Virus record (IMG/VR): IMGVR_UViG_3300044568_003163 | Span: 186,001-250,000 of that record | Direction: 5' to 3' (one strand) | DNA: 64,000 nt | Shown: positions 1 through 64,000 of the stretch, in pieces | Layout of the letters: each line of letters opens with the position of its first letter | How positions within the stretch are numbered: position 1 is the first letter of the stretch | Made by a program: the position numbers and the translations under genes | The notes under the pieces: generated by a model | What the model saw: the letters and a program-made list of their open reading frames with translations, nothing else | What the model was told of the DNA's origin: nothing | Database searches by the model: none

Positions 1-329
1 TCAATTAACCCAAACAACTCAGACCAATTTTTATAATCTGTTAAGTGAGTATATGCAAAGTACATATTACCCATCATTTGCATTAAAGTTATCAAAATGA
101 AAAGTAACCAAACTAGTGATTTGCTTGTTTTATCTAAGATGATAATAGCTGCAAGAGATGCTGCTGCACCAATTTCGAAGGCAATGGCTAATGTAATAGC
201 TAGCCATTCCGGATTCGATAATCTAAAGAAATCTATTACGTGGATAGTAGATATTGCGCTAACCATTAAATATAGGCCAACAAATATGGATATTACCGAC
301 CATTTAATTATGTTATCTCTTTTACTCAT
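1..329 (-). CDS. Multi-pass membrane protein, 3' end truncated by the window edge
   Basis: Hand-translated, not in the ORF track: ATG at 329, MSKRDNIIKWSVISIFVGLYLMVSAIST..., open to position 1 with 3 hydrophobic segments. Confidence 0.75.
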   Translation of the reverse strand, partial: MSKRDNIIKWSVISIFVGLYLMVSAISTIHVIDFFRLSNPEWLAITLAIAFEIGAAASLAAIIILDKTSKSLVWLLFILITLMQMMGNMYFAYTHLTDYKNWSELFGLI

Positions 330-747
330 TTTGTAATTGTTTTTCTATTTCTTCACGAAGAATCGTAGTTGCTAATTCTACTGCATCTATGGAAGTTCCA
401 TTAGTTTTGGCATCTTCATAAATCTGTTCAGAGGTCTTAGGTAGATCAGATTCTTTAACGAATGTCCCGTTTATCATTTGACCTTTTCTCTTAGCAATTA
501 CTGCATAAGATCCATTAATACAATCTTCGATATTATAACCTTTTAGCTTTGCTAAATTAGTAAGTACTACTACACAATCGCCAATAGCATCTTGGAATTC
601 TGCTTCGTCTTTAGTTAATAAAGATTTTGCTAATTCTCCTACTTCTTCCATTAGTTTTGCATATTGAGTTAAAGGATCGCCTTTTTCGTAGATACCTTTA
701 TTTTCTGCCCAATCTCGGATTGATTGAAATTCTGTTGTTAATTGCAT
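322..747 (-). CDS. mazG: MazG-like NTP pyrophosphohydrolase
   Basis: KLMEEVGELA...DAIGDCVVVL all-alpha NTP-PPase motif (EExGE...ExxD-like). Confidence 0.85.
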   Translation of the reverse strand: MQLTTEFQSIRDWAENKGIYEKGDPLTQYAKLMEEVGELAKSLLTKDEAEFQDAIGDCVVVLTNLAKLKGYNIEDCINGSYAVIAKRKGQMINGTFVKESDLPKTSEQIYEDAKTNGTSIDAVELATTILREEIEKQLQNE

Positions 748-748
748 G

Positions 749-919
749 TTATTCTTGGATTTGAGTTTTAGATACCAAATACACCTCGTGTGCTTCGATC
801 ATAGTAATTAATTGTTTTGCCAATCTAGGATTTGGCTTGCCTTTTTTCATGGATTTAATGTATTTTTCAAAGAAATACAATAAATCTGATTCTGTGCTTA
901 AAAGTTCTTCGGCTATCAT
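749..919 (-). CDS. Small hypothetical protein (56 aa)
   Basis: Hand-translated MIAEELLSTESDLLYFFEKYIKSMKKGKPNPRLAKQLITMIEAHEVYLVSKTQIQE; exactly fills the gap between flanking genes. Confidence 0.7.
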   Translation of the reverse strand: MIAEELLSTESDLLYFFEKYIKSMKKGKPNPRLAKQLITMIEAHEVYLVSKTQIQE

Positions 920-922
920 AGT

Positions 923-1261
923 TTATATATTTTCGTTAATATTGAAGTACTTAACTACATAATTAGTTCTAGCAGCTTCTTCATGAGCTTCATTCATTAA
1001 ACGAAGAGAACCTAAATAGATGTTCTTTAATTTAAACCTAACTCGGTTATCGATAACTTTATAGCTTTCAACTTCAAATACTCCAAGTACTTCGTTTGCC
1101 TTTACCGGAAATAAGTACTTAATTGTTGACGCTGCTTCTTCGGTCATAACCCAATCTCCGGCAGCAACTCTCTTTAAATCATATAAAGGATATTTGCCAT
1201 TGATTTTTGTAATTGATAACGTAACGTTTACGAATGCTGAATTGTGTGTTGTTGTTTCCAT
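923..1261 (-). CDS. Hypothetical protein (possible PUA/SRA-like beta fold)
   Basis: ORF directly downstream of an early-type promoter; fold guess is weak. Confidence 0.7.
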   Translation of the reverse strand: METTTHNSAFVNVTLSITKINGKYPLYDLKRVAAGDWVMTEEAASTIKYLFPVKANEVLGVFEVESYKVIDNRVRFKLKNIYLGSLRLMNEAHEEAARTNYVVKYFNINENI

Positions 1262-1284
1262 TTTTTTATATGTTTATTATTATA

Positions 1285-1343
1285 TCATAAAGTAACATAA
1301 AGTTCTACAAAAAGAAAACTCTAGAACTGAAAGTTATTAACAA
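1285..1343 (-). promoter_or_regulatory. Early-type promoter: TACTTTAT box plus upstream TTGTTAATAAC box at 48-bp offset
   Basis: GTTATTAACAA at 1333-1343 (+); degenerate box at 1285-1294 in the same register as the other copies. Confidence 0.5.
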
Positions 1344-1628
1344 TTAGCTATTAATTTGTACAACTCTTTCGGATGATTCTATTTTTGAAAAATCACCAGT
1401 TTGTAAATCTACAATTAGTTCAGTAACTAATTGTTTGATGTCCATATGATCGAAGTTTTGTAAACGATTCCATGAGAGTTCATGTCTGGATTCAATTCCA
1501 TTAACATATAACTTATAAGTCTCAGTCATTTGTCCATCTTCGGTCACGAGTTTAACATCTTGACCAAATTCTTGTTTGATACGCTGAGCCACTAGGTCAA
1601 CGTATCTTTCTTGTGTTTCTTTACTCAT
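1344..1628 (-). CDS. Hypothetical protein
   Basis: ORF abutting neighbours in operon. Confidence 0.75.
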   Translation of the reverse strand: MSKETQERYVDLVAQRIKQEFGQDVKLVTEDGQMTETYKLYVNGIESRHELSWNRLQNFDHMDIKQLVTELIVDLQTGDFSKIESSERVVQINS

Positions 1629-2488
1629 TATTCTGCGCTTACTGCTCTACCTACTTGTTTAGTCCAATCTAAGTCTGTTCTAACTTCAGTATTTTTATCT
1701 ATAGTTGCACATAACATAGTAGTGCTAATATTCATACCATTTGCTAAGAATTGCAAAGCTGCAATATCTTTAGGAAAGCAATGTCCACCAAATCCAAAAT
1801 CTCCATCAGGTCCTGGAACCGACCAATGCGAGTTACCTAATCGATCATCATATCTAGCATATTCAATTACTTTGTCGTAATCAATACCTAAGCCTTGACA
1901 TATTTGATAAATTTCATTTGCATAAGAAACTTTCATTGCTAAGAATGTGTTAGTTACATACTTAATAGTTTCTGCAATTGTAGAAGAAGTTTTAATGATT
2001 GGCACTTTAGGAAATGCCTTTGCGAAAATAGCTTTTACTCTTGTACTTCCTGGCCTTTCACCACCTACAATAATTCGATTTTGATTTTTATAATCTTCGT
2101 TTGCATTTGCCTCAGTTAAGAATTCTGGATTGAAAACGATATCTAAATCTTGATAGATTGAATTTAACATATTAGTAGATCCTGGTGGAATTGTAGATTT
2201 GATAACCACTATGTAGCCTGACTTATTAAGTGCTTTCACACATTCAGCAATTTCATTTAAAGCCGAAGCTAAAATTCCTAAATCACATTCACCTGATTTT
2301 TTCATTGGAGTTGGTACACATAAGAAAGTCATTTCTGTATTTTCTACAACTTCGAAAATACTTCTTACTGTACTGTCTTTTTTAGGGTCTTTGTCGAATG
2401 CAACTATATCATAATAGTTTTTCATTCCTTCTCGAACTGCCGAGCCTACAAAGCCTTGTCCGATGATACCGATTGTTTCTTTACTCAT
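1628..2488 (-). CDS. UDP-glucose/GDP-mannose dehydrogenase family protein (short, 286 aa)
   Basis: GIIGQGFVG NAD-binding motif, FLCVPTP, IKSTIPPG, FNPEFL and catalytic GFGGHCFPKD. Confidence 0.9.
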   Translation of the reverse strand: MSKETIGIIGQGFVGSAVREGMKNYYDIVAFDKDPKKDSTVRSIFEVVENTEMTFLCVPTPMKKSGECDLGILASALNEIAECVKALNKSGYIVVIKSTIPPGSTNMLNSIYQDLDIVFNPEFLTEANANEDYKNQNRIIVGGERPGSTRVKAIFAKAFPKVPIIKTSSTIAETIKYVTNTFLAMKVSYANEIYQICQGLGIDYDKVIEYARYDDRLGNSHWSVPGPDGDFGFGGHCFPKDIAALQFLANGMNISTTMLCATIDKNTEVRTDLDWTKQVGRAVSAE

Positions 2489-2672
2489 AATTTTCTTTAT
2501 TTATAGTTCTACCAAATTTTTCATCTGTCCAAGTTTTCATTTCTTGCATAGATTCATCTCCTTCTTCAAATTCATATATGTCCATCTCATCGCATAATGA
2601 GCAAGCTTCATAAAAATTATCTAATAATTTTTGTAGAGTTTCTTTTTTGATAATTACAAATCCATTTTCCAT
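2481..2672 (-). CDS. Hypothetical acidic protein
   Basis: ORF coupled to neighbours. Confidence 0.65.
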   Translation of the reverse strand: MENGFVIIKKETLQKLLDNFYEACSLCDEMDIYEFEEGDESMQEMKTWTDEKFGRTINKENYE

Positions 2673-2673
2673 T

Positions 2674-3084
2674 TTATTTTTTATTTAGTTCTTCAATTAA
2701 TTTACCTACTTTAGTTCTACTCTTTTCTCCGATAGGAATTGGATTTCCTTCTTCGTCAATATGTACAAATTTTATATGAGTTTTCAGCACTAAAGTTTGC
2801 TTACCAGTGTAAACATTATGTGCTCTCGCTTCAAGATACATTGTAATTGATGTATGTCCTAAAGCACTTGGATGACCATATATTTTTAGCAATTGGCTTT
2901 CTTTAGCCGGCTTTTCGAATACACATTTATCGATTGATACAGTGACCATTCGAGGAGAATCACACATTTGCATGGAATAACCTGCAGCTGCAGCATCAAT
3001 CCATGCAAGTAATTTCCCACCAAATAAATTACCGTGGAATCCAAGGTCAGATTTCTTAATAGGATGTGTGTTTAATAATTCCAT
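2674..3084 (-). CDS. Acyl-CoA thioesterase (hotdog fold, YciA-like)
   Basis: HGNLFGGKLLAWIDAAA and VTVSIDKCVFEKP motifs. Confidence 0.85.
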   Translation of the reverse strand: MELLNTHPIKKSDLGFHGNLFGGKLLAWIDAAAAGYSMQMCDSPRMVTVSIDKCVFEKPAKESQLLKIYGHPSALGHTSITMYLEARAHNVYTGKQTLVLKTHIKFVHIDEEGNPIPIGEKSRTKVGKLIEELNKK

Positions 3085-3737
3085 TACGATTTTACTTCTT
3101 CTCTATCTTCTTCTGTAAAACTTAATACTGCATCTAACTCTACTTTTGAAGCATTAACATTCATTTTAGCTGATCTAAAATTAGTTAATTTGTTTGAGAA
3201 GTTCATGTACATTTTACTGTTTGAAGCATCATTTGCGTTATAAGTCATAGCGTTATTAGCAGAAATACCCATATCACCACCAGCTTTAATTGCATCTTGA
3301 TTTGCTGCTAAGAACAAGAAATTCCATCCTTCTTTCTTTTTAGCTTCAATAGACTTGAAAACTCCATCTCTGTTAAATTCTCTACTTGCATTTTCCATAC
3401 CATCTGTAATGATTACCATTACGACATCATTCTTAGTTTTAACTTCTGCAATGGTTCTACCAATTGCATCGTACAATGCAGTCATTGCTCTAGGAACAAA
3501 AGTTTCACCTAAAATCAAGTCTTTTACATGTTTGATGTCTAGATTAGAATAATCTACTTGATATTGGTTGTCAAATTGTACTAATGTAAGATTTGCTTCA
3601 CCTTCTGCGGCTCTTTGTTCTTTAATAAATGAATTGAATCCATGTACGGTAGATCGACCTATGCTTTCCATAGATCCACTTCTATCTAAAACAACGATAA
3701 TGTCAGTTGCTTTGATTTTTTGTTTTGTTTTTTTCAT
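3084..3737 (-). CDS. von Willebrand factor A domain protein
   Basis: MIDAS motif VVLDRSGSM, MTALYDAIG, VIITDGMENAS. Confidence 0.9.
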   Translation of the reverse strand: MKKTKQKIKATDIIVVLDRSGSMESIGRSTVHGFNSFIKEQRAAEGEANLTLVQFDNQYQVDYSNLDIKHVKDLILGETFVPRAMTALYDAIGRTIAEVKTKNDVVMVIITDGMENASREFNRDGVFKSIEAKKKEGWNFLFLAANQDAIKAGGDMGISANNAMTYNANDASNSKMYMNFSNKLTNFRSAKMNVNASKVELDAVLSFTEEDREEVKS

Positions 3738-5014
3738 TAGTTATTTAGTTTAGCTTCGATTTTTTCATCAGATTCATACCCTATTAAAGAGAATTGTGAT
3801 GGATCGTATTCTGAAATATCGTCTCTTTCGTCGATATAATGATTATTTTTGTCGAATTGATTAATTTTTAATTTTGGCAGTGGATGACCATATCTCGTGA
3901 TTTGTTCAGCCGCAGCTGTTATATGATTATTATACAAATGAGTATCACCTAACATTCCAATCAACTCATCTGGAATCATATTTACTTCTTTTGCAATGAT
4001 TTCTAAAAGAAGTCCATAAGATGCAATATTAAATGGCAAACCTAATAGAGTATCTACTGATCTTTGAGACCACATTAACGAAATAGCTCTTTCTGGAACT
4101 ACTCGAGTCTTAGAAAGTTTCTTTTCGAACTTAGCATAGAATTCCTTTTCTTCAGCTCTTACCTTAGCAGCTTCTTCATATCGCAAAGCCTTAACATAAG
4201 CACTTTTAATTAGTAAGATTCCTCTGAGTTCTTGTTTTTCTTCAGGTGTACCTAATCGGTCAACTAACTCGGATTCACTTAATTTACGAGTATATAATTG
4301 AAATCCAATATGACAAGGAGGTAGCACCGCTTTATCAACATCTGCTACATTCCAAGCATTAAGTAAAAGTCTTCTAGAATCAGGATTTGTTCGTAAGTCT
4401 TTAATCAAATTAGCAATTTGATCGAACGATTCAGGTTTGTAAAATAAACCTTGACGAGCATCTCTATTTTCTTCATCTAAAGCATCAGAATTAAAAAAGA
4501 AATCTTTATCAACACCTTCCCAACTTCTCCATTGCTTACCGTAGATAGGACCTAAATCACCAAACATTGAATTGAAATCGTCGTTTGCAAGAATATCTCT
4601 TTCGAATTCTTCTACTGTTAATTTAACTATCTTAGGAATTGCAACTACTTCTGCAACTTTTTGTGCATTTTCAGTAGTAGGATTTGTGTATTTTTCTTGA
4701 AGAGATTCGACCCATTTCTCATATTTCTTATAAGCGTCACCGGTCCAAATATGACAATTGTTTTCTAATAAATATCTTAAATCAGTTCTACCTTGTAAGA
4801 ACCACATTAGCTCAGTTACCATTGTTTTAAATGCTAACTTTTTAGTAGTTATTGCAGGAAAGCCATCTGTCATATCATGTCTAATCATATAACCAAATAT
4901 GCTTCGAGTTCCTACTCCAGTTCGGTCACCTTTAAAATTACCATGGTGCATGATTGTTTGCAATAAGACCTTGTATTGATGGTCTAATTTGTTTGCTGAG
5001 TTTCCTATTTCCAT
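3737..5014 (-). CDS. thyA: Thymidylate synthase with two insertions
   Basis: DRTGVGT, TTKKL, ELMWFLQG, DLGPIYGKQWR, PPCH, QRSVD..LGLPFNIASY, GDTHLYNNH. Confidence 0.95.
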   Translation of the reverse strand: MEIGNSANKLDHQYKVLLQTIMHHGNFKGDRTGVGTRSIFGYMIRHDMTDGFPAITTKKLAFKTMVTELMWFLQGRTDLRYLLENNCHIWTGDAYKKYEKWVESLQEKYTNPTTENAQKVAEVVAIPKIVKLTVEEFERDILANDDFNSMFGDLGPIYGKQWRSWEGVDKDFFFNSDALDEENRDARQGLFYKPESFDQIANLIKDLRTNPDSRRLLLNAWNVADVDKAVLPPCHIGFQLYTRKLSESELVDRLGTPEEKQELRGILLIKSAYVKALRYEEAAKVRAEEKEFYAKFEKKLSKTRVVPERAISLMWSQRSVDTLLGLPFNIASYGLLLEIIAKEVNMIPDELIGMLGDTHLYNNHITAAAEQITRYGHPLPKLKINQFDKNNHYIDERDDISEYDPSQFSLIGYESDEKIEAKLNN

Positions 5015-5015
5015 T

Positions 5016-5225
5016 TTATATAAATTGCATTTGTACAGTTTTTAATTCAGTTCCTTCAGGAAATACAGAATCTCCTAAATACATTTGTATAGTTTCCATT
5101 TCTGCTGTAGGTGCAAAAACCATTGGTAGGCTTCCATTCATCCAAATAACCTCATCGGTTATTGGTGAAAGGTCAAAATGAACGAAATATTGATGAGTTT
5201 CGTTCCATAGTGTTTTAAATATCAT
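5016..5225 (-). CDS. Hypothetical protein
   Basis: ORF abutting neighbours. Confidence 0.65.
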   Translation of the reverse strand: MIFKTLWNETHQYFVHFDLSPITDEVIWMNGSLPMVFAPTAEMETIQMYLGDSVFPEGTELKTVQMQFI

Positions 5226-6100
5226 TAGCTACAATTTTTATTAACATATTCAGTTAAGTAGTCCATTAAATCATGTTCAGCTCGCCAACCTAAAGCTTTT
5301 TGAGTTGGTTCCCAATCGCATAAAGTAGATTGACCTTCATTCTTTCTTAATGGAGTATGAATCCATTGACCACCTTCCATTGAACAAAGTTTCTTAGCAA
5401 TATCAATGATTTTAATAGGTTTACCTCTACCTAAATCAAAATTTACACCTAGAGTTGTAACGTTAGATGCAGCAATAAGTCCTTTACAAATATCTTCAAC
5501 ATGAGTAAAATCTCGAGATTGTTCACCATCACCAACAACCGTAATGTCTTCACCGTTTTTCCATTGTCTAGAAAATTTAGCAACAACAGTAGCCCATTCA
5601 CCTTCACGAGGTTCTCTGGGACCATAAACATTATAGAAAGTACACATTGACATGTTTAAACCAAAACATTGTGCATAAGTTTTAACAATTCCTTCTCCTG
5701 CTACTTTTGAGTAAGTGTATGGAGTTAAATAAGGAGTTCCGTGATTTTTAGATGATGTAGTTGCATACACTAAAGTGGCATTAGTAATTCTTGCAAGTTC
5801 ACAAACTGCAGCAGTTCCTAGGGTATTAGATTCAAAATAATCAAAAGGCCTTTCAAACGAAGGTTGTATTCGAGCTTCAGCTGCTAAATGGAATATTTTA
5901 TCAAATTTCTTATCTCCGTAATGTTTGATTACATTTTGTACATCACCTAAAATATACTCAGCAAATTGATTTTGATAATATAGGCTTGCAGATTCAGATG
6001 ATAAATTATCAATACCATAGACTTCGTGTCCTTGTGAAACCAACATATCTACTAAATTTGAGCCTACAAAACCTAATGAACCCGTGACTAATATCTTCAT
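5225..6100 (-). CDS. NAD-dependent epimerase/dehydratase (extended SDR)
   Basis: TGSLGFVGS, FHLAA, YTYSK (YxxxK), FYNVYGP, GDGEQSRDFTHVED. Confidence 0.92.
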   Translation of the reverse strand: MKILVTGSLGFVGSNLVDMLVSQGHEVYGIDNLSSESASLYYQNQFAEYILGDVQNVIKHYGDKKFDKIFHLAAEARIQPSFERPFDYFESNTLGTAAVCELARITNATLVYATTSSKNHGTPYLTPYTYSKVAGEGIVKTYAQCFGLNMSMCTFYNVYGPREPREGEWATVVAKFSRQWKNGEDITVVGDGEQSRDFTHVEDICKGLIAASNVTTLGVNFDLGRGKPIKIIDIAKKLCSMEGGQWIHTPLRKNEGQSTLCDWEPTQKALGWRAEHDLMDYLTEYVNKNCS

Positions 6101-6116
6101 ACTTACTTTTTAATAA

Positions 6117-6147
6117 TTATTATATGCAGGTTTTAGAATAAGAATTC
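6117..6147 (-). promoter_or_regulatory. Middle-type promoter RAWAC[CT]-N15-CATATAATAA (exact CATATAATAA copies also at 7281, 18385, 31615, 43788, 49546)
   Basis: TTATTATATG (+) lies just upstream of the start codons of six different genes; class assignment is inferred. Confidence 0.65.
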
Positions 6148-6156
6148 AATACAACA

Positions 6157-6180
6157 AAAGGCTAAATTAATTTAGCCTTT
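6157..6180. terminator. Intrinsic terminator hairpin
   Basis: AAAGGCTAAATT/AATTTAGCCTTT perfect inverted repeat between genes. Confidence 0.75.
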
Positions 6181-6191
6181 GTGAATGTAGA

Positions 6192-6473
6192 TTACTTAGA
6201 AAGTTGTTCAATTTCCTTATCGATTACAGATTGACGAGTAACATCTAGGATTTTTCTATCGGTAGATTGTATCATTCGCTTTTCGGTTTTAAGTCCTTCG
6301 ATTTGTAAATCTTTTTTAGTAACTGATTCGTCAACTCTTTCGGTTAATTTATCAAGTCTTTTGTTGATGCTCTTAACATCACCAGATCCACAAGTGTTAA
6401 AGAAAATTAAAACAAGAAGAATCGTTGCAATTTTGTTAAAATGAAGATCCAAAAAGTTTGTTATTTTATTCAT
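6192..6473 (-). CDS. Putative lipoprotein or membrane coiled-coil protein (possibly spanin-like)
   Basis: Hydrophobic stretch ending FFNTCGSG (lipobox-like), then coiled coil. Confidence 0.55.
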   Translation of the reverse strand: MNKITNFLDLHFNKIATILLVLIFFNTCGSGDVKSINKRLDKLTERVDESVTKKDLQIEGLKTEKRMIQSTDRKILDVTRQSVIDKEIEQLSK

Positions 6474-6709
6474 GACATTTTCTTGTTTTTTGGTTTAATT
6501 GTAGTAGATGGTCTAGGAGTTTGCTGAGATTTCTTAGCATCATAGTAATCATCAGTATAGCATTCACATGGAAGTCTAGAAGAACCACATTTAGGACAGG
6601 ATAGAGGCTCAGCCGGTGAATCCGGCTTTGGAGCTTCTATTTCTTCGATATCTTTATCTGATGGCTTTTTCTTTTCTAATATGAATTGGAAGAATTTCTT
6701 AAATGACAT
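6470..6709 (-). CDS. Small protein with CxxC...CxC zinc-ribbon-like motif
   Basis: SCPKCGSSRLPCEC; late box GATAAATA at 6725-6732 upstream. Confidence 0.65.
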   Translation of the reverse strand: MSFKKFFQFILEKKKPSDKDIEEIEAPKPDSPAEPLSCPKCGSSRLPCECYTDDYYDAKKSQQTPRPSTTIKPKNKKMS

Positions 6710-6727
6710 GGTGTCGTTTTAAGTTAT

Positions 6728-7261
6728 TTATCTTCCTTGTTGAAGTGCTTGTTCTCTTTGTGCAGCTTCTACTAAATTCTCAACAGATATACCTTGCTCA
6801 GCAGCAACTAATTCAAGAGAATGGTCTCTTAAAACTTGTCTATCGTCGTTAATTTCTTTCATTGGAAGTGCAAATTGATCGCAGATTCTTCTGAACATTT
6901 TAGCGTTTTCAACACCTTTACCTGGATAATTTTTCAAGAAGTGGAAAATAGCTTCAATGATTTCTACCTGAGTATTACCATTTAATGCTCCATCGACTAC
7001 AATTCCTTGTAATTTTTCGTAAGTTTCTGAAATTGCATAAGATTCATATCCTTTCCATTCAACTGTTTCGTAAAAATTTTCAAACAAGTATTTTGTTTCT
7101 TCTACAGTTAAAAGAACTGCGTAATTTTTAGTCTCCAGTAATTGACGGATAGCATCAAATTTTTCCTGAGCTTCAGCAACTCTTTTTGGATCGATTAGAC
7201 TAGGTCCTTGTTGGTTTTGACTTGTTGCTTCTTGAACATCGTCAGCTTTAATTACTTTCAT
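6728..7261 (-). CDS. Hypothetical protein
   Basis: ORF preceded by CATATAATAA box at 7281-7290. Confidence 0.8.
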   Translation of the reverse strand: MKVIKADDVQEATSQNQQGPSLIDPKRVAEAQEKFDAIRQLLETKNYAVLLTVEETKYLFENFYETVEWKGYESYAISETYEKLQGIVVDGALNGNTQVEIIEAIFHFLKNYPGKGVENAKMFRRICDQFALPMKEINDDRQVLRDHSLELVAAEQGISVENLVEAAQREQALQQGR

Positions 7262-7310
7262 ATTTTAGTTTTTGTTTTGGTTATTATATGCACTTAGTGT
7301 AAATTAGTTT

Positions 7311-8027
7311 TTATTGAGGTCCTTTATTAAACCATTTTTTTTCAAATACGCTAGTCTGTGCATTTGTTATTTCATATTGTTGCTCAGGTGTTAAAGTCTT
7401 ACCGGTTTTGCCTAAATTGCCATCATGATGATTTACCACAGAATCTGCAACTAAGCAATGAGGAATTTTATTTTTCTGTAATTCCATTGAATAATCATTA
7501 TCACAGAACCAGAAAGTAAATTGTTCATCTAATTCGCCTAAGATATCGTAGATTTTTCGTTGTTGAAAAATACACCATCCTGCTAATTCGCCTCTTACTC
7601 GATAACCTTCAAATACATTTCCAGTATTTGTTACATTATCTCCTTGAGTTTGTGGACACCAAGGAGAAGCAGAAAGAAATCTAGGATGTACATCCATTAC
7701 TTCGATTATTTTAGAAGCCCAATTCTTTTCGTAAGTTAAATCGGAGTTACACAAAACTACATAAGGTGAATTACCTGCTCTTCTGCCGATATTCAAGTAT
7801 CGATGATATCCAAAAGGAACTTCTGGATGGATTGTTGTACATGAATGCATCCATTTGAATTGGTTATATTCATCGTAATTAACATCTTTATTCGATTCAA
7901 TCACATAAGCATGGAATGCAATATCTCCGCTATCAGATTTGAATAAAGAATCTAAACCGTCTTTGGTTACTTGAAGAAGAGCATCGTCTTTTGCCCAACT
8001 AATTATTATTACGTCTACATGTTTCAT
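7311..8027 (-). CDS. Glycosyltransferase family 2 (GT-A fold)
   Basis: VDVIIISW, YLNIG, VLCNSD (DxD-like), FWFCDND. Confidence 0.85.
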   Translation of the reverse strand: MKHVDVIIISWAKDDALLQVTKDGLDSLFKSDSGDIAFHAYVIESNKDVNYDEYNQFKWMHSCTTIHPEVPFGYHRYLNIGRRAGNSPYVVLCNSDLTYEKNWASKIIEVMDVHPRFLSASPWCPQTQGDNVTNTGNVFEGYRVRGELAGWCIFQQRKIYDILGELDEQFTFWFCDNDYSMELQKNKIPHCLVADSVVNHHDGNLGKTGKTLTPEQQYEITNAQTSVFEKKWFNKGPQ

Positions 8028-8037
8028 TATGTTGTAT

Positions 8038-8640
8038 TTATCGAATTAATTCTATTAGTAAAGGTTTACCAATATATGTAGTAAAATGAATGTTTAGTGG
8101 ATGTGTATAATGTTTAAGAGCTTTATAAATACCGTGCATACATGAAGGGTATTCAGGTCTAGGCGGTTTTGATTGTAAATAGTGACATCCTTGAATCATT
8201 GAATCAATATGCTTTTTATTAAGCCATATTGCAAGATCTGAAACAAATTCAACTTCTAGAAAAGGGTCATGTGGCGGGTACATAAAGTTGATTTTATCAA
8301 AGTCAATAACACCAAATTCAGTAACTTTATAAAGAAACTTTGTATCAAATCTAGTGACAAAAATGAAGTCAATATCTTCGGTTTTCATCATTTCCATACA
8401 ATGAATAAATGTGGTTATTTGATCTGTTCCTTGGTAAGGTATAATTTCAAGTTTAGTAGGCGAATATGTTTCTACTAATTCTCCAATATATGGATTATCA
8501 TAAGTACAAATATATGTACTCACTTCGTGATTCTCTTTTAGAGGCTCGATTAGATTTTCTTTTATATTATCGGCACATTGTCTAAAGTCAGCTTTTCCAT
8601 GACCATGTGAAATTCCTCTAAATAATATCGCTATTTTCAT
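8038..8640 (-). CDS. Putative glycosyltransferase-like protein
   Basis: MKIAILFRG N-terminus and FIFVTRFD motif typical of polysaccharide-locus proteins; paralog-like to 9091-9744. Confidence 0.6.
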   Translation of the reverse strand: MKIAILFRGISHGHGKADFRQCADNIKENLIEPLKENHEVSTYICTYDNPYIGELVETYSPTKLEIIPYQGTDQITTFIHCMEMMKTEDIDFIFVTRFDTKFLYKVTEFGVIDFDKINFMYPPHDPFLEVEFVSDLAIWLNKKHIDSMIQGCHYLQSKPPRPEYPSCMHGIYKALKHYTHPLNIHFTTYIGKPLLIELIR

Positions 8641-9091
8641 CTCTATATTTTTTTATATGATCGCTACAGATACCTGAACAAAGAGAAACATCATCGTTAT
8701 TAATTTCTGGCATAACTGCAATTGAATTTTTGATTGGTTGATTGCCTGGATAAACCCAAACATGTTTATGGGAAGTAAGAGTCATCTGATCTTCTTGATG
8801 CCAAAAGAAATTAAATTCATATCCGGACTCAGAAAAAATTTCGACCGCTTCTATATTTTTGCAATGAATCCATAGTCTAGTCAATCGATCGCTAAACCAT
8901 CTAAAATCCACTCTATATTGAGGTTTATCATGTCCTAGAAAAAGCTGCCACCCATATTGTTCAGTTTTGATATACCAAACATCAACCTCAACCTCAAAAC
9001 CTTCATTAATAGCTTTATCGATATAATTTGGTTCATTTTCATAAGACTCAAATTTACCGTTGGTATTTCCTCGGTGTGCAATATACTTCAT
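8618..9091 (-). CDS. GDPD/PLC-like phosphodiesterase fold protein
   Basis: YIAHRGN...EN...AINEGFEVEVDVW, LFLGHD, LWIHCKN. Confidence 0.8.
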   Translation of the reverse strand: MKYIAHRGNTNGKFESYENEPNYIDKAINEGFEVEVDVWYIKTEQYGWQLFLGHDKPQYRVDFRWFSDRLTRLWIHCKNIEAVEIFSESGYEFNFFWHQEDQMTLTSHKHVWVYPGNQPIKNSIAVMPEINNDDVSLCSGICSDHIKKYRDENSDII

Positions 9092-9744
9092 TAATATCTA
9101 ACTTCGTTTTTAAGGACAAAGCTCAAATCTGGTACGGCAACAAATTGAATACCTTGTTTAGCTAAGTAATTTTGAAATACATTTTCTGCGTTAACACATT
9201 TATTGATGGTTTCTTCAGTATAAAAAGATTCGTCAGGTATACTTTCAATCATCGTTTCTCGGTCGCCGTAAAAAAATATGTCACTAGTAAAACCATTCAT
9301 CGAAGAATATCTTCCATATATTTTTCCAGGTTCTACTTCAAGGTTTATATTATATAAATGAGACAAATCAAATCTGCTTCTTACTATAATGTCGTATGTT
9401 GAGTCAACCATTGCAAAAGTTTTCTTAATCTTCTTCCACATAAGTAGAGTATTTAATACGTTTACTCGAGTATCTGATGGAAATTGATAGTCAAAATGAA
9501 AGAGATCCGAGTAGTCTGAGCGTTTTTCTATTTCTAATTTAATCGGAGAATAATTTCGAACTAAAGCTTCTATGTCAATTGGATTTTCAATTTCAATTCC
9601 ACCTTGCCAAAATAATTGACCAGTTGCTTGATATTCCCATGTAGAAATAAAGAAATCTACACCAAGATTTTTAAAGTACGCAGAAGGCATAGGTAAATTA
9701 TATTCTAAGCCTCTAGTATGTCCAGATAAACAATATGCAATCAT
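9091..9744 (-). CDS. Putative glycosyltransferase-like protein
   Basis: MIAYCLSGHTR, FFISTW, YDIIVRSRFD, SDIFFYG pattern. Confidence 0.6.
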   Translation of the reverse strand: MIAYCLSGHTRGLEYNLPMPSAYFKNLGVDFFISTWEYQATGQLFWQGGIEIENPIDIEALVRNYSPIKLEIEKRSDYSDLFHFDYQFPSDTRVNVLNTLLMWKKIKKTFAMVDSTYDIIVRSRFDLSHLYNINLEVEPGKIYGRYSSMNGFTSDIFFYGDRETMIESIPDESFYTEETINKCVNAENVFQNYLAKQGIQFVAVPDLSFVLKNEVRY

Positions 9745-9752
9745 AGGAAATA

Positions 9753-10397
9753 TTATTTTTGTATACGATATGCAATTGCTACACCATAATCGTCTTGACC
9801 TTCAAAGTGCTTTTCAACTCTAAAAATACTATTATCTATAGCTTCTACAAATACGGTAGGACCTGGATGATAATTAGAATCATGGAATATTACAATACCG
9901 TTATCAGAAAGCATATCGACATATTGCCAATCATTTATTACTGCGTTTAAAGAATGCCATCCATCGATAAATAAAATCGAGATTTTTTCTAATCCTATTT
10001 TCTTTGCATAACTTTTTACATTAGATCGATTAAATGAGTTTTCCCTTATTGTGAAGATATTCTTTTCAGCATTATCGAGATATGTTTTATCGTCTAAATC
10101 TACACCTAAGTATTTAATATGATCTGGCTTAGATTGAAATATTGCTTGAGTAAAAGAACCCATTTCATTACGAGAAATACCAATCTCTAAAATACCATGA
10201 GTCATGTAATTTTTAGTGATTGATTCAACTAATTTATAATTCTGAGATGAAACTTCAGCTGAACAGGTTTTCGTAAAAGAACTCCAATCTTCGTTATTAT
10301 CATATCCGGTCATTTGAGGGAGAAAGGAAAGACCGAATATGTCAGTTTTATCTTCTCTAACTTCAACCGGATGACCATTTATTATTAAGTTTTTCAT
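9753..10397 (-). CDS. Class I SAM-dependent methyltransferase (Methyltransf_24-like)
   Basis: ILEIG motif I, YLGVD, ILFIDGWH, GIVIFHD. Confidence 0.85.
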   Translation of the reverse strand: MKNLIINGHPVEVREDKTDIFGLSFLPQMTGYDNNEDWSSFTKTCSAEVSSQNYKLVESITKNYMTHGILEIGISRNEMGSFTQAIFQSKPDHIKYLGVDLDDKTYLDNAEKNIFTIRENSFNRSNVKSYAKKIGLEKISILFIDGWHSLNAVINDWQYVDMLSDNGIVIFHDSNYHPGPTVFVEAIDNSIFRVEKHFEGQDDYGVAIAYRIQK

Positions 10398-10406
10398 ATA
10401 TTTGTT

Positions 10407-11594
10407 TTATCGTTTACCCCATTTTTGAATAGCTTGATCGTATTCTGGTCCAAATTCGCTATCAATACTTTGTCTCATAGCTTTTGCTCCAGCAATAGTT
10501 CCACCCGGATGTCCATGTATAGCACCACCTACATTTGCCATATAATCAATACCTACTTTAGAGGTTACCCATTCGGTTAGTCCTGGTTGAAAACCACAAC
10601 TTAATGCAGGCATAACATTGTGATCGTTTAGTATTTTAACTGCATCCAATGTTTCTTGCTCATCCCATTTATAATAACCGCCAATCATACCTGCATGAAT
10701 GAAATCTACTCCCATCATACCGGCTAATTTACAAATTACTTTCCAATCAATGTGGAAATCGTGATTTTTATTAGTAAGAATTTTATCACCAGATTTTTGG
10801 AAGTGGATGAACATTGGTAGATCTAATTCTCGAATTGCACGATAAACGCCTAAACCACACCAAAAATTAACATGTACTGAATTTCCACCTAATTCGTAGA
10901 TTCGTTTAACTCGATCAATGATGTAAGGATAATCTGCGTGTATAGAAACCGAATAGATTACATTTTTATCTTTAAGATAGTCCATAATCAAAGGTACTCT
11001 TTCTTCGATAGTACAGAAAGATGGATCGCTAAGGATTTCGTCTTCTTTGATAAAATTAACACCGCCTTCAACTAATTCTTTTACCATTTCGAGTAAAGTT
11101 TGAGCTGATATTCCAGTTTTCGGTTTAACAATTGCACCAAATATAGGTTTATCATAAACTCCAGTAAATTTACGAATACCATCAATACCAAACTTAGGAC
11201 CTAAGAAAATATCTTCTATATGTTTAGGAAATTCAATATTAAGAACTTGACATTTTAATACATTATCGATATCTAATTGACCACCCATAATATTAACTAA
11301 AAGATGAGAAATACCATCAGTTTTAAAGTTAATGTTGATTACTGGAAATCCAATCTTCACAAGACCTTCGTTAGATTGTAAATCTTCTTCATTTGCAATA
11401 ACCATACATGAATGATTTTCGAAAAGTTCGTTAGTTTCCCATTGATTTCGAACATTTGGATTTCCTACGCTTTGACCTATTGCGAGATTCCAAGAGGCAT
11501 CTCTTAGAGTTGTTTGAGATTTCAAAAAGTAAGTTACAATAACGTAATCTTCCTTATTAACTTCAGGTCTAAATATGTTTACTTCGTTTTCCAT
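10407..11594 (-). CDS. RuBisCO-like protein (form IV, RLP)
   Basis: GPKFGIDGIR, AIVKPKTG, GGVNFIKEDE, DFIHAG, PALSCG, GGAIHGHPGG; lacks loop-6 Lys334 equivalent. Confidence 0.9.
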   Translation of the reverse strand: MENEVNIFRPEVNKEDYVIVTYFLKSQTTLRDASWNLAIGQSVGNPNVRNQWETNELFENHSCMVIANEEDLQSNEGLVKIGFPVININFKTDGISHLLVNIMGGQLDIDNVLKCQVLNIEFPKHIEDIFLGPKFGIDGIRKFTGVYDKPIFGAIVKPKTGISAQTLLEMVKELVEGGVNFIKEDEILSDPSFCTIEERVPLIMDYLKDKNVIYSVSIHADYPYIIDRVKRIYELGGNSVHVNFWCGLGVYRAIRELDLPMFIHFQKSGDKILTNKNHDFHIDWKVICKLAGMMGVDFIHAGMIGGYYKWDEQETLDAVKILNDHNVMPALSCGFQPGLTEWVTSKVGIDYMANVGGAIHGHPGGTIAGAKAMRQSIDSEFGPEYDQAIQKWGKR

Positions 11595-11617
11595 TGTTAT
11601 TTATTATTTGTTATATG

Positions 11618-11938
11618 TTATATGACGTATTTGTCGTTAGTTTTCGAAGGAGTTTTTACTATTACCAACGAACAATCTTCTAAAAACTCAGGATCTGCGA
11701 TTTCATATGGGTAGATAATAAATATATCACCGGAAACAAGCTTTTTATCTTGAATTATCATGGTGCCTTCGATTAGATAGTTAATTTCTGTAGCTTCTTT
11801 ATGGTAATGAGTTTCCCATTTTTCACCTTTAACATGCTTTTTATAACAAACTTCGAAATCTCCAGTCTTATATGCAGTAGGTTCAAAGTTACCAACAAAC
11901 CATCCAGCTTTCATATCTTCAATCCTAAACAGTTCCAT
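11618..11938 (-). CDS. Cupin-fold protein
   Basis: HYHKEATEINYLIEG cupin motif 1; GDIFIIYP motif 2. Confidence 0.85.
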   Translation of the reverse strand: MELFRIEDMKAGWFVGNFEPTAYKTGDFEVCYKKHVKGEKWETHYHKEATEINYLIEGTMIIQDKKLVSGDIFIIYPYEIADPEFLEDCSLVIVKTPSKTNDKYVI

Positions 11939-12611
11939 ATAAATTGAGATATTTATTTAAGTCTTCGGGAGTACCAATTGGATGATGTTGATTAAATATG
12001 TAGATTCCAACTTGCATATTTTTCTCTAATATGTAGTTATATGAAGGAGCTACATAAAATTCTCCGTTTGTTCGATCATTTCTTTTTTGCATTTCTTCGA
12101 CAGAATCAAAAAAGTATTTTGCCTTTTTCCAATAGTGAAGTCCATTTGTTGCTATATTAGAAATAACTTGCTTTTCTTTTACTTCGGTTACTAGATTTTC
12201 TTCGTTTACCTTAACATATGAATTTTTGTTATGAGTTGAAATAAAACAACCTAAAAGAGCATCATATTTTCTTGCATGAGACAAAAATAACTCTCGATTC
12301 CAATCTTGTATTACTTGATCGCAATTAGTTATTATCAATTCATCTTCCATATCTATGAAATCTTTAACTAGATATGCAGTAGAAGCAGGACCTTCGGTTA
12401 TGTAATCTATATCGAATATCTTAACATCATCGTGAGTAAAATTATGAGACTTTTGTTTGATAATTAATATTTGATCGTCTTTATGATTGAAATTATCGAT
12501 GACATGCTCAATCATCGGTTTTCCTTTCCATGAGATAATTGGTTTAGGTTCATTATACTCAGATTCGTTGAATCGTGAACCTCTACCTGCTGCAGGAATA
12601 ATTATTTGCAT
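11925..12611 (-). CDS. Sugar-phosphate nucleotidyltransferase (NTP_transferase/GT-A)
   Basis: IIIPAAGRGSRF...PKP, TEGPAST, IITNCD, EKQVIS, NGEFYV, IGTPEDL. Confidence 0.9.
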   Translation of the reverse strand: MQIIIPAAGRGSRFNESEYNEPKPIISWKGKPMIEHVIDNFNHKDDQILIIKQKSHNFTHDDVKIFDIDYITEGPASTAYLVKDFIDMEDELIITNCDQVIQDWNRELFLSHARKYDALLGCFISTHNKNSYVKVNEENLVTEVKEKQVISNIATNGLHYWKKAKYFFDSVEEMQKRNDRTNGEFYVAPSYNYILEKNMQVGIYIFNQHHPIGTPEDLNKYLNLYGTV

Positions 12612-12620
12612 TGAATTTTT

Positions 12621-13421
12621 TTATTTTTTTGGTTGAAAGATTTCCACTACCGCATGTGGCCAATTATAGTACGATATACTTGCTTCTCTAGGATATTTTT
12701 TCATAACTTCTTCTGGATATTTAAGAGTATCGAAGAAAATATCTTCTTTCTCGATTACTAATACGTAATCGACTGGCTGCCATCCTGATTCTATTCGAGT
12801 TTTAGCTCGTTTTAATGCCTGTTCTTTTGTTCGGTATGTTATGTGCTTATGGCAAAAATTTACACTAATACTATTCATTGCTTGTGGTGGAATTGTTAAA
12901 CTATGTCCATTTCCATATACAAATTCTGGCTTCATTCTAAAATATCTATGCTCAGGAAATCCAGGCATCATACAATATTCTAGCATAGGCTCAATCAAAC
13001 CACCATTATTAGTAGTATTAGTCCAAGTTTCTCGTTGTGAAATGTGTGGAAAAAAATGAAGATTTCTAATCGTAACCGAATCAACATCAAAGTGATCGAT
13101 ACTTTCTAACATAGATAATGGATTACTTTCAGGGAATTCATCAGGATGAAGTACGGCTACCCATTTTTTATTAGGTGATATTTCTTTTGCTTTCTCTAAA
13201 AGAAATCCTCTAATTGAATCGTTTGATATTCCATGTACTACGTTTTCGTCTCTTTCATAATATTTTACTTCTGGAAATCTAGAACATATTTCTCTACCAA
13301 TCTCATCATCACTACCATCTAATACTAATATTGGATCGAAATATTTAGAGACTACATTTAAGTATTCTTCGAGAATATCATTCTCGTCTCTCATTATTAA
13401 AATTCCTACTTGTTTATCCAT
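12621..13421 (-). CDS. Glycosyltransferase family 2-like protein
   Basis: RDENDILEEYL, VLDGSDD, WVAVLHPDEF (DxD-like). Confidence 0.75.
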   Translation of the reverse strand: MDKQVGILIMRDENDILEEYLNVVSKYFDPILVLDGSDDEIGREICSRFPEVKYYERDENVVHGISNDSIRGFLLEKAKEISPNKKWVAVLHPDEFPESNPLSMLESIDHFDVDSVTIRNLHFFPHISQRETWTNTTNNGGLIEPMLEYCMMPGFPEHRYFRMKPEFVYGNGHSLTIPPQAMNSISVNFCHKHITYRTKEQALKRAKTRIESGWQPVDYVLVIEKEDIFFDTLKYPEEVMKKYPREASISYYNWPHAVVEIFQPKK

Positions 13422-13960
13422 TATCGTAAAGTGTTATATGTTGAAAGTACTTTATTTATACGTAATGGTGAAGTTTTAGAAGCACATTCATATGCAAAAA
13501 TACCATCAGCTGCATATATTCCTAACTCCCATCTAGTAGTCTCAATCAAAGAGTGAGAAACCACGAAATTATGACTATCTGTGTGATTAACCCCTATAGA
13601 ATCGGCATTCAATCTTAGTGTGCCATTAGGCCATTCTTGCGGAAAAGTTAAAAAATCGAATTTTACATTTTTTATGCTTTCGTATAAATCTTTATGTAAA
13701 ATTGTATCGTCGTCATTAAAATAAACAAAGCCTTTTTCTATTTTATCGATACCAAAATTTCGTTGACCGTTTCCTGAGAAGCTAGCTGGATCTTTATGTG
13801 CATATGGCTCACAATTTTCCGGAATCAAATCAGATGATGGTAATTCTTCGGCGTCAAAAACTACGATCCATCTATAATTTTCTCTAGGAATGTTTATGCT
13901 TTTAGCTATTATGTGTAGATTTTCTGGTCTACTACAAGGGGTTATGATATTCAAAAACAT
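13421..13960 (-). CDS. Glycosyltransferase family 2-like protein
   Basis: IITPCSRPENL, WIVVFD, QRNFGID, VYFNDDD. Confidence 0.8.
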   Translation of the reverse strand: MFLNIITPCSRPENLHIIAKSINIPRENYRWIVVFDAEELPSSDLIPENCEPYAHKDPASFSGNGQRNFGIDKIEKGFVYFNDDDTILHKDLYESIKNVKFDFLTFPQEWPNGTLRLNADSIGVNHTDSHNFVVSHSLIETTRWELGIYAADGIFAYECASKTSPLRINKVLSTYNTLR

Positions 13961-14688
13961 TATATTTGGTCTTTTATTGTTGCGTGATATTGTACTACTT
14001 TGTCATGAAACATCTCAAAGTATTTTTTAATTTCTGATCGATTCATTTCAAACATTTGAACTTCTCCAGTTTCACAAGAAATCCAAATTTCACAAGTATC
14101 AGGAAATATTCCATGTCTCTCTTTAAGAGCTACTGAATAACCTGCAGTTTGCATTTTGTAATTATTAATCCATTCTTCGAGTTTAGGTTTTTTACTTGAT
14201 TTAAAATCAATTACTCTAGGAGTTTTTGGCTTACCCCAAATAGATAAATCCATTCTACCAGCATAACCTCCACCTTTCAACGACCAAAGAGGAATTTCCT
14301 GAAACATAACAGATTCTATACGTTCATAAAATTCAGAATTATTATGGAATTGTAAGAATAAATTTTTACCACACTCAATTTCTTCAGGTGTCAAATGTTG
14401 ACATTCTTGTCTAGCTTTAATAAATGCTTGTTGAAGAGGGTTTTCTTCTGGATATACAAATCTAGAATTGAGGTAATGCTCATGTAAACAATGCATATAA
14501 GTTCCTCGATTTGCCGAAAATTTAGAAATTCTATCAGCTTCAGCTTGACCTACTCGAGTAACCCAATTATCCAATCCAGTTTTATCTCCTGTTGCCGATA
14601 AAATTGTTGTTACTGAAGGCAAATATAATTTAGTGCTTTCATCTACTACATAATATCTACCTCCGGTTTTACCTGTTATAGTTTTCAA
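13960..14688 (-). CDS. PD-(D/E)XK exonuclease
   Basis: PSVTTIL, RGTYMH, YAGRMD, VIDFKSS, QTAGY. Confidence 0.85.
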   Translation of the reverse strand: MKTITGKTGGRYYVVDESTKLYLPSVTTILSATGDKTGLDNWVTRVGQAEADRISKFSANRGTYMHCLHEHYLNSRFVYPEENPLQQAFIKARQECQHLTPEEIECGKNLFLQFHNNSEFYERIESVMFQEIPLWSLKGGGYAGRMDLSIWGKPKTPRVIDFKSSKKPKLEEWINNYKMQTAGYSVALKERHGIFPDTCEIWISCETGEVQMFEMNRSEIKKYFEMFHDKVVQYHATIKDQI

Positions 14689-15170
14689 GAAAATAGAGAG
14701 ATTATAAAGTTAATAATCGAATCTCCTGCAATTTTAATACAAATCTTATTAAGTAGAAATAAAGATCCTGCAACTAAACTACATCTAAATAACCAACTAA
14801 TAAATTTCCATAACGAAATAGATTCTGATGAAGGAGAAAGAATTACTAAATAAGCAGGTTGACCCTCTAATCGAGTTACATCCGGATAAACTAATTCATT
14901 TAAACGTAGAGACATCAAAACCTCATCTAATTCTCTCAATTGTTCTAACATCCAAGGCCATGCTTGGTCTTGATATTCTAAAGGCCAAAGCTCTTCAGGG
15001 ATATTGATTACCGTATAGATTCTACCTATTTTATCGACTCTCAATTCATACTTAAACGACTTGAATTTCTCGATAGTTTCAGATTCTTTTAATGCTTCTC
15101 TAATAACGAACCATATTCGGATATCGTCATAAAGTTCTTTAGGCCATTGCCAAATATTATACCATTTCAT
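14685..15170 (-). CDS. Hypothetical protein with C-terminal membrane segment (start corrected to MKWYN at 15170)
   Basis: Longer track ORF overlaps the 15178-15477 gene; the ATG at 15170 removes the overlap. Confidence 0.7.
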   Translation of the reverse strand: MKWYNIWQWPKELYDDIRIWFVIREALKESETIEKFKSFKYELRVDKIGRIYTVINIPEELWPLEYQDQAWPWMLEQLRELDEVLMSLRLNELVYPDVTRLEGQPAYLVILSPSSESISLWKFISWLFRCSLVAGSLFLLNKICIKIAGDSIINFIISLFS

Positions 15171-15177
15171 ATTGTGA

Positions 15178-15477
15178 CTATATTTCAAAATCTTCGATAT
15201 CTTCGTCTCCGAGGGCTTTCGTGAAGATTGATTCTTTTTGTTTAACAATTTTATTTTGTGCGATAATTGCCTGCTTAAGCTCTTCTCTTGTAGTCGGATT
15301 TTCTTTTGCTGTTTTGACAAATTCATTTTGTAGTTGTTGTAATTTTAACTGAGCATCATGATAATCTTCAGTAGCTTTTTGTAATTTCTTAGAAGCTTTC
15401 CCAGATGCTTCATCTACTTTTTTAAGTTCGAATTCTTTGCTGAATTTTTTAAATGTAGGTAGTGAATCTTTTTTCAT
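15178..15477 (-). CDS. Coiled-coil protein, possible internal head protein
   Basis: Late box GATATATA at 15496-15503; N-terminus LPTFKKF resembles the shared targeting motif. Confidence 0.7.
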   Translation of the reverse strand: MKKDSLPTFKKFSKEFELKKVDEASGKASKKLQKATEDYHDAQLKLQQLQNEFVKTAKENPTTREELKQAIIAQNKIVKQKESIFTKALGDEDIEDFEI

Positions 15478-15545
15478 TATGGGTTGATTTTCTTTTATAT
15501 ATCCGTTACACTATTCTATAATCTATTATATGCAAGAAACGCAAA

Positions 15546-15577
15546 AAGGACTCAATCAACTTAATGAAAGAGTCCTT
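15546..15577 (-). terminator. Intrinsic terminator after sigma factor
   Basis: AAGGACTC/GAGTCCTT stem followed by a T-run on the minus strand. Confidence 0.65.
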
Positions 15578-15597
15578 AATACATCTAATTAAAAATA

Positions 15598-16200
15598 TTA
15601 CATTTCGTATTGTTCTTTAAGAATACGTTTTCCACGAGAAATACGATTCTTAACAGTATGAAGTGGTATTTCAAGTTTTTCTGCAATTTCTTCATATTTC
15701 AAATCATTGAAGATTTTTTCTTCGATTACAACTCGATAATCTTCAGGCAATGTACTGAATAAAGTTCGTAAACGAGTTAAATTATCTTCATGTTCTCGTT
15801 TGTCTTCGATTGCAACTAAATCATCAACGTAACTATCGATTGAATCGAATTCGATTTTAGAAAGTAAGTTTTTGTTTTCTGAGTTTTCGACATCAGTCAT
15901 AAAAGTTACTTTTCTCTTTTTACGATTTCGCAATTCCATACAAGAATGAGTGTATGCAATTCGATAGATCCATGTTGAAATATGCCATTTTGGATCGTAT
16001 GTGTCGATTTTATTGTAAGCAACGGTCATTACTTCAGACACAAGGTTTTCTACGTCATCAGTATTTTTTACGATGCTGTAGATGTAATTGTAAAGTCCTG
16101 GTCGAATCCTATCGTACAATTCTTTGAATGATTTCTCGGAACGAGTGGTTTTGAATTTGAATCCTAAGTCTTTTAATGAATCTGCTTTTACTTTCGCCAT
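15598..16200 (-). CDS. ECF-type RNA polymerase sigma factor
   Basis: Region 2 (DDVENLVSEV...YDPKWHISTWIYRIA) and region 4.2 (LKYEEIAEKLEIPLHTVKNRISRGK). Confidence 0.9.
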   Translation of the reverse strand: MAKVKADSLKDLGFKFKTTRSEKSFKELYDRIRPGLYNYIYSIVKNTDDVENLVSEVMTVAYNKIDTYDPKWHISTWIYRIAYTHSCMELRNRKKRKVTFMTDVENSENKNLLSKIEFDSIDSYVDDLVAIEDKREHEDNLTRLRTLFSTLPEDYRVVIEEKIFNDLKYEEIAEKLEIPLHTVKNRISRGKRILKEQYEM

Positions 16201-16230
16201 GTTTATCTTTATTTTTGTTTTTATTTATAG

Positions 16231-16289
16231 TACAAATATAATAAAAGTTTCTTTGAAATGAAACTTTATTAGTGATTAGTTATTAACAA
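16231..16289 (-). promoter_or_regulatory. Early promoter TATATTTGTA with upstream TTGTTAATAAC box (48-bp offset)
   Basis: Matches Bacteroidota -7 consensus TAnnTTTG; upstream box at 16279-16289. Confidence 0.7.
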
Positions 16290-16691
16290 CTATCTTAGCT
16301 TGGTTACAAATCGACCTTCCATTCTTTCTAATGCTTCTTCTGGTACATTGTGAACATTGACACCTCCATGACGGTTTTCTACAATGATAGAGAATACCAA
16401 ATATCCATACTTTTCTGCTAATTCATAGTAAGGTTGCATTTCCCATTCCTGAGTAAATGTGTTTGAAACTACTACGGTATGTTCGTACTTCATAAGGAAT
16501 TCGACATCGGATTGGCACCATGCATGGGCTTCTTTAATCAAAGAAAAATCAAATTTGTAGTTTCCTTTTGTATCAATAAAGTACATATCAGCTTCTTTAT
16601 GGCAATAATCTTTATCACCAATTAATTGTTTAGCTAATGTAGATTTACCAGATCCTGGCAATCCTCGTAATAAGAATAAATGTTTTTTCAT
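16290..16691 (-). CDS. AAA_33-type P-loop kinase
   Basis: LLRGLPGSGKSTLA, EADMYF, AHAWCQ, VVSNTF, HNVPEE. Confidence 0.85.
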   Translation of the reverse strand: MKKHLFLLRGLPGSGKSTLAKQLIGDKDYCHKEADMYFIDTKGNYKFDFSLIKEAHAWCQSDVEFLMKYEHTVVVSNTFTQEWEMQPYYELAEKYGYLVFSIIVENRHGGVNVHNVPEEALERMEGRFVTKLR

Positions 16692-17017
16692 TATGCGAAT
16701 AAGTTAAAGAATAAATAGGCAAAACCCCATATTACTAAATAATTAACAATCTTCAGTGCAATTTGTTGCCATGCACTATAATCGCCTTCCTTAGTTTTTT
16801 GTGGCAATCTAGAAACTAAAATACCTACACATACAGCTAAACCGAATGTTTGTAAGAATGATAACTCTTTGATAAATGGTACATTGTACAATCTAGACAC
16901 ATCACATAAGATATAAGCCTCTAAAGCTCCAATTGCAAAGATAGTTGTAAGGATAACAAATATTCCACCAACTAATGCTAATAATGCGGTTCCTAATTCT
17001 GATTCTGATTTTGACAT
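16691..17017 (-). CDS. Membrane protein (start corrected to MSKSES at 17017)
   Basis: Three hydrophobic segments; the track start runs through the promoter. Confidence 0.75.
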   Translation of the reverse strand: MSKSESELGTALLALVGGIFVILTTIFAIGALEAYILCDVSRLYNVPFIKELSFLQTFGLAVCVGILVSRLPQKTKEGDYSAWQQIALKIVNYLVIWGFAYLFFNLFA

Positions 17018-17039
17018 TTTATTAAGTTTTAAATTATAA

Positions 17040-17098
17040 GACAAATATAACAAATTTAAGTGATAATTAAAAATTTTAGAGACTGAAGTTATTAACAA
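17040..17098 (-). promoter_or_regulatory. Early promoter TATATTTGTC with upstream TTGTTAATAAC box (48-bp offset)
   Basis: GACAAATATA at 17040-17049 and GTTATTAACAA at 17088-17098 (+). Confidence 0.7.
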
Positions 17099-17114
17099 TT
17101 TTTTGAAGGCAACA

Positions 17115-17143
17115 AAAACCAGGAGTAGCGAATTCCTGGTTTT
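17115..17143 (-). terminator. Intrinsic terminator
   Basis: AAAACCAGGA/TCCTGGTTTT stem. Confidence 0.75.
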
Positions 17144-17207
17144 CTTTATAGCCGTAACTATACCGGTCCTAAAATGGAGACCTCTAAGAAGTCTCGCCGG
17201 TTAATCT

Positions 17208-17873
17208 TTATTCAGTGATAAATTCTTCGAATTCTCCTGCTTTGTATTTTTCATTAAGAGCTTTCCACATTTGGTAGTTATTCTCAATGATAGTTTTCTT
17301 TCTCGATCTTTCTGTTTCTTGTGCAATAAGGATATTTGCCTTTCTAATTTCCGAAGCTCTTTTTACCATATCGTCGAATAGAGGATTAGATTTTAATTGA
17401 GATTCTATTTCATCTGATTCCATAATTACGGTATTAGATATTTGAACTTGATGTTTCGACCAAGCATGCTCAGTATTAAGTTCATCAATCGCTAATGTCA
17501 TAAAAATTCTTTCAACGATTTGAAATTTATAAAGTTTCTCATATGCCGGATCCGGACATTCTATATCATCAATCCAATTCATCATAGAATCTTCATCTTG
17601 TAAAAATTGTTCAATTAATTCTTCTGGTGTAGATTTATATTCTTCGAATTTAATGTTTAATGGAATCTTATTGAAAGTTCTAGCAGATTGGTAAGGAGTT
17701 ACTAATTGATAAGATTTTTCAATAGGACAAGTAAATACATCATCTTCGATTTTATATTTCTTAACTATTCGTTGTTCTTTCTCGGCAAAATCCCATACTC
17801 CTTTCGGAAACATGTTACGAGTAATGTTAATTCCATCTAAGATGTTTTGTGTTTTTTCTATGGTATCAATCAT
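17208..17873 (-). CDS. Hypothetical protein
   Basis: 221-aa ORF in operon. Confidence 0.8.
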   Translation of the reverse strand: MIDTIEKTQNILDGINITRNMFPKGVWDFAEKEQRIVKKYKIEDDVFTCPIEKSYQLVTPYQSARTFNKIPLNIKFEEYKSTPEELIEQFLQDEDSMMNWIDDIECPDPAYEKLYKFQIVERIFMTLAIDELNTEHAWSKHQVQISNTVIMESDEIESQLKSNPLFDDMVKRASEIRKANILIAQETERSRKKTIIENNYQMWKALNEKYKAGEFEEFITE

Positions 17874-17877
17874 AAAT

Positions 17878-18381
17878 TTAAGGTGTTTGTGTGTCTATTA
17901 ATTCTTTAAAAAATTCGAATTCTATAGGTGAGCCATTCCAATTGTGAATATTGGCATTAAATCTTTTTTCGTCTAAATCCATTGGTAGACTTCCTCCATG
18001 TACATGAATAGCACCTTCGGCTTTTCCTGGCCAATCTCGTAATGGCCAATGAGATATTACAACATTTTCTTCAGGAAGTACTGCAATTGCACCATACAAT
18101 ACATGATGTCTTTTTAATTTGATTAGAGACATTTCCGGTAAATGTGAATCATATTGTCCACCTAGAAAAGTTATTTTGCCATTAAGAAGAGCCATCGCAG
18201 CTTCGCATGAAAGAGGATCCCAACTGAAATTTCCTAAATGATAGACGACATCGTTTTTACCTACACGAGAATTCCAATTCTGTACATAAGAATCCATCAT
18301 GGCATCTTCATCTTCAAATTCTCTTTCTATTGCAGTAAGTTTGCGACCAAAGTAACAGTCGCTTGTAAAGAATATCTTCAT
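17878..18381 (-). CDS. Calcineurin-like metallophosphoesterase fold with degenerate catalytic motifs
   Basis: FFTSDCYFG, WNSRVGKNDVVYHLGNF, LGGQYD, ISHWP, HVHG layout. Confidence 0.8.
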   Translation of the reverse strand: MKIFFTSDCYFGRKLTAIEREFEDEDAMMDSYVQNWNSRVGKNDVVYHLGNFSWDPLSCEAAMALLNGKITFLGGQYDSHLPEMSLIKLKRHHVLYGAIAVLPEENVVISHWPLRDWPGKAEGAIHVHGGSLPMDLDEKRFNANIHNWNGSPIEFEFFKELIDTQTP

Positions 18382-18414
18382 AGTTTATTATATGAGAGAT
18401 TAATAAATAAGTTT

Positions 18415-18987
18415 CTAAATTATTTCTAAAAAGGTTTTGTCAGGTACTACTGCAGATATACTTCCTTCGTCTTCTGCAATATTCGTATAATAGAATCCTG
18501 ACTTTGCATTTCCGGCTTTAAGGGCTCTCATCATCATACCATTAGCTCTCATATCACTATGTGGTTTATTAGGAGTATTAGACATAGAACCTATTATTTT
18601 AACAGGAAATACTATAGGCTTGCATTTCATAGAAACCTTTGTACGATCAGAATAAGTTGCAACTTCTCCTCTTTGAGTAGGATAATAATCTTCTTCTGGT
18701 ACATCACTACCTGCATTATAACCAGTTATACACCATTTGCCTTGTTTTTGTAAAGCTCTTAGTGTAGCTTTACCGGCTAATAAAGTTTTACCGTATTCAG
18801 TTTTTCCTTCCCATCCACCAATTGCTGGAACTCCTATTCTAGCTTCTAAGGCTTCTGTTGCTGCCAATTTAGTTCCAATATGAATTCCATTCTTACCTTC
18901 AAGGTTTTTGTCGGTAGATCCATGATAGTATTGAGTTACATTATATGATTCGTTGATGAATTGGTTATATGTAGGTAAATTTTTCAT
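18415..18987 (-). CDS. Putative ADP-ribosyltransferase-like protein (ART-PolyVal-like) with capsid-targeting-like N-terminus
   Basis: YYHGS, GIHIGT, GFYYTNIAEDEGSISAVV; N-terminus MKNLPTYNQFINE. Confidence 0.6.
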   Translation of the reverse strand: MKNLPTYNQFINESYNVTQYYHGSTDKNLEGKNGIHIGTKLAATEALEARIGVPAIGGWEGKTEYGKTLLAGKATLRALQKQGKWCITGYNAGSDVPEEDYYPTQRGEVATYSDRTKVSMKCKPIVFPVKIIGSMSNTPNKPHSDMRANGMMMRALKAGNAKSGFYYTNIAEDEGSISAVVPDKTFLEII

Positions 18988-19724
18988 TATGCTTGTAATT
19001 CGTTGAAAACTTGTTCTATTTTTTTGATTAAAGGATTTCTTACAATATCTTCATCAGAAAGTGCAATACATCCGAATTCTTCTACTTTAGAAAATTTCTC
19101 CATTATCATAGGTAGTGATGAATTTTTCTTCATCTTAAGGTCAATCTGTCCGGTGTCTCCTAGGAAAATCATCTTACAATTAGAACCTATACGGGTCATA
19201 ATAGTACGCATGTTGTCATGAGTGATATTTTGACATTCGTCTATTAATACTATACAATCATCGAAATTAATTCCTCTAAGGAATGCTATTGGCATCACTT
19301 CGATTGAGCCATTATCTCTAAGAGTTTTAGTTATAGAACGACCAACAATTTTTTCAAAGTTGTGAATGAATGAGTAAATATAAGGCTCCATCTTTTCATC
19401 AAGAGTTCCTTTTAAGAAACCAATCTCTTCATCTTTTAATGTAGTAACCGACTTAACGATATAAATCTTTTTGTATCTTTGATCGTTTTTAAACAGCTTA
19501 AGAGCTTGAGCGCAAGCAACATAAGTTTTTCCAGTTCCAGCAGGACCTGAACAGATTACTATTTCTTTATCTTCAATATATGAAGCAAACAGTTTTTGGT
19601 TTGGGTTTTTTGCCTTTAGTTCGACTTTTACTTTAGTAAGTGTGCCGTTTTTAGGTGCAGTCATAATAGATTCTAGAACTTGTTGTTCTTCCTCTTCAGT
19701 CAATTTCTTTCTACGATTACTCAT
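18987..19724 (-). CDS. phoH: PhoH family ATPase
   Basis: GPAGTGKT, MPIAFLRGINF, IDECQN, RIG, GDTGQID, DIVRNP. Confidence 0.93.
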   Translation of the reverse strand: MSNRRKKLTEEEEQQVLESIMTAPKNGTLTKVKVELKAKNPNQKLFASYIEDKEIVICSGPAGTGKTYVACAQALKLFKNDQRYKKIYIVKSVTTLKDEEIGFLKGTLDEKMEPYIYSFIHNFEKIVGRSITKTLRDNGSIEVMPIAFLRGINFDDCIVLIDECQNITHDNMRTIMTRIGSNCKMIFLGDTGQIDLKMKKNSSLPMIMEKFSKVEEFGCIALSDEDIVRNPLIKKIEQVFNELQA

Positions 19725-19737
19725 AAATTTTTGTTTT

Positions 19738-22700
19738 TTAGAACATAGATACTTTAGTCTTAACTGTAACTTGAGATAAAGCAGCTACCATAGCAGTTTC
19801 TATATCTCTTGCGGATATAGAAGCTCCTGGTTTAGAAGATGCATGAACTATTGGTTTTTCTTTCATAGCTTTTCCTGCAGGAGTAGCAGCAGTAGGAGTA
19901 GAAGCAGTTTCTGTACCACCAGTTGCACCAGCACTTGAACCTGAATCTTCATTAAGTTTCTTAAGTCCATTTAATAAATCTTCAAAAGCCTTTTCAATAG
20001 ATTCTGCAATTTTTTCACCAATAACTTCAGGCGATTTAGACATAATAGCTAATGATTTCATCATTGAGTCGGTTGTTGTAAGTTTTTCTAAGTCCATGCC
20101 ATTAACATGACCTTTGAATAACTGCATAGATTTTTGAATTTTGTCGAAATTCACTGCTACTTTGTCTAATGAATTTTTAGGAGAAGCCATCGTAACAATG
20201 TTAGATGTAAACTTGTCCATATATTCTAATTTCTTAGGTAAACCTTTATTTAATGCAGGATCGAATACTTTAAATATCGAACTTGTGAAATTTTGGAAAT
20301 TTAATGTGGCTTTATCGGTAGATTCTAATTTAGAAAATGTATTAATTCCAGTCGACAAAGATGACATTATTTTAATCATACTAGGTAAATTATTAAGAGC
20401 TCCATTAATAACGTCTTGATTTTTATTATAGAAATCTCCTACATTATAAACTTCAGTACCAAATAAAGAAAATCCCTTTAAATTATTATTAGCCTTTTCG
20501 AATATTGCTAAATCGGAAAATTTAACAATAGACTTAGACATATCTAATAATATCTTAATCATATTAGGTAGAGTACTAAGAGCTCCGTTGATAATACCTT
20601 TGTGAGTTTCGAAATATCCTCCTATTTTATAGATTCCTGTACCGAACGTAACTAATTTAGGTATAGTTTCAATTGCTTTATCGATACTATCTAATTTAGA
20701 AAATGTTGTAACTGATTCTGCTAATGAAGACATAGATTTTACCATTTTAGGTATAGAACTTATACCACCATCAATGGTTTCAGCATGTTGCTTATAAAAA
20801 ACTCCGACATTATAGATTCCTTTACCTATAATCATCATTACTGAATTGATAGTTGTTCCTGCCTTTTTAAGCATAGCATCTGTTATAGCTACTGGAGTTC
20901 CTGGTACTAATTTAGTATTTGTGCCTGTACCTACTGCAGTCATTGGAGTAATTGTACCAGTAGCAATTTTTATTACAGAATCAGTAACTTTAGCAACTAC
21001 ATCTCCAACTCCAGAGATAGCCTTTATACCTTTTGCGATATATCCATCTCCCCAGAAAGAAGAAGAATCATCCTCTTTTTTACCTATATCATAAAATCCA
21101 GTAGCTATAACTTTAAGGATATCCATTATTGTAGTAGCAGCATTAGTTAAATCTTTATCTGAAAGTATTTTTGGTTTTCCTGGTACTAGTTTAGCTTTAG
21201 AGGTTCCACCATCAATTAAATCAAAAGTGGGAATTTCTCGTTTAGCCATCATTAGAACTGAATCTACTATGTTTTTAAGATTTTCTCCTACTCCGGCTAA
21301 AGCTTTAACACCTCTAGCAATAAAACCACCAGCGAAAACTCCTTCAGAAGCTGCTTCATCTTTACCAATATCACTAAACGCTTTAGCTACAACTCCGATA
21401 ACAGTAGCTATACTTTTACCAGCAGATTCAATTTCCTTTTCACCTATTTTGGTTACACCTTTAGGTACTAATTTAGCTTTCGAAGTACCAGCATTAACAA
21501 CCTCAAATTCAACAAATTGCATAGTAGCAAATTGCTTTACACCTGCTGCAAGAGAAACAATAGTATCTCCTGAATTTTTAAGAGATGCAACACCAGCAGA
21601 AACAAAACCTCCGCCGAATACCATATCATATAAAGGATTTCCTGATGGTTGTCCTTTATCGAGTCTTCCTACTAATGCAAATGGTTCAGCTATTGCAGTA
21701 ATAACTTTTGCCATTCCGTTAGCCGCATTAGTAAAATCAGATTCACCTAATTTTCTTCTTGATTTTATAACTAACTTAGCTTTTGAAGTTCCTGCTCCAA
21801 TAACTTCATATTCATTTACTTCTAAATTTGCCCATGCTTTAACTCCTTCGGCTAATGACGATAGCACATTACCTGCCATACTAAGTGAAAGTATACCAGT
21901 CATCAAATCAATTGGATCTATATTAATTCCTAATTTTTTCTGTCTTTCTTTATCTGTAACTATTGTAAATGCTTTTGCAATAGAACCTATAGTTGATTCC
22001 AAAGCAACTCCATCTTCTGGAGTAAAACCAGAAGTTTTAAATATAGTTAGTCCTTTAGATATTGCAATTAATGCAATACCTGCACCTACCATTGCTGGAA
22101 CGGTTATGGTTAATAAGGCTGCTCTAGCTGCTGCTTGGCCAGCAAATTTAAGTCCTTCGAGAACTCCTCCAGGGAATCTACCTCCTAAGAATCCGTTAAT
22201 TATTGAACTTAATCCATATTCTAAATTATCTCCATCTTCTTTATTAAATCCAGCACTTTTAAATATCGCTAATGCACCAGTTATAGGTAATAAAGCTACC
22301 GATGCAGCTGTCATTGCAAGTGAACCTAATAGTATAAGAGGAGAACCTAAACCAGCAAGTGCCATAGAACCTGCCAAACTTTTAACTGATGCACCTAATG
22401 CATCTGCATCAGGAATTGTCATTCCGGCAGTTTTAAATACGGCAAGAGCACCGGTTATAGGTAATAGGGCTACTGAAGCTACTAACATCGCAGCTGAACC
22501 TAAAAGAATAAGTGGAGAACCTAAACCAGCAAGTGCCATTGAACCAGCTAAACTTGAAATAGATAAACCTAATGCTATCGCATCATCTTTTGTTACTCCT
22601 ATAGTTTTAAATACTGCAAGTGCTCCAGATATAACTAATAGAGAAACTCCAGCTAAAATCATCGAGGCTGAACCTAATGCAATAAATATAGCACCAGCAC

Positions 22701-25566
22701 CAGCAGCAGCCATTGCAAGTCCTAAACCTACAACAATTGCACCTAATATTAAAGCATCTTCAGTAGTAACACCTGCTTTTTTAAATACTAAAACTCCTGC
22801 AGCAATAACAACTAATGCAATTCCAGCAAGAATCATTACTCCAGCACCAAGACCAATTTCTACGAAATTATCTCCGGCTATTTTCATTGCTAGTCCTAGA
22901 CCTGCAACAATAGCACCTAATAAAATGGCATCGCCAACTCCTACACCGGATTCTTTAAATTTAGTAAGAGCGTATGCTAATATTAATATTGCAATAGAAG
23001 CAAATCCTAATACCATAGAACCTAATCCTATTTCTTTCCAATATTGACCGAAAAGATACATCGCCATTCCAGTTACGGCTAAAATTCCTCCTAGTAATAA
23101 AATATCTGTTACCTGTAAGTTTATTGATTGAAACATCGCTAAACTATATGTAAAGAATAAAATAGAAAGAGCCATAAAAGATAAAGCCAATGTTCCCATT
23201 GCAATAGTTTTCCAATTCTTACCTATTTCATATGCAATAAATGCAAGTAATCCTATTGCCAATCCAGTAAATAAAACTGCCATAGGTGTGACCGAAGCTG
23301 CAAATAACATTACAACTGATCCTATAATTAATGCACCGAGTGCAAATAAAGTTAATCCAATTACTGCTTTTGCAATATTTCCTAAGCTTTTATTTAACAT
23401 TTCTCCTACTTGTTTAGCAATCCAAGCAATAAGTCCAATCATTATACCAAAAGCTATTACTTGTAAAACTCCTGCTGCTCCTACTGATTGTGCAAAATGA
23501 ATAACTAATTGAGTTATCAATACAAGTCCTAACATAAATAAGGACATAGCTATTAGAGTAGATCCTTTCATATTAGCGCCACCCATAGCTTCAATAACCA
23601 TTGTAGTAGTTTTTGCTAATATATAAGTCATCAAACCAAATAATAATATAGATTTAAGAGACTGAGGTGGATTTTGCATTGCCTTTGAAATAACAACTAA
23701 AGATACTGCTTGTATTAAACCTGTCACTGCCGCAGATAAAAGATCCATATTAGTTAAATCAGTCTTAGACTCACCTACCTTTTTAGCTAACATAAGGGTT
23801 ATTTGAGATAGGATAAAAATAGCTCCAGTAAATAAAACAATATTTAATGCGACTGTCGTCAAATCGTTTTGAGTATTAAATGCCATAATTGTTGCTGCAG
23901 CAGTAACTAACACTCCAAGTATAGTAGCTATAACCATTACGGTTTGAACATCACCTTCAGTAACACCAGCATCTTTTATTCCTTGATTAACTGCAGTAAT
24001 TCGTTTAACCATAAATCCAAGAACCATAGCACCAACTAATACAAATGGAGCTAATAATCCGGCAATCACACACATAGTTAATAAAGTACCAATAGAAAAA
24101 CTTAATGCAACTACAAATACTGCAGCAGCTAAAATATTTTCTGAATCTTTAACTACTTCCGAAATACCTCCTATTAAAGTTTTAATTGCAATATTAGTGA
24201 TTTTCACACCTAATATAATAAAAGGATTCCAAATAGCAGCTCTCCTTAAAGCACTTATAAGAATATCGACACCATATGCTAATAATGTAAATGAAAGTAC
24301 ACTCTTAATCGCAGTTTCATTATCAATTCCTTTAGAAGTAAGTAACATTGCTCTAACTGCTCCAGATAGATCTTCAGCTCTTCTAGTTAACACATTAGGT
24401 TTACTAAATAGGCCAGAAAGAAATCCAGGAGTTAAGGCTTTTATTAATTTGCCTATATTAGAAGCCGATAATACATTAATAGCAAAAACAGATTTTATAA
24501 TAGTTTCTGGTATTAATCTTGAACCTGTCTTAAGTAAAATATTTACAGCCTTAGATAAATCTTCGGCTCTTCCAACCATAGATCCACCACCAAAAAGTTT
24601 AGATAAAAACGATTCAGAAAGAACTTTTATCAATTTACCAATATTAGAAGCCGATAACATTGCATATGCAGTTATAGATACTGCAGCAGTTTTAAGATTG
24701 ATTCGATTTCCTGCTTTTAATAAGATATTTGTTGCATCTGAAATATTTTGAGCTAATCTAGACCAAAAACGACTTAAAATAAAATTCTTTATCGTCATAT
24801 TCTTATTAAAGAATTCAACAAATTCACCTAGTTTCGAAGCTACTATTAAATTATATGCAGCAATAGAAACTGCCGCTTGAGTTAAATCTATTCCTTTACC
24901 GGCATTAAGTAATATTCGAGTCGTATTTGATATAACAATTGCAAAATCCTCATACATTGAACCGAAAATCATATTCTTAATAGTCAATGTAGAACCTAGA
25001 AAATCAACAAATTCTTTTAATTTAGACGAACTAATTAATCCATATATTAGTAATGAATTTGCCGCAGTTCCCATATCCACTTCTTCAGACACAGAAAGTA
25101 ATTTAATCATTGCTTGATTAAGATAACCTGCACCTTCTACTAGGAAATCTCCAAACAAATAAGAAACTGCTAATACTTTAACTAATTTCATTAATGCTTC
25201 GGGAATTGAACCTATGGCAGCAGCTAATCCACCATCATTGGCTGCACCTCCACCACCGACTGAGTCGCTTTTAGATAGTTTAGCAACTTTAATTTCAATA
25301 GATGATAATAAAGAGTTTTGTATAACCGAATGTTGTTCTATTCGATTCATAAGTTCTGCACTTATTCCAAATACGGATTTAAGGTCAGATAAAAGAGTTG
25401 TATGCTTCTTTAGCTCGAGAGAAACGTCATTTTTTACAACGGTTTCTATCGAGCCAAGAAGTATTAAGGAATTGTCTTCTGCTAGTTTAGTAGCACTTAC
25501 CATTGCATCCATCTTCTTAAGAATGGATAACATTGCTTGATTTACACCTTCTGCCCTAACAGCCAT
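19738..25566 (-). CDS. Tail tape measure protein (1942 aa)
   Basis: Very long Ala/Gly/Leu-rich helical protein with internal repeats, directly downstream of tail chaperone genes. Confidence 0.8.
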   Translation of the reverse strand: MAVRAEGVNQAMLSILKKMDAMVSATKLAEDNSLILLGSIETVVKNDVSLELKKHTTLLSDLKSVFGISAELMNRIEQHSVIQNSLLSSIEIKVAKLSKSDSVGGGGAANDGGLAAAIGSIPEALMKLVKVLAVSYLFGDFLVEGAGYLNQAMIKLLSVSEEVDMGTAANSLLIYGLISSSKLKEFVDFLGSTLTIKNMIFGSMYEDFAIVISNTTRILLNAGKGIDLTQAAVSIAAYNLIVASKLGEFVEFFNKNMTIKNFILSRFWSRLAQNISDATNILLKAGNRINLKTAAVSITAYAMLSASNIGKLIKVLSESFLSKLFGGGSMVGRAEDLSKAVNILLKTGSRLIPETIIKSVFAINVLSASNIGKLIKALTPGFLSGLFSKPNVLTRRAEDLSGAVRAMLLTSKGIDNETAIKSVLSFTLLAYGVDILISALRRAAIWNPFIILGVKITNIAIKTLIGGISEVVKDSENILAAAVFVVALSFSIGTLLTMCVIAGLLAPFVLVGAMVLGFMVKRITAVNQGIKDAGVTEGDVQTVMVIATILGVLVTAAATIMAFNTQNDLTTVALNIVLFTGAIFILSQITLMLAKKVGESKTDLTNMDLLSAAVTGLIQAVSLVVISKAMQNPPQSLKSILLFGLMTYILAKTTTMVIEAMGGANMKGSTLIAMSLFMLGLVLITQLVIHFAQSVGAAGVLQVIAFGIMIGLIAWIAKQVGEMLNKSLGNIAKAVIGLTLFALGALIIGSVVMLFAASVTPMAVLFTGLAIGLLAFIAYEIGKNWKTIAMGTLALSFMALSILFFTYSLAMFQSINLQVTDILLLGGILAVTGMAMYLFGQYWKEIGLGSMVLGFASIAILILAYALTKFKESGVGVGDAILLGAIVAGLGLAMKIAGDNFVEIGLGAGVMILAGIALVVIAAGVLVFKKAGVTTEDALILGAIVVGLGLAMAAAGAGAIFIALGSASMILAGVSLLVISGALAVFKTIGVTKDDAIALGLSISSLAGSMALAGLGSPLILLGSAAMLVASVALLPITGALAVFKTAGMTIPDADALGASVKSLAGSMALAGLGSPLILLGSLAMTAASVALLPITGALAIFKSAGFNKEDGDNLEYGLSSIINGFLGGRFPGGVLEGLKFAGQAAARAALLTITVPAMVGAGIALIAISKGLTIFKTSGFTPEDGVALESTIGSIAKAFTIVTDKERQKKLGINIDPIDLMTGILSLSMAGNVLSSLAEGVKAWANLEVNEYEVIGAGTSKAKLVIKSRRKLGESDFTNAANGMAKVITAIAEPFALVGRLDKGQPSGNPLYDMVFGGGFVSAGVASLKNSGDTIVSLAAGVKQFATMQFVEFEVVNAGTSKAKLVPKGVTKIGEKEIESAGKSIATVIGVVAKAFSDIGKDEAASEGVFAGGFIARGVKALAGVGENLKNIVDSVLMMAKREIPTFDLIDGGTSKAKLVPGKPKILSDKDLTNAATTIMDILKVIATGFYDIGKKEDDSSSFWGDGYIAKGIKAISGVGDVVAKVTDSVIKIATGTITPMTAVGTGTNTKLVPGTPVAITDAMLKKAGTTINSVMMIIGKGIYNVGVFYKQHAETIDGGISSIPKMVKSMSSLAESVTTFSKLDSIDKAIETIPKLVTFGTGIYKIGGYFETHKGIINGALSTLPNMIKILLDMSKSIVKFSDLAIFEKANNNLKGFSLFGTEVYNVGDFYNKNQDVINGALNNLPSMIKIMSSLSTGINTFSKLESTDKATLNFQNFTSSIFKVFDPALNKGLPKKLEYMDKFTSNIVTMASPKNSLDKVAVNFDKIQKSMQLFKGHVNGMDLEKLTTTDSMMKSLAIMSKSPEVIGEKIAESIEKAFEDLLNGLKKLNEDSGSSAGATGGTETASTPTAATPAGKAMKEKPIVHASSKPGASISARDIETAMVAALSQVTVKTKVSMF
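22260..22620 (-). repeat. Roughly 58-aa tandem repeat within tape measure
   Basis: SLAGSMALAGLGSPLILLGS occurs twice; DNA GAGAACCTAAACCAGCAAGTGCCAT at 22341 and 22515 (174 bp apart). Confidence 0.8.
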
Positions 25567-25574
25567 TTACGTTT

Positions 25575-25865
25575 TTATAATTTTAGAGAAGAGGGGATTC
25601 CAGGGAATGCTGCCGGAGAATATGATGGCATTTTTGGCATTTTAACTCCAGAATTTTTCATCATCTGATTAGGATTCATATCTGCGTGGGACTTAGTTTG
25701 TCCTTCTTCAGCTTCCTGTTTCTCTTTTAGTATATATATCAAGTTTTGGACGATGTACTCAAACTCATAAAAGGGCAGCCTTTCCACTTCAGAAGGCTGC
25801 AACCTAAGATGATATAGAAGATACGTTTTAGTCTTAAAGAAGTTCTCCAGAGATATCTGAAACAA
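25575..25865 (-). CDS. Tail/baseplate assembly chaperone, T4 gp51-like; no ATG near the start, possibly a frameshift extension of the upstream gene
   Basis: SLENFFKT...LYHLRLQPSEVERLPFYEFEYIV resembles gp51-like proteins; track start is TTG inside the upstream gene. Confidence 0.7.
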   Translation of the reverse strand: MFQISLENFFKTKTYLLYHLRLQPSEVERLPFYEFEYIVQNLIYILKEKQEAEEGQTKSHADMNPNQMMKNSGVKMPKMPSYSPAAFPGIPSSLKL

Positions 25866-26805
25866 CGAAAAGACCTTTGATGCCTCCGGGAAAGCTGATC
25901 GGGGTTGTCACCTCCGAATGACACTTTTCACAGATTGTATTAAATTTTTCTTTAACTCCAATTCTACACATATCAGTTAATGAATATAGAGTTTGGTATT
26001 TTGTAGTTGACCATGACATAGCTTCTATTTCTAAATTGTTAATAGCAGCTTCATTAAATCCTCGCCAGTCTTGAGACATATATGGCAAGATTTTAATAAA
26101 TGATTGGTCAATCTTTTTACCTTCTTGCTGACGTTTTTGAATATATTTAGTTACTTCCATCATAACTCCAATTGATGGCGGTACTAATTTTATAGTTCCA
26201 CTAGATTTTGTAGTTACATGAAACATTCTTGAATCATAATCGTAGTACTTCATTAGTTTATCATCTATCTCGGTAGCTTCGAAAACATCATTTTTGATTT
26301 TAATTTCGTTTTCATGATTACATTCTCCGCATGGAGCTTTAATAATTAATTGATTTTCTCCATTAGGGAAAGTTAATTCTCTGATAGCTAATATCAGGTG
26401 GATTCTATCTTCTTCTCGTAAATCCTTAAACGAAGATTGTCTACCTGGTTGTCTAGTCATCATACAAGATTTTAAAATCTCATTTAATGCTTCATCAATA
26501 GAAAATGGATCCTGTTCGTTGATAGTAGAGAAATGTCTAATTTCTTTTACTTCTGCGGCACGAATAAAAAATCTCGTATTTTCTGGATAGAATAAACCTT
26601 TTGATGGAAAGTTTTCTGCCCATATTTCATGATAACCTGGTAATAATGCCGGTTCATCACTTCTGTCATTTTCGTAACCTGCTGCTTTACCAAGCGATGT
26701 AGGTTTAACGTCTATTTTTATTGTTTCTGGTTTTTGAGTTTCCTCAGCTTGAAATTCTCTTTGTTGTAAATCTCTTTCAGCAGCTTCTTCGAAGTTTGTG
26801 TCCAT
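25834..26805 (-). CDS. Baseplate hub/tail assembly chaperone, T4 gp26-like
   Basis: LPSKG-like FPSKGLFYP, AAEVKEI, DRIHLILAIRELTFP, CxxC motifs; position upstream of tape measure. Confidence 0.75.
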   Translation of the reverse strand: MDTNFEEAAERDLQQREFQAEETQKPETIKIDVKPTSLGKAAGYENDRSDEPALLPGYHEIWAENFPSKGLFYPENTRFFIRAAEVKEIRHFSTINEQDPFSIDEALNEILKSCMMTRQPGRQSSFKDLREEDRIHLILAIRELTFPNGENQLIIKAPCGECNHENEIKIKNDVFEATEIDDKLMKYYDYDSRMFHVTTKSSGTIKLVPPSIGVMMEVTKYIQKRQQEGKKIDQSFIKILPYMSQDWRGFNEAAINNLEIEAMSWSTTKYQTLYSLTDMCRIGVKEKFNTICEKCHSEVTTPISFPGGIKGLFVVSDISGELL

Positions 26806-26806
26806 A

Positions 26807-27046
26807 TTATGTTGTTTTTTGGAAATTTGTTTGTTTGATTATATCCTTTATCTTTGCATCGACAAAGGAACATTGTTCACCCTCATACTCTTTAATGTGA
26901 TTAAGTATTAGCTCTCGAACATAAGCCGAAGATGTCATAAGTCTATCATTCACCATGGAATAATTCAATATGATATTTTTCAATTTATGATTGTCAGTGC
27001 TAGAGAGAAGAACTTGGATCTTTTCGCCTTTGTTCTCTTTGCTCAT
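26807..27046 (-). CDS. Small protein, possible ribbon-helix-helix DNA-binding fold
   Basis: IQVLLS strand then helices, SSAYVRELI; late box at 27065-27072. Confidence 0.55.
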   Translation of the reverse strand: MSKENKGEKIQVLLSSTDNHKLKNIILNYSMVNDRLMTSSAYVRELILNHIKEYEGEQCSFVDAKIKDIIKQTNFQKTT

Positions 27047-27187
27047 TAGTACTTGATTTTCTATTATATATCCAGGAAAGATAATAAAATAATATAAAAA
27101 TCAAATAATATTTTATCTAAAAAGTTGATGATATATGTGACATCTAAGGAACGGTATTATGAGATATAAGATATCATGTCAAACAAC

Positions 27188-27222
27188 AAAAGGTCCACTA
27201 GATTTATTCCAGTAGACCTTTT
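27188..27222 (-). terminator. Intrinsic terminator after topoisomerase
   Basis: AAAAGGTC/GACCTTTT stem with inner pairing. Confidence 0.65.
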
Positions 27223-27238
27223 TATTGAGTAGGTAAGT

Positions 27239-28615
27239 TTATTTAGCTAACTTTTTTCTTAGCTCTTTTAAATCGTCTCGGTACATATCTTTAGGTAAGA
27301 TAGATTTGATTCTTGTCAATTCAATTTCGTTTTCAGCTATTTGTTTTAATAACTCTTCATAACGTTCTTTCGTCATTGAGTAAATAGACATATTAAGTAA
27401 GTAATCAAAAGCATCTTCTTTCTTTTCGAATTTAGCCTTTTCCATATCTTCAATAATATCGGCTTTCGGTCTATTACTAACTTTTAATTTGCCATCAATA
27501 ATCATTTTGATGAATTTGGCTCTATTAGACATTGTTTTGTGTTGTTCTAATAAAATTTCTATCAATTTTGCTTTTCGTTTATCGTAAAAAGATAGACGGA
27601 ATTTTACAAAATAATTAATAAGCTCAGTTGTAGATTTGAAAATTATTAACTTACCATTTTCATCTAAACAAGTAAGATTTTCAGTTTCATTTTCAACTAA
27701 TTTTAGTAAACCTTCTAATTGACCTTTCTCAATTCGAGAAGCTAATTCTGCTCTTTGAAATTTAATATTGATAGTAAATTCTTTCTTGGTACTTACATCA
27801 TCATATTGTTGAATGTAACCTTTGTCTTGTAATGAATTAAGATGTGCTTCATATTTTTGATATGTCATTGATGGTGGCAACTCGGTAATTTTTACTGTAG
27901 TTGTATTGACAACTTCAAATTTACCTCGGATTTGAAATGATGAAGTTTCACCTTCGTTTTTAGTTACGATACCATTGAAAGCTGACCACCATGGAAGAGG
28001 TTCGCTGAATTTTTTACCTTCTAAAGATTTCATCGAAGCATCAATCAAATCGATTGCATTTCTATTTAAGATGTTAGTTGAGAAACCAACTGCAATTCCT
28101 GATGAACCATTAAGCAAAACTGCAGGTATAATTGGCAAGAAATATTTAGGTTCAATTTCATAGCCTTCTTCAAATTGAGATTCTAGTAAATTGAAGTCTT
28201 TATAAAGCAATCTAAAGTTACCATTTAGCTTTGTTGAAATATATCTAGCAGCACCTGGTTCTGGTGACCGTAGTGAACCGAATTGACCAATACCGTCAAG
28301 TAAAGGCATAGAGTTCTTAAATGTTTGAGCCATACTGATAATACCAGAATTTAGAGAAGTATCACCATGATGGTATTGAGCATCAGATGCAATTTTACCA
28401 CCTAATTGAAAAACTTTAAGAGGTTTATCATTACCACCTTTCCAAACTTGATTTGCAATGTAAATAATCTTACGTTGAGTAGGTTTGAATCCATCGATTA
28501 CCGAGGGAATTGCTCGATTTTCGATTGTGTACATACCATATGCAGCATAATCTTTATCTAAGAATTCAGTAATAGATTTCTCGGTTATTTGTTTGGTTTT
28601 ACTAGATATAGACAT
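27239..28615 (-). CDS. gp52: Type IIA DNA topoisomerase breakage-reunion subunit (T4 gp52/GyrA-like)
   Basis: RAIPSVIDGFKPTQRKI, YHHGD, GAARY catalytic Tyr, LLNGSSGIAVGF, ITELP. Confidence 0.95.
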   Translation of the reverse strand: MSISSKTKQITEKSITEFLDKDYAAYGMYTIENRAIPSVIDGFKPTQRKIIYIANQVWKGGNDKPLKVFQLGGKIASDAQYHHGDTSLNSGIISMAQTFKNSMPLLDGIGQFGSLRSPEPGAARYISTKLNGNFRLLYKDFNLLESQFEEGYEIEPKYFLPIIPAVLLNGSSGIAVGFSTNILNRNAIDLIDASMKSLEGKKFSEPLPWWSAFNGIVTKNEGETSSFQIRGKFEVVNTTTVKITELPPSMTYQKYEAHLNSLQDKGYIQQYDDVSTKKEFTINIKFQRAELASRIEKGQLEGLLKLVENETENLTCLDENGKLIIFKSTTELINYFVKFRLSFYDKRKAKLIEILLEQHKTMSNRAKFIKMIIDGKLKVSNRPKADIIEDMEKAKFEKKEDAFDYLLNMSIYSMTKERYEELLKQIAENEIELTRIKSILPKDMYRDDLKELRKKLAK

Positions 28616-28630
28616 ATAATTTTTGTTGTT

Positions 28631-28771
28631 TTAATTATTGAACATCTCAACATATATTTTAGCCTGAGATTTAATATTTGTTATTTGACTTTTTGTACGT
28701 CTAAATTTTTTAGGAGTGTTATCAAAAATTGTTTGATATTGCATTTTCCAAGTAATTGTAGAATTTGACAT
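28631..28771 (-). CDS. Small basic protein (46 aa) between topoisomerase subunits
   Basis: Hand-translated MSNSTITWKMQYQTIFDNTPKKFRRTKSQITNIKSQAKIYVEMFNN; own early box at 28793-28802. Confidence 0.7.
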   Translation of the reverse strand: MSNSTITWKMQYQTIFDNTPKKFRRTKSQITNIKSQAKIYVEMFNN

Positions 28772-28792
28772 AATGTAGTTGTTTAATTATAA

Positions 28793-28802
28793 TGTAAATA
28801 TA
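28793..28802 (-). promoter_or_regulatory. Early box TATATTTACA
   Basis: Same box as at 31085, 50202, 51315, about 22 bp upstream of an ATG. Confidence 0.6.
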
Positions 28803-28842
28803 ATCATAATTCCCGAAAGAAAAAAATAAAATGTAACTTATT

Positions 28843-30672
28843 TTATGCTAAAAGTTTCTTTTTTCTTAATCCAGAATCACCACCAAACCAAGCATTTAAG
28901 GATTCCTTACCTAATTTATCGTTTGTAATTTTGATAGTCTTAGGATTTTGAATGATTTGCTCATATTCAGCATCTTCAAGTGCGGCAAGTCCTTTCTTAT
29001 ATTCTGAATTCCAACCTTTAGTATTTGTTTTAGATTCCCATTCTTGATATTCCTCTTTTGAATAGAATGATAACCAATCTTTGCCTTTTTGTGACACCAC
29101 GATTGGTGTGAGTACTCTATAGATTCTGCCTTGGTCAAATAGTTCAGGCCAATATTTTGCAAGAAAGTTTATTAATAAACCTGCAATTGCATCACCATCA
29201 GGATCGGCATCGGTGTAAATTAAAATCTTACCGTATCGTAGGTTGTTAGGTTCTTCACCTAAACGAAGTCCTAATGAACCCATTAGGTTGATTACCTCTT
29301 CGTTCTTAATTACTTCAGTGTTTTTCATTTCTGAAACATTTAAGAACTTACCTTTAAGAGGAAAGGCACCAAATAATTGAGGGTCTCTAAATTGTCGAAC
29401 TGCAGATTTAGCTGAATCACCTTCAAATATTCCTAATGTACAGCCTTCTCGATTGTCTTTTGATTTTGCATCGATTAGCTTAAGAATTTTAGAAGTATTT
29501 AAGTCTTTATTTAATTTTCTTAATTGAGCTCTTTCTTCTGCTTGTTTTTTACTTTCAATCCAATCTAAAATAGAGGCAACGATTTCAGATCCAAAGATTT
29601 GCTTAATCATTTTCTCACTAACTTCATGAGTTGAACCGAAATCTTTAGGTTCAGTAATTAATTTTTCTTTTGTTTGTGAAGAGAAGGCTGGATTAATGAT
29701 AGTAGAATTGATAAACACCATCATATGATTTTTAATATCTGCAGGTCGAATATCTACTTTATGTTTTTTCTTAATCATAATACGTAGCTTATCGATAATT
29801 TGATTTGCTATGTAATTTACATGATTACCGCCTTCTTTAGTTTCAATAGAGTTAACAAATGATATTGAGGTGTAACCTAAATTGGTAGGTGCAATGGCAA
29901 CTTCCCAATTATTTGAACGTTCATAGAAACATGAATCAACATAAAGTTCTGCGTAATCTTTGAATGTTCTAAATTTAAACTTTTCGTTATTGTATTGTAT
30001 TTTCACATTTGGATTACAAGCAGCAATGTCCATTAGACGTTTTCTCATCATATTGATGTGAACTTGGTCAACGCCATCCATTCCAAATTGTTTGTAATCT
30101 ACGATGTAAGATAATTCAGTAAAGTTTTTATCTGAAGGTGTAATTTTAGGTTCTGTACGTTTTGACATATTGTCTGAAAATACTTGAACAAATTGATTTT
30201 TACCATCAGAAGTTTTGATAGTAAATTTTTGTGAAAATATATTAGTAAGTGAAGCACCTACTCCATTAGTTCCTGCAACTGTTCGGTCTTGAGTATCGTC
30301 GAAATTAGAACCAGCTCGAAGATTTGAGAAAATTAATTCTGGAATCCAAATTCCATGGTCAGTGTGTTTTATTACAGGAATTCCACCATTATCCCATACG
30401 GATATTTCACCATTCTTAGGATTAAAAGTAACATGAACTTGATTTAACTTAGGATTTCTTTTCGATTCATCAATTGAATTTGAAACAATTTCATCAAATA
30501 ATTTCAGGAATCCTGGATTGTAAGTAACTTCTTCTTGATGGAATTTTTCGCCATCAAATAAAAATTCTTTTGAATTATGTGGTTTTGTTGAACCAACATA
30601 CATACCTGGCCTTTTAAGGACATGTTGTATCTCGTCTAATAATTCATATTTCTTACTTATTTCTTTTGACAT
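28843..30672 (-). CDS. gp39: Type IIA DNA topoisomerase ATPase/TOPRIM subunit (T4 gp39+60/GyrB-like)
   Basis: RPGMYVG, DEIVSNSID, GTNGVG, EGDSA, PLKGK, YTDADPDG. Confidence 0.95.
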   Translation of the reverse strand: MSKEISKKYELLDEIQHVLKRPGMYVGSTKPHNSKEFLFDGEKFHQEEVTYNPGFLKLFDEIVSNSIDESKRNPKLNQVHVTFNPKNGEISVWDNGGIPVIKHTDHGIWIPELIFSNLRAGSNFDDTQDRTVAGTNGVGASLTNIFSQKFTIKTSDGKNQFVQVFSDNMSKRTEPKITPSDKNFTELSYIVDYKQFGMDGVDQVHINMMRKRLMDIAACNPNVKIQYNNEKFKFRTFKDYAELYVDSCFYERSNNWEVAIAPTNLGYTSISFVNSIETKEGGNHVNYIANQIIDKLRIMIKKKHKVDIRPADIKNHMMVFINSTIINPAFSSQTKEKLITEPKDFGSTHEVSEKMIKQIFGSEIVASILDWIESKKQAEERAQLRKLNKDLNTSKILKLIDAKSKDNREGCTLGIFEGDSAKSAVRQFRDPQLFGAFPLKGKFLNVSEMKNTEVIKNEEVINLMGSLGLRLGEEPNNLRYGKILIYTDADPDGDAIAGLLINFLAKYWPELFDQGRIYRVLTPIVVSQKGKDWLSFYSKEEYQEWESKTNTKGWNSEYKKGLAALEDAEYEQIIQNPKTIKITNDKLGKESLNAWFGGDSGLRKKKLLA

Positions 30673-30718
30673 AGATTTAATGATTTTACGTTTTATGCAA
30701 GTTTTTCAATTTTGATTA

Positions 30719-31063
30719 TTATAGTTTAGTTACTGAAACGAATCCATCAAAACCTTTACATTTACCATCTTTGCATGTAGTAAAAGAAACGTGATAATTA
30801 TCAGTTGCTTCTTTAAGAGTTTTACGTTCATCTGATACTGACCATTCGTCGATCAAAGTAACCATAATGTCTGCATTTGTACGATTAGAATTTACTACCT
30901 TAGTAGTTTTATCACCATACCATTCAGTAAGTTGTTTCGTTAGATTCCATATTGAATCTCCTTTTTTGCAAGGTACACCATAGTCACATGCATCTGAATA
31001 AATTTGAATTGATTGAGATTCGATTTCTGAAATTGCGTAGTAACCTTCTTTATAAACTGACAT
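30719..31063 (-). CDS. Hypothetical early protein
   Basis: ORF following early promoter. Confidence 0.75.
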   Translation of the reverse strand: MSVYKEGYYAISEIESQSIQIYSDACDYGVPCKKGDSIWNLTKQLTEWYGDKTTKVVNSNRTNADIMVTLIDEWSVSDERKTLKEATDNYHVSFTTCKDGKCKGFDGFVSVTKL

Positions 31064-31084
31064 AATTTGAGTTTTTAATTATAG

Positions 31085-31153
31085 TGTAAATATAACAAAA
31101 AAACTCGATACTTAAAAATATCGAGTTAGAAAGTTTCAAAAAGTTATTAACAA
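31085..31153 (-). promoter_or_regulatory. Early promoter TATATTTACA, intervening hairpin, and TTGTTAATAAC box (58-bp offset)
   Basis: Boxes at 31085-31094 and 31143-31153; CTCGATA/TATCGAG hairpin between. Confidence 0.7.
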
Positions 31154-31612
31154 TTATTTTGCAAATGTTAGAGTATAATATTTTTTGCCGTTTACGTTAG
31201 TTGTTATAGACACTCCTACGTCAGTAAAATCTCCTCGTAATATTTGTTGAGTTTCAATATTAGTATTAATTGCATTTAATGCGCTTTGATTTGTGCTATA
31301 ATTATAGCAAACTATAGCACTAACTCGTTGATAGCCTAGTCTTTTTAGATTTTCTACTCTATCGTGAAAGTGATAATGTTTAATGTCATTATAAGAAATC
31401 ATATAGTTATTACTCTGTTCGCAAAGAGCACTTATATGTTGAACTTCATTTAGTGAAGTTACTAAGTTAGATGTTCGATATTGATTTATGAGTTGTATCA
31501 TCTCTAACTCTTGAATATTATATTCGTAAGGTAGTAAAATAATAGGTGGCTCGTCGTTAGTTGAACAACTAAAAGACAATAAAAGAGTTAGTATTAATAT
31601 AATTTTCTTCAT
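31154..31612 (-). CDS. CAP/SCP-domain lipoprotein (degenerate); start corrected to 31612
   Basis: Signal peptide ending LSFSC; LINQYR, HYHFHDR, GDFTDVGV. Confidence 0.8.
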   Translation of the reverse strand: MKKIILILTLLLSFSCSTNDEPPIILLPYEYNIQELEMIQLINQYRTSNLVTSLNEVQHISALCEQSNNYMISYNDIKHYHFHDRVENLKRLGYQRVSAIVCYNYSTNQSALNAINTNIETQQILRGDFTDVGVSITTNVNGKKYYTLTFAK

Positions 31613-31641
31613 TATTATTATATGCAATAGAGATAAAAAGG

Positions 31642-32103
31642 TTATCTACTTATTAGAATAAGAGTTATGTAATTTCTTTGATTGGAGCTTCGAGTTATAG
31701 ATAATCCAAAGTCAGTGTAATCGCCTTCAATATTTCTTTTATGTCCAGGACTATTTAACCATGCATTTAATGTCGATGAAGGATTTTGATAATTATAAGC
31801 TATATTTTCACCGACTCTTACTGCACCTAAAGTATTTTGTAAATTATTTACTCGTTGTTGAAAATAGTCATGATTTACAACATTATTTTCTATCATATAG
31901 ATATTGTGCTCATAACATACATACGATATATGTTGATTAGGTTGAAGCTCATTAAGACCTATGTTATTTCGATAGGCATTTATTACATCAAATAATTCTA
32001 TTTCCCTTTCAGAATATTGATAACTATATACTTGTGGTATAATCGATTCATCATTTTTAGTACACGATAAAATCAAAATCATTAAAATTAAAAATTTTCT
32101 CAT
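31642..32103 (-). CDS. CAP/SCP-domain lipoprotein
   Basis: Lipobox LILSC; INAYR, HNIYM, NHDYF, GENIAY, WLNSPGHKRNI. Confidence 0.9.
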   Translation of the reverse strand: MRKFLILMILILSCTKNDESIIPQVYSYQYSEREIELFDVINAYRNNIGLNELQPNQHISYVCYEHNIYMIENNVVNHDYFQQRVNNLQNTLGAVRVGENIAYNYQNPSSTLNAWLNSPGHKRNIEGDYTDFGLSITRSSNQRNYITLILISR

Positions 32104-32135
32104 GAGAATCGATATTTAGAATATTTATTCAACAC

Positions 32136-32163
32136 AAAAGGTCCGAATTAATTCGGACCTTTT
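32136..32163. terminator. Intrinsic terminator hairpin
   Basis: AAAAGGTCCGAATT/AATTCGGACCTTTT perfect inverted repeat. Confidence 0.8.
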
Positions 32164-32180
32164 TAAATGTATAAGTTTTA

Positions 32181-32357
32181 TTATTTTGTTGCTGGTTTCT
32201 GTTTATCTACAATTGACCATACAACACCTACTAATGTTAAAGCTGCACCAGAAAGTTCAGCCCAAGCTCCATCAGCAATAAAGCCTTTAGCGATTAGGAT
32301 TCCACCAACTGCAGTCATAGTGTGTCTTAGTACTCCAAAAATTTGTTCTTTTGTCAT
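32181..32357 (-). CDS. Putative holin (58 aa, two TM segments, Pam3-gp28-like)
   Basis: Hand-translated MTKEQIFGVLRHTMTAVGGILIAKG...WSIVDK; exact TATAAATA at 32400-32407 upstream. Confidence 0.75.
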   Translation of the reverse strand: MTKEQIFGVLRHTMTAVGGILIAKGFIADGAWAELSGAALTLVGVVWSIVDKQKPATK

Positions 32358-32429
32358 GATATTAAATTTGTTTTTTCGTGTGTGGTATTACACACATTTT
32401 ATTTATAAATGCTTCACGTCGACATAAAA

Positions 32430-32450
32430 AAAGGACTCAGTGAGTCCTTT
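32430..32450 (-). terminator. Intrinsic terminator after tail tube
   Basis: AAAGGACTCA/TGAGTCCTTT stem with T-run. Confidence 0.75.
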
Positions 32451-32469
32451 GTAATTACTTTTAGTAAGA

Positions 32470-33021
32470 TTAAACGATGTTTTCTTCCCACCAGTCGCTT
32501 CTCCATTTAACGGCAAGCACTTGTGCATCTCCTGAACCATAATCTCCACCATAATCTGGCATATCTCCTGTAGGGAAACAATCATGGAAAGTACGTTGCC
32601 AGAATATATCTCCTTTACGGTTATAGTTGGTAACGATAATAGTTCCTACGTAATCTTTCTTAAGACCTTGTTCACCGGTTAAAGGGTTATAAATAAGTCT
32701 CTGCCAATTACGAAGAGTTTTGTATACATAAAGTTCGTTAGCGTCATTTAAGTTAAGAGAAAATTCAACCTCAATATCATTGATAGTATCAGTTGGATCT
32801 CCTTTAGCATAAGAACGTTTTGCGAATTTATATTTTTGTTCGATAACTTCTGAACCTCTATCTTGAGTAAGACCAGAAATCTTATTTACGTGTTCAAGTA
32901 GGATAGACCCACCAGCAACAGTATTTGGAGGAAGTATTGTTACTTCAAATAAGTTTTGGTAAAATGGTTCGTAATATTTGGTAGAAGCTTTTGCGTTTAA
33001 AAAATGTGGTAAACCTGGCAT
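32470..33021 (-). CDS. gp19: Tail tube protein (gp19-like)
   Basis: FEVTILPP, YKTLRNW, DYVGTIIV, FHDCFP; follows sheath. Confidence 0.85.
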   Translation of the reverse strand: MPGLPHFLNAKASTKYYEPFYQNLFEVTILPPNTVAGGSILLEHVNKISGLTQDRGSEVIEQKYKFAKRSYAKGDPTDTINDIEVEFSLNLNDANELYVYKTLRNWQRLIYNPLTGEQGLKKDYVGTIIVTNYNRKGDIFWQRTFHDCFPTGDMPDYGGDYGSGDAQVLAVKWRSDWWEENIV

Positions 33022-33092
33022 GTTCTAATATTCTTTTTTATTTTCAATTTTTTAATTGAGATTTAGTTATTTATCTACGTGATGATAAAAAA

Positions 33093-33117
33093 TAAGCCGA
33101 CCGATTAGATCGGCTTA
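33093..33117 (-). terminator. Hairpin terminator after sheath
   Basis: TAAGCCGA/TCGGCTTA stem. Confidence 0.6.
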
Positions 33118-33124
33118 ATTTATA

Positions 33125-36100
33125 TTAAATGTAGTTACCTGTTGCGATAGTACCAGTTCTAAGAATTGTAGTTCTATGAACTAATACACCCATTCCTCTT
33201 ACTGGTTCGATGTAAGTATCAAGAATACCGATGTTGTTATCAATAATCTCGTTAGTATTATTAGTCGAATCCATGATGTTGTTGAAATCGTAAAGACCTC
33301 CATCAGAAAGGATTTGAGATAAGAAATTATCTGCAAGAGTTTTAATTTCTAATCTATTTTGAGCTGTGTTAAATTCCCAACGGTAATTTTTAAGAATAGC
33401 TTCGATACCATCTTGAATGTATATCAATAATTCTCTTACGTGAATTTGAGAAAGTGCAGATTTAACTGTTTGTTGAGCAGTTTGGTTAGCATTAATAGTT
33501 AATCCAAAACCTCTCTTGTTAACTATTGCGTTATATCCGAATGGTTCGATCCAATCTAAATCAACTCTATCGAATGCGTATTCAACTCCAACTAATCCGG
33601 CTCCAGTTACAACACCTCTACGAGGACCAGCAACTATTGAATATGGAAGAGCTAAGTTATATTTGTCAATGTACAAGTTAGAAACATGTGCAGCACATGG
33701 AACTGATGTATTACTTCCATTTTCTCTTATTACTAAGTTAGGACCATAGAATGCTCCATAATTAGCACCATCAGCAATACCTGGTAAGGTAAATACATTA
33801 GATGGGTTAGATGCTAAATTACCTCCAGTAGATACATATTGAGTGTCAAATGAAGTAGTTGAATCCATTTTAAATAATGGATTAGTACTTTCTTTAAGTT
33901 GCTTAACCGATGGCATATTTAAGATAGCTAAAGCTGATTGACGATTCTTAGCTAACTTAGTTAATCTAATTTTTGAAGCTGGTTCAATTAATCCTTCGAA
34001 TGAATCGACGATATAACGGAACGTAATAGTTTCTCTATCAACTAATCCTTGAGCAATGTTTGTATCGGTCATTACATCTAAGATAGCGTTTTGTCTGTCT
34101 CCTGAACCGTTAGGTACTTGAGCATCTCTTAAAGTATAACCATTAAGAGCCGAGAATCTATAATATTGAACGAAGTTTCTAATATCTTTATATCTTTCTA
34201 CTTCATTAGTAGGAGAAATGTATATCGGATCATTAGTTGTTACTTTAATATAACCATAGTTAGCAGAAAGTGGATCAGAGATTTTAACTACTGAGATAAT
34301 TCTAGTTAAACGAGATTTTCCAGTATGAAGTTTACCATCATTTGGAGTAGGTACTAAATCTAATTTAGAAGGAGTTCCTGTACCACCAAAGTTTTGTACT
34401 AAGTATTGTCCTTTAGCAATTTGACCAGTAAATCCTGAAGCTCCTAATGGACCAGTTACAGTATCATTCAACCAAATAACGTTAGTTGGATTAGCAGTTC
34501 CAGTTCTAGCAACATCAATCAATAAAGATTCGTTAATGTCTCCAGTATATGTTTTAAAATCAAAAGTTGCAGTAGCACCAATCGAAGTAGCACCTGTTAC
34601 TAAATCTACATTTTCAAAAGCTGAAACAGTAACATAATTAACTTTGTCACTTAATGTTGGAGTTGTTGAAGCAAATGCAGATGTAAATGTAGCTCCAGTG
34701 AAATCATTAGTACTAAATCTATCGAATTGAACATATGAATATACTGCAGTAGAACCAGTAGCTGAGATATTAATTCTATCTCCATCGGTAATGATACCTG
34801 AAAGATTAGTCTGATAAACATCAGAATCTTGACCGGCATAAACAATTTTAGGAGATGCACTAGTATCAGCAAATTCCCATTTATTTGAACGGATTATTTT
34901 AAGACTAGCAGTTCCACCACCAGCGGTAGTTCCAGTTCCACCAACGAATAAGAATCCATTAGAAGTACTAGTAGGACCGGTTACACCATCACCTACAACT
35001 AATTTAACTTTAAGAGTTAAGATGTCGTTAGTATCATCGTATATTTTAGAGTTAATAGAAATATAATTAGCCGAACTTGTTGGACCGGTAGTTACGTTAG
35101 ATGAACCTTGAACGAATGTTTTATTAACTGCAAGTGAATCAATAAATTCAGTAAATAATGCACGAGTAGCAAAACCAGTAACTAATGAACCTGTAGCAGC
35201 AGCTGAAGGACCGTAAATAGTTATCGTGTCATAAAAACCAGTAGCACCAGTTGATGTATAACCAGTAGCACCTTGGATTGCAGAAGATGCAGAATAAAGT
35301 GCATTAGCAACAACTCCATTAGTAGCACCTACTGTTAAGGTAAATACTACTGCAGTAGCACCAGAAACTTTTGCGTAAGATAAATCTTCTTGAATTCCAC
35401 CAAAATATGATAGGAAATTAAGAGCGCCAGGTTGTTCTGATTCTAAGGTGTGACCTACAGTATCAATTAAATCTCCAGAAATCAATCTTGAAACTCCACC
35501 TAAATTATAAGGTTGATCGTCATAAGCTGCTGGATTAAGTGCCATTAAAACTCCAGTTCTAGAAGTTTCAAGGTTAACTAAATCTTGAATATAAATGTTA
35601 TTACCGTTTTTGTCTTGGAAATCAGGAATCATAGCACCAGTATAAACACCAAGTACATTAACTTGAGGTAATGCAAGGAATTCGGTTAGACCATCTCTCA
35701 CAAAACCATATTGGTCAGTGAATACTTTTCTAAGTCCAGTATTAGTAAAATAAGGACCGAAAATAGGATCGATTGCTAATGTTGTGTAATTAGAGAAATC
35801 TCCTTCTACAATAATTACATCTATAAGATAATCTGAGATATAATCATTTTCATTCATCCAGAATGGTACTTGACCAACACCAAACCAATCTTTAGCAATT
35901 ACATCAAATCCAAGAGTATCAGATTTTCTAGTAACCACAGAAACAGGTCTTCTACCAACGTTTGCATAATTAAGTAAACGTTGAGTTGCTGGTGAAGCAT
36001 TGTTGGTTGGTAGATCAGTTGCAGCTGATTGAACTAATGCAGCAGGATCAGTGAACCAGAATTTATCTTTATTAAAGAAAGAAGAAACTGGAGCAGAATC

Positions 36101-36457
36101 TACTAATGCGTTATTATTAGTAGCACAAGTTGAGACAGATTGGAAATTAGATGTATCTAATGTGTCATTTAATTTAAGTAAGTTAAGAACGATCACTGGT
36201 CCTCTATCCAAACAAGTTAAAACTGTTCGGTGGAAATATGAACCTTTTCTTTCTAATACTGCGTCGATTTCACCGAATACAGATTTAAAAAATACTGAAT
36301 CCTGTACAAATACTGGTGTATTAAAAGGCCCTTTTTTAGAGAATCCGATTATAAGACGAATAGTCTCAGAAGGGATGTTAGTGATTTGGCTCTTGTCGAA
36401 TTCAAGTCGGTAAACACCCGAAGATTTGAATTGTTGTAATGATGGTGATAGTGCCAT
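33125..36457 (-). CDS. gp18: Tail sheath protein (gp18-like, 1110 aa with large Thr/Gly-rich insertion)
   Basis: SSGVYRLEFDKS, GFSKKGPFNTP, VAGPRRG, SQIHVRELLIYI, YRWEFNT, DSTNNT. Confidence 0.93.
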   Translation of the reverse strand: MALSPSLQQFKSSGVYRLEFDKSQITNIPSETIRLIIGFSKKGPFNTPVFVQDSVFFKSVFGEIDAVLERKGSYFHRTVLTCLDRGPVIVLNLLKLNDTLDTSNFQSVSTCATNNNALVDSAPVSSFFNKDKFWFTDPAALVQSAATDLPTNNASPATQRLLNYANVGRRPVSVVTRKSDTLGFDVIAKDWFGVGQVPFWMNENDYISDYLIDVIIVEGDFSNYTTLAIDPIFGPYFTNTGLRKVFTDQYGFVRDGLTEFLALPQVNVLGVYTGAMIPDFQDKNGNNIYIQDLVNLETSRTGVLMALNPAAYDDQPYNLGGVSRLISGDLIDTVGHTLESEQPGALNFLSYFGGIQEDLSYAKVSGATAVVFTLTVGATNGVVANALYSASSAIQGATGYTSTGATGFYDTITIYGPSAAATGSLVTGFATRALFTEFIDSLAVNKTFVQGSSNVTTGPTSSANYISINSKIYDDTNDILTLKVKLVVGDGVTGPTSTSNGFLFVGGTGTTAGGGTASLKIIRSNKWEFADTSASPKIVYAGQDSDVYQTNLSGIITDGDRINISATGSTAVYSYVQFDRFSTNDFTGATFTSAFASTTPTLSDKVNYVTVSAFENVDLVTGATSIGATATFDFKTYTGDINESLLIDVARTGTANPTNVIWLNDTVTGPLGASGFTGQIAKGQYLVQNFGGTGTPSKLDLVPTPNDGKLHTGKSRLTRIISVVKISDPLSANYGYIKVTTNDPIYISPTNEVERYKDIRNFVQYYRFSALNGYTLRDAQVPNGSGDRQNAILDVMTDTNIAQGLVDRETITFRYIVDSFEGLIEPASKIRLTKLAKNRQSALAILNMPSVKQLKESTNPLFKMDSTTSFDTQYVSTGGNLASNPSNVFTLPGIADGANYGAFYGPNLVIRENGSNTSVPCAAHVSNLYIDKYNLALPYSIVAGPRRGVVTGAGLVGVEYAFDRVDLDWIEPFGYNAIVNKRGFGLTINANQTAQQTVKSALSQIHVRELLIYIQDGIEAILKNYRWEFNTAQNRLEIKTLADNFLSQILSDGGLYDFNNIMDSTNNTNEIIDNNIGILDTYIEPVRGMGVLVHRTTILRTGTIATGNYI

Positions 36458-36476
36458 ATTGCTATTATTTTTTTAT

Positions 36477-36484
36477 TATATATC
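36477..36484 (-). promoter_or_regulatory. Late box GATATATA, family [GTA]ATA[TA]ATA (also 6725, 15496, 27065, 32122, 32400, 33068, 39652, 40417, 42702, 53524, 56707, 58482, 61141, 62815)
   Basis: T4-late-like (TATAAATA) octamer shortly upstream of sheath, tube, capsid, protease, portal and terminase genes. Confidence 0.7.
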
Positions 36485-36505
36485 ATCAGATAGATGAAAT
36501 TTGGT

Positions 36506-38305
36506 TTAAAACATAGAACTATAAAAATCTTCTTCTTCTCCAGGATCAGAATTTTCTAAGATAGAATCTATTTTATCTTGTAAGTCTTCGTCGATATTAT
36601 CAAAATATTCTTCGATGATTTCGTTGTAATCTAAGGTTTCAAAAAATGAAGAAGCGGTAACACAAGTCATTACACAATCATCATTTCCGGTTTGAGCTGA
36701 ATATGTGCCATTAGGATTTCTAGAAAACATCTTAGCCTCTAAGATAGTTCGAGGATCTTTAATAATTAATTGACCTTTTTGTACACATTGCTTTAACTTT
36801 TCACAGTATAGCATCTTATTCTCTCTATTTATCCTTACACCAAATTCTTTTGTTTTATTACCTAAACGGTGAGCATATTTCACTAAAGTTTCTTCATCGA
36901 AATCATTACTTGAAGGATATAATGTAGTTAAGTGTTTAATTAGAGTAGATCCGTATGTATTATATTCAATAATTAGTCGTAAATTGTCTTGAAAGAAATA
37001 TTTAACTGACAGGCAATAGAGTATTTTTGCAAATTCTCCTAAATTATGAATATTCGATCTAAATATTCCTATTTGTTCTAGACCAAAGAAATCAGAAACG
37101 TGACCTGGTGCAATTAATGCATCCATATCGAATTCTCGTAAAGGAACTACCTTAAAAATATTCAAAATAGTATAATCTCTACCAATTCCTTCTGCTAAAT
37201 CGATTGTACAAATAAAGAAATTTGATTTATCTTCTATTTCATCAACGTCAAAGTCTGGATCCCATTTTAACTGAGAATAATCAATACATAAATCATCTAA
37301 CGTATCTATTTCTCGAAATTCAAATTCTTTCTCTTCTTTTACTAACTTATTTATCTGTTCAGATGTAAGTAATAATGAAGATGATGATAAGAATTGGCAA
37401 CCATATTGTTGATTAAATGCTTCTTCAGAACCTAAGTTACCAATTTCTCTAGCTCTCCATGCTTCATCTCTTCCAGGAACATCCCACCAATCTACTCTTA
37501 ATGGAGTATATTCGTTAGCTCCATCAATAGCTCCTTGATATAGTTCTTGAAACAAATCAAATCCGTTAGGAGTTGATGTAATAATCATTCTTGAAATTTT
37601 CGATGAGGACAGCGTAGGATAAACGTTCTCATAAAATGGTCGTTTAATTCCTTCAGGAATATGAGCAAACTCATCTAAAAATAGAAGGTGGATAGTAAAA
37701 CCAATACCACCGGTTTTTGTAGTATTTTGACCAATGATTCGACATCGATTATCGAACATCATTGTCATTACGTCCTTTTTAAGTACACCTGGTTTAAGGA
37801 AAAATGGAAGTCCTTCCATAATCGCCTTAATTTTATCCATAATTTCCTTTGTTGTAGCACCTTTATTTGACATAAGAAGTACGTTTTTATCAAAGTGAAA
37901 TAGCAGATACCAAGTCAAAAATATAGACGAAGTAATTGTTTTACCTATCTGACGTGGTGCAACAAATATGCTCCATCGATTGTCTTGATAGGATTTAAGT
38001 ACTGTTTCTTGATATGGACGAAGTTGTATTTTCATATAACCTTCATCTGTCATTACTTGACAATAAGTATTTGCAAAGTGAATGATGTCCCTAGCACATA
38101 ATTTAATTTCCTCATACTCCATATCGGTGTATTCGTAAACTATATTGCCTTTTTTATAATTTGGATCTCCTTCATAAAATGGATGATCCGAAGCTTGATA
38201 ACCTTCTTCCATGGCATCAAGTAATTTATAGACCTTTTCAGTTGTCCAAATTACTCTACCGTCATCTTTTTGTTTATCTTCTTTGTATTCTTTTACTTTA
38301 AACAT
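36506..38305 (-). CDS. gp17: Terminase large subunit (gp17-like); ATG at 38305, upstream TTG at 38344 possible
   Basis: APRQIGKT Walker A, FLDEFAH Walker B, TSTPNG, WWDVPGRD, IDLAEGIGRD, DDCVM. Confidence 0.95.
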   Translation of the reverse strand: MFKVKEYKEDKQKDDGRVIWTTEKVYKLLDAMEEGYQASDHPFYEGDPNYKKGNIVYEYTDMEYEEIKLCARDIIHFANTYCQVMTDEGYMKIQLRPYQETVLKSYQDNRWSIFVAPRQIGKTITSSIFLTWYLLFHFDKNVLLMSNKGATTKEIMDKIKAIMEGLPFFLKPGVLKKDVMTMMFDNRCRIIGQNTTKTGGIGFTIHLLFLDEFAHIPEGIKRPFYENVYPTLSSSKISRMIITSTPNGFDLFQELYQGAIDGANEYTPLRVDWWDVPGRDEAWRAREIGNLGSEEAFNQQYGCQFLSSSSLLLTSEQINKLVKEEKEFEFREIDTLDDLCIDYSQLKWDPDFDVDEIEDKSNFFICTIDLAEGIGRDYTILNIFKVVPLREFDMDALIAPGHVSDFFGLEQIGIFRSNIHNLGEFAKILYCLSVKYFFQDNLRLIIEYNTYGSTLIKHLTTLYPSSNDFDEETLVKYAHRLGNKTKEFGVRINRENKMLYCEKLKQCVQKGQLIIKDPRTILEAKMFSRNPNGTYSAQTGNDDCVMTCVTASSFFETLDYNEIIEEYFDNIDEDLQDKIDSILENSDPGEEEDFYSSMF

Positions 38306-39002
38306 TTGGGAGTTTATCGAAAGTATATCCTCGTTCTTGAGCAATTTTATTTAATTCTTCAAGTATTTCAAGGGTATCAATACCGGTGCCGTTTGCATGT
38401 AAAATCAGCAAATCTCCGGATCTTAAACTAAGATCGAAGAAAGTTCGGTATTCTTTCTCATTTTTTTGTGATATTTCTTTAACTTCTCTATCAAGAACTG
38501 GTCCTGACCAAGAGGCACATTTTAAGCCTAATTTAGAAAGTTCTTTAAATGTAGTTTCAGTTGGATGTCCAAAAGGAACTCGATACCATTTAATAGGTTC
38601 TTTAAATCTTTTACTTAAATCGTCATAACATGCATGAATATCTAATGCCTGTTGAAAATTGGATTGCTTTAGTGTATCGACATGTTTAAAACCATGTCCA
38701 CCTATTGTAAATTGAGGATTAGTTAAGAACGAAAGATCTTCATCTTTATTTACATTAAGCCAATCAACATTAACAAAAAATGTTGCACCTGCTTTATTAT
38801 CTTCTAACCACTTAATTACTTTCATGTCTAAACTATGAGAAGGACATAAATCAAAAGTTAAGTAAATCGAAGAGGATTTATAAGCTGAATTTTCGTCATT
38901 AATTCTAGTTATTTGTCGAGAATCTAGCTCTTTTTCCATATGGCCTTTTCTTTGAAAATCTCCAAATTTAAGAAAAGTGCTAGCAATATCTAAGTTTTTC
39001 AT
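38298..39002 (-). CDS. Polysaccharide deacetylase (CE4/NodB fold)
   Basis: IYLTFDLC, ATFFV, IGGHGFKH, WYRVPFG, LLILHANG. Confidence 0.85.
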   Translation of the reverse strand: MKNLDIASTFLKFGDFQRKGHMEKELDSRQITRINDENSAYKSSSIYLTFDLCPSHSLDMKVIKWLEDNKAGATFFVNVDWLNVNKDEDLSFLTNPQFTIGGHGFKHVDTLKQSNFQQALDIHACYDDLSKRFKEPIKWYRVPFGHPTETTFKELSKLGLKCASWSGPVLDREVKEISQKNEKEYRTFFDLSLRSGDLLILHANGTGIDTLEILEELNKIAQERGYTFDKLPNV

Positions 39003-39631
39003 ATTTCGTTTTGTGCTTCAGAATCAAAATCGTAAGGATCTTCTTCAGGCTCTTCGTTTCCTAATTCAGCTTGAATTTCTCTCATTAAATTTCGAGTACC
39101 TCTAGATGTTTGACTTCCTTGTTGTTCTATTTTTGCAGTGGTAGTATTGATCGTATTTTGATAGATATCGATGTCTCTTCTCATTTTTTTCATATTTTCC
39201 TCAGCAGCCATCATATGAAGAGTTTGATGCTTCATAATGTCTAAAAGAGTCTTTTGTAAGCCTCCTAAAACTTCAAACATACGAGGTGAGGTTTCTCCGG
39301 TATCGATACTTCTCATCAAAATGGTAATTGCTCTTTCCGACATTTCCATTTGTTGTATTAATGAAGATAGAGTAGTTATTTCTAAATTAGCTTTTGCTCT
39401 GATGTATTCGTTTTTATCTATCAATTCTTGTGAAAGATAAAATTTAAGTAGTGAACCCATTACCTTTTTCGATTTGGTCATTGAAGAAGTTTTCAATTCA
39501 TCATAGTCCATAGGTTCTGAAGGTAAAAATGCAGGAAGCCCTACAGATGGAGCCGGTAGCCCTTGAGTGCTATCTTCTCTTAATAAATCTTCTATTGATT
39601 TTCTAATAGGGTCTTGGTTGTTTTCTTCCAT
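38999..39631 (-). CDS. Probable terminase small subunit
   Basis: Helical protein upstream of large terminase; SPRMFEVLGGL resembles the gp16 PRAYEV motif. Confidence 0.65.
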   Translation of the reverse strand: MEENNQDPIRKSIEDLLREDSTQGLPAPSVGLPAFLPSEPMDYDELKTSSMTKSKKVMGSLLKFYLSQELIDKNEYIRAKANLEITTLSSLIQQMEMSERAITILMRSIDTGETSPRMFEVLGGLQKTLLDIMKHQTLHMMAAEENMKKMRRDIDIYQNTINTTTAKIEQQGSQTSRGTRNLMREIQAELGNEEPEEDPYDFDSEAQNEI

Positions 39632-39670
39632 ATAATCTTGTAGTATTGTATTATATATCCTTTATACAAA

Positions 39671-39758
39671 CCTCGGTTGGGTCCTTGGCTCGGCTGGGCT
39701 TTCCTCGGAACTAGATATATCATTTTCCTCGAATCCAAGTAATCGTTATATGACCTCG
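39671..39758. repeat. Cluster of CCTCG pentamers in a GC-richer intergenic region
   Basis: CCTCG at 39671, 39703, 39727, 39754 and GCTCG at 39688, same orientation. Confidence 0.6.
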
Positions 39759-39841
39759 AGAGTGGCCAAGTTTCATCTAAGCAAAAAATGTGCAAAAAAC
39801 CTAAAAAGTTTCTCGCACATCATTATATGGCTTATATGTGG

Positions 39842-40069
39842 TTATTTTATATTGCAAATAGCTTTAAATTCTTCATAGTCAAAATTAATTCCTTCTCTTT
39901 TAAAATCTTCAATTGATGCATCTACCATTTCTCTTTTATTTGCAGGATCTTTTACTCGATTAATAATTTCAGCAATTCCTTTAATCATAGGTTGTTCATC
40001 TCTAGTAGATAAATCAGATATAGATTTAGCTTCATTTAAGAATTCGTTAAATGTTAGTATGTGTCTCAT
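39842..40069 (-). CDS. Putative internal head protein
   Basis: N-terminus MRHILTFNEFLNE. Confidence 0.7.
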   Translation of the reverse strand: MRHILTFNEFLNEAKSISDLSTRDEQPMIKGIAEIINRVKDPANKREMVDASIEDFKREGINFDYEEFKAICNIK

Positions 40070-40401
40070 TATATAAGTTTAAATACAACTACAAAGTTGC
40101 TATCTTTAGGCCAAGGTTTAAAATCATCGTATGAATCAACAATTTCTATTTCAATTCCTTGACTACTTAAAGCTCCTTTTAATCTATCGGCAACACTTTG
40201 AGGAGATTGACCATGTCTGTAAAAATATCCACGTTTACCTACAATCGTACCATCTTTTTTAAATGTTAATTTATCTACTCCGGTTACAACAGATTCAAAA
40301 GCGTTTTTAAGTTTTTTCTTTTCGGCAGATGTTAAAATTTTATCAACCGACACTTCATCGGCTTCATTTATAAATTCGTTAAATTTTGGTATATGATTCA
40401 T
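40069..40401 (-). CDS. Putative internal head protein
   Basis: N-terminus MNHIPKFNEFINE; late box at 40417. Confidence 0.7.
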   Translation of the reverse strand: MNHIPKFNEFINEADEVSVDKILTSAEKKKLKNAFESVVTGVDKLTFKKDGTIVGKRGYFYRHGQSPQSVADRLKGALSSQGIEIEIVDSYDDFKPWPKDSNFVVVFKLI

Positions 40402-40419
40402 AATTATTTCTTTTTATAT

Positions 40420-42288
40420 TTATCTTACGTATTCTCTTACTAATTTAATTGGTGGTACTGCATTATCTACTATCAATCCGAAATCATTGTCTTTAACCAC
40501 ATATTGATTTAACATAATAGGTTGTTTTTCTTCTTCGATAGATTCTTTCCAAACTCTAATATTTGTTTGATATATTGTACCAGCTCTTAATATGTAAGGT
40601 GTGTTAGTTGGATCGATAGCTTCTTTATAATTGATGTCAATTACTTCGGAATACATCAATTGTAGATTAGTAGTTTTTTGTTGTCCTTTCGGTGGCATTG
40701 TAGAATCATAACCCATCTTCCAAATATAAACTGCAACCTGTCCAAATTCATTCATATGATTAACACAAAGTCCATACCAATCGTTATTACTTAATGTAGG
40801 GAAATTCTTACCGAATTTTAATATATGAGCATTTGATTTGACCGTTATTCCTGATGCAGATTGTCCAGTATAATCTAAGTTAATTTGAATACCTTTACTT
40901 TCAGTAGAATTAAATCCGTCAATCAAAGTATCATAAGTATTAGAGCTTGTTGATAGATGTTGAGGTTTAAACCACATAGTAAACGAAGTATTGTCATTAT
41001 CACCTCTATTAACTAATTGTTTGTATTGAACTGCGATATCTTGCCATGTCATTCCTTTCGTCATATCATACAAATATTTACCAACTACCGTAAAGTAATT
41101 AGTTAAGTCTTTTGTTTCGATTATTAACTTTTCGTTGATATGACTTCTAATATGATCGTATCCACCAATAGCTATTGTTTGATAATGTTGAGGTTTTGTG
41201 ATTTCGATGTATTCTTTTTGTATCTCTTCATCTAATGCTTCATCTAAACTAACATGTATGCTATCAACATATTGATCGATTTCTGGATTGTCTCTCATTA
41301 CATTCAATTTATCTTGCCATTTATATAAGCTCAATTTGTAATAAACTTGATCGGCCATGAAATCTCTAAATAGGTAACATGAATGAACTTCAAATATTCT
41401 ATCTAATAGAGGAAAGTAAATGTAATCTTTTTGTTCAGGTAAATTATCATCACCAAAAGCTCGGTGGAAGTGTTCTCTAACAATATGAACTTCTAAAGAC
41501 TCGCCAAAATCCATATCATAAGGCAAGAAGTTAATTGCATTATCTGGAATATTGTTATCCGGGAGTAATATTTTGATGTCCTTAACATCATTTACTGTAT
41601 ACAACGAATATTCTTTAAGTATAGGATCTGCTGATTCTAATTTAGCTTCGGTTTTAAAGTACCTAACACAATGACCAAACATTTCAGAAACTGAACAAGC
41701 CATTTCGTGATATAATTTGATAGCAGGACCCATCATATCGTATGGTCTAAATAAATTAGAATCACATGCAATAGTAACACCTGAACCAAAATTGGTAGTA
41801 GGACATGAATTGGCTTTGCAACCATTCTTAGTTATTACAGGTATTGCCGGATTTTCAGGGATGTAACCATCAACTACATCAATAGTAATGTTAGTTAATT
41901 GTCTACCTCCACTCGAAGTTCCTCTTCTAACTAATCTAACTTGTAAGTCAAATGAATCTGAATTTCTTTCAGTATAAGGATTCGTTTGTCTAATTATTTT
42001 ATCAAATATTCTTCTAGAAAATTCTCCTTGAACTCCGTTTTCGGTTATTTGTTCCCAAGCAGACCATACCACATGAGGCTTTCCTACTGCTCTATCTAAT
42101 TGTTGAATATCATAAGTCCATCTAATAAAAATGTCATGACCATTGTCAATAGTTTCTAGAGGAGATAAATCAAACTTAATTGATTCAATAGATTTAACGT
42201 AAGGAAAGTAATTTGTGAAGTCTACTAACAGAGTATCACCGGCATTATATGTAAGGTTATTAGAGGTAAACTCGTAGCTATAACGCAT
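40420..42288 (-). CDS. Neck protein (gp14-like core) with extra N- and C-terminal domains
   Basis: EMFGHCVRYF, DFGESLEVHIVREHF, PEQKDYIYFPLLDRIFEV core; C-terminal LamG-like beta domain is inferred. Confidence 0.7.
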   Translation of the reverse strand: MRYSYEFTSNNLTYNAGDTLLVDFTNYFPYVKSIESIKFDLSPLETIDNGHDIFIRWTYDIQQLDRAVGKPHVVWSAWEQITENGVQGEFSRRIFDKIIRQTNPYTERNSDSFDLQVRLVRRGTSSGGRQLTNITIDVVDGYIPENPAIPVITKNGCKANSCPTTNFGSGVTIACDSNLFRPYDMMGPAIKLYHEMACSVSEMFGHCVRYFKTEAKLESADPILKEYSLYTVNDVKDIKILLPDNNIPDNAINFLPYDMDFGESLEVHIVREHFHRAFGDDNLPEQKDYIYFPLLDRIFEVHSCYLFRDFMADQVYYKLSLYKWQDKLNVMRDNPEIDQYVDSIHVSLDEALDEEIQKEYIEITKPQHYQTIAIGGYDHIRSHINEKLIIETKDLTNYFTVVGKYLYDMTKGMTWQDIAVQYKQLVNRGDNDNTSFTMWFKPQHLSTSSNTYDTLIDGFNSTESKGIQINLDYTGQSASGITVKSNAHILKFGKNFPTLSNNDWYGLCVNHMNEFGQVAVYIWKMGYDSTMPPKGQQKTTNLQLMYSEVIDINYKEAIDPTNTPYILRAGTIYQTNIRVWKESIEEEKQPIMLNQYVVKDNDFGLIVDNAVPPIKLVREYVR

Positions 42289-42292
42289 AGAA

Positions 42293-42676
42293 TTATTTTG
42301 TTTTTACCGTAATAAGAGAAAATATAAGAGCGATAACTAAACCAGCAATAGAAGTAAATACAAACCAAAGAGCTTTATTAACTCCTCCTTGCCATTTTTC
42401 TAAATTATCTACTCGGTTACTTATTGTATCGATTTTATCAATATCCTCTTCGTATCTAGCAATAGATTCGGTGTTTTTGTTTATTCTAACAATAACTCCA
42501 TCGTCAGGATTAAAAAGTCTCTTTTTGAAATATTCAAGATCCTCTTTAATCTCGGATTGAGTGTTAGAAAAGGAATCCATTACACGTTTGATGCTTTCTA
42601 ATTCACCATTTGGTAATTTCTCAGTAATTAATTTAAGAGAATTTAAGATTTCCTCTATTTTAGGATCTGTTGCCAT
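42293..42676 (-). CDS. Coiled-coil protein with C-terminal TM helix (holin/XhlA-like)
   Basis: RVDNLEKWQ then LWFVFTSIAGLVIALIFSLI; TATAAATA at 42702. Confidence 0.6.
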   Translation of the reverse strand: MATDPKIEEILNSLKLITEKLPNGELESIKRVMDSFSNTQSEIKEDLEYFKKRLFNPDDGVIVRINKNTESIARYEEDIDKIDTISNRVDNLEKWQGGVNKALWFVFTSIAGLVIALIFSLITVKTK

Positions 42677-42722
42677 ATCGAAAATAAGATTTTTGTTTAG
42701 TTATTTATACTAAAAGTTCCTC

Positions 42723-43385
42723 TTATTTTTGCAATATTAACAGGCAAGTAGCATTATCTCGTTCTAATTTGTTTCCAAACATCATCATGATGTCTACTAT
42801 GTCTAGGTACTCATCGTCGTCTTTGTCAAATTCTTCTCGATAATCGATAAGTTTATAAAATAAATCTCTAACAGGGATTTCTAAGTAAGGTTGTGGATAG
42901 AATGTAGAGGTATGATAGACTCCTATTTTTTTAAAGACGCTAACGCACATTTCTAAAAACTCTTCGTCAACTGAATTAGCCAAGTCCATTTTAGAATGAA
43001 TGACCTTATATTCAAATAAATTCGTTGTATCTCTGGATATGCTCTTGTCTGATACGTTAACCTTAAAGTACTTTAATGAATCAAATTCTCTTAAAATAGC
43101 TTCAATATAAAATACAGAATTTGCCGATTCAGCGAAAGTAGATACTGGTGTAGATTGAAAATTCTTAATGTCCTTTCGATATTTCTCATACAGAATATCA
43201 CTAACTTCTTCGGCTTTTACATAAAAAGCAGAATCATCAATCATATGCATTTTTACGATATGTGCCTTCTTTCTTAGATCGGTTATTAGTAAACGATCTT
43301 TGTAGTTGTTACTGTTTAGGTAAATTTCAAGAATAAGCGGTTCAATCATTTCGTCAATATCGGTAAAATCAAGTTTATCTGACAC
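42723..43385 (-). CDS. Hypothetical protein
   Basis: 220-aa ORF in operon. Confidence 0.8.
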   Translation of the reverse strand: MSDKLDFTDIDEMIEPLILEIYLNSNNYKDRLLITDLRKKAHIVKMHMIDDSAFYVKAEEVSDILYEKYRKDIKNFQSTPVSTFAESANSVFYIEAILREFDSLKYFKVNVSDKSISRDTTNLFEYKVIHSKMDLANSVDEEFLEMCVSVFKKIGVYHTSTFYPQPYLEIPVRDLFYKLIDYREEFDKDDDEYLDIVDIMMMFGNKLERDNATCLLILQK

Positions 43386-43785
43386 TAGTATCGATCTGTT
43401 TTTCGATCAAAGTAAAAGTACGTTTCATTTCTTCTGGATTGAATTTGATTGCGAGATTTAATTCTCGTTCACCAAGTCCATTTCTTTCCATCCATAGCTT
43501 TGCAACTTCTGGATTAGGTTTCCATATTTTTTCAGTCGGAGCTTTCTTTGTTTTAGTATATATCCAACCTGGAACCCTTTGAAATCGAGAACCTACGATT
43601 TGCCATAAATCTACGACAGCCCAGCCGGTGATGCCATTTCGATTTAACGATTGTGCAGTAGTAGGATGTTTGATTGCCATAAATCTTTGAGTCATAAAGA
43701 AATGACGTTCTTTCTCAGAATTCTTAATTGTAGAATATTGCTTAGGGTTTGAGAAGACCACCTTCATAAAATCGAATAGTTCCAT
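43375..43785 (-). CDS. Hypothetical protein, possibly clamp-loader small subunit (gp62-like)
   Basis: Size and FFMTQRFM...WIYTKTKK pattern; shares middle promoter type with the gp44 gene. Confidence 0.45.
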   Translation of the reverse strand: MELFDFMKVVFSNPKQYSTIKNSEKERHFFMTQRFMAIKHPTTAQSLNRNGITGWAVVDLWQIVGSRFQRVPGWIYTKTKKAPTEKIWKPNPEVAKLWMERNGLGERELNLAIKFNPEEMKRTFTLIEKQIDTSVR

Positions 43786-43805
43786 GTTTATTATATGAAG
43801 ATTAT

Positions 43806-44624
43806 CTATATTTGTATTTGAGGAACCCAGTGAGTTGTTCTTCCATCTCGAGTTAATTCTCTCACTACTTCAAATCCATTTTCGCAGGTTTCTCTGCCAT
43901 ATACTTTAAATGAAAATACAAAATCACCATCTTCGCCATCCATACTTTTATAGGTTTTGATTGATGCTCCTCGATTAGCAAATGAACTTTGTACAACTTC
44001 TTTAGTTGCTTTATTTAGATTTGTAAAATCTTGAAGAGACAAAGAATCTACGATTCGGTTTGGTGATAATTTAGCTCGATATAAAATTTCGGCTTTGATG
44101 TAATTGCCTATACCACCTATCAATCCTTGATTCATTAGTACTTCTGGCAAAGTTTTATTTTTATATTTCATTAGACGAGTTTTAAATAAATCGTCTGAAA
44201 TTTCATCGGCTAAATGATTAGGTCCTATCGAAGATTTTTTCTTTGTAGTTTCTACTTCGCTATCGACAAATTTCATTGTGCCAAAATTACGAGCATCAGT
44301 AAAGAAAACTGATCCATTAGCAGTTTTAAATTCGACATGTCCATGCTTTGAATGTTGGTATCGCCATCCACCTGACATTCCTAGAGTATTCCAAACCCAC
44401 CATTTCTTGCCAGTCTTTCCGGTAAATTCAAATACTATGAGTTTACCGCAAAATTCAACTTTATCTACGTTTGCAGGTAAGTCTTCTTGGAATTGGTCTA
44501 AGCCAACAGGATTACCATGCTTAGCATATCGACCAGAGTGAACTATTACTTCATTTAATTGTTTTCCTTGAATTGCGCTATTTAATGATAATGCAGTTCT
44601 TGCTACTTCTGGTAATTCTGGCAT
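43806..44624 (-). CDS. Fpg/Nei family DNA glycosylase with zincless finger
   Basis: MPELPEV, GK, LGMSG, FTDARNFG, H2TH LMNQGLIGGIGNYIKAEILY. Confidence 0.92.
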   Translation of the reverse strand: MPELPEVARTALSLNSAIQGKQLNEVIVHSGRYAKHGNPVGLDQFQEDLPANVDKVEFCGKLIVFEFTGKTGKKWWVWNTLGMSGGWRYQHSKHGHVEFKTANGSVFFTDARNFGTMKFVDSEVETTKKKSSIGPNHLADEISDDLFKTRLMKYKNKTLPEVLMNQGLIGGIGNYIKAEILYRAKLSPNRIVDSLSLQDFTNLNKATKEVVQSSFANRGASIKTYKSMDGEDGDFVFSFKVYGRETCENGFEVVRELTRDGRTTHWVPQIQI

Positions 44625-44628
44625 ATTT

Positions 44629-44940
44629 TTAAAGTTTATCGTATTCTGTTAAATTTAATTCAGTTCCATCAGCGCATTTAGCTACAACAAATTCACCAAT
44701 TCCGGTAACCATAAATTCTACTGAAAAATGACCACCTATAGCACCGATATATTTTAGTTTTTTAGTTCTTTGCCAAGCAACAAACTTAGCATTTTGTTCA
44801 GGCGACAAATAGAAATTTCTTTCAGTTTCGATTTCATCAATTACTTCTGGCAAACATTTTTCACTACAAGTTTTACCATTGCATAAAGTGCAACTATTTG
44901 TTCGACCAGTTTTCTTGAAGAGATTCAGTATTTTTAGCAT
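44629..44940 (-). CDS. Hypothetical protein with Cys cluster
   Basis: CTLCNGKTCSEKC. Confidence 0.65.
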   Translation of the reverse strand: MLKILNLFKKTGRTNSCTLCNGKTCSEKCLPEVIDEIETERNFYLSPEQNAKFVAWQRTKKLKYIGAIGGHFSVEFMVTGIGEFVVAKCADGTELNLTEYDKL

Positions 44941-45112
44941 TTGAATTTCGTTTTTCGTTTAAGAATCTTTTTTGTTCTAATACTAATTTCTTTTCTTCGA
45001 TTTTATTAGATTCAGTCATAGCTTCGGCTAGTCTTTCTAGCGCATCGGCTAATTTAGGAATGTCCATTTCTAAGAACTTTTTTCCTGCTCGGGTTTTTGC
45101 AAAGTCTTCCAT
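44894..45112 (-). CDS. Hypothetical coiled-coil protein
   Basis: ORF in operon. Confidence 0.7.
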   Translation of the reverse strand: MEDFAKTRAGKKFLEMDIPKLADALERLAEAMTESNKIEEKKLVLEQKRFLNEKRNSNAKNTESLQENWSNK

Positions 45113-45113
45113 A

Positions 45114-45383
45114 TTAATTTGTGTATTTTTTTATTTTATTTACGAGACTAGTATATGAGAAATAGATTATATGAAAAGGAATGTAAATAGGCCAAGCAAA
45201 AGACCACGAAATATAGGCTTCTGCATTGCTATCATAATCATCGTAATCGGAATAGCCTCGAATTCTGTTAGAATCATATTTGTCAAATCCAAATTTCTTA
45301 CCAAAGGTAATTAAAAATCCAAGCATCGAAACATATCCTAAAATATAGATGCCAACTATAATTGCTAAATTTACGTAATTCAT
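45114..45383 (-). CDS. Membrane protein (start corrected to 45383)
   Basis: Two hydrophobic segments; ATGA coupling with upstream gene. Confidence 0.7.
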   Translation of the reverse strand: MNYVNLAIIVGIYILGYVSMLGFLITFGKKFGFDKYDSNRIRGYSDYDDYDSNAEAYISWSFAWPIYIPFHIIYFSYTSLVNKIKKYTN

Positions 45384-45775
45384 TGTTCTATTTTTGTTAA
45401 TTCCCAGCAAACATCGGTTAAGAACCTATGATTTTCCGGTAGTTTTAATAATTCGTTTTTATGTAGTATACAATGTTTTTTTGCTTCTTCGAGCAAATTA
45501 GAGTTAGTCCATCGATCAATTAAATCGTAATGATTGAGATATGCCAATCTAACAAGCTCATTATAATCTTCGTTTCGTAAATAACCTTTGAGTGGCATAA
45601 TTGGACCAACACAGGTATTCCATTTGAATTTTCTACCGTCGTAAGTAATCCAATAGTAATCCATATCATCTTCACCAACTGCTACTAATCTTTGAATTTC
45701 CCAACAACCATTAATAACGAATTGACCTTTTAGTTCTTCAAACTTCCGAATGATGAGTGTTTTATTATCTTCCAT
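45380..45775 (-). CDS. Hypothetical protein (start corrected to 45775)
   Basis: Start at MEDNK removes the overlap. Confidence 0.7.
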   Translation of the reverse strand: MEDNKTLIIRKFEELKGQFVINGCWEIQRLVAVGEDDMDYYWITYDGRKFKWNTCVGPIMPLKGYLRNEDYNELVRLAYLNHYDLIDRWTNSNLLEEAKKHCILHKNELLKLPENHRFLTDVCWELTKIEQ

Positions 45776-45776
45776 C

Positions 45777-46013
45777 TTATACTTTAAATAATTTATAAAA
45801 AACGCTTCTATCAATACGTTTACTTAGATAAGCTGCATTTATTGCAGGAAAACCTGTAATCCCTTCAGACTCGATGATGGCATAAACTTCTTTATCCCAC
45901 TGTGAGATTTCTAAGTCTGTCATTTTGTTCATCCATTCCTCATCAAAATCTTCTCGGATGATAGGACGTTTGATTAATTCTGGAATGGTTATTGAGTATG
46001 TAATGTTATTCAT
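45777..46013 (-). CDS. Hypothetical protein (start corrected to 46013)
   Basis: Start at MNNITY gives an 8-nt overlap with upstream gene. Confidence 0.65.
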   Translation of the reverse strand: MNNITYSITIPELIKRPIIREDFDEEWMNKMTDLEISQWDKEVYAIIESEGITGFPAINAAYLSKRIDRSVFYKLFKV

Positions 46014-46359
46014 ATCGATAGATTGCAGTTTTGTCTTTATATGTGAGCGTATAGAAGTTTTTTGGTGTAGTTTCTTTAGCAATCTCTTCTACAATATAAA
46101 GATTTTCTAATTCAACATCGGTATTTCTCATAACCCATTGAACTTGCTCTTCCCATGTCATTGCTTGTTTTCCTAAAATAACATTGTGCTTCTTACCAAA
46201 ATATTCCGGTTGTATTTTGCACATATAAGCGAATTCACTCTCGGAAAGCATTCGCATTAGGTATGGTCCTCCAAAGGGTGGATTTTCTAAATTCCATTCA
46301 ATCACATAATCTTTATATGCTTCTTCAAATAAAATATCAAGTTCAGTTTTAGTATTCAT
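46006..46359 (-). CDS. Hypothetical protein
   Basis: ORF in operon. Confidence 0.7.
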   Translation of the reverse strand: MNTKTELDILFEEAYKDYVIEWNLENPPFGGPYLMRMLSESEFAYMCKIQPEYFGKKHNVILGKQAMTWEEQVQWVMRNTDVELENLYIVEEIAKETTPKNFYTLTYKDKTAIYRYE

Positions 46360-46723
46360 TTACTTCTAAATTAAATTTTTCAAATATTTTTAAGGCTTCT
46401 TCAATGGTAACTTTTATCCAAATGAAAACTTCACCATAGGCATTTTCACCTATATTACAGCCACCAAATTCCCAATAATCATCTTCTCTGCTCACATAAG
46501 AAGCATTTCGAAAGGAAACTACCCAATGAGGTTTGTTTGCTTCTATAATATTATATGCTTCTTCGTAGGTTAAGTCACTTGGTTGTCTTTGCCAAACCGA
46601 AGGATGCTTTGCAGTTCCTTTCTCATCAACCCAAAAGTCAAAAGATTTACTCAGTGCATAATCAAAAATCTCCTTAGGGTTGCTAGGGAGATTCTTTATA
46701 TTTGCATGTTTATAGTGTGACAT
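46349..46723 (-). CDS. Hypothetical protein
   Basis: ORF in operon. Confidence 0.75.
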   Translation of the reverse strand: MSHYKHANIKNLPSNPKEIFDYALSKSFDFWVDEKGTAKHPSVWQRQPSDLTYEEAYNIIEANKPHWVVSFRNASYVSREDDYWEFGGCNIGENAYGEVFIWIKVTIEEALKIFEKFNLEVNEY

Positions 46724-46724
46724 A

Positions 46725-47993
46725 TTATTTCATTAGGTCTTCCCAAAATGATGGATTGAATCCATCACCTGCCGGAGTTGAAGTTATTACTACATCCTTA
46801 TTTACCATTGGATCGGCTTTTGGCATTGCCGAACGGAAAATTCCAGATTCATTAAATGATTCGGCTTTTTCTTTTGTGTATGTGGTACCTTCAAGAATTT
46901 TATCTTTGCTCATAAGCGAATGTAAAGCCATTGCAGAAAACGAACTTAATGGAATAGATTCGATGTGTTCGAACATATCGCTAATAACCTTTTCCGGAAT
47001 GCAACGTTTATGTAGCATCATTAAATCTCGATTCAATAACCAACGTTCTTTGATTTCGGCTAATGGTTTGTCGATTTTAATTACTCGTTGAGCAATTGAA
47101 ACGATTTGGTCGATATATTCTTCGTTAAAGAAATGTGATTGATTGATGTAAATTTTATCATCTTTAAATTCGGACATAATTGCAGCAGCATGAGTATCAG
47201 TTACTTTGAATGTGCGTTCTTTACCAGATTTATCAGTTTTAATTGTAGTGTGTAATGGTGGAACGTTATCGCCTGAATCGCCTACTAAGATTTTTCTAAA
47301 GACAAATTCATTGACATTGACTTCGTCTAATTTCATTTTATTTAAGCGTACAATATCCTTAAGGTGAGATTTTGCATTTGATACAATATCCTTAGGTAAG
47401 TTAAAGATATCGGTAGGCATTTCTTCGACTTCAATCCATTGTTTAAATCCTGGAAAAACATGAAGGTCTTTGTCGAATTTATTGTAATAAACAGTATTTG
47501 CACCTGATGAATTGTCCTTATTTACTAATTGAAGTAAATCATTATCGCCTGAGATAATTAAAGCATTTTGACCATTTTGATTTAAGTAAGAAGACCAAGC
47601 AAATATTAAATCATCGGCTTCGGCACCTTTAACTCGAGAAATAATAACACCTAGTTTTTCAAGTGCTTTAGCAAATTCATCGTGAACTTCATAAATCATA
47701 GACCAATTGATTTCATTGGTTTTGATGCGATTTGCTTTGTATTCGGCAGCTGGATGATAAGATTTACGCCATGAGCTTGAATCGACGGTATATACGATTC
47801 GATGAGTAATTCCTTCGAAACGTTTTATTTCGGCAGCAAAATCGACAGCTAATTTCCATAGCAATAGATTTTTATCTTCTTCAGGTTCGTCAATAAAATT
47901 AAAAGGTTTTCCTTGTTTAATTTTTTGACCGATATGAAAAGTTTTATGAAGCCAAAAATTGGCATCGAATTCCAAGGTATATTTACCTGTCAT
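46725..47993 (-). CDS. rnh: 5'-3' exonuclease / RNase H (T4 rnh-like flap nuclease); start corrected to 47993
   Basis: FDAN, VDSSSWRK...YKANR, GAEADDLI, ISGDNDLLQL, LVGDSGDNVP. Confidence 0.88.
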   Translation of the reverse strand: MTGKYTLEFDANFWLHKTFHIGQKIKQGKPFNFIDEPEEDKNLLLWKLAVDFAAEIKRFEGITHRIVYTVDSSSWRKSYHPAAEYKANRIKTNEINWSMIYEVHDEFAKALEKLGVIISRVKGAEADDLIFAWSSYLNQNGQNALIISGDNDLLQLVNKDNSSGANTVYYNKFDKDLHVFPGFKQWIEVEEMPTDIFNLPKDIVSNAKSHLKDIVRLNKMKLDEVNVNEFVFRKILVGDSGDNVPPLHTTIKTDKSGKERTFKVTDTHAAAIMSEFKDDKIYINQSHFFNEEYIDQIVSIAQRVIKIDKPLAEIKERWLLNRDLMMLHKRCIPEKVISDMFEHIESIPLSSFSAMALHSLMSKDKILEGTTYTKEKAESFNESGIFRSAMPKADPMVNKDVVITSTPAGDGFNPSFWEDLMK

Positions 47994-48015
47994 AATGATT
48001 TTGTTTAATGTGTTA

Positions 48016-48074
48016 TACAAATATAACAAAATTAAGTGTTATATAAAAATGTTTTAATGGAAAGTTATTAACAA
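48016..48074 (-). promoter_or_regulatory. Early promoter TATATTTGTA with TTGTTAATAAC box (48-bp offset)
   Basis: Boxes at 48016-48025 and 48064-48074. Confidence 0.7.
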
Positions 48075-48553
48075 ATAACAACTGCTCTAGTTCGTGTAGA
48101 GTTTACTAAACGATAGGTTAAGTCAATATAAATAGCTCCAGTATCTCCATTTATGTTTACAATATAATCAGTAGGTCTAATTAATTCCCAGAAGATCGAA
48201 GTATTTTCTTCGGTTTCAGGATCTATGAACGCGGAATTAACTCTCCATAATTGAATTTGAACATCCGCTAAGGAAGGAGCCATCCTTCTACCGATTAAAA
48301 ATCCTGGAGTATATAGAGATATTTCTGCCGCTTCGATTATAAGTCTTTGATTTCCTGCAGAAATCCATTCCTTAATAAATTTTGATGTTGCTGCAGTGGA
48401 TCCAGTAGGTCCAGTAATTCCAGGTAATCCATTTATACCGGTTGCTCCTTGCGGACCAGTAGGTCCTTCTGATGATGGTAAGTATACCGGATTTCCAAAA
48501 AAATCTACTAGGATTCCATTTATTAAATATACTTGTTGACTACTTGTAGGCAT
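48068..48553 (-). CDS. Small protein with short collagen-like G-x-x stretch
   Basis: GPTGPQGATGINGLPGITGPTGST. Confidence 0.75.
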   Translation of the reverse strand: MPTSSQQVYLINGILVDFFGNPVYLPSSEGPTGPQGATGINGLPGITGPTGSTAATSKFIKEWISAGNQRLIIEAAEISLYTPGFLIGRRMAPSLADVQIQLWRVNSAFIDPETEENTSIFWELIRPTDYIVNINGDTGAIYIDLTYRLVNSTRTRAVVIC

Positions 48554-48576
48554 ATGTTTCTTTTCTTATATCTATC

Positions 48577-49530
48577 TTACGAACGAACTATATGCTGAAT
48601 TTTATAAACTAATGAAAGCATACAAATTACCGGATCGATAACAAATCGAAGTTCATATGAATGTCGATTAACTTCATAACATATTTCACCGGCTTTTCTC
48701 ATTAATTGAGGACGTTCTAATTGAATGTATTCGATGAAATCTGTACCTAAAGATTGAACCACATCATCGACTTTTGATGAGTAATTAGAAACTAAGTATT
48801 GATAGTTTTTAACTTCATCATTTGAAGGATTGAAGATGTGTTCGTAAAGGTCTTTGAAAACTCCGTGGAATTTTTTGACATCTTCGGCAGTAATTTTAGT
48901 TTTGCCTTCAGCATGATAACCTTGTAAGATATTGATAATTGAACGCAAATCTGGAAACTTACGCTTAACTAATTCAACTAAAGCTTCTTTCTCAATATCC
49001 ATACCTTCGGTTTTGATGATATCGTAAACTCGCTTATAGTATTTCTTTTCAATTTCAGCTTCTTCCTCTTCGGAGAAATCAAAATTAAAGCATTCAAAAC
49101 GAGATTGAATGTTGTCTGGAATTTTATTGATGTAATTGCAGGTAGCAATAAAACGAGCAGTTTTTTCAAATTGTTCAATTGTGCCACGTAAAGCTTTCAT
49201 GTATGCATCAGAGACACCATCGAACTCATCTAATATAACCACTTTTAATTTTCTTTCGCCATCAATAACAGATAACGTAGAACAGAATTCAGATATTTTT
49301 GTACGAACAGTATCTACACCGGTTTCAACTGAACAGTTGATGTACATAGTTGGATTATCTTTTGAAATAGCTTTTGCAGTCGATGTTTTACCTGTGCCTG
49401 GAGAACTATGAAATAAGAAATTCATATACAAACCATTTCTAAGTTTGGTTGCAATTCTTTCAGGTAATATCAATTCATCTAATGTGGATGGACGATATCT
49501 TTCGGTCCATAGAGCTTTTTTAGGATTCAT
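48577..49530 (-). CDS. gp44: Clamp loader large subunit (gp44/RFC-like)
   Basis: LWTERYRP, SSPGTGKT, VILDEFD, FIATCN, IQSRF, FPDLR. Confidence 0.93.
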   Translation of the reverse strand: MNPKKALWTERYRPSTLDELILPERIATKLRNGLYMNFLFHSSPGTGKTSTAKAISKDNPTMYINCSVETGVDTVRTKISEFCSTLSVIDGERKLKVVILDEFDGVSDAYMKALRGTIEQFEKTARFIATCNYINKIPDNIQSRFECFNFDFSEEEEAEIEKKYYKRVYDIIKTEGMDIEKEALVELVKRKFPDLRSIINILQGYHAEGKTKITAEDVKKFHGVFKDLYEHIFNPSNDEVKNYQYLVSNYSSKVDDVVQSLGTDFIEYIQLERPQLMRKAGEICYEVNRHSYELRFVIDPVICMLSLVYKIQHIVRS

Positions 49531-49583
49531 ATAAATAGTTTAGAGTTATTATATGATAGTAATCCTAAAAGGTATTAACAAAT

Positions 49584-49985
49584 TTATGAGTTCAGCTCTT
49601 GTAAAACTTCCTTAAGATTTCTAGCAGTTCGATCATTGTATTTTTGTTGAGAGATTCTATCTCTTTTTTCAATTACTCTATTGAAAAGAGCTTTGACTTC
49701 GTCCACTTTTTTCTCTGGTAAATCTACATGATAGGAAAATTTACCATTTTGAAGAATAATGAATTTGTCGAAAATTTGAACATAGTATTTTGAAGTTTCT
49801 ACCGTGTATTTTTTCTTGTCGAAGATATAACGTAAAGCAGTATTAGGTTCACAAATCAATTTATTGACGATCCGCAAACAATCAATTTGTTTATCTTCGG
49901 TTAATTCATTATTAGAAACCGTTAATAATTTTACAATTTTTCTCTTTACTCTTCGTGCTCTTACTTGTAATCTTACCGGTCTCAT
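49584..49985 (-). CDS. Hypothetical basic protein
   Basis: ORF in early operon. Confidence 0.7.
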   Translation of the reverse strand: MRPVRLQVRARRVKRKIVKLLTVSNNELTEDKQIDCLRIVNKLICEPNTALRYIFDKKKYTVETSKYYVQIFDKFIILQNGKFSYHVDLPEKKVDEVKALFNRVIEKRDRISQQKYNDRTARNLKEVLQELNS

Positions 49986-50179
49986 TATTTGTTAATTTTT
50001 TCAAATGAGCAAAATAATAAGAAAGCACCTATCAAAGTAGTGCACATTGCAGTTGCAAGTTCATTAAGGGTACCAGCGAACGGTATGTATTTTTGAGCGG
50101 TTCCAGTTAATAAGGAATATGTAACCCAAAACGCGATTAATGAACCTAAGGCCGGAAAGATGTTGATGGTGATTTTCAT
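49985..50179 (-). CDS. Small membrane protein
   Basis: Two hydrophobic helices; early box at 50202-50211. Confidence 0.7.
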   Translation of the reverse strand: MKITINIFPALGSLIAFWVTYSLLTGTAQKYIPFAGTLNELATAMCTTLIGAFLLFCSFEKINK

Positions 50180-50263
50180 AGTTCTTTGTTTTAATTAGAT
50201 ATGTAAATATAATCAATATTGCGGAAACTAAAAAACTTTAAATGTTAAAAATCTGTTAAAGTT

Positions 50264-50740
50264 TTATGCAGCCTTTTCATATTGGAACAATGCTTTACCC
50301 CATATAGGAGCAATTTTCTGGGCAATTCTCTTACCGTAAGCTGAGTACAAAATACCTTGATTCCAAAGAAAGTGCTCATAATCATAACCGTATTGTTCTA
50401 CCGCTCCTTCAGCGATCCAACGTAAGGCAGTAATCTCATCATTAGCACCCATTTGGATAGTATTAGTAATAAGGGTTTGGAAGGCTTTATCAGCTTCAAA
50501 TTCAGCAGCCAATTCCTCTTCACGATTATCAGCACAAACCTGTTCGAAACGATCAAAATCAGCCTCTAACTCCTCAGTGGTTAATGCATGTACATTAATA
50601 GTACGAGGACGGAAACCATAAGCATCTTTATGGAAATCCGAATATAAGAGAAGCATATTCTCTCGATGAGACAACTCATAGTTATGAGCTAATTTAGATT
50701 CAAGTTCTTTTTGTTCGTGGATTTGTGATTCTGTCATCAT
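50264..50740 (-). CDS. Hypothetical early protein
   Basis: YSDFHKDAYGFRPR motif; early promoter at 50763. Confidence 0.8.
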   Translation of the reverse strand: MMTESQIHEQKELESKLAHNYELSHRENMLLLYSDFHKDAYGFRPRTINVHALTTEELEADFDRFEQVCADNREEELAAEFEADKAFQTLITNTIQMGANDEITALRWIAEGAVEQYGYDYEHFLWNQGILYSAYGKRIAQKIAPIWGKALFQYEKAA

Positions 50741-50762
50741 AATGTGTAGTTTTAATTAGATA

Positions 50763-50821
50763 TGTAAATTTAATCAAATAATTAGAAACAAGGAAATTTA
50801 TTTCAATAAAGTTATTAACAA
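50763..50821 (-). promoter_or_regulatory. Early promoter TAAATTTACA with TTGTTAATAAC box (48-bp offset)
   Basis: Boxes at 50763-50772 and 50811-50821. Confidence 0.65.
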
Positions 50822-50822
50822 T

Positions 50823-50996
50823 TTATAGACACCATTTTATGCTTTTAACTTCGGATTCATACGAAAGCCTATATTCAAGTTCTTTCCAAATCTTAGTAAG
50901 TGAAGGACATTTGCAATACTTAGTAGCAATAAGTGTTTCTACGTTGTTTATTGTAATGTAAAAATTCCAATTTTTAGGTTCGTTAAATCCTTTCAT
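50823..50996 (-). CDS. Small hypothetical protein (57 aa)
   Basis: Hand-translated MKGFNEPKNWNFYITINNVETLIATKYCKCPSLTKIWKELEYRLSYESEVKSIKWCL; fills the gap. Confidence 0.65.
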   Translation of the reverse strand: MKGFNEPKNWNFYITINNVETLIATKYCKCPSLTKIWKELEYRLSYESEVKSIKWCL

Positions 50997-51001
50997 AATA
51001 C

Positions 51002-51292
51002 TTAGTATATGTAGTTAAGAGCAATATTCATAGAAGTTGAATTGAAATCTGATGGTATTGGTTTGATTACTTCCCAAACTCCATATTTAACGTTTTTGAT
51101 AAATTCTAATCTTCGTAAATTTGATAGATATTGACGAGTACGATATCCAGGATTATTGTTCCATCTCTTCCAATTAGTAACATTTTCGATACCAGTGGTA
51201 TGTTCGATTAAATCTGATACCTTAAATTGTTGACCGTTACGTTCGTTTAAAAATGTTTTAACTGACGTGAATAATGAATTTTGATTTGACAT
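51002..51292 (-). CDS. Hypothetical early protein, possible winged helix
   Basis: TRQYLSNLRRLEFIKNVKYGVWEV pattern. Confidence 0.65.
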   Translation of the reverse strand: MSNQNSLFTSVKTFLNERNGQQFKVSDLIEHTTGIENVTNWKRWNNNPGYRTRQYLSNLRRLEFIKNVKYGVWEVIKPIPSDFNSTSMNIALNYIY

Positions 51293-51314
51293 AATGTGTA
51301 GTTTTAATTAGTTA

Positions 51315-51383
51315 TGTAAATATAAGCAAAAAATCCGACACTAGGAAATGTCGGATTAATTATTTTCAAAAAGTTATTAACAA
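51315..51383 (-). promoter_or_regulatory. Early promoter TATATTTACA, hairpin, and TTGTTAATAAC box (58-bp offset)
   Basis: Boxes at 51315-51324 and 51373-51383; CCGACA/TGTCGG hairpin between. Confidence 0.7.
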
Positions 51384-51384
51384 T

Positions 51385-51612
51385 TTATTGTTCGTTAGTA
51401 AAGAATTTTGTTACTTGGTCTAAGTTTTCGTTTGCTACTGAGATGTGGTCTTCTGCCCAATCATGTCCATTCTTTAAGATTTCGTCCATTTTAATAGGAT
51501 CCATAGCTAAAAGAATTTCAACATTTCTTTTGATGGTTTTAAGATTTCCAATTGTCATATAGTTTTCAGCCTTTTCGTTTACAAATTCACTGAATGTAGG
51601 TAAGTGTTCCAT
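51385..51612 (-). CDS. Putative internal head protein
   Basis: N-terminus MEHLPTFSEFVNE; GHDWAEDH motif. Confidence 0.75.
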   Translation of the reverse strand: MEHLPTFSEFVNEKAENYMTIGNLKTIKRNVEILLAMDPIKMDEILKNGHDWAEDHISVANENLDQVTKFFTNEQ

Positions 51613-52020
51613 TTACTTCAATAATTTTCTAATATTTTCAATAACTATTGATCGATGATTGATAACTGCCTGAGCTTCTTTAGGATGTCTTTGCATAAGT
51701 TTTATCGTTTCTCTTGCCCAATTTTCTATTTCCTTTGTTAGCTCAAGAGTTTTAGGCCAGGTTGAATCGTTAACGACATCAAAATCTGGATTACCTTCTA
51801 GTGATTCAATTCCAGTTTCTACGCTTTTATCGATGTTCGACCAATATCCACCTCCTTTAGAACTTATGATAGTTCCAACTGATACTTTTACTTTTCTAGT
51901 TCCTCTGATATTTTTAACTTCAGTGTCTTTATTAGCAATATATACATTCCAATATTCTCCACCTTTATCTAAAAATGTAGATTCATTTAAGAATTCTTCG
52001 TATGTAGGTAGTTTACTCAT
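51613..52020 (-). CDS. Putative internal head protein
   Basis: N-terminus MSKLPTYEEFLNE. Confidence 0.75.
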   Translation of the reverse strand: MSKLPTYEEFLNESTFLDKGGEYWNVYIANKDTEVKNIRGTRKVKVSVGTIISSKGGGYWSNIDKSVETGIESLEGNPDFDVVNDSTWPKTLELTKEIENWARETIKLMQRHPKEAQAVINHRSIVIENIRKLLK

Positions 52021-53516
52021 TATTTCTTTGTTTTCTTATTTTCAAATGTTATTCCAGCATGTGCACTTCCTTTAGCTTCACCTGGATGATATTCACCATC
52101 AAATGAAGTTACTACGAAAGTTTTATATGGCGATACTGAACAACCAATTCTTTCCATAAATTTACGATTAACTAAAAATTTAGTAGATTTATCTGTTCTA
52201 TTAACTAATGAAACCTGAACCTCTTTGTAAGTTTTACCTGCAAATGCAATATCCATTTCAATTATAGGCCTTTCATCTATATCGTTACCAACTTCTGCGT
52301 TAGAAATTCCAATTATCTGATGTACGTATTTTTTGCCGTTCAATTCCCAATTACACTGTTTACCATCTTCGCTAATTTTCATTTTATCATAAGTCATAGA
52401 ACATGAAAGTGAACCGTTTCCAGTATCAAATTTAGCAACAACATCACCAATTCCAGGAATTGTAATTACTTCTCTAAATCCAATAACTCTACGAGAACGA
52501 ATCCAATTTTGTCTATCTGATAGAAAATCGATGATGTCTTTAATAACATCTACACCAGTAGCTTTTTTTAATCCTTGTGTACCTGGAGATGAGTTAACTT
52601 CCAGTACATAGTTTTTACCTGTTTTCTCATCAACGATAATATCAACTCCACACCAATTACAACCTACTGCCTTAGCCGATTCGATTGCAATTCTTTCTTG
52701 TTCTGGTGTTAATTTAGTTTTTTCAACAGAACCACCTAATGAATAGTTAGTTCTAAAGTCTTTATCGACTTTGTTTCTTCTCATATAACCTAAAAGTACC
52801 GAGTCAGTATCTTCTGGTTTAGGCGAATTGAAACGTTTAGTTAAAACGTGAATACGTAAGTCATATTCTGATTCGATTTTTTCTTGTATAAGAGTTTCTA
52901 CAGTTGGATCTACTTTCCATAAAGTTTGTAATACTGATTTAAGAGATGCCAATGAATCTATAATAGAAACTCCAATTCCTTGAGAACCAGAAAGCATTTT
53001 AAGAATTACAGGAAATTGTCCGCCGATTTGTTCAACTGCCGGTTCGATAGAATCTTCTCCATCGACCATTGCCATTTTAGGAACTGGAAGACCAGCATCC
53101 ATAAGCATTTTCGAAGTAACGTATTTGTTTTCGCATGCTAAAACTGAACTTAGTGTGTTTACTACAAAAAAGTTATTGTCTTCTAATTGAGATACAATAT
53201 CTCGAGTATAAGTATTTCTAACGATTCCTCTACGAGTTAAAATCGCAGTATCTTCGGAATCAATTTTAAAGGGTTTCTTGGTTTTATCAACGATAGTAAA
53301 ATAATCTCCATCAGTACTTTTAGTTAACGAACATGTGTTAACGTCAATGATACGGAATTCAATTCCACGTTTTTTACATTCTTTCTCAACTGCAGGAACG
53401 GTATATGATTCCTCACTGATATTTGAAAGGAGTACAACCTTAACAGGATTTTTAGGTGTTGATTTTGTAGCCTCATTAATTACAAATTCGTTAAAGTATG
53501 CGAGACGGTTTTTCAT
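52020..53516 (-). CDS. rimK: RimK-family ATP-grasp ligase fused to RimB-like retropepsin protease
   Basis: CENKY...GLPVPK, FPVILKMLSGSQGIGV, LIQEKI, DLRIHV, DFRTNYSLGG, CGVDI, VLEVNSSPG; then VIGFREVI, AKFDTGN, FLVNRKFM. Confidence 0.9.
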   Translation of the reverse strand: MKNRLAYFNEFVINEATKSTPKNPVKVVLLSNISEESYTVPAVEKECKKRGIEFRIIDVNTCSLTKSTDGDYFTIVDKTKKPFKIDSEDTAILTRRGIVRNTYTRDIVSQLEDNNFFVVNTLSSVLACENKYVTSKMLMDAGLPVPKMAMVDGEDSIEPAVEQIGGQFPVILKMLSGSQGIGVSIIDSLASLKSVLQTLWKVDPTVETLIQEKIESEYDLRIHVLTKRFNSPKPEDTDSVLLGYMRRNKVDKDFRTNYSLGGSVEKTKLTPEQERIAIESAKAVGCNWCGVDIIVDEKTGKNYVLEVNSSPGTQGLKKATGVDVIKDIIDFLSDRQNWIRSRRVIGFREVITIPGIGDVVAKFDTGNGSLSCSMTYDKMKISEDGKQCNWELNGKKYVHQIIGISNAEVGNDIDERPIIEMDIAFAGKTYKEVQVSLVNRTDKSTKFLVNRKFMERIGCSVSPYKTFVVTSFDGEYHPGEAKGSAHAGITFENKKTKK

Positions 53517-54000
53517 TTTTGCGTATATATTTTATGAATGATTTCTGATTATCTATCATCATTCTCTTACATTTTTCAGTAAAAGCTAATGAAGATTCAA
53601 TAACTCGTTGGTCTATTTTTTCGTTACCTTTAAGGTAGTATTTAAAACATTTTTCACAAGTAAAATTACTTGGAATGTATGTATCTATTCGAGATTGAAT
53701 CTCTTTATTGCAATAAGCACAGTTCCAATCAAATATCTTATACGAATCTTTTACTAATGAATAAGAAGATATGTCTTTTGACCCTGGTTGAACAAATGGC
53801 CTATTCAAATGAGATACTCTTATTCTTCCATCTTCGATCCTAAAGATGGCATTTATAAAAAGGTCATCATCAGCATATTTCTTAACTACTGGATTTTCCT
53901 TTAGTATTCGTTGATGCCTAGGTGGAAGTCCTTTAAGTACGATTCCATATTTAGTAGGAGTTTTACCTAAGTTCTGTCTTTTTATATGATAATTAGCCAT
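53491..54000 (-). CDS. Zinc-finger-containing hypothetical protein
   Basis: CAYC...CEKC. Confidence 0.7.
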   Translation of the reverse strand: MANYHIKRQNLGKTPTKYGIVLKGLPPRHQRILKENPVVKKYADDDLFINAIFRIEDGRIRVSHLNRPFVQPGSKDISSYSLVKDSYKIFDWNCAYCNKEIQSRIDTYIPSNFTCEKCFKYYLKGNEKIDQRVIESSLAFTEKCKRMMIDNQKSFIKYIRKNEKPSRIL

Positions 54001-56104
54001 TTATAGGATATTCATTCCATAAATTATTTAATCGTTCCTCTGCTAATGAAAGTATTGCGGATATTGTCCATAAATCAGTAGAATTACCTTCTTCGGCAGT
54101 TTCTTTATATTTATCGATAGCTGCTTTAGCTATATCTAAATTAGCTTGAATTTTATCTACTTCAGTTTGTAGGATTTCCTTTTTAGCTTCATCGGTTTCA
54201 TTCTTAAGCTCTTCTTTCTTTGAATCTAATCCGGTTTTGATTGCATCGTACTTTTCAGTTGCAGTACGAAGTTTAAATTCTTCGATAGTTTCTGTTTGTT
54301 CTTCTTCAGGAGCTTCTTTAGGAGATTCACTAGTAGCTTTCTCTAATTTTTCTGGATCAGTCTTTTTTGCTGATGCTTCACCTTGCTTTTCTGCTTCGTC
54401 TGACTTTTTTTCTAAGTCCTTCATCATTTCTATAGCCTTGTCTAATTGACCTTTAAGAGCTTTTTTCTTTTTATCACTAGGAATTAAAGTAGCAAGTTGA
54501 GTAAGAAATTCAACACGATTTTTAGCACGTTGTTTCGATATGTACAACCACGAAAAGAAATTAGCTTTACCTAATAGACCTCCAACTAATTCGTTGGTAG
54601 CATCTTTTTGATTTTCTACTGCTGAATCAATATCTTTCAATTGAGAAACATATGAATCGGTAGCAATTTCTACTTGTTCTCTAAAAGCTTCAAGTTTTTC
54701 TTCGTCAGTCATATCCGTATCTTCGCTTTTGAAATTATCTTTAACGTCATCAACTTCTACTTGTGCCTTTCTTTTAGCAGTAGCCGCATCAGATATTTCC
54801 TTTTCTAGAGCTCTAATTTCAGCAGCATCTTCTTTTGGATCTAAATTAGCCTTTTCTTTTCTAAGTCTATTAAGTTTTTTATCGGCATTAGATAAATTAG
54901 ACTTAGCTTGCTCTAATTTTTCTTTTGTCTTTTCGTTAGACTTTTTAATGTTTTTAAGTTCTTCTTCGTCTGAATCTTCTTCCTCTTCGGCATTTATATC
55001 GTCAGCAGTATCATCAGTTGCAGTTGCACCAGTAGGTCCAGTAGTTCCTTCTGGTTCTTTTTCGGTCGATGTAGTTGATCCGGTAGGACCTGTAGTTCCA
55101 TCAATTGCAGTAGTTCCTTCTGGTTCCCTTTCAGAAGATGAAGTTGCACCAGTAGGTCCAGTAGTTCCTTCTGGGTTTTTAACTTCTGGCTCTTCTGCTG
55201 GAGTTTCTTCTTGCTTTAATTTTTCTATTTCGGCTTTAAGATTATCATAAGCTTCTTTTGCAGATTGTTTACCTTCAACAGATGAATTATCTAATTCTAA
55301 TTTAAGTCGATCTAAATCAGCTAATTTAGACGCAAGTAAAGCTTCTTTTGCTTTTTTCTCTAATTCGGCTTTATCTAATTGGTCTTCTCCATCTTCTTTA
55401 AGATTAGAAATTTCCTTTTTGATTTTAGCAAATTTTTCATAGTTAACATAAGATTCCTGTCTTGCTTTTGCTATTTTCTTAGCGTCATTAGCATCGTCAG
55501 CCTTCTTAATGTCTTTCTGTTCAGCAGATAATTTAGCATTTTCTGCTTGATATTTTTTATGAGTTACTTCTAATTCTCGTCTCTTTTCTGGATCGTCGAC
55601 AACAGAAGTTATTTTTTTCTTAATTGATTGAATTTCGTCTTTAACCTTAGCCTTAATTTTACTAATCTTTTCTAATTTATCAGTATCTGAAGCACCTTTA
55701 GGTTGTGGAGTAGTTTTAGGTTCAGTTGGTTTAGGAGTTTCCTTTGCCTTAGGTTCTACCTTAGGCTTAGGTGCATCTTTTTTCTTTGGTTCAACTTTGG
55801 CTTTCTTTGCAGGAGTTTTATCCGGTGCTTTAGGTTTAACTTTTTTAGATACCTTCCTAGCTTGTTTTCTTGCTGCTCTTTTTTGTGCAGCAGTTTGAAC
55901 TTCAACTAAAGCAATATATTGTGGTAGACTTGAAAAGTCATATTCTTTTAATGATTCAAATACATCTCCTAATGTGGCATCCTCATCGACAAAAATATCG
56001 AAATCTTCACATATCGTTTCAAAAAGAGATTCTAACAGATCTAAGTATATTTGATCGTTTACTTCTTCTTCGTATTTTTCTAATAAATAGTTGTTTAATT
56101 TCAT
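53993..56104 (-). CDS. Highly charged coiled-coil protein, probable prohead core/internal protein, with GTTGPTG repeats
   Basis: Lys/Glu/Asp-rich; acidic N-terminus with L-x-E sites; co-transcribed downstream of the capsid gene region. Confidence 0.7.
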   Translation of the reverse strand: MKLNNYLLEKYEEEVNDQIYLDLLESLFETICEDFDIFVDEDATLGDVFESLKEYDFSSLPQYIALVEVQTAAQKRAARKQARKVSKKVKPKAPDKTPAKKAKVEPKKKDAPKPKVEPKAKETPKPTEPKTTPQPKGASDTDKLEKISKIKAKVKDEIQSIKKKITSVVDDPEKRRELEVTHKKYQAENAKLSAEQKDIKKADDANDAKKIAKARQESYVNYEKFAKIKKEISNLKEDGEDQLDKAELEKKAKEALLASKLADLDRLKLELDNSSVEGKQSAKEAYDNLKAEIEKLKQEETPAEEPEVKNPEGTTGPTGATSSSEREPEGTTAIDGTTGPTGSTTSTEKEPEGTTGPTGATATDDTADDINAEEEEDSDEEELKNIKKSNEKTKEKLEQAKSNLSNADKKLNRLRKEKANLDPKEDAAEIRALEKEISDAATAKRKAQVEVDDVKDNFKSEDTDMTDEEKLEAFREQVEIATDSYVSQLKDIDSAVENQKDATNELVGGLLGKANFFSWLYISKQRAKNRVEFLTQLATLIPSDKKKKALKGQLDKAIEMMKDLEKKSDEAEKQGEASAKKTDPEKLEKATSESPKEAPEEEQTETIEEFKLRTATEKYDAIKTGLDSKKEELKNETDEAKKEILQTEVDKIQANLDIAKAAIDKYKETAEEGNSTDLWTISAILSLAEERLNNLWNEYPING
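55022..55174. repeat. 33-bp exact direct repeat (55022-55054, 55142-55174) with a degenerate middle copy
   Basis: AGTTGCACCAGTAGGTCCAGTAGTTCCTTCTGG twice, encoding PEGTTGPTGAT. Confidence 0.9.
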
Positions 56105-56105
56105 T

Positions 56106-56675
56106 TTAGTTTTCTGAGTTTAATGATGGAGCTGATGGTTTTTCTAATTCAGTCGAAGGAGGAGTCATTGAAGGTATAATACTTCCTAATTCAGGAATTT
56201 CTTTATTTTCTAATTCAGCTAATTTAACTTGCAATTTAACCACTTTCTTAAAGCCTTTTAGTTTTTCTAGCTCTAATTTACGTTCTTGTTCTAAAGATGA
56301 TTTAATTTTTCCTTTTTTAAATAAGAATGCAATGTAAATTCCAGTAAGTGCTGCACCGACGGCTAATCCTTTAACAATACCTTTAGCTGTACTAATTGCA
56401 GTTCCTGCAGCAGTATCAAATTCAGCTTCACCTCCGGCTTCAGCATAAGCTTCGTTTAAATCTTCTAAAAAAGATTCATATAGATAATCGTATGAGGATG
56501 AACTTTCGTTTATTACTGATTCACTAATTCCATCACCAGAAAATAATAACAAAAATCTAACGATCTCTTCATATTCTTTTTGTGCCGGTGTATAATTATA
56601 CTGAGTGCATAATTTTCGGTAATCTTTCATCTCGTTTTGAATTCCGAGAACGTTTGTAGGTAGGATAAAAGTCAT
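56106..56675 (-). CDS. Putative prohead core or virion protein
   Basis: Multiple I/L-x-E sites (VINE, LYE, LNE); late box at 56707. Confidence 0.6.
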   Translation of the reverse strand: MTFILPTNVLGIQNEMKDYRKLCTQYNYTPAQKEYEEIVRFLLLFSGDGISESVINESSSSYDYLYESFLEDLNEAYAEAGGEAEFDTAAGTAISTAKGIVKGLAVGAALTGIYIAFLFKKGKIKSSLEQERKLELEKLKGFKKVVKLQVKLAELENKEIPELGSIIPSMTPPSTELEKPSAPSLNSEN

Positions 56676-56733
56676 AATATGATGTAGGGTTACTATTCAA
56701 TTTAATTATATATCTCTAAAATTTGTGACAAAA

Positions 56734-56761
56734 AAAGAGCTCTTCGTAAGAAGAGCTCTTT
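56734..56761 (-). terminator. Strong terminator after major capsid gene
   Basis: AAAGAGCTCTTC-GTAA-GAAGAGCTCTTT 12-bp stem followed by a T-run. Confidence 0.85.
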
Positions 56762-56782
56762 GAAATATATGAAGTATAAAGA

Positions 56783-58405
56783 TTATACTAAAGAACCAAG
56801 AAGGTTAGACATAAATACACCTGAAGTGATATACATAGTTTCTGGTTTGAAACCTGCTTCAACTAAAGCGTATCTTGATTTAACAGCTACTTTAGGAGCC
56901 ATAGTTCCTTCAGCAATTGTTTGTACTGATTCAGCCATTAAGTAAGGCATGAATACTAAACCTGGAGAGTTACCATCACCTTTACGTCCAACTAAGAAAC
57001 GAGTATCGTTCCAAGCCATGTTAGGATCGTTGTAGATAGCAAGACCTGCAACAGTTCCAATTGGGTAAAGTGAACCACTCATTTGGTTAATAGTATTAGC
57101 CATAGGAGCAGGAACGAAACCAGCTATATCTTGTAGGGCAGAACATACTTGACCGTTTGTAACGATGAAAGTAGCTGGACCTCTACGACCTCTAATTGCA
57201 ATAAGGTTAGCGATTGCAAGGATCTTAGACATAATTTTTCTCTGACGAGTTGAAAGATTCTCAGAAGCTGAGTTTGTAACCTCAGAAGCAAGAATAGTTG
57301 CAGCTCTAAGAGTAGTATCTTGGATGTAAGCACCAAAGTTAGTTTGAGTGTTAGCAGATGTACCAGATACAACAATTGAAGTAGCACCAATGTTCAAGAA
57401 GAAGTTGATTCCTTGAGAGTTAACAACATTTTTGTGGTTAGTTTCTCCAAGAGCAAATAATCTAGAAAGGATGTTTTTGTTGATTGATTGAGTCAATTCA
57501 TTGATAAGTACTGATTCTACTTGAGATACAGCATCTACTCCGAATTGTTTCAAATCTTGAACTTGCTCTCTAGTAACAGCAGCTGCAACTTGGAAAGTTT
57601 TAGCTTCAACTGATTTGTTGAAAAGACTTAAGTTCATTACGTTGTCTGGAGTAGACTCACCTAAAGATCTAGAATATGGATCGTTAATATCATCTCCAGT
57701 ATAATCGTTGTTAGTTAAAGCTTGACCTGAGAATCCAGTGATGTGGTCTTCTAAAGCTTTTACTAATTCTACGTTTAATCCAGAAGTAGCACCAGTTACA
57801 CCTGAGATACCTGAAGCACCTAAGATAGTAGTAAAAGTTGAAAGGATAGTAGCACCAGAAAGAGTACCTCTAACGTGGAAGATTGGATAACCATCTAAAC
57901 GAGAAGATCCTACATAAGCAAGAGTAACTCCATTAGTTGAAGCAGAAGTTCCACCAACTACAAACGAAGGAACTGTAGCAGAACCATAGTTTACTTTGAT
58001 TAATAATGGAGAATTTGTAGTAGAAGCAGTTTGACCACCAGCATATACGAAGTCTAAGTAAGTTAATACTCCCATTGGACCAGGCATTGGTACAACAGGT
58101 ACTAAGTCAAGACCAATAGTTTGAGCAGCAACTTGCATTGCTAATGGAAGAAGTGTGTGAGCTTTATCACCTGAACCAGCTTCTTGACCTGGGAAACCAG
58201 CTTGAGTACCTGGATCTCCAGGGAAACGAGTTGCACCCATACCGTTTACAGAACCTAATTGAGCTAAGCTATTGTTTTCATACAATTCATGATAATGACA
58301 GTATTTAGACATCCACTCTACTCTATTACGCTCTTGAATTCCTGTAGTAGACTCAATGATTGGAGCCCATTTACCGAATATTTCTTGTTCGTTAATTAAA
58401 TACAT
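56783..58405 (-). CDS. gp23: Major capsid protein (gp23-like)
   Basis: KWAPII, LVPVVPMPGPMG, VEAKTFQVAAAVTREQVQDL, SVLINELTQSIN, FIVTN, GLVFMPY, KSRYAL. Confidence 0.95.
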   Translation of the reverse strand: MYLINEQEIFGKWAPIIESTTGIQERNRVEWMSKYCHYHELYENNSLAQLGSVNGMGATRFPGDPGTQAGFPGQEAGSGDKAHTLLPLAMQVAAQTIGLDLVPVVPMPGPMGVLTYLDFVYAGGQTASTTNSPLLIKVNYGSATVPSFVVGGTSASTNGVTLAYVGSSRLDGYPIFHVRGTLSGATILSTFTTILGASGISGVTGATSGLNVELVKALEDHITGFSGQALTNNDYTGDDINDPYSRSLGESTPDNVMNLSLFNKSVEAKTFQVAAAVTREQVQDLKQFGVDAVSQVESVLINELTQSINKNILSRLFALGETNHKNVVNSQGINFFLNIGATSIVVSGTSANTQTNFGAYIQDTTLRAATILASEVTNSASENLSTRQRKIMSKILAIANLIAIRGRRGPATFIVTNGQVCSALQDIAGFVPAPMANTINQMSGSLYPIGTVAGLAIYNDPNMAWNDTRFLVGRKGDGNSPGLVFMPYLMAESVQTIAEGTMAPKVAVKSRYALVEAGFKPETMYITSGVFMSNLLGSLV

Positions 58406-58515
58406 TTAAAATGTTTTATTTTGTTTTATGTTTTGATTTACGCTGATGCTTTTTGTGTTTTAGCAGTATTTAGCGTTTAAGTATATATCTAAGTCTCCTT
58501 AGATTTTTATCTATT

Positions 58516-59136
58516 TTATAATAAGTTAACCTTTTCTAAAGATTCTAAGTTAGATTCAATTCCGTCTATTAGATTCGATATTAAAGTTTCGTATTGTTTA
58601 ACATATTCATCAGTTAATATAGAAGCTCTTTCTGGATTATTTGCAAACATACTCCAATCAATACCTGAAGGTTTTAATAAAGGAGAATTTTCATCTGCAG
58701 CCGGTTTAGAATTTACTGAACCTTTTCTCATTTCTAACCCAAAATCATTATACCAGAAAGTCATTGCATTTCTTACATCAGTTATGTCTAACCTTGGTTC
58801 TTTTGATCGGTTTAAATTAGGAGCAAGAGTTCCGTAATTTTGATGTTCTTTGACAATTACTTTACGAATTTTAATAAGTTTTGAATATCCCATCATTGGT
58901 GAATATTCGATACAAAAAAGAGCTTGACCCTTAGAATTGTAAAGTTGTACACTTTCATAAGAAGGAGCTGTTTGTATACCATATTTAGAAAATATTCTTT
59001 TCAAATCTTTTCCTAGAAAATCTTTTGTGATTTTCGAAACTTGTTTGGCTATATCTAATTGATTAGGTTCTAACGAAGCTTTTTCATTAAGAATGGATTC
59101 ATTAATAAATTCAGCAAATGTTAATAAATTCTTCAT
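58516..59136 (-). CDS. Putative internal head protein
   Basis: N-terminus MKNLLTFAEFINESILNE. Confidence 0.7.
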   Translation of the reverse strand: MKNLLTFAEFINESILNEKASLEPNQLDIAKQVSKITKDFLGKDLKRIFSKYGIQTAPSYESVQLYNSKGQALFCIEYSPMMGYSKLIKIRKVIVKEHQNYGTLAPNLNRSKEPRLDITDVRNAMTFWYNDFGLEMRKGSVNSKPAADENSPLLKPSGIDWSMFANNPERASILTDEYVKQYETLISNLIDGIESNLESLEKVNLL

Positions 59137-59162
59137 TTATGTTGTTTTTTTTTACTTAGCAC

Positions 59163-59190
59163 AAAAACTCACTCTTTCAAATGAGTTTTT
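59163..59190 (-). terminator. Intrinsic terminator
   Basis: AAAAACTCA/TGAGTTTTT stem. Confidence 0.65.
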
Positions 59191-59207
59191 ATAAATTTTA
59201 ATATTTA

Positions 59208-61121
59208 TTATCTGTTAAATCTTCTTCTTAATTCAGCTTCTACGGTTTCCATGTAATTAGCCGGAGTTTTATATTCTGCAGTTTCATTAACAATTGCTGG
59301 TGCAGCACCTTCATTTAATGGAGCATCAATTTTAACTGATCTTAAATCTCTAGTAGCCCAGAAATCATCGATTTTATATTGATTATCTAAAACTTTTACT
59401 GAAGCTTGAGCCTTAATTGAATTTCTTTGAGATTCATTTAAGTTATTCCAAGAGTCTTTGTATTTAGCTGGCATATTAGTTAACCAATTTGTAACTGGTC
59501 TAAATGCAATAAATGCAGATTCATATAATCTTTCAGCATCAACTGAACCATAGAATTTGTTATTTTCAAAAACTGCAATAACTTCGTCTTTTTTCTCAGG
59601 AGTTAATGCATCAAATTGATTTCTCTTGTTTTCTGATAGGAAATTCAAGAAGTGTAATTTGTTAGCATCTACTGATTCATTAACAGTTTTTGCATTTTCT
59701 AAAATAGTATTTAATTTGTCGGTTAATGTCTTTTGGAAAGCATCTTCTTCATTACCTTCAATTTTATCTACGATAGTTCTTTTTGGATTTGAATGTAATA
59801 CTAAGTTTTCGTCGATTGATTGAGTACCTTCTAAACCAGTAACTTTACCTTCATTAATTTCTTTAACGATGTGATTAAGATAACCTGCAAGATTTTGTGT
59901 ATTTTCTTTTAAGTACTCAGTATATTCAATGATTGATGATGTACCTTCAACAATATAATCGTTATGAGAAATTACATTATCTAATTGCTCATTCATATGT
60001 TGTTGATAAGCCCAACGTGAGTTAGATTCATTAGCAAGATATTTACTAAATTCAATATTTTGATCTGCCTTTTCTGCAACAACTTTAGTATATTCAATAC
60101 CTCTATCGCTCATTTCAGCAACTAATTTAGTATACTCAATTAAGTGGTCAACCGATTCAGAAAGTTTTTCTGAGTAGTTAATTCCTTGATTAGATTTTTC
60201 ACCAACTAATTCTGCATAATTTTTAACTCTTTCAAGATTTTCAATGATATAATCATTATGAGAAATTAAGCCATCAACTGATTCTGCTAGTTTTTCAACA
60301 TAAGAATTAATTTGATTAACTCTTTTTGCAGTTTCTTCGGTGTAACGTATCAATCCTTCATTAACAGATGAAGAATCTTTAGCTGATGATTCGGTTAAAG
60401 ACTTTTTAAGATTTTCTACTTCGTTTTTAACATGTTTAGTATATTCGTTAAAATCTTCAACGGTAATGTATTTTTTAGGATCCATTTTGTCGTTTTTTGT
60501 TTCGTTTATTGGGTTTGGGGTTGGTTCTTCTTGTTGATAGATTAAAACAGGCATATCAGATTCGCTCAAATCAGACTCTATTTCATAGATCTGTGTTAAT
60601 GAATCGTTGTCTAATCCAAAAGATTCGTTTACTCTTTTCAATTCGGCATTAGCAAATCCAGGATCTGCAACTAAATCGTAAGTAAACATTTTTTTAATTT
60701 TAACATGGCCATTAGATTCAACAACACCGGCAGCTCTAGAAGAAATATGAAGAGGTACACCAGCATCTACTAATGCCATTGCTTGTTTTCCAGCATCAGT
60801 ATTAAGTAATCTGATTCTACCAGTAACTTTTTTGCTAGCTTTATCGTATTGAATGTCTTCAATAATATGTGAAGCATTCTTTAACGATATATCAAAAGAT
60901 TTAGGGTGGTCAAGTTCTCCAAGAAGTTTATTACCTTTAAGTTTTTCTTGTAAGTCTTGTATGTGTGGCATTAACTCAGCTTCATCGTAAATACGATTAT
61001 TCTTGTTTCTAATGCCTATTTCGGTGAAAACACCTTCCAACACATATTTATCTCCATCCTTAGAAGATGTAAGATTTCCTTCCGATCTTTCTAATACAAG
61101 TAGATATTTATTATTGCTCAT
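59208..61121 (-). CDS. gp21: Prohead protease (gp21-like) fused to coiled-coil scaffold (gp22-like)
   Basis: LEGVF, NKNNRIY, LGELDHP, SHII, ISSRAAG, YDLVADP; followed by about 420 aa of helical repeats. Confidence 0.88.
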   Translation of the reverse strand: MSNNKYLLVLERSEGNLTSSKDGDKYVLEGVFTEIGIRNKNNRIYDEAELMPHIQDLQEKLKGNKLLGELDHPKSFDISLKNASHIIEDIQYDKASKKVTGRIRLLNTDAGKQAMALVDAGVPLHISSRAAGVVESNGHVKIKKMFTYDLVADPGFANAELKRVNESFGLDNDSLTQIYEIESDLSESDMPVLIYQQEEPTPNPINETKNDKMDPKKYITVEDFNEYTKHVKNEVENLKKSLTESSAKDSSSVNEGLIRYTEETAKRVNQINSYVEKLAESVDGLISHNDYIIENLERVKNYAELVGEKSNQGINYSEKLSESVDHLIEYTKLVAEMSDRGIEYTKVVAEKADQNIEFSKYLANESNSRWAYQQHMNEQLDNVISHNDYIVEGTSSIIEYTEYLKENTQNLAGYLNHIVKEINEGKVTGLEGTQSIDENLVLHSNPKRTIVDKIEGNEEDAFQKTLTDKLNTILENAKTVNESVDANKLHFLNFLSENKRNQFDALTPEKKDEVIAVFENNKFYGSVDAERLYESAFIAFRPVTNWLTNMPAKYKDSWNNLNESQRNSIKAQASVKVLDNQYKIDDFWATRDLRSVKIDAPLNEGAAPAIVNETAEYKTPANYMETVEAELRRRFNR

Positions 61122-61177
61122 TATGGCTTCTATTTTTAGTTATATATCAATGACGTTTGGAAACAATTGAAATTCAA

Positions 61178-62791
61178 TTACATTCCTGTTGCTTCGGCAT
61201 CCTTTTTGGCTGCTTCTCTTCTTTCTACATCTTCGATGTCTTTTAGTTTCTTGTTAAGACGTAAATCGTCATTAGATAAACCTAAGAATCTTTGTATTAA
61301 GAATTCAGAAGCAAAGTATTTTACTTCGTTCATGTTTGCATCAGTATCAACAAGACCATCTTTCATCGAAGTTACGAAGTCTAATCTTTTCTGTAAGATT
61401 TCAATTTCTTTCATCTCTTCAAAGATGTTCATTGTGTTATATTTTACACCGATTTGGGCTTTAAACGCATCGTCTTCTTTTATTTCAGGAAAGTCTAAAC
61501 ACATTTGAATCCAAAGTGGTTTTGTAAGTATTTCTTGGAAAACTGAACGTAAACGAGTAACAAAACGTCCAAATTTAATCTCGTCTCTAGTCATACCCTC
61601 GGCATTCATTTCCCATGAAGGTGGGGATTCCATATCAAAACGGGAAAGTGGAATTTTAGATACTTTAATTAATTTCTCTCTGAAGTATTTAAGAGCATCA
61701 GTATCTGAAAGGTCTGGACCATCGTTTCCAATAGTCTCTATTGTAGGTTCACCAGCATCACCTGATGGCAACCAATATTCTTTGTTAAATGGCATCATTG
61801 CTTTACCATTAACTTTTAATTCACCAGATTCAGTATCAAAATCTATTTGCTCTCGGTAGTTTTGCATTAAAACTCCAAGAGATTGTTTTGCTCTAGTTTT
61901 TGATTTACCACCAACCGGAATTACAAATTTAGTTTTAAACGAAGCATTAACAGTAGCCCAAATAACTCTTGAGTGTTCCATAATTCTAAGTAAGTTAAAA
62001 GAACGAATAAGTCTTTCAACATAAGAAACTCGATTTACAGTATTAACGTTAGCATAAGAGATGTAAATAACTTGAGAATCATAAACAACTCTTTCCTTAT
62101 TTGGCATACCTTTAAATTGTTTCCAAATTTTCTTACCTTCTTTATCGATTCCAGGTTCAAGATTTATTGGATCTAATTCTTTAAATCCTATAATTCTTGA
62201 TTGTTCTTTGTCGTAAATTATCTCAAATGCAAGATAACCATCAACTAACCATTTTCTAAAGTAAGACCAAGCGGCAATATCATTATTGAATCCAAAGTAT
62301 TGATAGATTCTTTTAAAATTAGTATCTAAAGCGATTTTAACTGCTTCTAATGTTGTAGGTTCTAATGTATCATCATCAAAAGATAATGGCATACAAAAGT
62401 AATTTTTATCATCATAAACTACACATTCATCACAAAGAGTATCAAGAATATCTTCTATCTCATCTTGGATAGCGAATTTTCTAAGGTCTTCTCTTTTCTT
62501 AGGATATGATTTATCAAAGATGGAAATTGATTTACGAAGATTGATATCGGTCATCGATAGATTAGCGAAAAGTGCATAATCATCGTATTCTCCTCCAGCA
62601 ACATTTCTCGGATCAAGTCTCCAACCATATTGGTCTTCGTTGATACCGATAGCTTTGGAATTCTTCAGCACCATATCATCATACATCATTCCAAAGGAAG
62701 ATAATGATTTAAGTGCTTTGCTGACGATATTTCTCGAAGCCGGTGTTGGTTTACCGTTTGAGGTTTCGTCTCTATTTACAAATCCTGGCAT
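61178..62791 (-). CDS. gp20: Portal protein (gp20-like)
   Basis: IEDILDTLCDEC, FRKWLVDG, SYVERLI, LRIME, KEYWLPS, DALKYF, ITRDE-like MTRDEIKF. Confidence 0.95.
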   Translation of the reverse strand: MPGFVNRDETSNGKPTPASRNIVSKALKSLSSFGMMYDDMVLKNSKAIGINEDQYGWRLDPRNVAGGEYDDYALFANLSMTDINLRKSISIFDKSYPKKREDLRKFAIQDEIEDILDTLCDECVVYDDKNYFCMPLSFDDDTLEPTTLEAVKIALDTNFKRIYQYFGFNNDIAAWSYFRKWLVDGYLAFEIIYDKEQSRIIGFKELDPINLEPGIDKEGKKIWKQFKGMPNKERVVYDSQVIYISYANVNTVNRVSYVERLIRSFNLLRIMEHSRVIWATVNASFKTKFVIPVGGKSKTRAKQSLGVLMQNYREQIDFDTESGELKVNGKAMMPFNKEYWLPSGDAGEPTIETIGNDGPDLSDTDALKYFREKLIKVSKIPLSRFDMESPPSWEMNAEGMTRDEIKFGRFVTRLRSVFQEILTKPLWIQMCLDFPEIKEDDAFKAQIGVKYNTMNIFEEMKEIEILQKRLDFVTSMKDGLVDTDANMNEVKYFASEFLIQRFLGLSNDDLRLNKKLKDIEDVERREAAKKDAEATGM

Positions 62792-62835
62792 AAGTTTATT
62801 ATTATGGGTTTAAGTATATATTCGTGTTGAAATGA

Positions 62836-63579
62836 TTACTTTATAAATTTGAATTTATTACTACTTTTTGATTTTTCTCTAGTAATTTTAACTTCGGATA
62901 CGTTAGATTTTTGATATATGATATATTTCTTATAGTCTTCGTAAATACTATTTAAACTTGTCCCAGCAGCATTTATCCTAAGTTCTGGAAAAATTCTAGG
63001 CTGATCTAATTTTATTGCTTTATCCCAATCTTCGTAACAAACGCAAACTTTTGGTGAGAGTACTCTAGATGGTATATATTGTCTTAAGGCAAAAGATAAC
63101 CCAAACTGATCTAAAGCTACTTTTAATTGATATAAATCTAACATAACTGGACCTTGTTCTTTAGCATTAAAAGATTTACCCTTTATGTTTTTTTCGTAAC
63201 TAGATTTGTATAAATGCCTAATCTTTTCTACAATATATTTTCTAGCAGCTGGAGGATACCAACTAATGTTAAGGCCTACCATTAGTTTTCCTTTATTTGC
63301 TTGAACCATACCTAAACATAAAACAATAGGATGTTTATCCCAATAATCTAATGTAGTTTTTCCTTTAGCATCGTATTTAAAAATATAAATCTTACCAGGT
63401 TGAAAATTAGGGTCTCGGTCTACTTGTACTCGAGTACTCTTTTTATTATTAGATTCATCAAGAAACCATTGATATGCTGCCTTAGAATCTAAAACCGTCT
63501 TTGGTTCTTCTGAACCCATTTTAGATTGAAGGTTCAGTAACTTAATAATGTCTTGTAAAAAATCTAAAACTAAGCTCAT
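62836..63579 (-). CDS. gp2: DNA end protector (gp2-like)
   Basis: PGKIYIFKYDAK...YWDKHP, GLNISWYPP, RQY. Confidence 0.8.
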   Translation of the reverse strand: MSLVLDFLQDIIKLLNLQSKMGSEEPKTVLDSKAAYQWFLDESNNKKSTRVQVDRDPNFQPGKIYIFKYDAKGKTTLDYWDKHPIVLCLGMVQANKGKLMVGLNISWYPPAARKYIVEKIRHLYKSSYEKNIKGKSFNAKEQGPVMLDLYQLKVALDQFGLSFALRQYIPSRVLSPKVCVCYEDWDKAIKLDQPRIFPELRINAAGTSLNSIYEDYKKYIIYQKSNVSEVKITREKSKSSNKFKFIK

Positions 63580-64000
63580 GATTTACCGGCAAAAAAATCT
63601 TCCGTAACATACATAAATTTCCAACCTCTAGCTTTAGAATAGGCTTCAGCGGCATTCTTTTTACTTAGATTAGTAATCCAAGTTTCGTAACTCCATTTAT
63701 AGGAATTTAATGCCTTAGCGGTTTTTCTAATAGGTAAAGTTGGCTTTAGTAATTGAGATTTTGGTTTAATTTCTACGATGATAATTTCACCACTAGAAAG
63801 CCTCAATATGTAGTCAGGGAAGTATTTATGATATTTGTTGTCCAATGGAAGGAAATAAGGTATCGAAAAAGATTCCGAAGACCAACTAAGTATCTCCGGA
63901 TTTCTTTCACAATATAGACAAAATTTCTTTTCCCAAGAAGATCGGTATATGATAGGACCACTTCCTGAATATTTCTTGCATTCATTAATAGGAAAATATC
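63576..64000 (-). CDS. gp4: Head completion nuclease (gp4/TnsA-like), 5' end beyond the window
   Basis: Hand-extended frame: IYRSSWEKKFCLYCERNPEILSWSSE...YFPDY...VEIKP; track start at 63845 is an internal TTG. Confidence 0.9.
   Translation of the reverse strand, partial: YFPINECKKYSGSGPIIYRSSWEKKFCLYCERNPEILSWSSESFSIPYFLPLDNKYHKYFPDYILRLSSGEIIIVEIKPKSQLLKPTLPIRKTAKALNSYKWSYETWITNLSKKNAAEAYSKARGWKFMYVTEDFFAGKS

What the first reader, a model, noticed from the sequence alone, without database searches (positions are those of the whole stretch)
34430..35370. G-[AP]-[TS] motifs concentrated in virion proteins: candidate O-glycosylation sequons
Seen: the sheath insertion has about 11 G[AP][TS] motifs in about 310 aa (SGAT, VGAT, QGAT, TGAT, YGPS, TGPT x2, TGAT x2, IGAT, LGAS), while the conserved sheath core has very few. 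Others occur in the major capsid (5: MGAT, SGAT, LGAS, TGAT, IGAT), the 53993-56104 protein (GTTGPTGAT repeats), the 48068-48553 protein and the tape measure C-terminus. Known: GPT repeats of Bacillus BclA are O-glycosylated on Thr, and some mycobacteriophages glycosylate their virions. Inference: these are acceptor sites for the phage GT/RLP cluster, giving a glycan-shielded virion.
Basis: partly seen in the sequence, partly recalled or inferred. Interest (0 to 1): 0.7.

Follow-up and report, generated by a model that had tools for sequence, protein, structure and literature searches.

The report
Candidate glycosylation motif on phage virion proteins
A jumbo phage of probable Bacteroidota hosts carries the tripeptide Gly-(Ala/Pro)-Thr far more often than chance in predicted loops of its tail sheath, capsid and a large unannotated protein, and it encodes an enzyme related to known protein glycosyltransferases, so a sugar-coated virion is a reasonable but untested idea.

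Summary
The sheath (window 33125-36457, minus strand) has 11 G[AP][TS] sites, all in residues 366-672. Local shuffles expect 1.3, and none of 5000 reached 11. The motif is order-specific, with consensus T-G-[A/P]-T, and is read in frame only. All 11 sites lie in predicted loops of a clade-specific insertion. The enrichment recurs in 38 of 40 homologous sheaths. It also recurs in the capsid protein and a 1273-aa protein across three divergent genomes. Site positions turn over while density stays high. The rest of each proteome is at or below expectation, and two outgroup phages show no enriched protein.

Glycosylation is not shown. Two things support it indirectly. G-A-T, G-P-T and G-A-S are proven acceptors of Clostridioides difficile SgtA, a GT2-TPR O-GlcNAc transferase. 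The phage also encodes a 406-aa GT2, 2.8 kb outside the window, whose only solved relatives are SunS, ThuS and GmaR, all protein or peptide glycosyltransferases.

Against it: three outgroup phages carry this enzyme without a motif-rich sheath. The in-window sugar cluster could instead serve DNA or other glycans. The "tape measure" claim fails (3 sites against 4.0 expected).

Verdict: a real motif; the sequon reading is the best single hypothesis, at about 0.4.

The parts
33125..36457 (-). Tail sheath gene, 1110 aa
   Evidence: Pfam Phage_sheath_1C at residues 1000-1096. tblastn matches annotated sheaths of Tenacibaculum, Flavobacterium, Lak and huge phages. Foldseek matches the P1, T4 and phiKZ sheaths.
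34358..35440 (-). Clade-specific sheath insertion (residues 340-700) holding all 11 motifs
   Evidence: Distant sheaths align only to the flanks. Only 7 representatives among 1.8 billion proteins match it. The AF2 model of residues 352-704 has pLDDT 80 and pTM 0.75 and is beta-rich. No fold match was found in PDB, BFVD or AFDB. No paralogue exists in the genome.
35354..35362 (-). Motif GAT at residue 366 (SGAT)
   Evidence: Predicted loop. Motif kept in 8 of 40 homologues.
35321..35329 (-). Motif GAT at residue 377 (VGAT)
   Evidence: At a strand end running into a loop. Kept in 10 of 40.
35264..35272 (-). Motif GAT at residue 396 (QGAT)
   Evidence: Loop just after a short helix. Kept in 24 of 40.
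35240..35248 (-). Motif GAT at residue 404 (TGAT)
   Evidence: Loop. Kept in 10 of 40.
35204..35212 (-). Motif GPS at residue 416 (YGPS)
   Evidence: Loop just after a strand. Kept in 27 of 40.
35078..35086 (-). Motif GPT at residue 458 (TGPT)
   Evidence: Loop. Kept in 13 of 40 by column triplet and in 21 of 40 by motif start in that column.
34970..34978 (-). Motif GPT at residue 494 (TGPT), the most conserved site
   Evidence: Loop. Kept in 37 of 40. G494 and P495 are invariant.
34688..34696 (-). Motif GAT at residue 588 (TGAT)
   Evidence: Loop or helical turn just after a strand. Kept in 19 of 40.
34586..34594 (-). Motif GAT at residue 622 (TGAT)
   Evidence: Loop or short bridge. Kept in 28 of 40.
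34571..34579 (-). Motif GAT at residue 627 (IGAT)
   Evidence: Loop. Kept in 7 of 40.
34436..34444 (-). Motif GAS at residue 672 (LGAS)
   Evidence: Loop. Kept in 9 of 40.
56783..58405 (-). Major capsid protein (540 aa) with 5 motifs at residues 57, 184, 196, 205 and 340
   Evidence: Pfam Gp23, E 4.9e-36. 5 sites against 1.2 expected, p=0.006. Orthologues have 3 and 6. Only 1 of 10 motif columns is shared by all three genomes.
55010..55177 (-). Three PEGTTGPTG(A/S)T repeats in the 703-aa Lys/Glu-rich protein 53993-56104
   Evidence: 6 sites against 0.46 expected. Orthologues in G001 and G002 have none. No Pfam or PHROG match.
48386..48469 (-). Short collagen-like G-X-Y run with 3 motifs in the 161-aa protein 48068-48553
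   Evidence: Weak Pfam Collagen match, E 9.7e-4. PHROG collagen-like minor tail and tail fibre families. Sequence shown.
19738..25566 (-).
   Evidence: 3 sites against 4.0 expected. Orthologues have 0 and 2. No Pfam or PHROG family.
1628..2488 (-). UDP-glucose/GDP-mannose dehydrogenase-like gene of the sugar cluster
   Evidence: Pfam PF03721 and PF00984, E about 1e-25.
5225..6100 (-). NAD-dependent sugar epimerase/dehydratase
   Evidence: Pfam PF01370, E 1.5e-44.
7311..8027 (-). Weak GT2-like protein (238 aa)
   Evidence: Pfam PF00535, E 2.3e-4, below the curated cut-off. No PDB sequence match.
9753..10397 (-). Methyltransferase-domain protein in the cluster
   Evidence: Pfam PF13578, E 6e-6.
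10407..11594 (-).
   Evidence: Pfam RuBisCO_large, E 1.9e-33. Found in only one of 12 related records, most of them fragments.
11925..12611 (-). Sugar nucleotidyltransferase
   Evidence: Pfam PF00483 and PF12804.
12621..13421 (-). Weak GT2_4-like protein (266 aa)
   Evidence: Pfam PF13704, E 1.1e-5, just below the cut-off. No PDB match.
13421..13960 (-). Very weak GT-A-like protein (179 aa)
   Evidence: Pfam GT43, E 5e-4, below the cut-off.

Best explanation
T-G-[Ala/Pro]-Thr(Ser) is most likely a short acceptor motif for cytoplasmic O-glycosylation of virion proteins.

Shown:
- The tripeptide is about 5-fold over-represented in the sheath insertion, and the excess depends on residue order.
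- It is restricted to the sheath insertion, the capsid protein, a 1273-aa protein and the fibre proteins.
- It sits in predicted loops.
- Its positions change between relatives while its density is kept.
- It is the dominant triplet of the phage's own collagen-like fibres.
- The phage encodes a GT2 with an invariant DxD motif whose only solved relatives are protein or peptide glycosyltransferases, plus nucleotide-sugar enzymes and weak extra GTs.

Inferred:
- The 406-aa SunS/GmaR/SgtA-like enzyme at genome 181992-183212 puts a first sugar on the Thr or Ser of exposed G-[AP]-T loops and of G-X-T fibre repeats before or during assembly.
- The in-window sugar cluster may supply or extend the glycan.
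- The result would be a glycan-decorated tail, head and fibres, acting as a shield or an adhesion surface.
For: Enrichment in the sheath:
- 11 sites against 1.3 expected, with 0 of 5000 shuffles reaching 11. G[^AP][TS] is not enriched. TG.T occurs 8 times against 0.95 expected.
- Across 40 homologues the mean is 7.3 against 1.44 expected. G[AP][TS] occurs 292 times against 75 for the reverse order.

Turnover with kept density:
- 39 insertion columns carry a motif in at least one homologue.
- At least 120 gains or losses are needed on the core tree, against 42-48 for control patterns.
- The excess remains outside the five conserved columns (3.95 against 1.44).
- In the capsid protein, 1 of 10 motif columns is shared by all three genomes. 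In p1273, 2 of 29 are.

Restriction to a few proteins:
- Counts in G000/G001/G002 are 11/4/10 for the sheath, 5/3/6 for the capsid protein and 9/14/18 for p1273.
- Portal, terminase, p1194 and p689 are at expectation.
- The rest of each proteome has 30 against 46, 35 against 38 and 26 against 45 expected.
- Control phages pT24 and LR756501 have no protein below p<1e-3.

Structure and coding:
- All 11 sites are in predicted loops. 29 of 33 motif residues are coil by my count from the DSSP strings, against 56% coil for the whole insertion.
- The motif is read in frame only (88 in-frame against 2-9 in the other sense frames).
- In the fibre triplets, Y is Thr in 62% and X is Ala in 26% and Pro in 21%.

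Enzyme:
- A profile of the 406-aa GT2 hits only SunS (3e-18), ThuS (2e-15) and GmaR (3e-15) in the PDB.
- D117 and D119 are invariant.
- Its ESM Atlas neighbours are GT2+TPR clusters, one of them named after SunS.

Precedent: SgtA (GT-A plus TPR) adds O-GlcNAc to Thr or Ser in free peptides containing TGATG and GPTGA, and in single-site GAT and GAS peptides (PMC7157674, Tables 1-2).

Distribution: the GT is present in 7 of the 8 clade records of 94 kb or more and absent from 6 outgroup phages whose sheaths lack the motif.
Against: - No glycan has been observed; every link from motif to enzyme is circumstantial.
- LR756501 (GT 52% identical), LR745206 and LR756502 carry the GT, yet their sheaths have 0-1 motif. 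LR756501 has no non-collagen protein enriched.
- Some clade members have only 2-4 sheath motifs. One of them, G008, has the GT.
- Five sheath sites are positionally conserved, which also fits a structural role.
- No TPR match was found in this GT by Pfam.
- Co-folding the GT with the insertion gave no answer.
- The GT-motif co-occurrence rests on essentially one clade, so it is confounded by phylogeny.
- Solvent exposure could not be computed, because only secondary structure is returned for models.
- p1273 and the other large enriched proteins have no Pfam or PHROG assignment, so calling them virion proteins is an inference.
Confidence: 0.4

Rival explanations
1. The motif is an unmodified structural or biophysical loop motif. 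Small, flexible, hydrophilic G-A-T or G-P-T turns would be favoured in exposed loops of this clade's beta-rich virion domains, for folding, solubility or packing in the sheath lattice. No sugar would be attached.
For: - All sites lie in loops next to strands.
- Five sites are conserved in 19-37 of 40 homologues, and G494 and P495 are invariant.
- Gly and Pro are loop formers in any case.
- GT-positive outgroup phages do without the motif.
Against: - Most sites are not positionally conserved, yet density is maintained. At least 120 gains or losses are needed, and 3.95 against 1.44 sites remain outside the conserved columns.
- The same tripeptide is enriched in three unrelated proteins but not in the other roughly 380 proteins, which also have turns.
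- Other sheath insertions of similar size have none.
Confidence: 0.3
2. The motif is a recognition or docking element unrelated to glycosylation. It could be a site for another modification of Thr such as phosphorylation, or a short collagen-mimicking patch that binds the phage's G-X-T fibres or a host surface component.
For: - The motif is identical to the fibre triplet unit.
- It occurs in the sheath, the capsid protein and a few large unannotated proteins, and in predicted loops.
Against: - No kinase or other candidate enzyme was identified.
- Isolated tripeptides cannot form a triple helix.
- No precedent was found in the papers searched.
Confidence: 0.1
3. The motif spread by a mutational process. 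Short patches from the repetitive collagen-like genes (GGT GCT ACT units) would have been copied into other virion genes by micro-recombination, without selection on the peptide.
For: - Five of the 11 sheath sites use the same nine bases, GGTGCTACT.
- The genome holds hundreds of such units in three fibre genes.
Against: - These are simply the preferred codons of an AT-rich genome, and other sites use GGA, CCA, ACA and TCA.
- The sites are isolated 9-base units with unrelated flanks.
- A mutational process would not spare the non-structural genes or favour loops.
Confidence: 0.06
4. The enrichment is a chance or compositional artefact of a Gly/Ala/Thr-rich region.
For: The insertion is richer in G (11.6%) and in T plus S (25%) than the core.
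Against: - None of 5000 composition-preserving shuffles reach 11.
- Other orders of the same residue classes give 0-7.
- The result replicates in 38 of 40 homologues and in two other proteins in three genomes.
Confidence: 0.01

Closest known systems
BclA-type exosporium glycoproteins and their GT2-TPR O-GlcNAc transferase (C. difficile BclA3/SgtA; B. anthracis BclA)
   Same: The acceptor tripeptides are the same (G-P-T, G-A-T, G-A-S). SgtA glycosylates short free peptides containing TGATG and GPTGA, and single-site GAT and GAS peptides (PMC7157674). The enzyme is a cytoplasmic GT-A/GT2 followed by a helical domain. The phage fibres are G-X-T collagen-like proteins.
   Different: Here many sites are isolated tripeptides in loops of globular proteins (sheath, capsid) rather than in a triple-helical repeat region. 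The host is Bacteroidota-like, not a Firmicute spore former. Direct homology of the phage GT to SgtA was not tested, because no SgtA sequence was available from a tool. No glycan has been shown.
SunS/ThuS glycocin S/O-glycosyltransferases and Listeria GmaR flagellin O-GlcNAc transferase
   Same: These are the only solved relatives of the phage's 406-aa GT2 (profile E 3e-18 to 3e-15). All modify Ser, Thr or Cys of proteins or peptides in the cytoplasm. The SunS alignment runs past the GT-A domain into the start of the helical region.
   Different: No Cys-rich glycocin precursor lies next to the phage gene. Pfam does not detect a C-terminal TPR in this protein. The acceptor is unknown.
Mycobacteriophage virion glycosylation (Freeman et al. 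2023, as cited in PMC12619734)
   Same: Phage-encoded glycosyltransferases modify capsid and tail proteins, and a shielding role has been proposed.
   Different: There the glycans are described at the C-termini of the capsid and tail-tube subunits. Here the candidate sites are internal loops of the sheath insertion, the capsid protein and a large unannotated protein, with a defined tripeptide. The GT family relationship was not tested.
Mimivirus collagen modification (bifunctional hydroxylase/glycosyltransferase L230) and glycosylated giant-virus fibrils (recalled from my own knowledge, not checked here)
   Same: A virus encodes both collagen-like proteins and the enzymes that glycosylate them.
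   Different: That system uses hydroxylysine-linked glucose and a different enzyme family. No hydroxylase was looked for or found here.
Glycan shields of enveloped viruses using N-X-S/T sequons (recalled from my own knowledge)
   Same: The evolutionary signature is alike: a short motif whose positions turn over while its density on exposed surfaces is kept.
   Different: That system uses N-linked glycans, host machinery and the secretory pathway. It is an analogy of pattern only.

Membership tests
Collagen-like triple-helix repeat (Pfam PF01391) | Long uninterrupted runs of G-X-Y triplets | tested here: not met
   The sheath gave only a sheath-domain hit against Pfam. Its motifs are isolated, with at most two consecutive triplets. 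The feature IS met by three other genome proteins (17 Collagen matches), and weakly by 48068-48553.
SgtA/BclA-type O-glycosylation of G-[AP]-[TS] | Acceptor tripeptide G-A-T, G-P-T or G-A-S accessible to the enzyme | tested here: met
   The sequence matches the peptides glycosylated in vitro (PMC7157674 Table 1). All 11 sheath sites are in predicted loops. True solvent exposure was not computed.
SgtA/BclA-type O-glycosylation of G-[AP]-[TS] | Cytoplasmic GT-A (GT2) enzyme with a DxD motif encoded alongside the substrates | tested here: met
   Pfam GT2, E 2.9e-13. D117-A-D119 is invariant in 25 homologues. No hydrophobic N-terminus is visible in the sequence. The enzyme is present in 7 of the 8 clade records of 94 kb or more.
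SgtA/BclA-type O-glycosylation of G-[AP]-[TS] | C-terminal TPR domain for protein-substrate binding | tested here: inconclusive
   No TPR Pfam hit in this protein at E<=1. One homologue, P0127, carries PF07719. 12-39% of members of neighbouring ESM Atlas clusters carry TPR families.
SgtA/BclA-type O-glycosylation of G-[AP]-[TS] | Sugar covalently attached to the Thr or Ser of the motif | not testable with these tools
   This needs mass spectrometry or glycan staining of virions or of co-expressed proteins.
SunS/ThuS/GmaR-like protein glycosyltransferases (GT2) | Closer in sequence to these enzymes than to polysaccharide-forming GT2s | tested here: met
   The profile search of the whole PDB returns only SunS, ThuS and GmaR at E<=1e-3.
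Mycobacteriophage-type virion glycosylation | Glycans at the C-termini of the capsid and tail-tube subunits | tested here: not met
   The candidate sites are internal: sheath residues 366-672 of 1110 and capsid residues 57-340 of 540. The description of the mycobacteriophage sites comes from PMC12619734. The original paper is not held.
Moraphages (aquatic Bacteroidota jumbo phages, PMC12619734) | Shared core VOGs, including a lysine-tRNA ligase-annotated VOG and four glycosyltransferase orthogroups | tested here: inconclusive
No class II aminoacyl-tRNA synthetase domain (PF00152) is present in the genome. No moraphage sequence was available for comparison.

The most novel reading that the evidence does not exclude
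A lineage of Bacteroidota jumbo phages uses T-G-[A/P]-T as a portable O-glycosylation sequon. It would be read by a phage-encoded SunS/SgtA-like GT2. It would have originated in the G-X-T collagen-like fibres and then been sown repeatedly by selection into surface loops of globular virion proteins (sheath insertion, capsid, a large putative tail or baseplate protein). The whole particle would then carry a phage-made glycan coat whose site positions evolve quickly, like a viral glycan shield.
Probability: 0.3. Interest if true: 0.8.

Novelty: new variant of a known kind. Interest (0 to 1): 0.6.

Why it matters
Virion glycosylation in tailed phages is so far documented mainly for mycobacteriophages, and no sequon is known for it. 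If this motif is an acceptor, three things follow:
- It would be the first sequence rule for predicting glycosylated phage proteins from genomes.
- It would link viral collagen-like fibres and globular virion proteins to one enzyme family. About 2,400 homologues of this GT2 exist in metagenomes.
- It would show that phages can evolve glycan coats by the same gain-and-loss dynamics seen in glycan shields of animal viruses.

This bears on phage immunogenicity, adhesion to polysaccharide-rich environments and stability. The test is cheap: co-express two genes and run mass spectrometry. If the motif turns out to be unmodified, it is still an unusual case of lineage-specific, virion-restricted selection on a tripeptide.

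Tried and rejected
- DNA-level motif: rejected. The pattern is in frame 88 times, against 2-9 in the other sense frames, and its codons vary.
- Insertion as a copy of another phage domain carrying the motif: rejected. No paralogue exists in the genome, and internal similarity is weak.
- Fold assignment of the insertion: nothing found. Foldseek against the PDB gave E>0.06, VIA-align gave Z<=5.4, and BFVD and AFDB clusters gave TM<=0.26.
- Weak repeated hits of insertion residues about 523-568 to beta-propeller-like repeat proteins P0046 and P0047: not pursued.
- Co-folding the GT with the insertion: no answer, so it counts neither for nor against.
- Co-occurrence with generic GT2: uninformative, because 9 of 12 relatives' records have GT2 and the other three are 17-25% fragments.
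- Co-occurrence with the RLP: fails, since only 1 of 12 records has it.
- Mapping the capsid motifs onto T4 gp23: no PDB sequence hit.
- PHROG and Pfam annotation of the large motif-rich proteins p1273, p1344, p190, p703 and the 1942-aa protein: no functional assignment.
- PDB relatives of the two weak in-window GTs: none.
- The Freeman et al. 2023 paper is not held.
- Moraphage membership by lysyl-tRNA synthetase domain: no hit.
- Lak-B5 sheath: the ORF is broken by in-frame stops, probably recoding, so its count is not informative.
Full report
**Context.** The window is bases 186001-250000 of a 294,034-bp IMG/VR virus record (CheckV completeness 91%, GC 32.8%). By my ORF call, 386 of 393 ORFs are on the minus strand. 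The window encodes a T4-like head module: portal 61178-62791, prohead protease 59208-61121, and a Gp23-type capsid protein 56783-58405. It also encodes a large terminase subunit at 36506-38344 and a 1110-aa tail sheath at 33125-36457. The closest database sheaths belong to uncultured huge phages, Prevotella Lak megaphages, and Tenacibaculum and Flavobacterium jumbo phages. A Bacteroidota host is therefore likely.

**Observation.**
- The 11 sheath motifs lie at residues 366-672, and the two flanks (749 aa in total) hold none.
- Shuffling residues 340-700 expects 1.3, and 0 of 5000 shuffles reach 11.
- The excess depends on residue order. G[AP][TS] occurs 11 times, against 0-7 for the five other orders. 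G[^AP][TS] is at expectation (9 against 9.2). TG.T occurs 8 times against 0.95 expected, so the consensus is T-G-[A/P]-T.
- Thr is the usual third residue (9 of 11).
- The signal is at the protein level. Genome-wide, with the three fibre genes excluded, the codon pattern is in frame 88 times, against 2-9 in the other sense frames.
- The "tape measure" part does not hold. The 1942-aa protein has 3 sites against 4.0 expected, its orthologues have 0 and 2, and it has no family assignment.

**What the region is.** Residues 340-700 are an insertion that distant sheaths lack.
- The insertion has 40 homologues at 39-98% identity, all inside sheaths of about 1025-1111 aa. Only 7 representatives among 1.8 billion proteins match it.
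- AlphaFold2 with these homologues gives a confident beta-rich model. Residues 352-704 folded alone reach pLDDT 80 and pTM 0.75.
- No convincing structural relative was found in the PDB, BFVD or AlphaFold DB clusters.
- All 11 motifs fall in loop positions beside strands. By my count from the DSSP strings, 29 of 33 motif residues are coil, against 56% for the whole insertion.
- Extra sheath domains face outward in solved sheaths such as T4 gp18. This is established knowledge and was not tested here, so surface exposure is an inference.

**Evolutionary pattern.** The enrichment holds in 38 of 40 homologues, with a mean of 7.3 against 1.44 expected. It also holds in a more distant IMG/VR subclade with 44-48% identity and 5-12 sites.
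- Five positions are fairly conserved: 494 in 37 of 40, 622 in 28, 416 in 27, 396 in 24 and 588 in 19. The rest are kept in 7-13 of 40.
- In total, 39 insertion columns carry a motif in some sequence. At least 120 gains or losses are needed on a tree built from the sheath core, against 42-48 for control patterns.
- Outside the five conserved columns the excess remains, at 3.95 against 1.44.
- Sheaths with different insertions are at expectation with 0-1 site. This covers LR756500, LR756501, LR745206, LR756502, LR756504, pT24, PTm1, MaF61 and PAU.

**Genome-wide pattern.** Three collagen-like fibre proteins hold 101 of the genome's 189 motifs. In their triplets, Y is Thr in 62%, and X is Ala in 26% and Pro in 21%. 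The following results come from masking the collagen runs.
- In this genome and two relatives fetched whole (G001 and G002, with sheath identities of 64% and 62%), 3-4 large proteins per genome are enriched at p<1e-3.
- The remaining roughly 280-380 proteins per genome are at or below expectation: 30 against 46, 35 against 38, and 26 against 45.
- Orthologue counts in G000/G001/G002 are 11/4/10 for the sheath, 5/3/6 for the capsid protein and 9/14/18 for a 1273-aa protein at genome 9286-13107.
- Portal, terminase and two other large neighbouring proteins are at expectation.
- Motif positions are again mostly not shared. 1 of 10 columns in the capsid protein and 2 of 29 in p1273 are common to all three genomes.
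- Control genomes pT24 (31 against 33) and LR756501 (142 against 118) have no enriched non-collagen protein.
- The function of p1273 and the other large enriched proteins is unassigned. Calling them virion proteins is an inference from their size and neighbourhood.

**Enzymes.** The "GT/RLP cluster" is real.
- It holds a UDP-sugar dehydrogenase, an epimerase/dehydratase, a nucleotidyltransferase, a methyltransferase, a RuBisCO-like protein and three weak GT-A-like proteins, all within window 1628-13960.
- A thymidylate-synthase-like gene (3737-5014) sits among them, so DNA hypermodification is a live alternative target.
- The RLP occurs in only one of 12 relatives' records, most of them fragments.

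The more telling gene lies 2.8 kb left of the window, at genome 181992-183212.
- It is a 406-aa GT2 with an invariant D-A-D motif.
- Whether queried as a single sequence or as a 25-sequence profile, it hits only SunS, ThuS and GmaR in the whole PDB, with profile E-values of 3e-18 to 3e-15. All three glycosylate Ser, Thr or Cys of proteins or peptides in the cytoplasm.
- Its ESM Atlas neighbours are GT2+TPR clusters, mostly viral, and one is named after SunS.
- No glycocin-like Cys-rich peptide is adjacent.

**Precedent.** C. difficile SgtA has a GT-A domain plus four TPRs and is 358 aa long. It adds beta-O-GlcNAc to Thr, and also to Ser, in free 12-17-residue BclA3 peptides. These include peptides containing TGATG and GPTGA, and single-site G-A-T, G-P-T and G-A-S peptides (PMC7157674, Tables 1-2).

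**Co-occurrence.**
- The SunS-like GT is present in 7 of the 8 clade records of 94 kb or more. The exception, G004, is a 47% fragment. The GT is absent from six outgroup phages whose sheaths lack the motif.
- However, it is also present in LR756501/3 (52% identity), LR745206 and LR756502, whose sheaths have 0-1 motif.
- Among eleven complete or near-complete genomes (this one at CheckV 91%), collagen-like proteins occur in 3 of 4 with the GT and 0 of 7 without it. My own Fisher calculation from those counts gives about 0.02, uncorrected for phylogeny.
- The GT thus tracks G-X-[T/S/Q] collagen-like fibres more widely. Scattering of the tripeptide onto globular virion proteins is specific to this clade.

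**Conclusion.** The motif is real, selected, confined to a few large proteins, located in predicted loops and positionally fluid. The best single mechanism is O-glycosylation of G-[AP]-T by the SunS/SgtA-like GT2, possibly extended with products of the in-window sugar cluster. I put this at about 0.4, because nothing shows a sugar on these proteins and GT-positive outgroups lack the scattered motif. The main rival, at about 0.3, is an unmodified loop motif.

**Known work.** Virion glycosylation is known in mycobacteriophages, and glycosylated G-X-T collagen-like proteins are known in spore formers and giant viruses. A defined tripeptide sown into sheath and capsid loops of a Bacteroidota jumbo phage would be a new variant of that theme. 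A 2025 description of aquatic Bacteroidota jumbo phages ("moraphages") notes four core GT orthogroups and raises virion glycosylation only as a possibility (PMC12619734). Whether this genome belongs to that lineage is not established.

Noticed in passing
window 10407-11594 (-): A RuBisCO-like protein (Pfam RuBisCO_large, E 1.9e-33) sits inside a phage nucleotide-sugar/GT cluster. Only one of 12 related records (G001) has it. Its role in a phage is unexplained.
   Followed up: partly
window 3737-5014 (-): A 425-aa thymidylate-synthase-family protein matches the Pfam model in two stretches, which suggests a large insertion. It lies among sugar genes and might be a pyrimidine hydroxymethylase feeding DNA hypermodification.
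   Followed up: no
genome 181992-183212 (-), 2.8 kb left of the window (L001:655-1875:-): A SunS/ThuS/GmaR-like GT2 with about 2,443 metagenomic homologues at E<=1e-5. Homologues also occur in the huge phages LR756501/3, LR745206 and LR756502, in Tunturiibacter phage Tunturi_5 and in Pseudomonas phage PaBG.
   Followed up: yes
genome 27895-30855 (-), 52373-55354 (+), 95722-96879 (-): Three collagen-like G-X-T fibre proteins. One of them is among the very few plus-strand genes. Relatives carry giant versions, such as a 3175-aa ORF at the start of G001 and 2.7-3.5-kaa ORFs in LR756501.
   Followed up: partly
window 53993-56104 (-): A 703-aa Lys/Glu-rich, probably coiled-coil protein just downstream of the capsid gene. 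It carries three PEGTTGPTG(A/S)T repeats that are absent from its orthologues in G001 and G002. It has no family assignment.
   Followed up: partly
sheath residues about 523-568 (window about 34754-34891): Weak repeated similarity to the blades of two repeat proteins, P0046 (E 1.9e-6) and P0047 (E 9e-4). Their repeats have the form '..VVYRGxDNxIHEL..'. This may be a single blade-like hairpin or a chance match.
   Followed up: no
whole genome G000: By a simple ORF call, 386 of 393 ORFs are on one strand. Cumulative GC skew falls steadily across the window.
   Followed up: no
window 27239-28615 and 28843-30672 (-): Phage-encoded type II topoisomerase subunits, one GyrA/ParC-like and one GyrB-like.
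   Followed up: no
window 52020-53516 (-): A 498-aa protein matching a PHROG family annotated as 'ribosomal protein S6 glutaminyl transferase' (RimK-like ATP-grasp), lying just downstream of the head-module genes.
   Followed up: no
rest of proteome in G000 and G002: Proteins outside the motif-rich set have fewer G[AP][TS] sites than composition predicts: 30 against 46.3 (Poisson p 0.007) and 26 against 45 (p 0.0015). G001 (35 against 38) does not show this, and pT24 as a whole proteome (31 against 33) does not either. This could be avoidance of off-target sites or a crude null model.
   Followed up: partly
L089 (Prevotella phage Lak-B5 sheath locus): Eight in-frame stops fall within the sheath match under genetic code 11, consistent with the stop-codon recoding reported for Lak phages. 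Its motif count is therefore unreliable.
   Followed up: no
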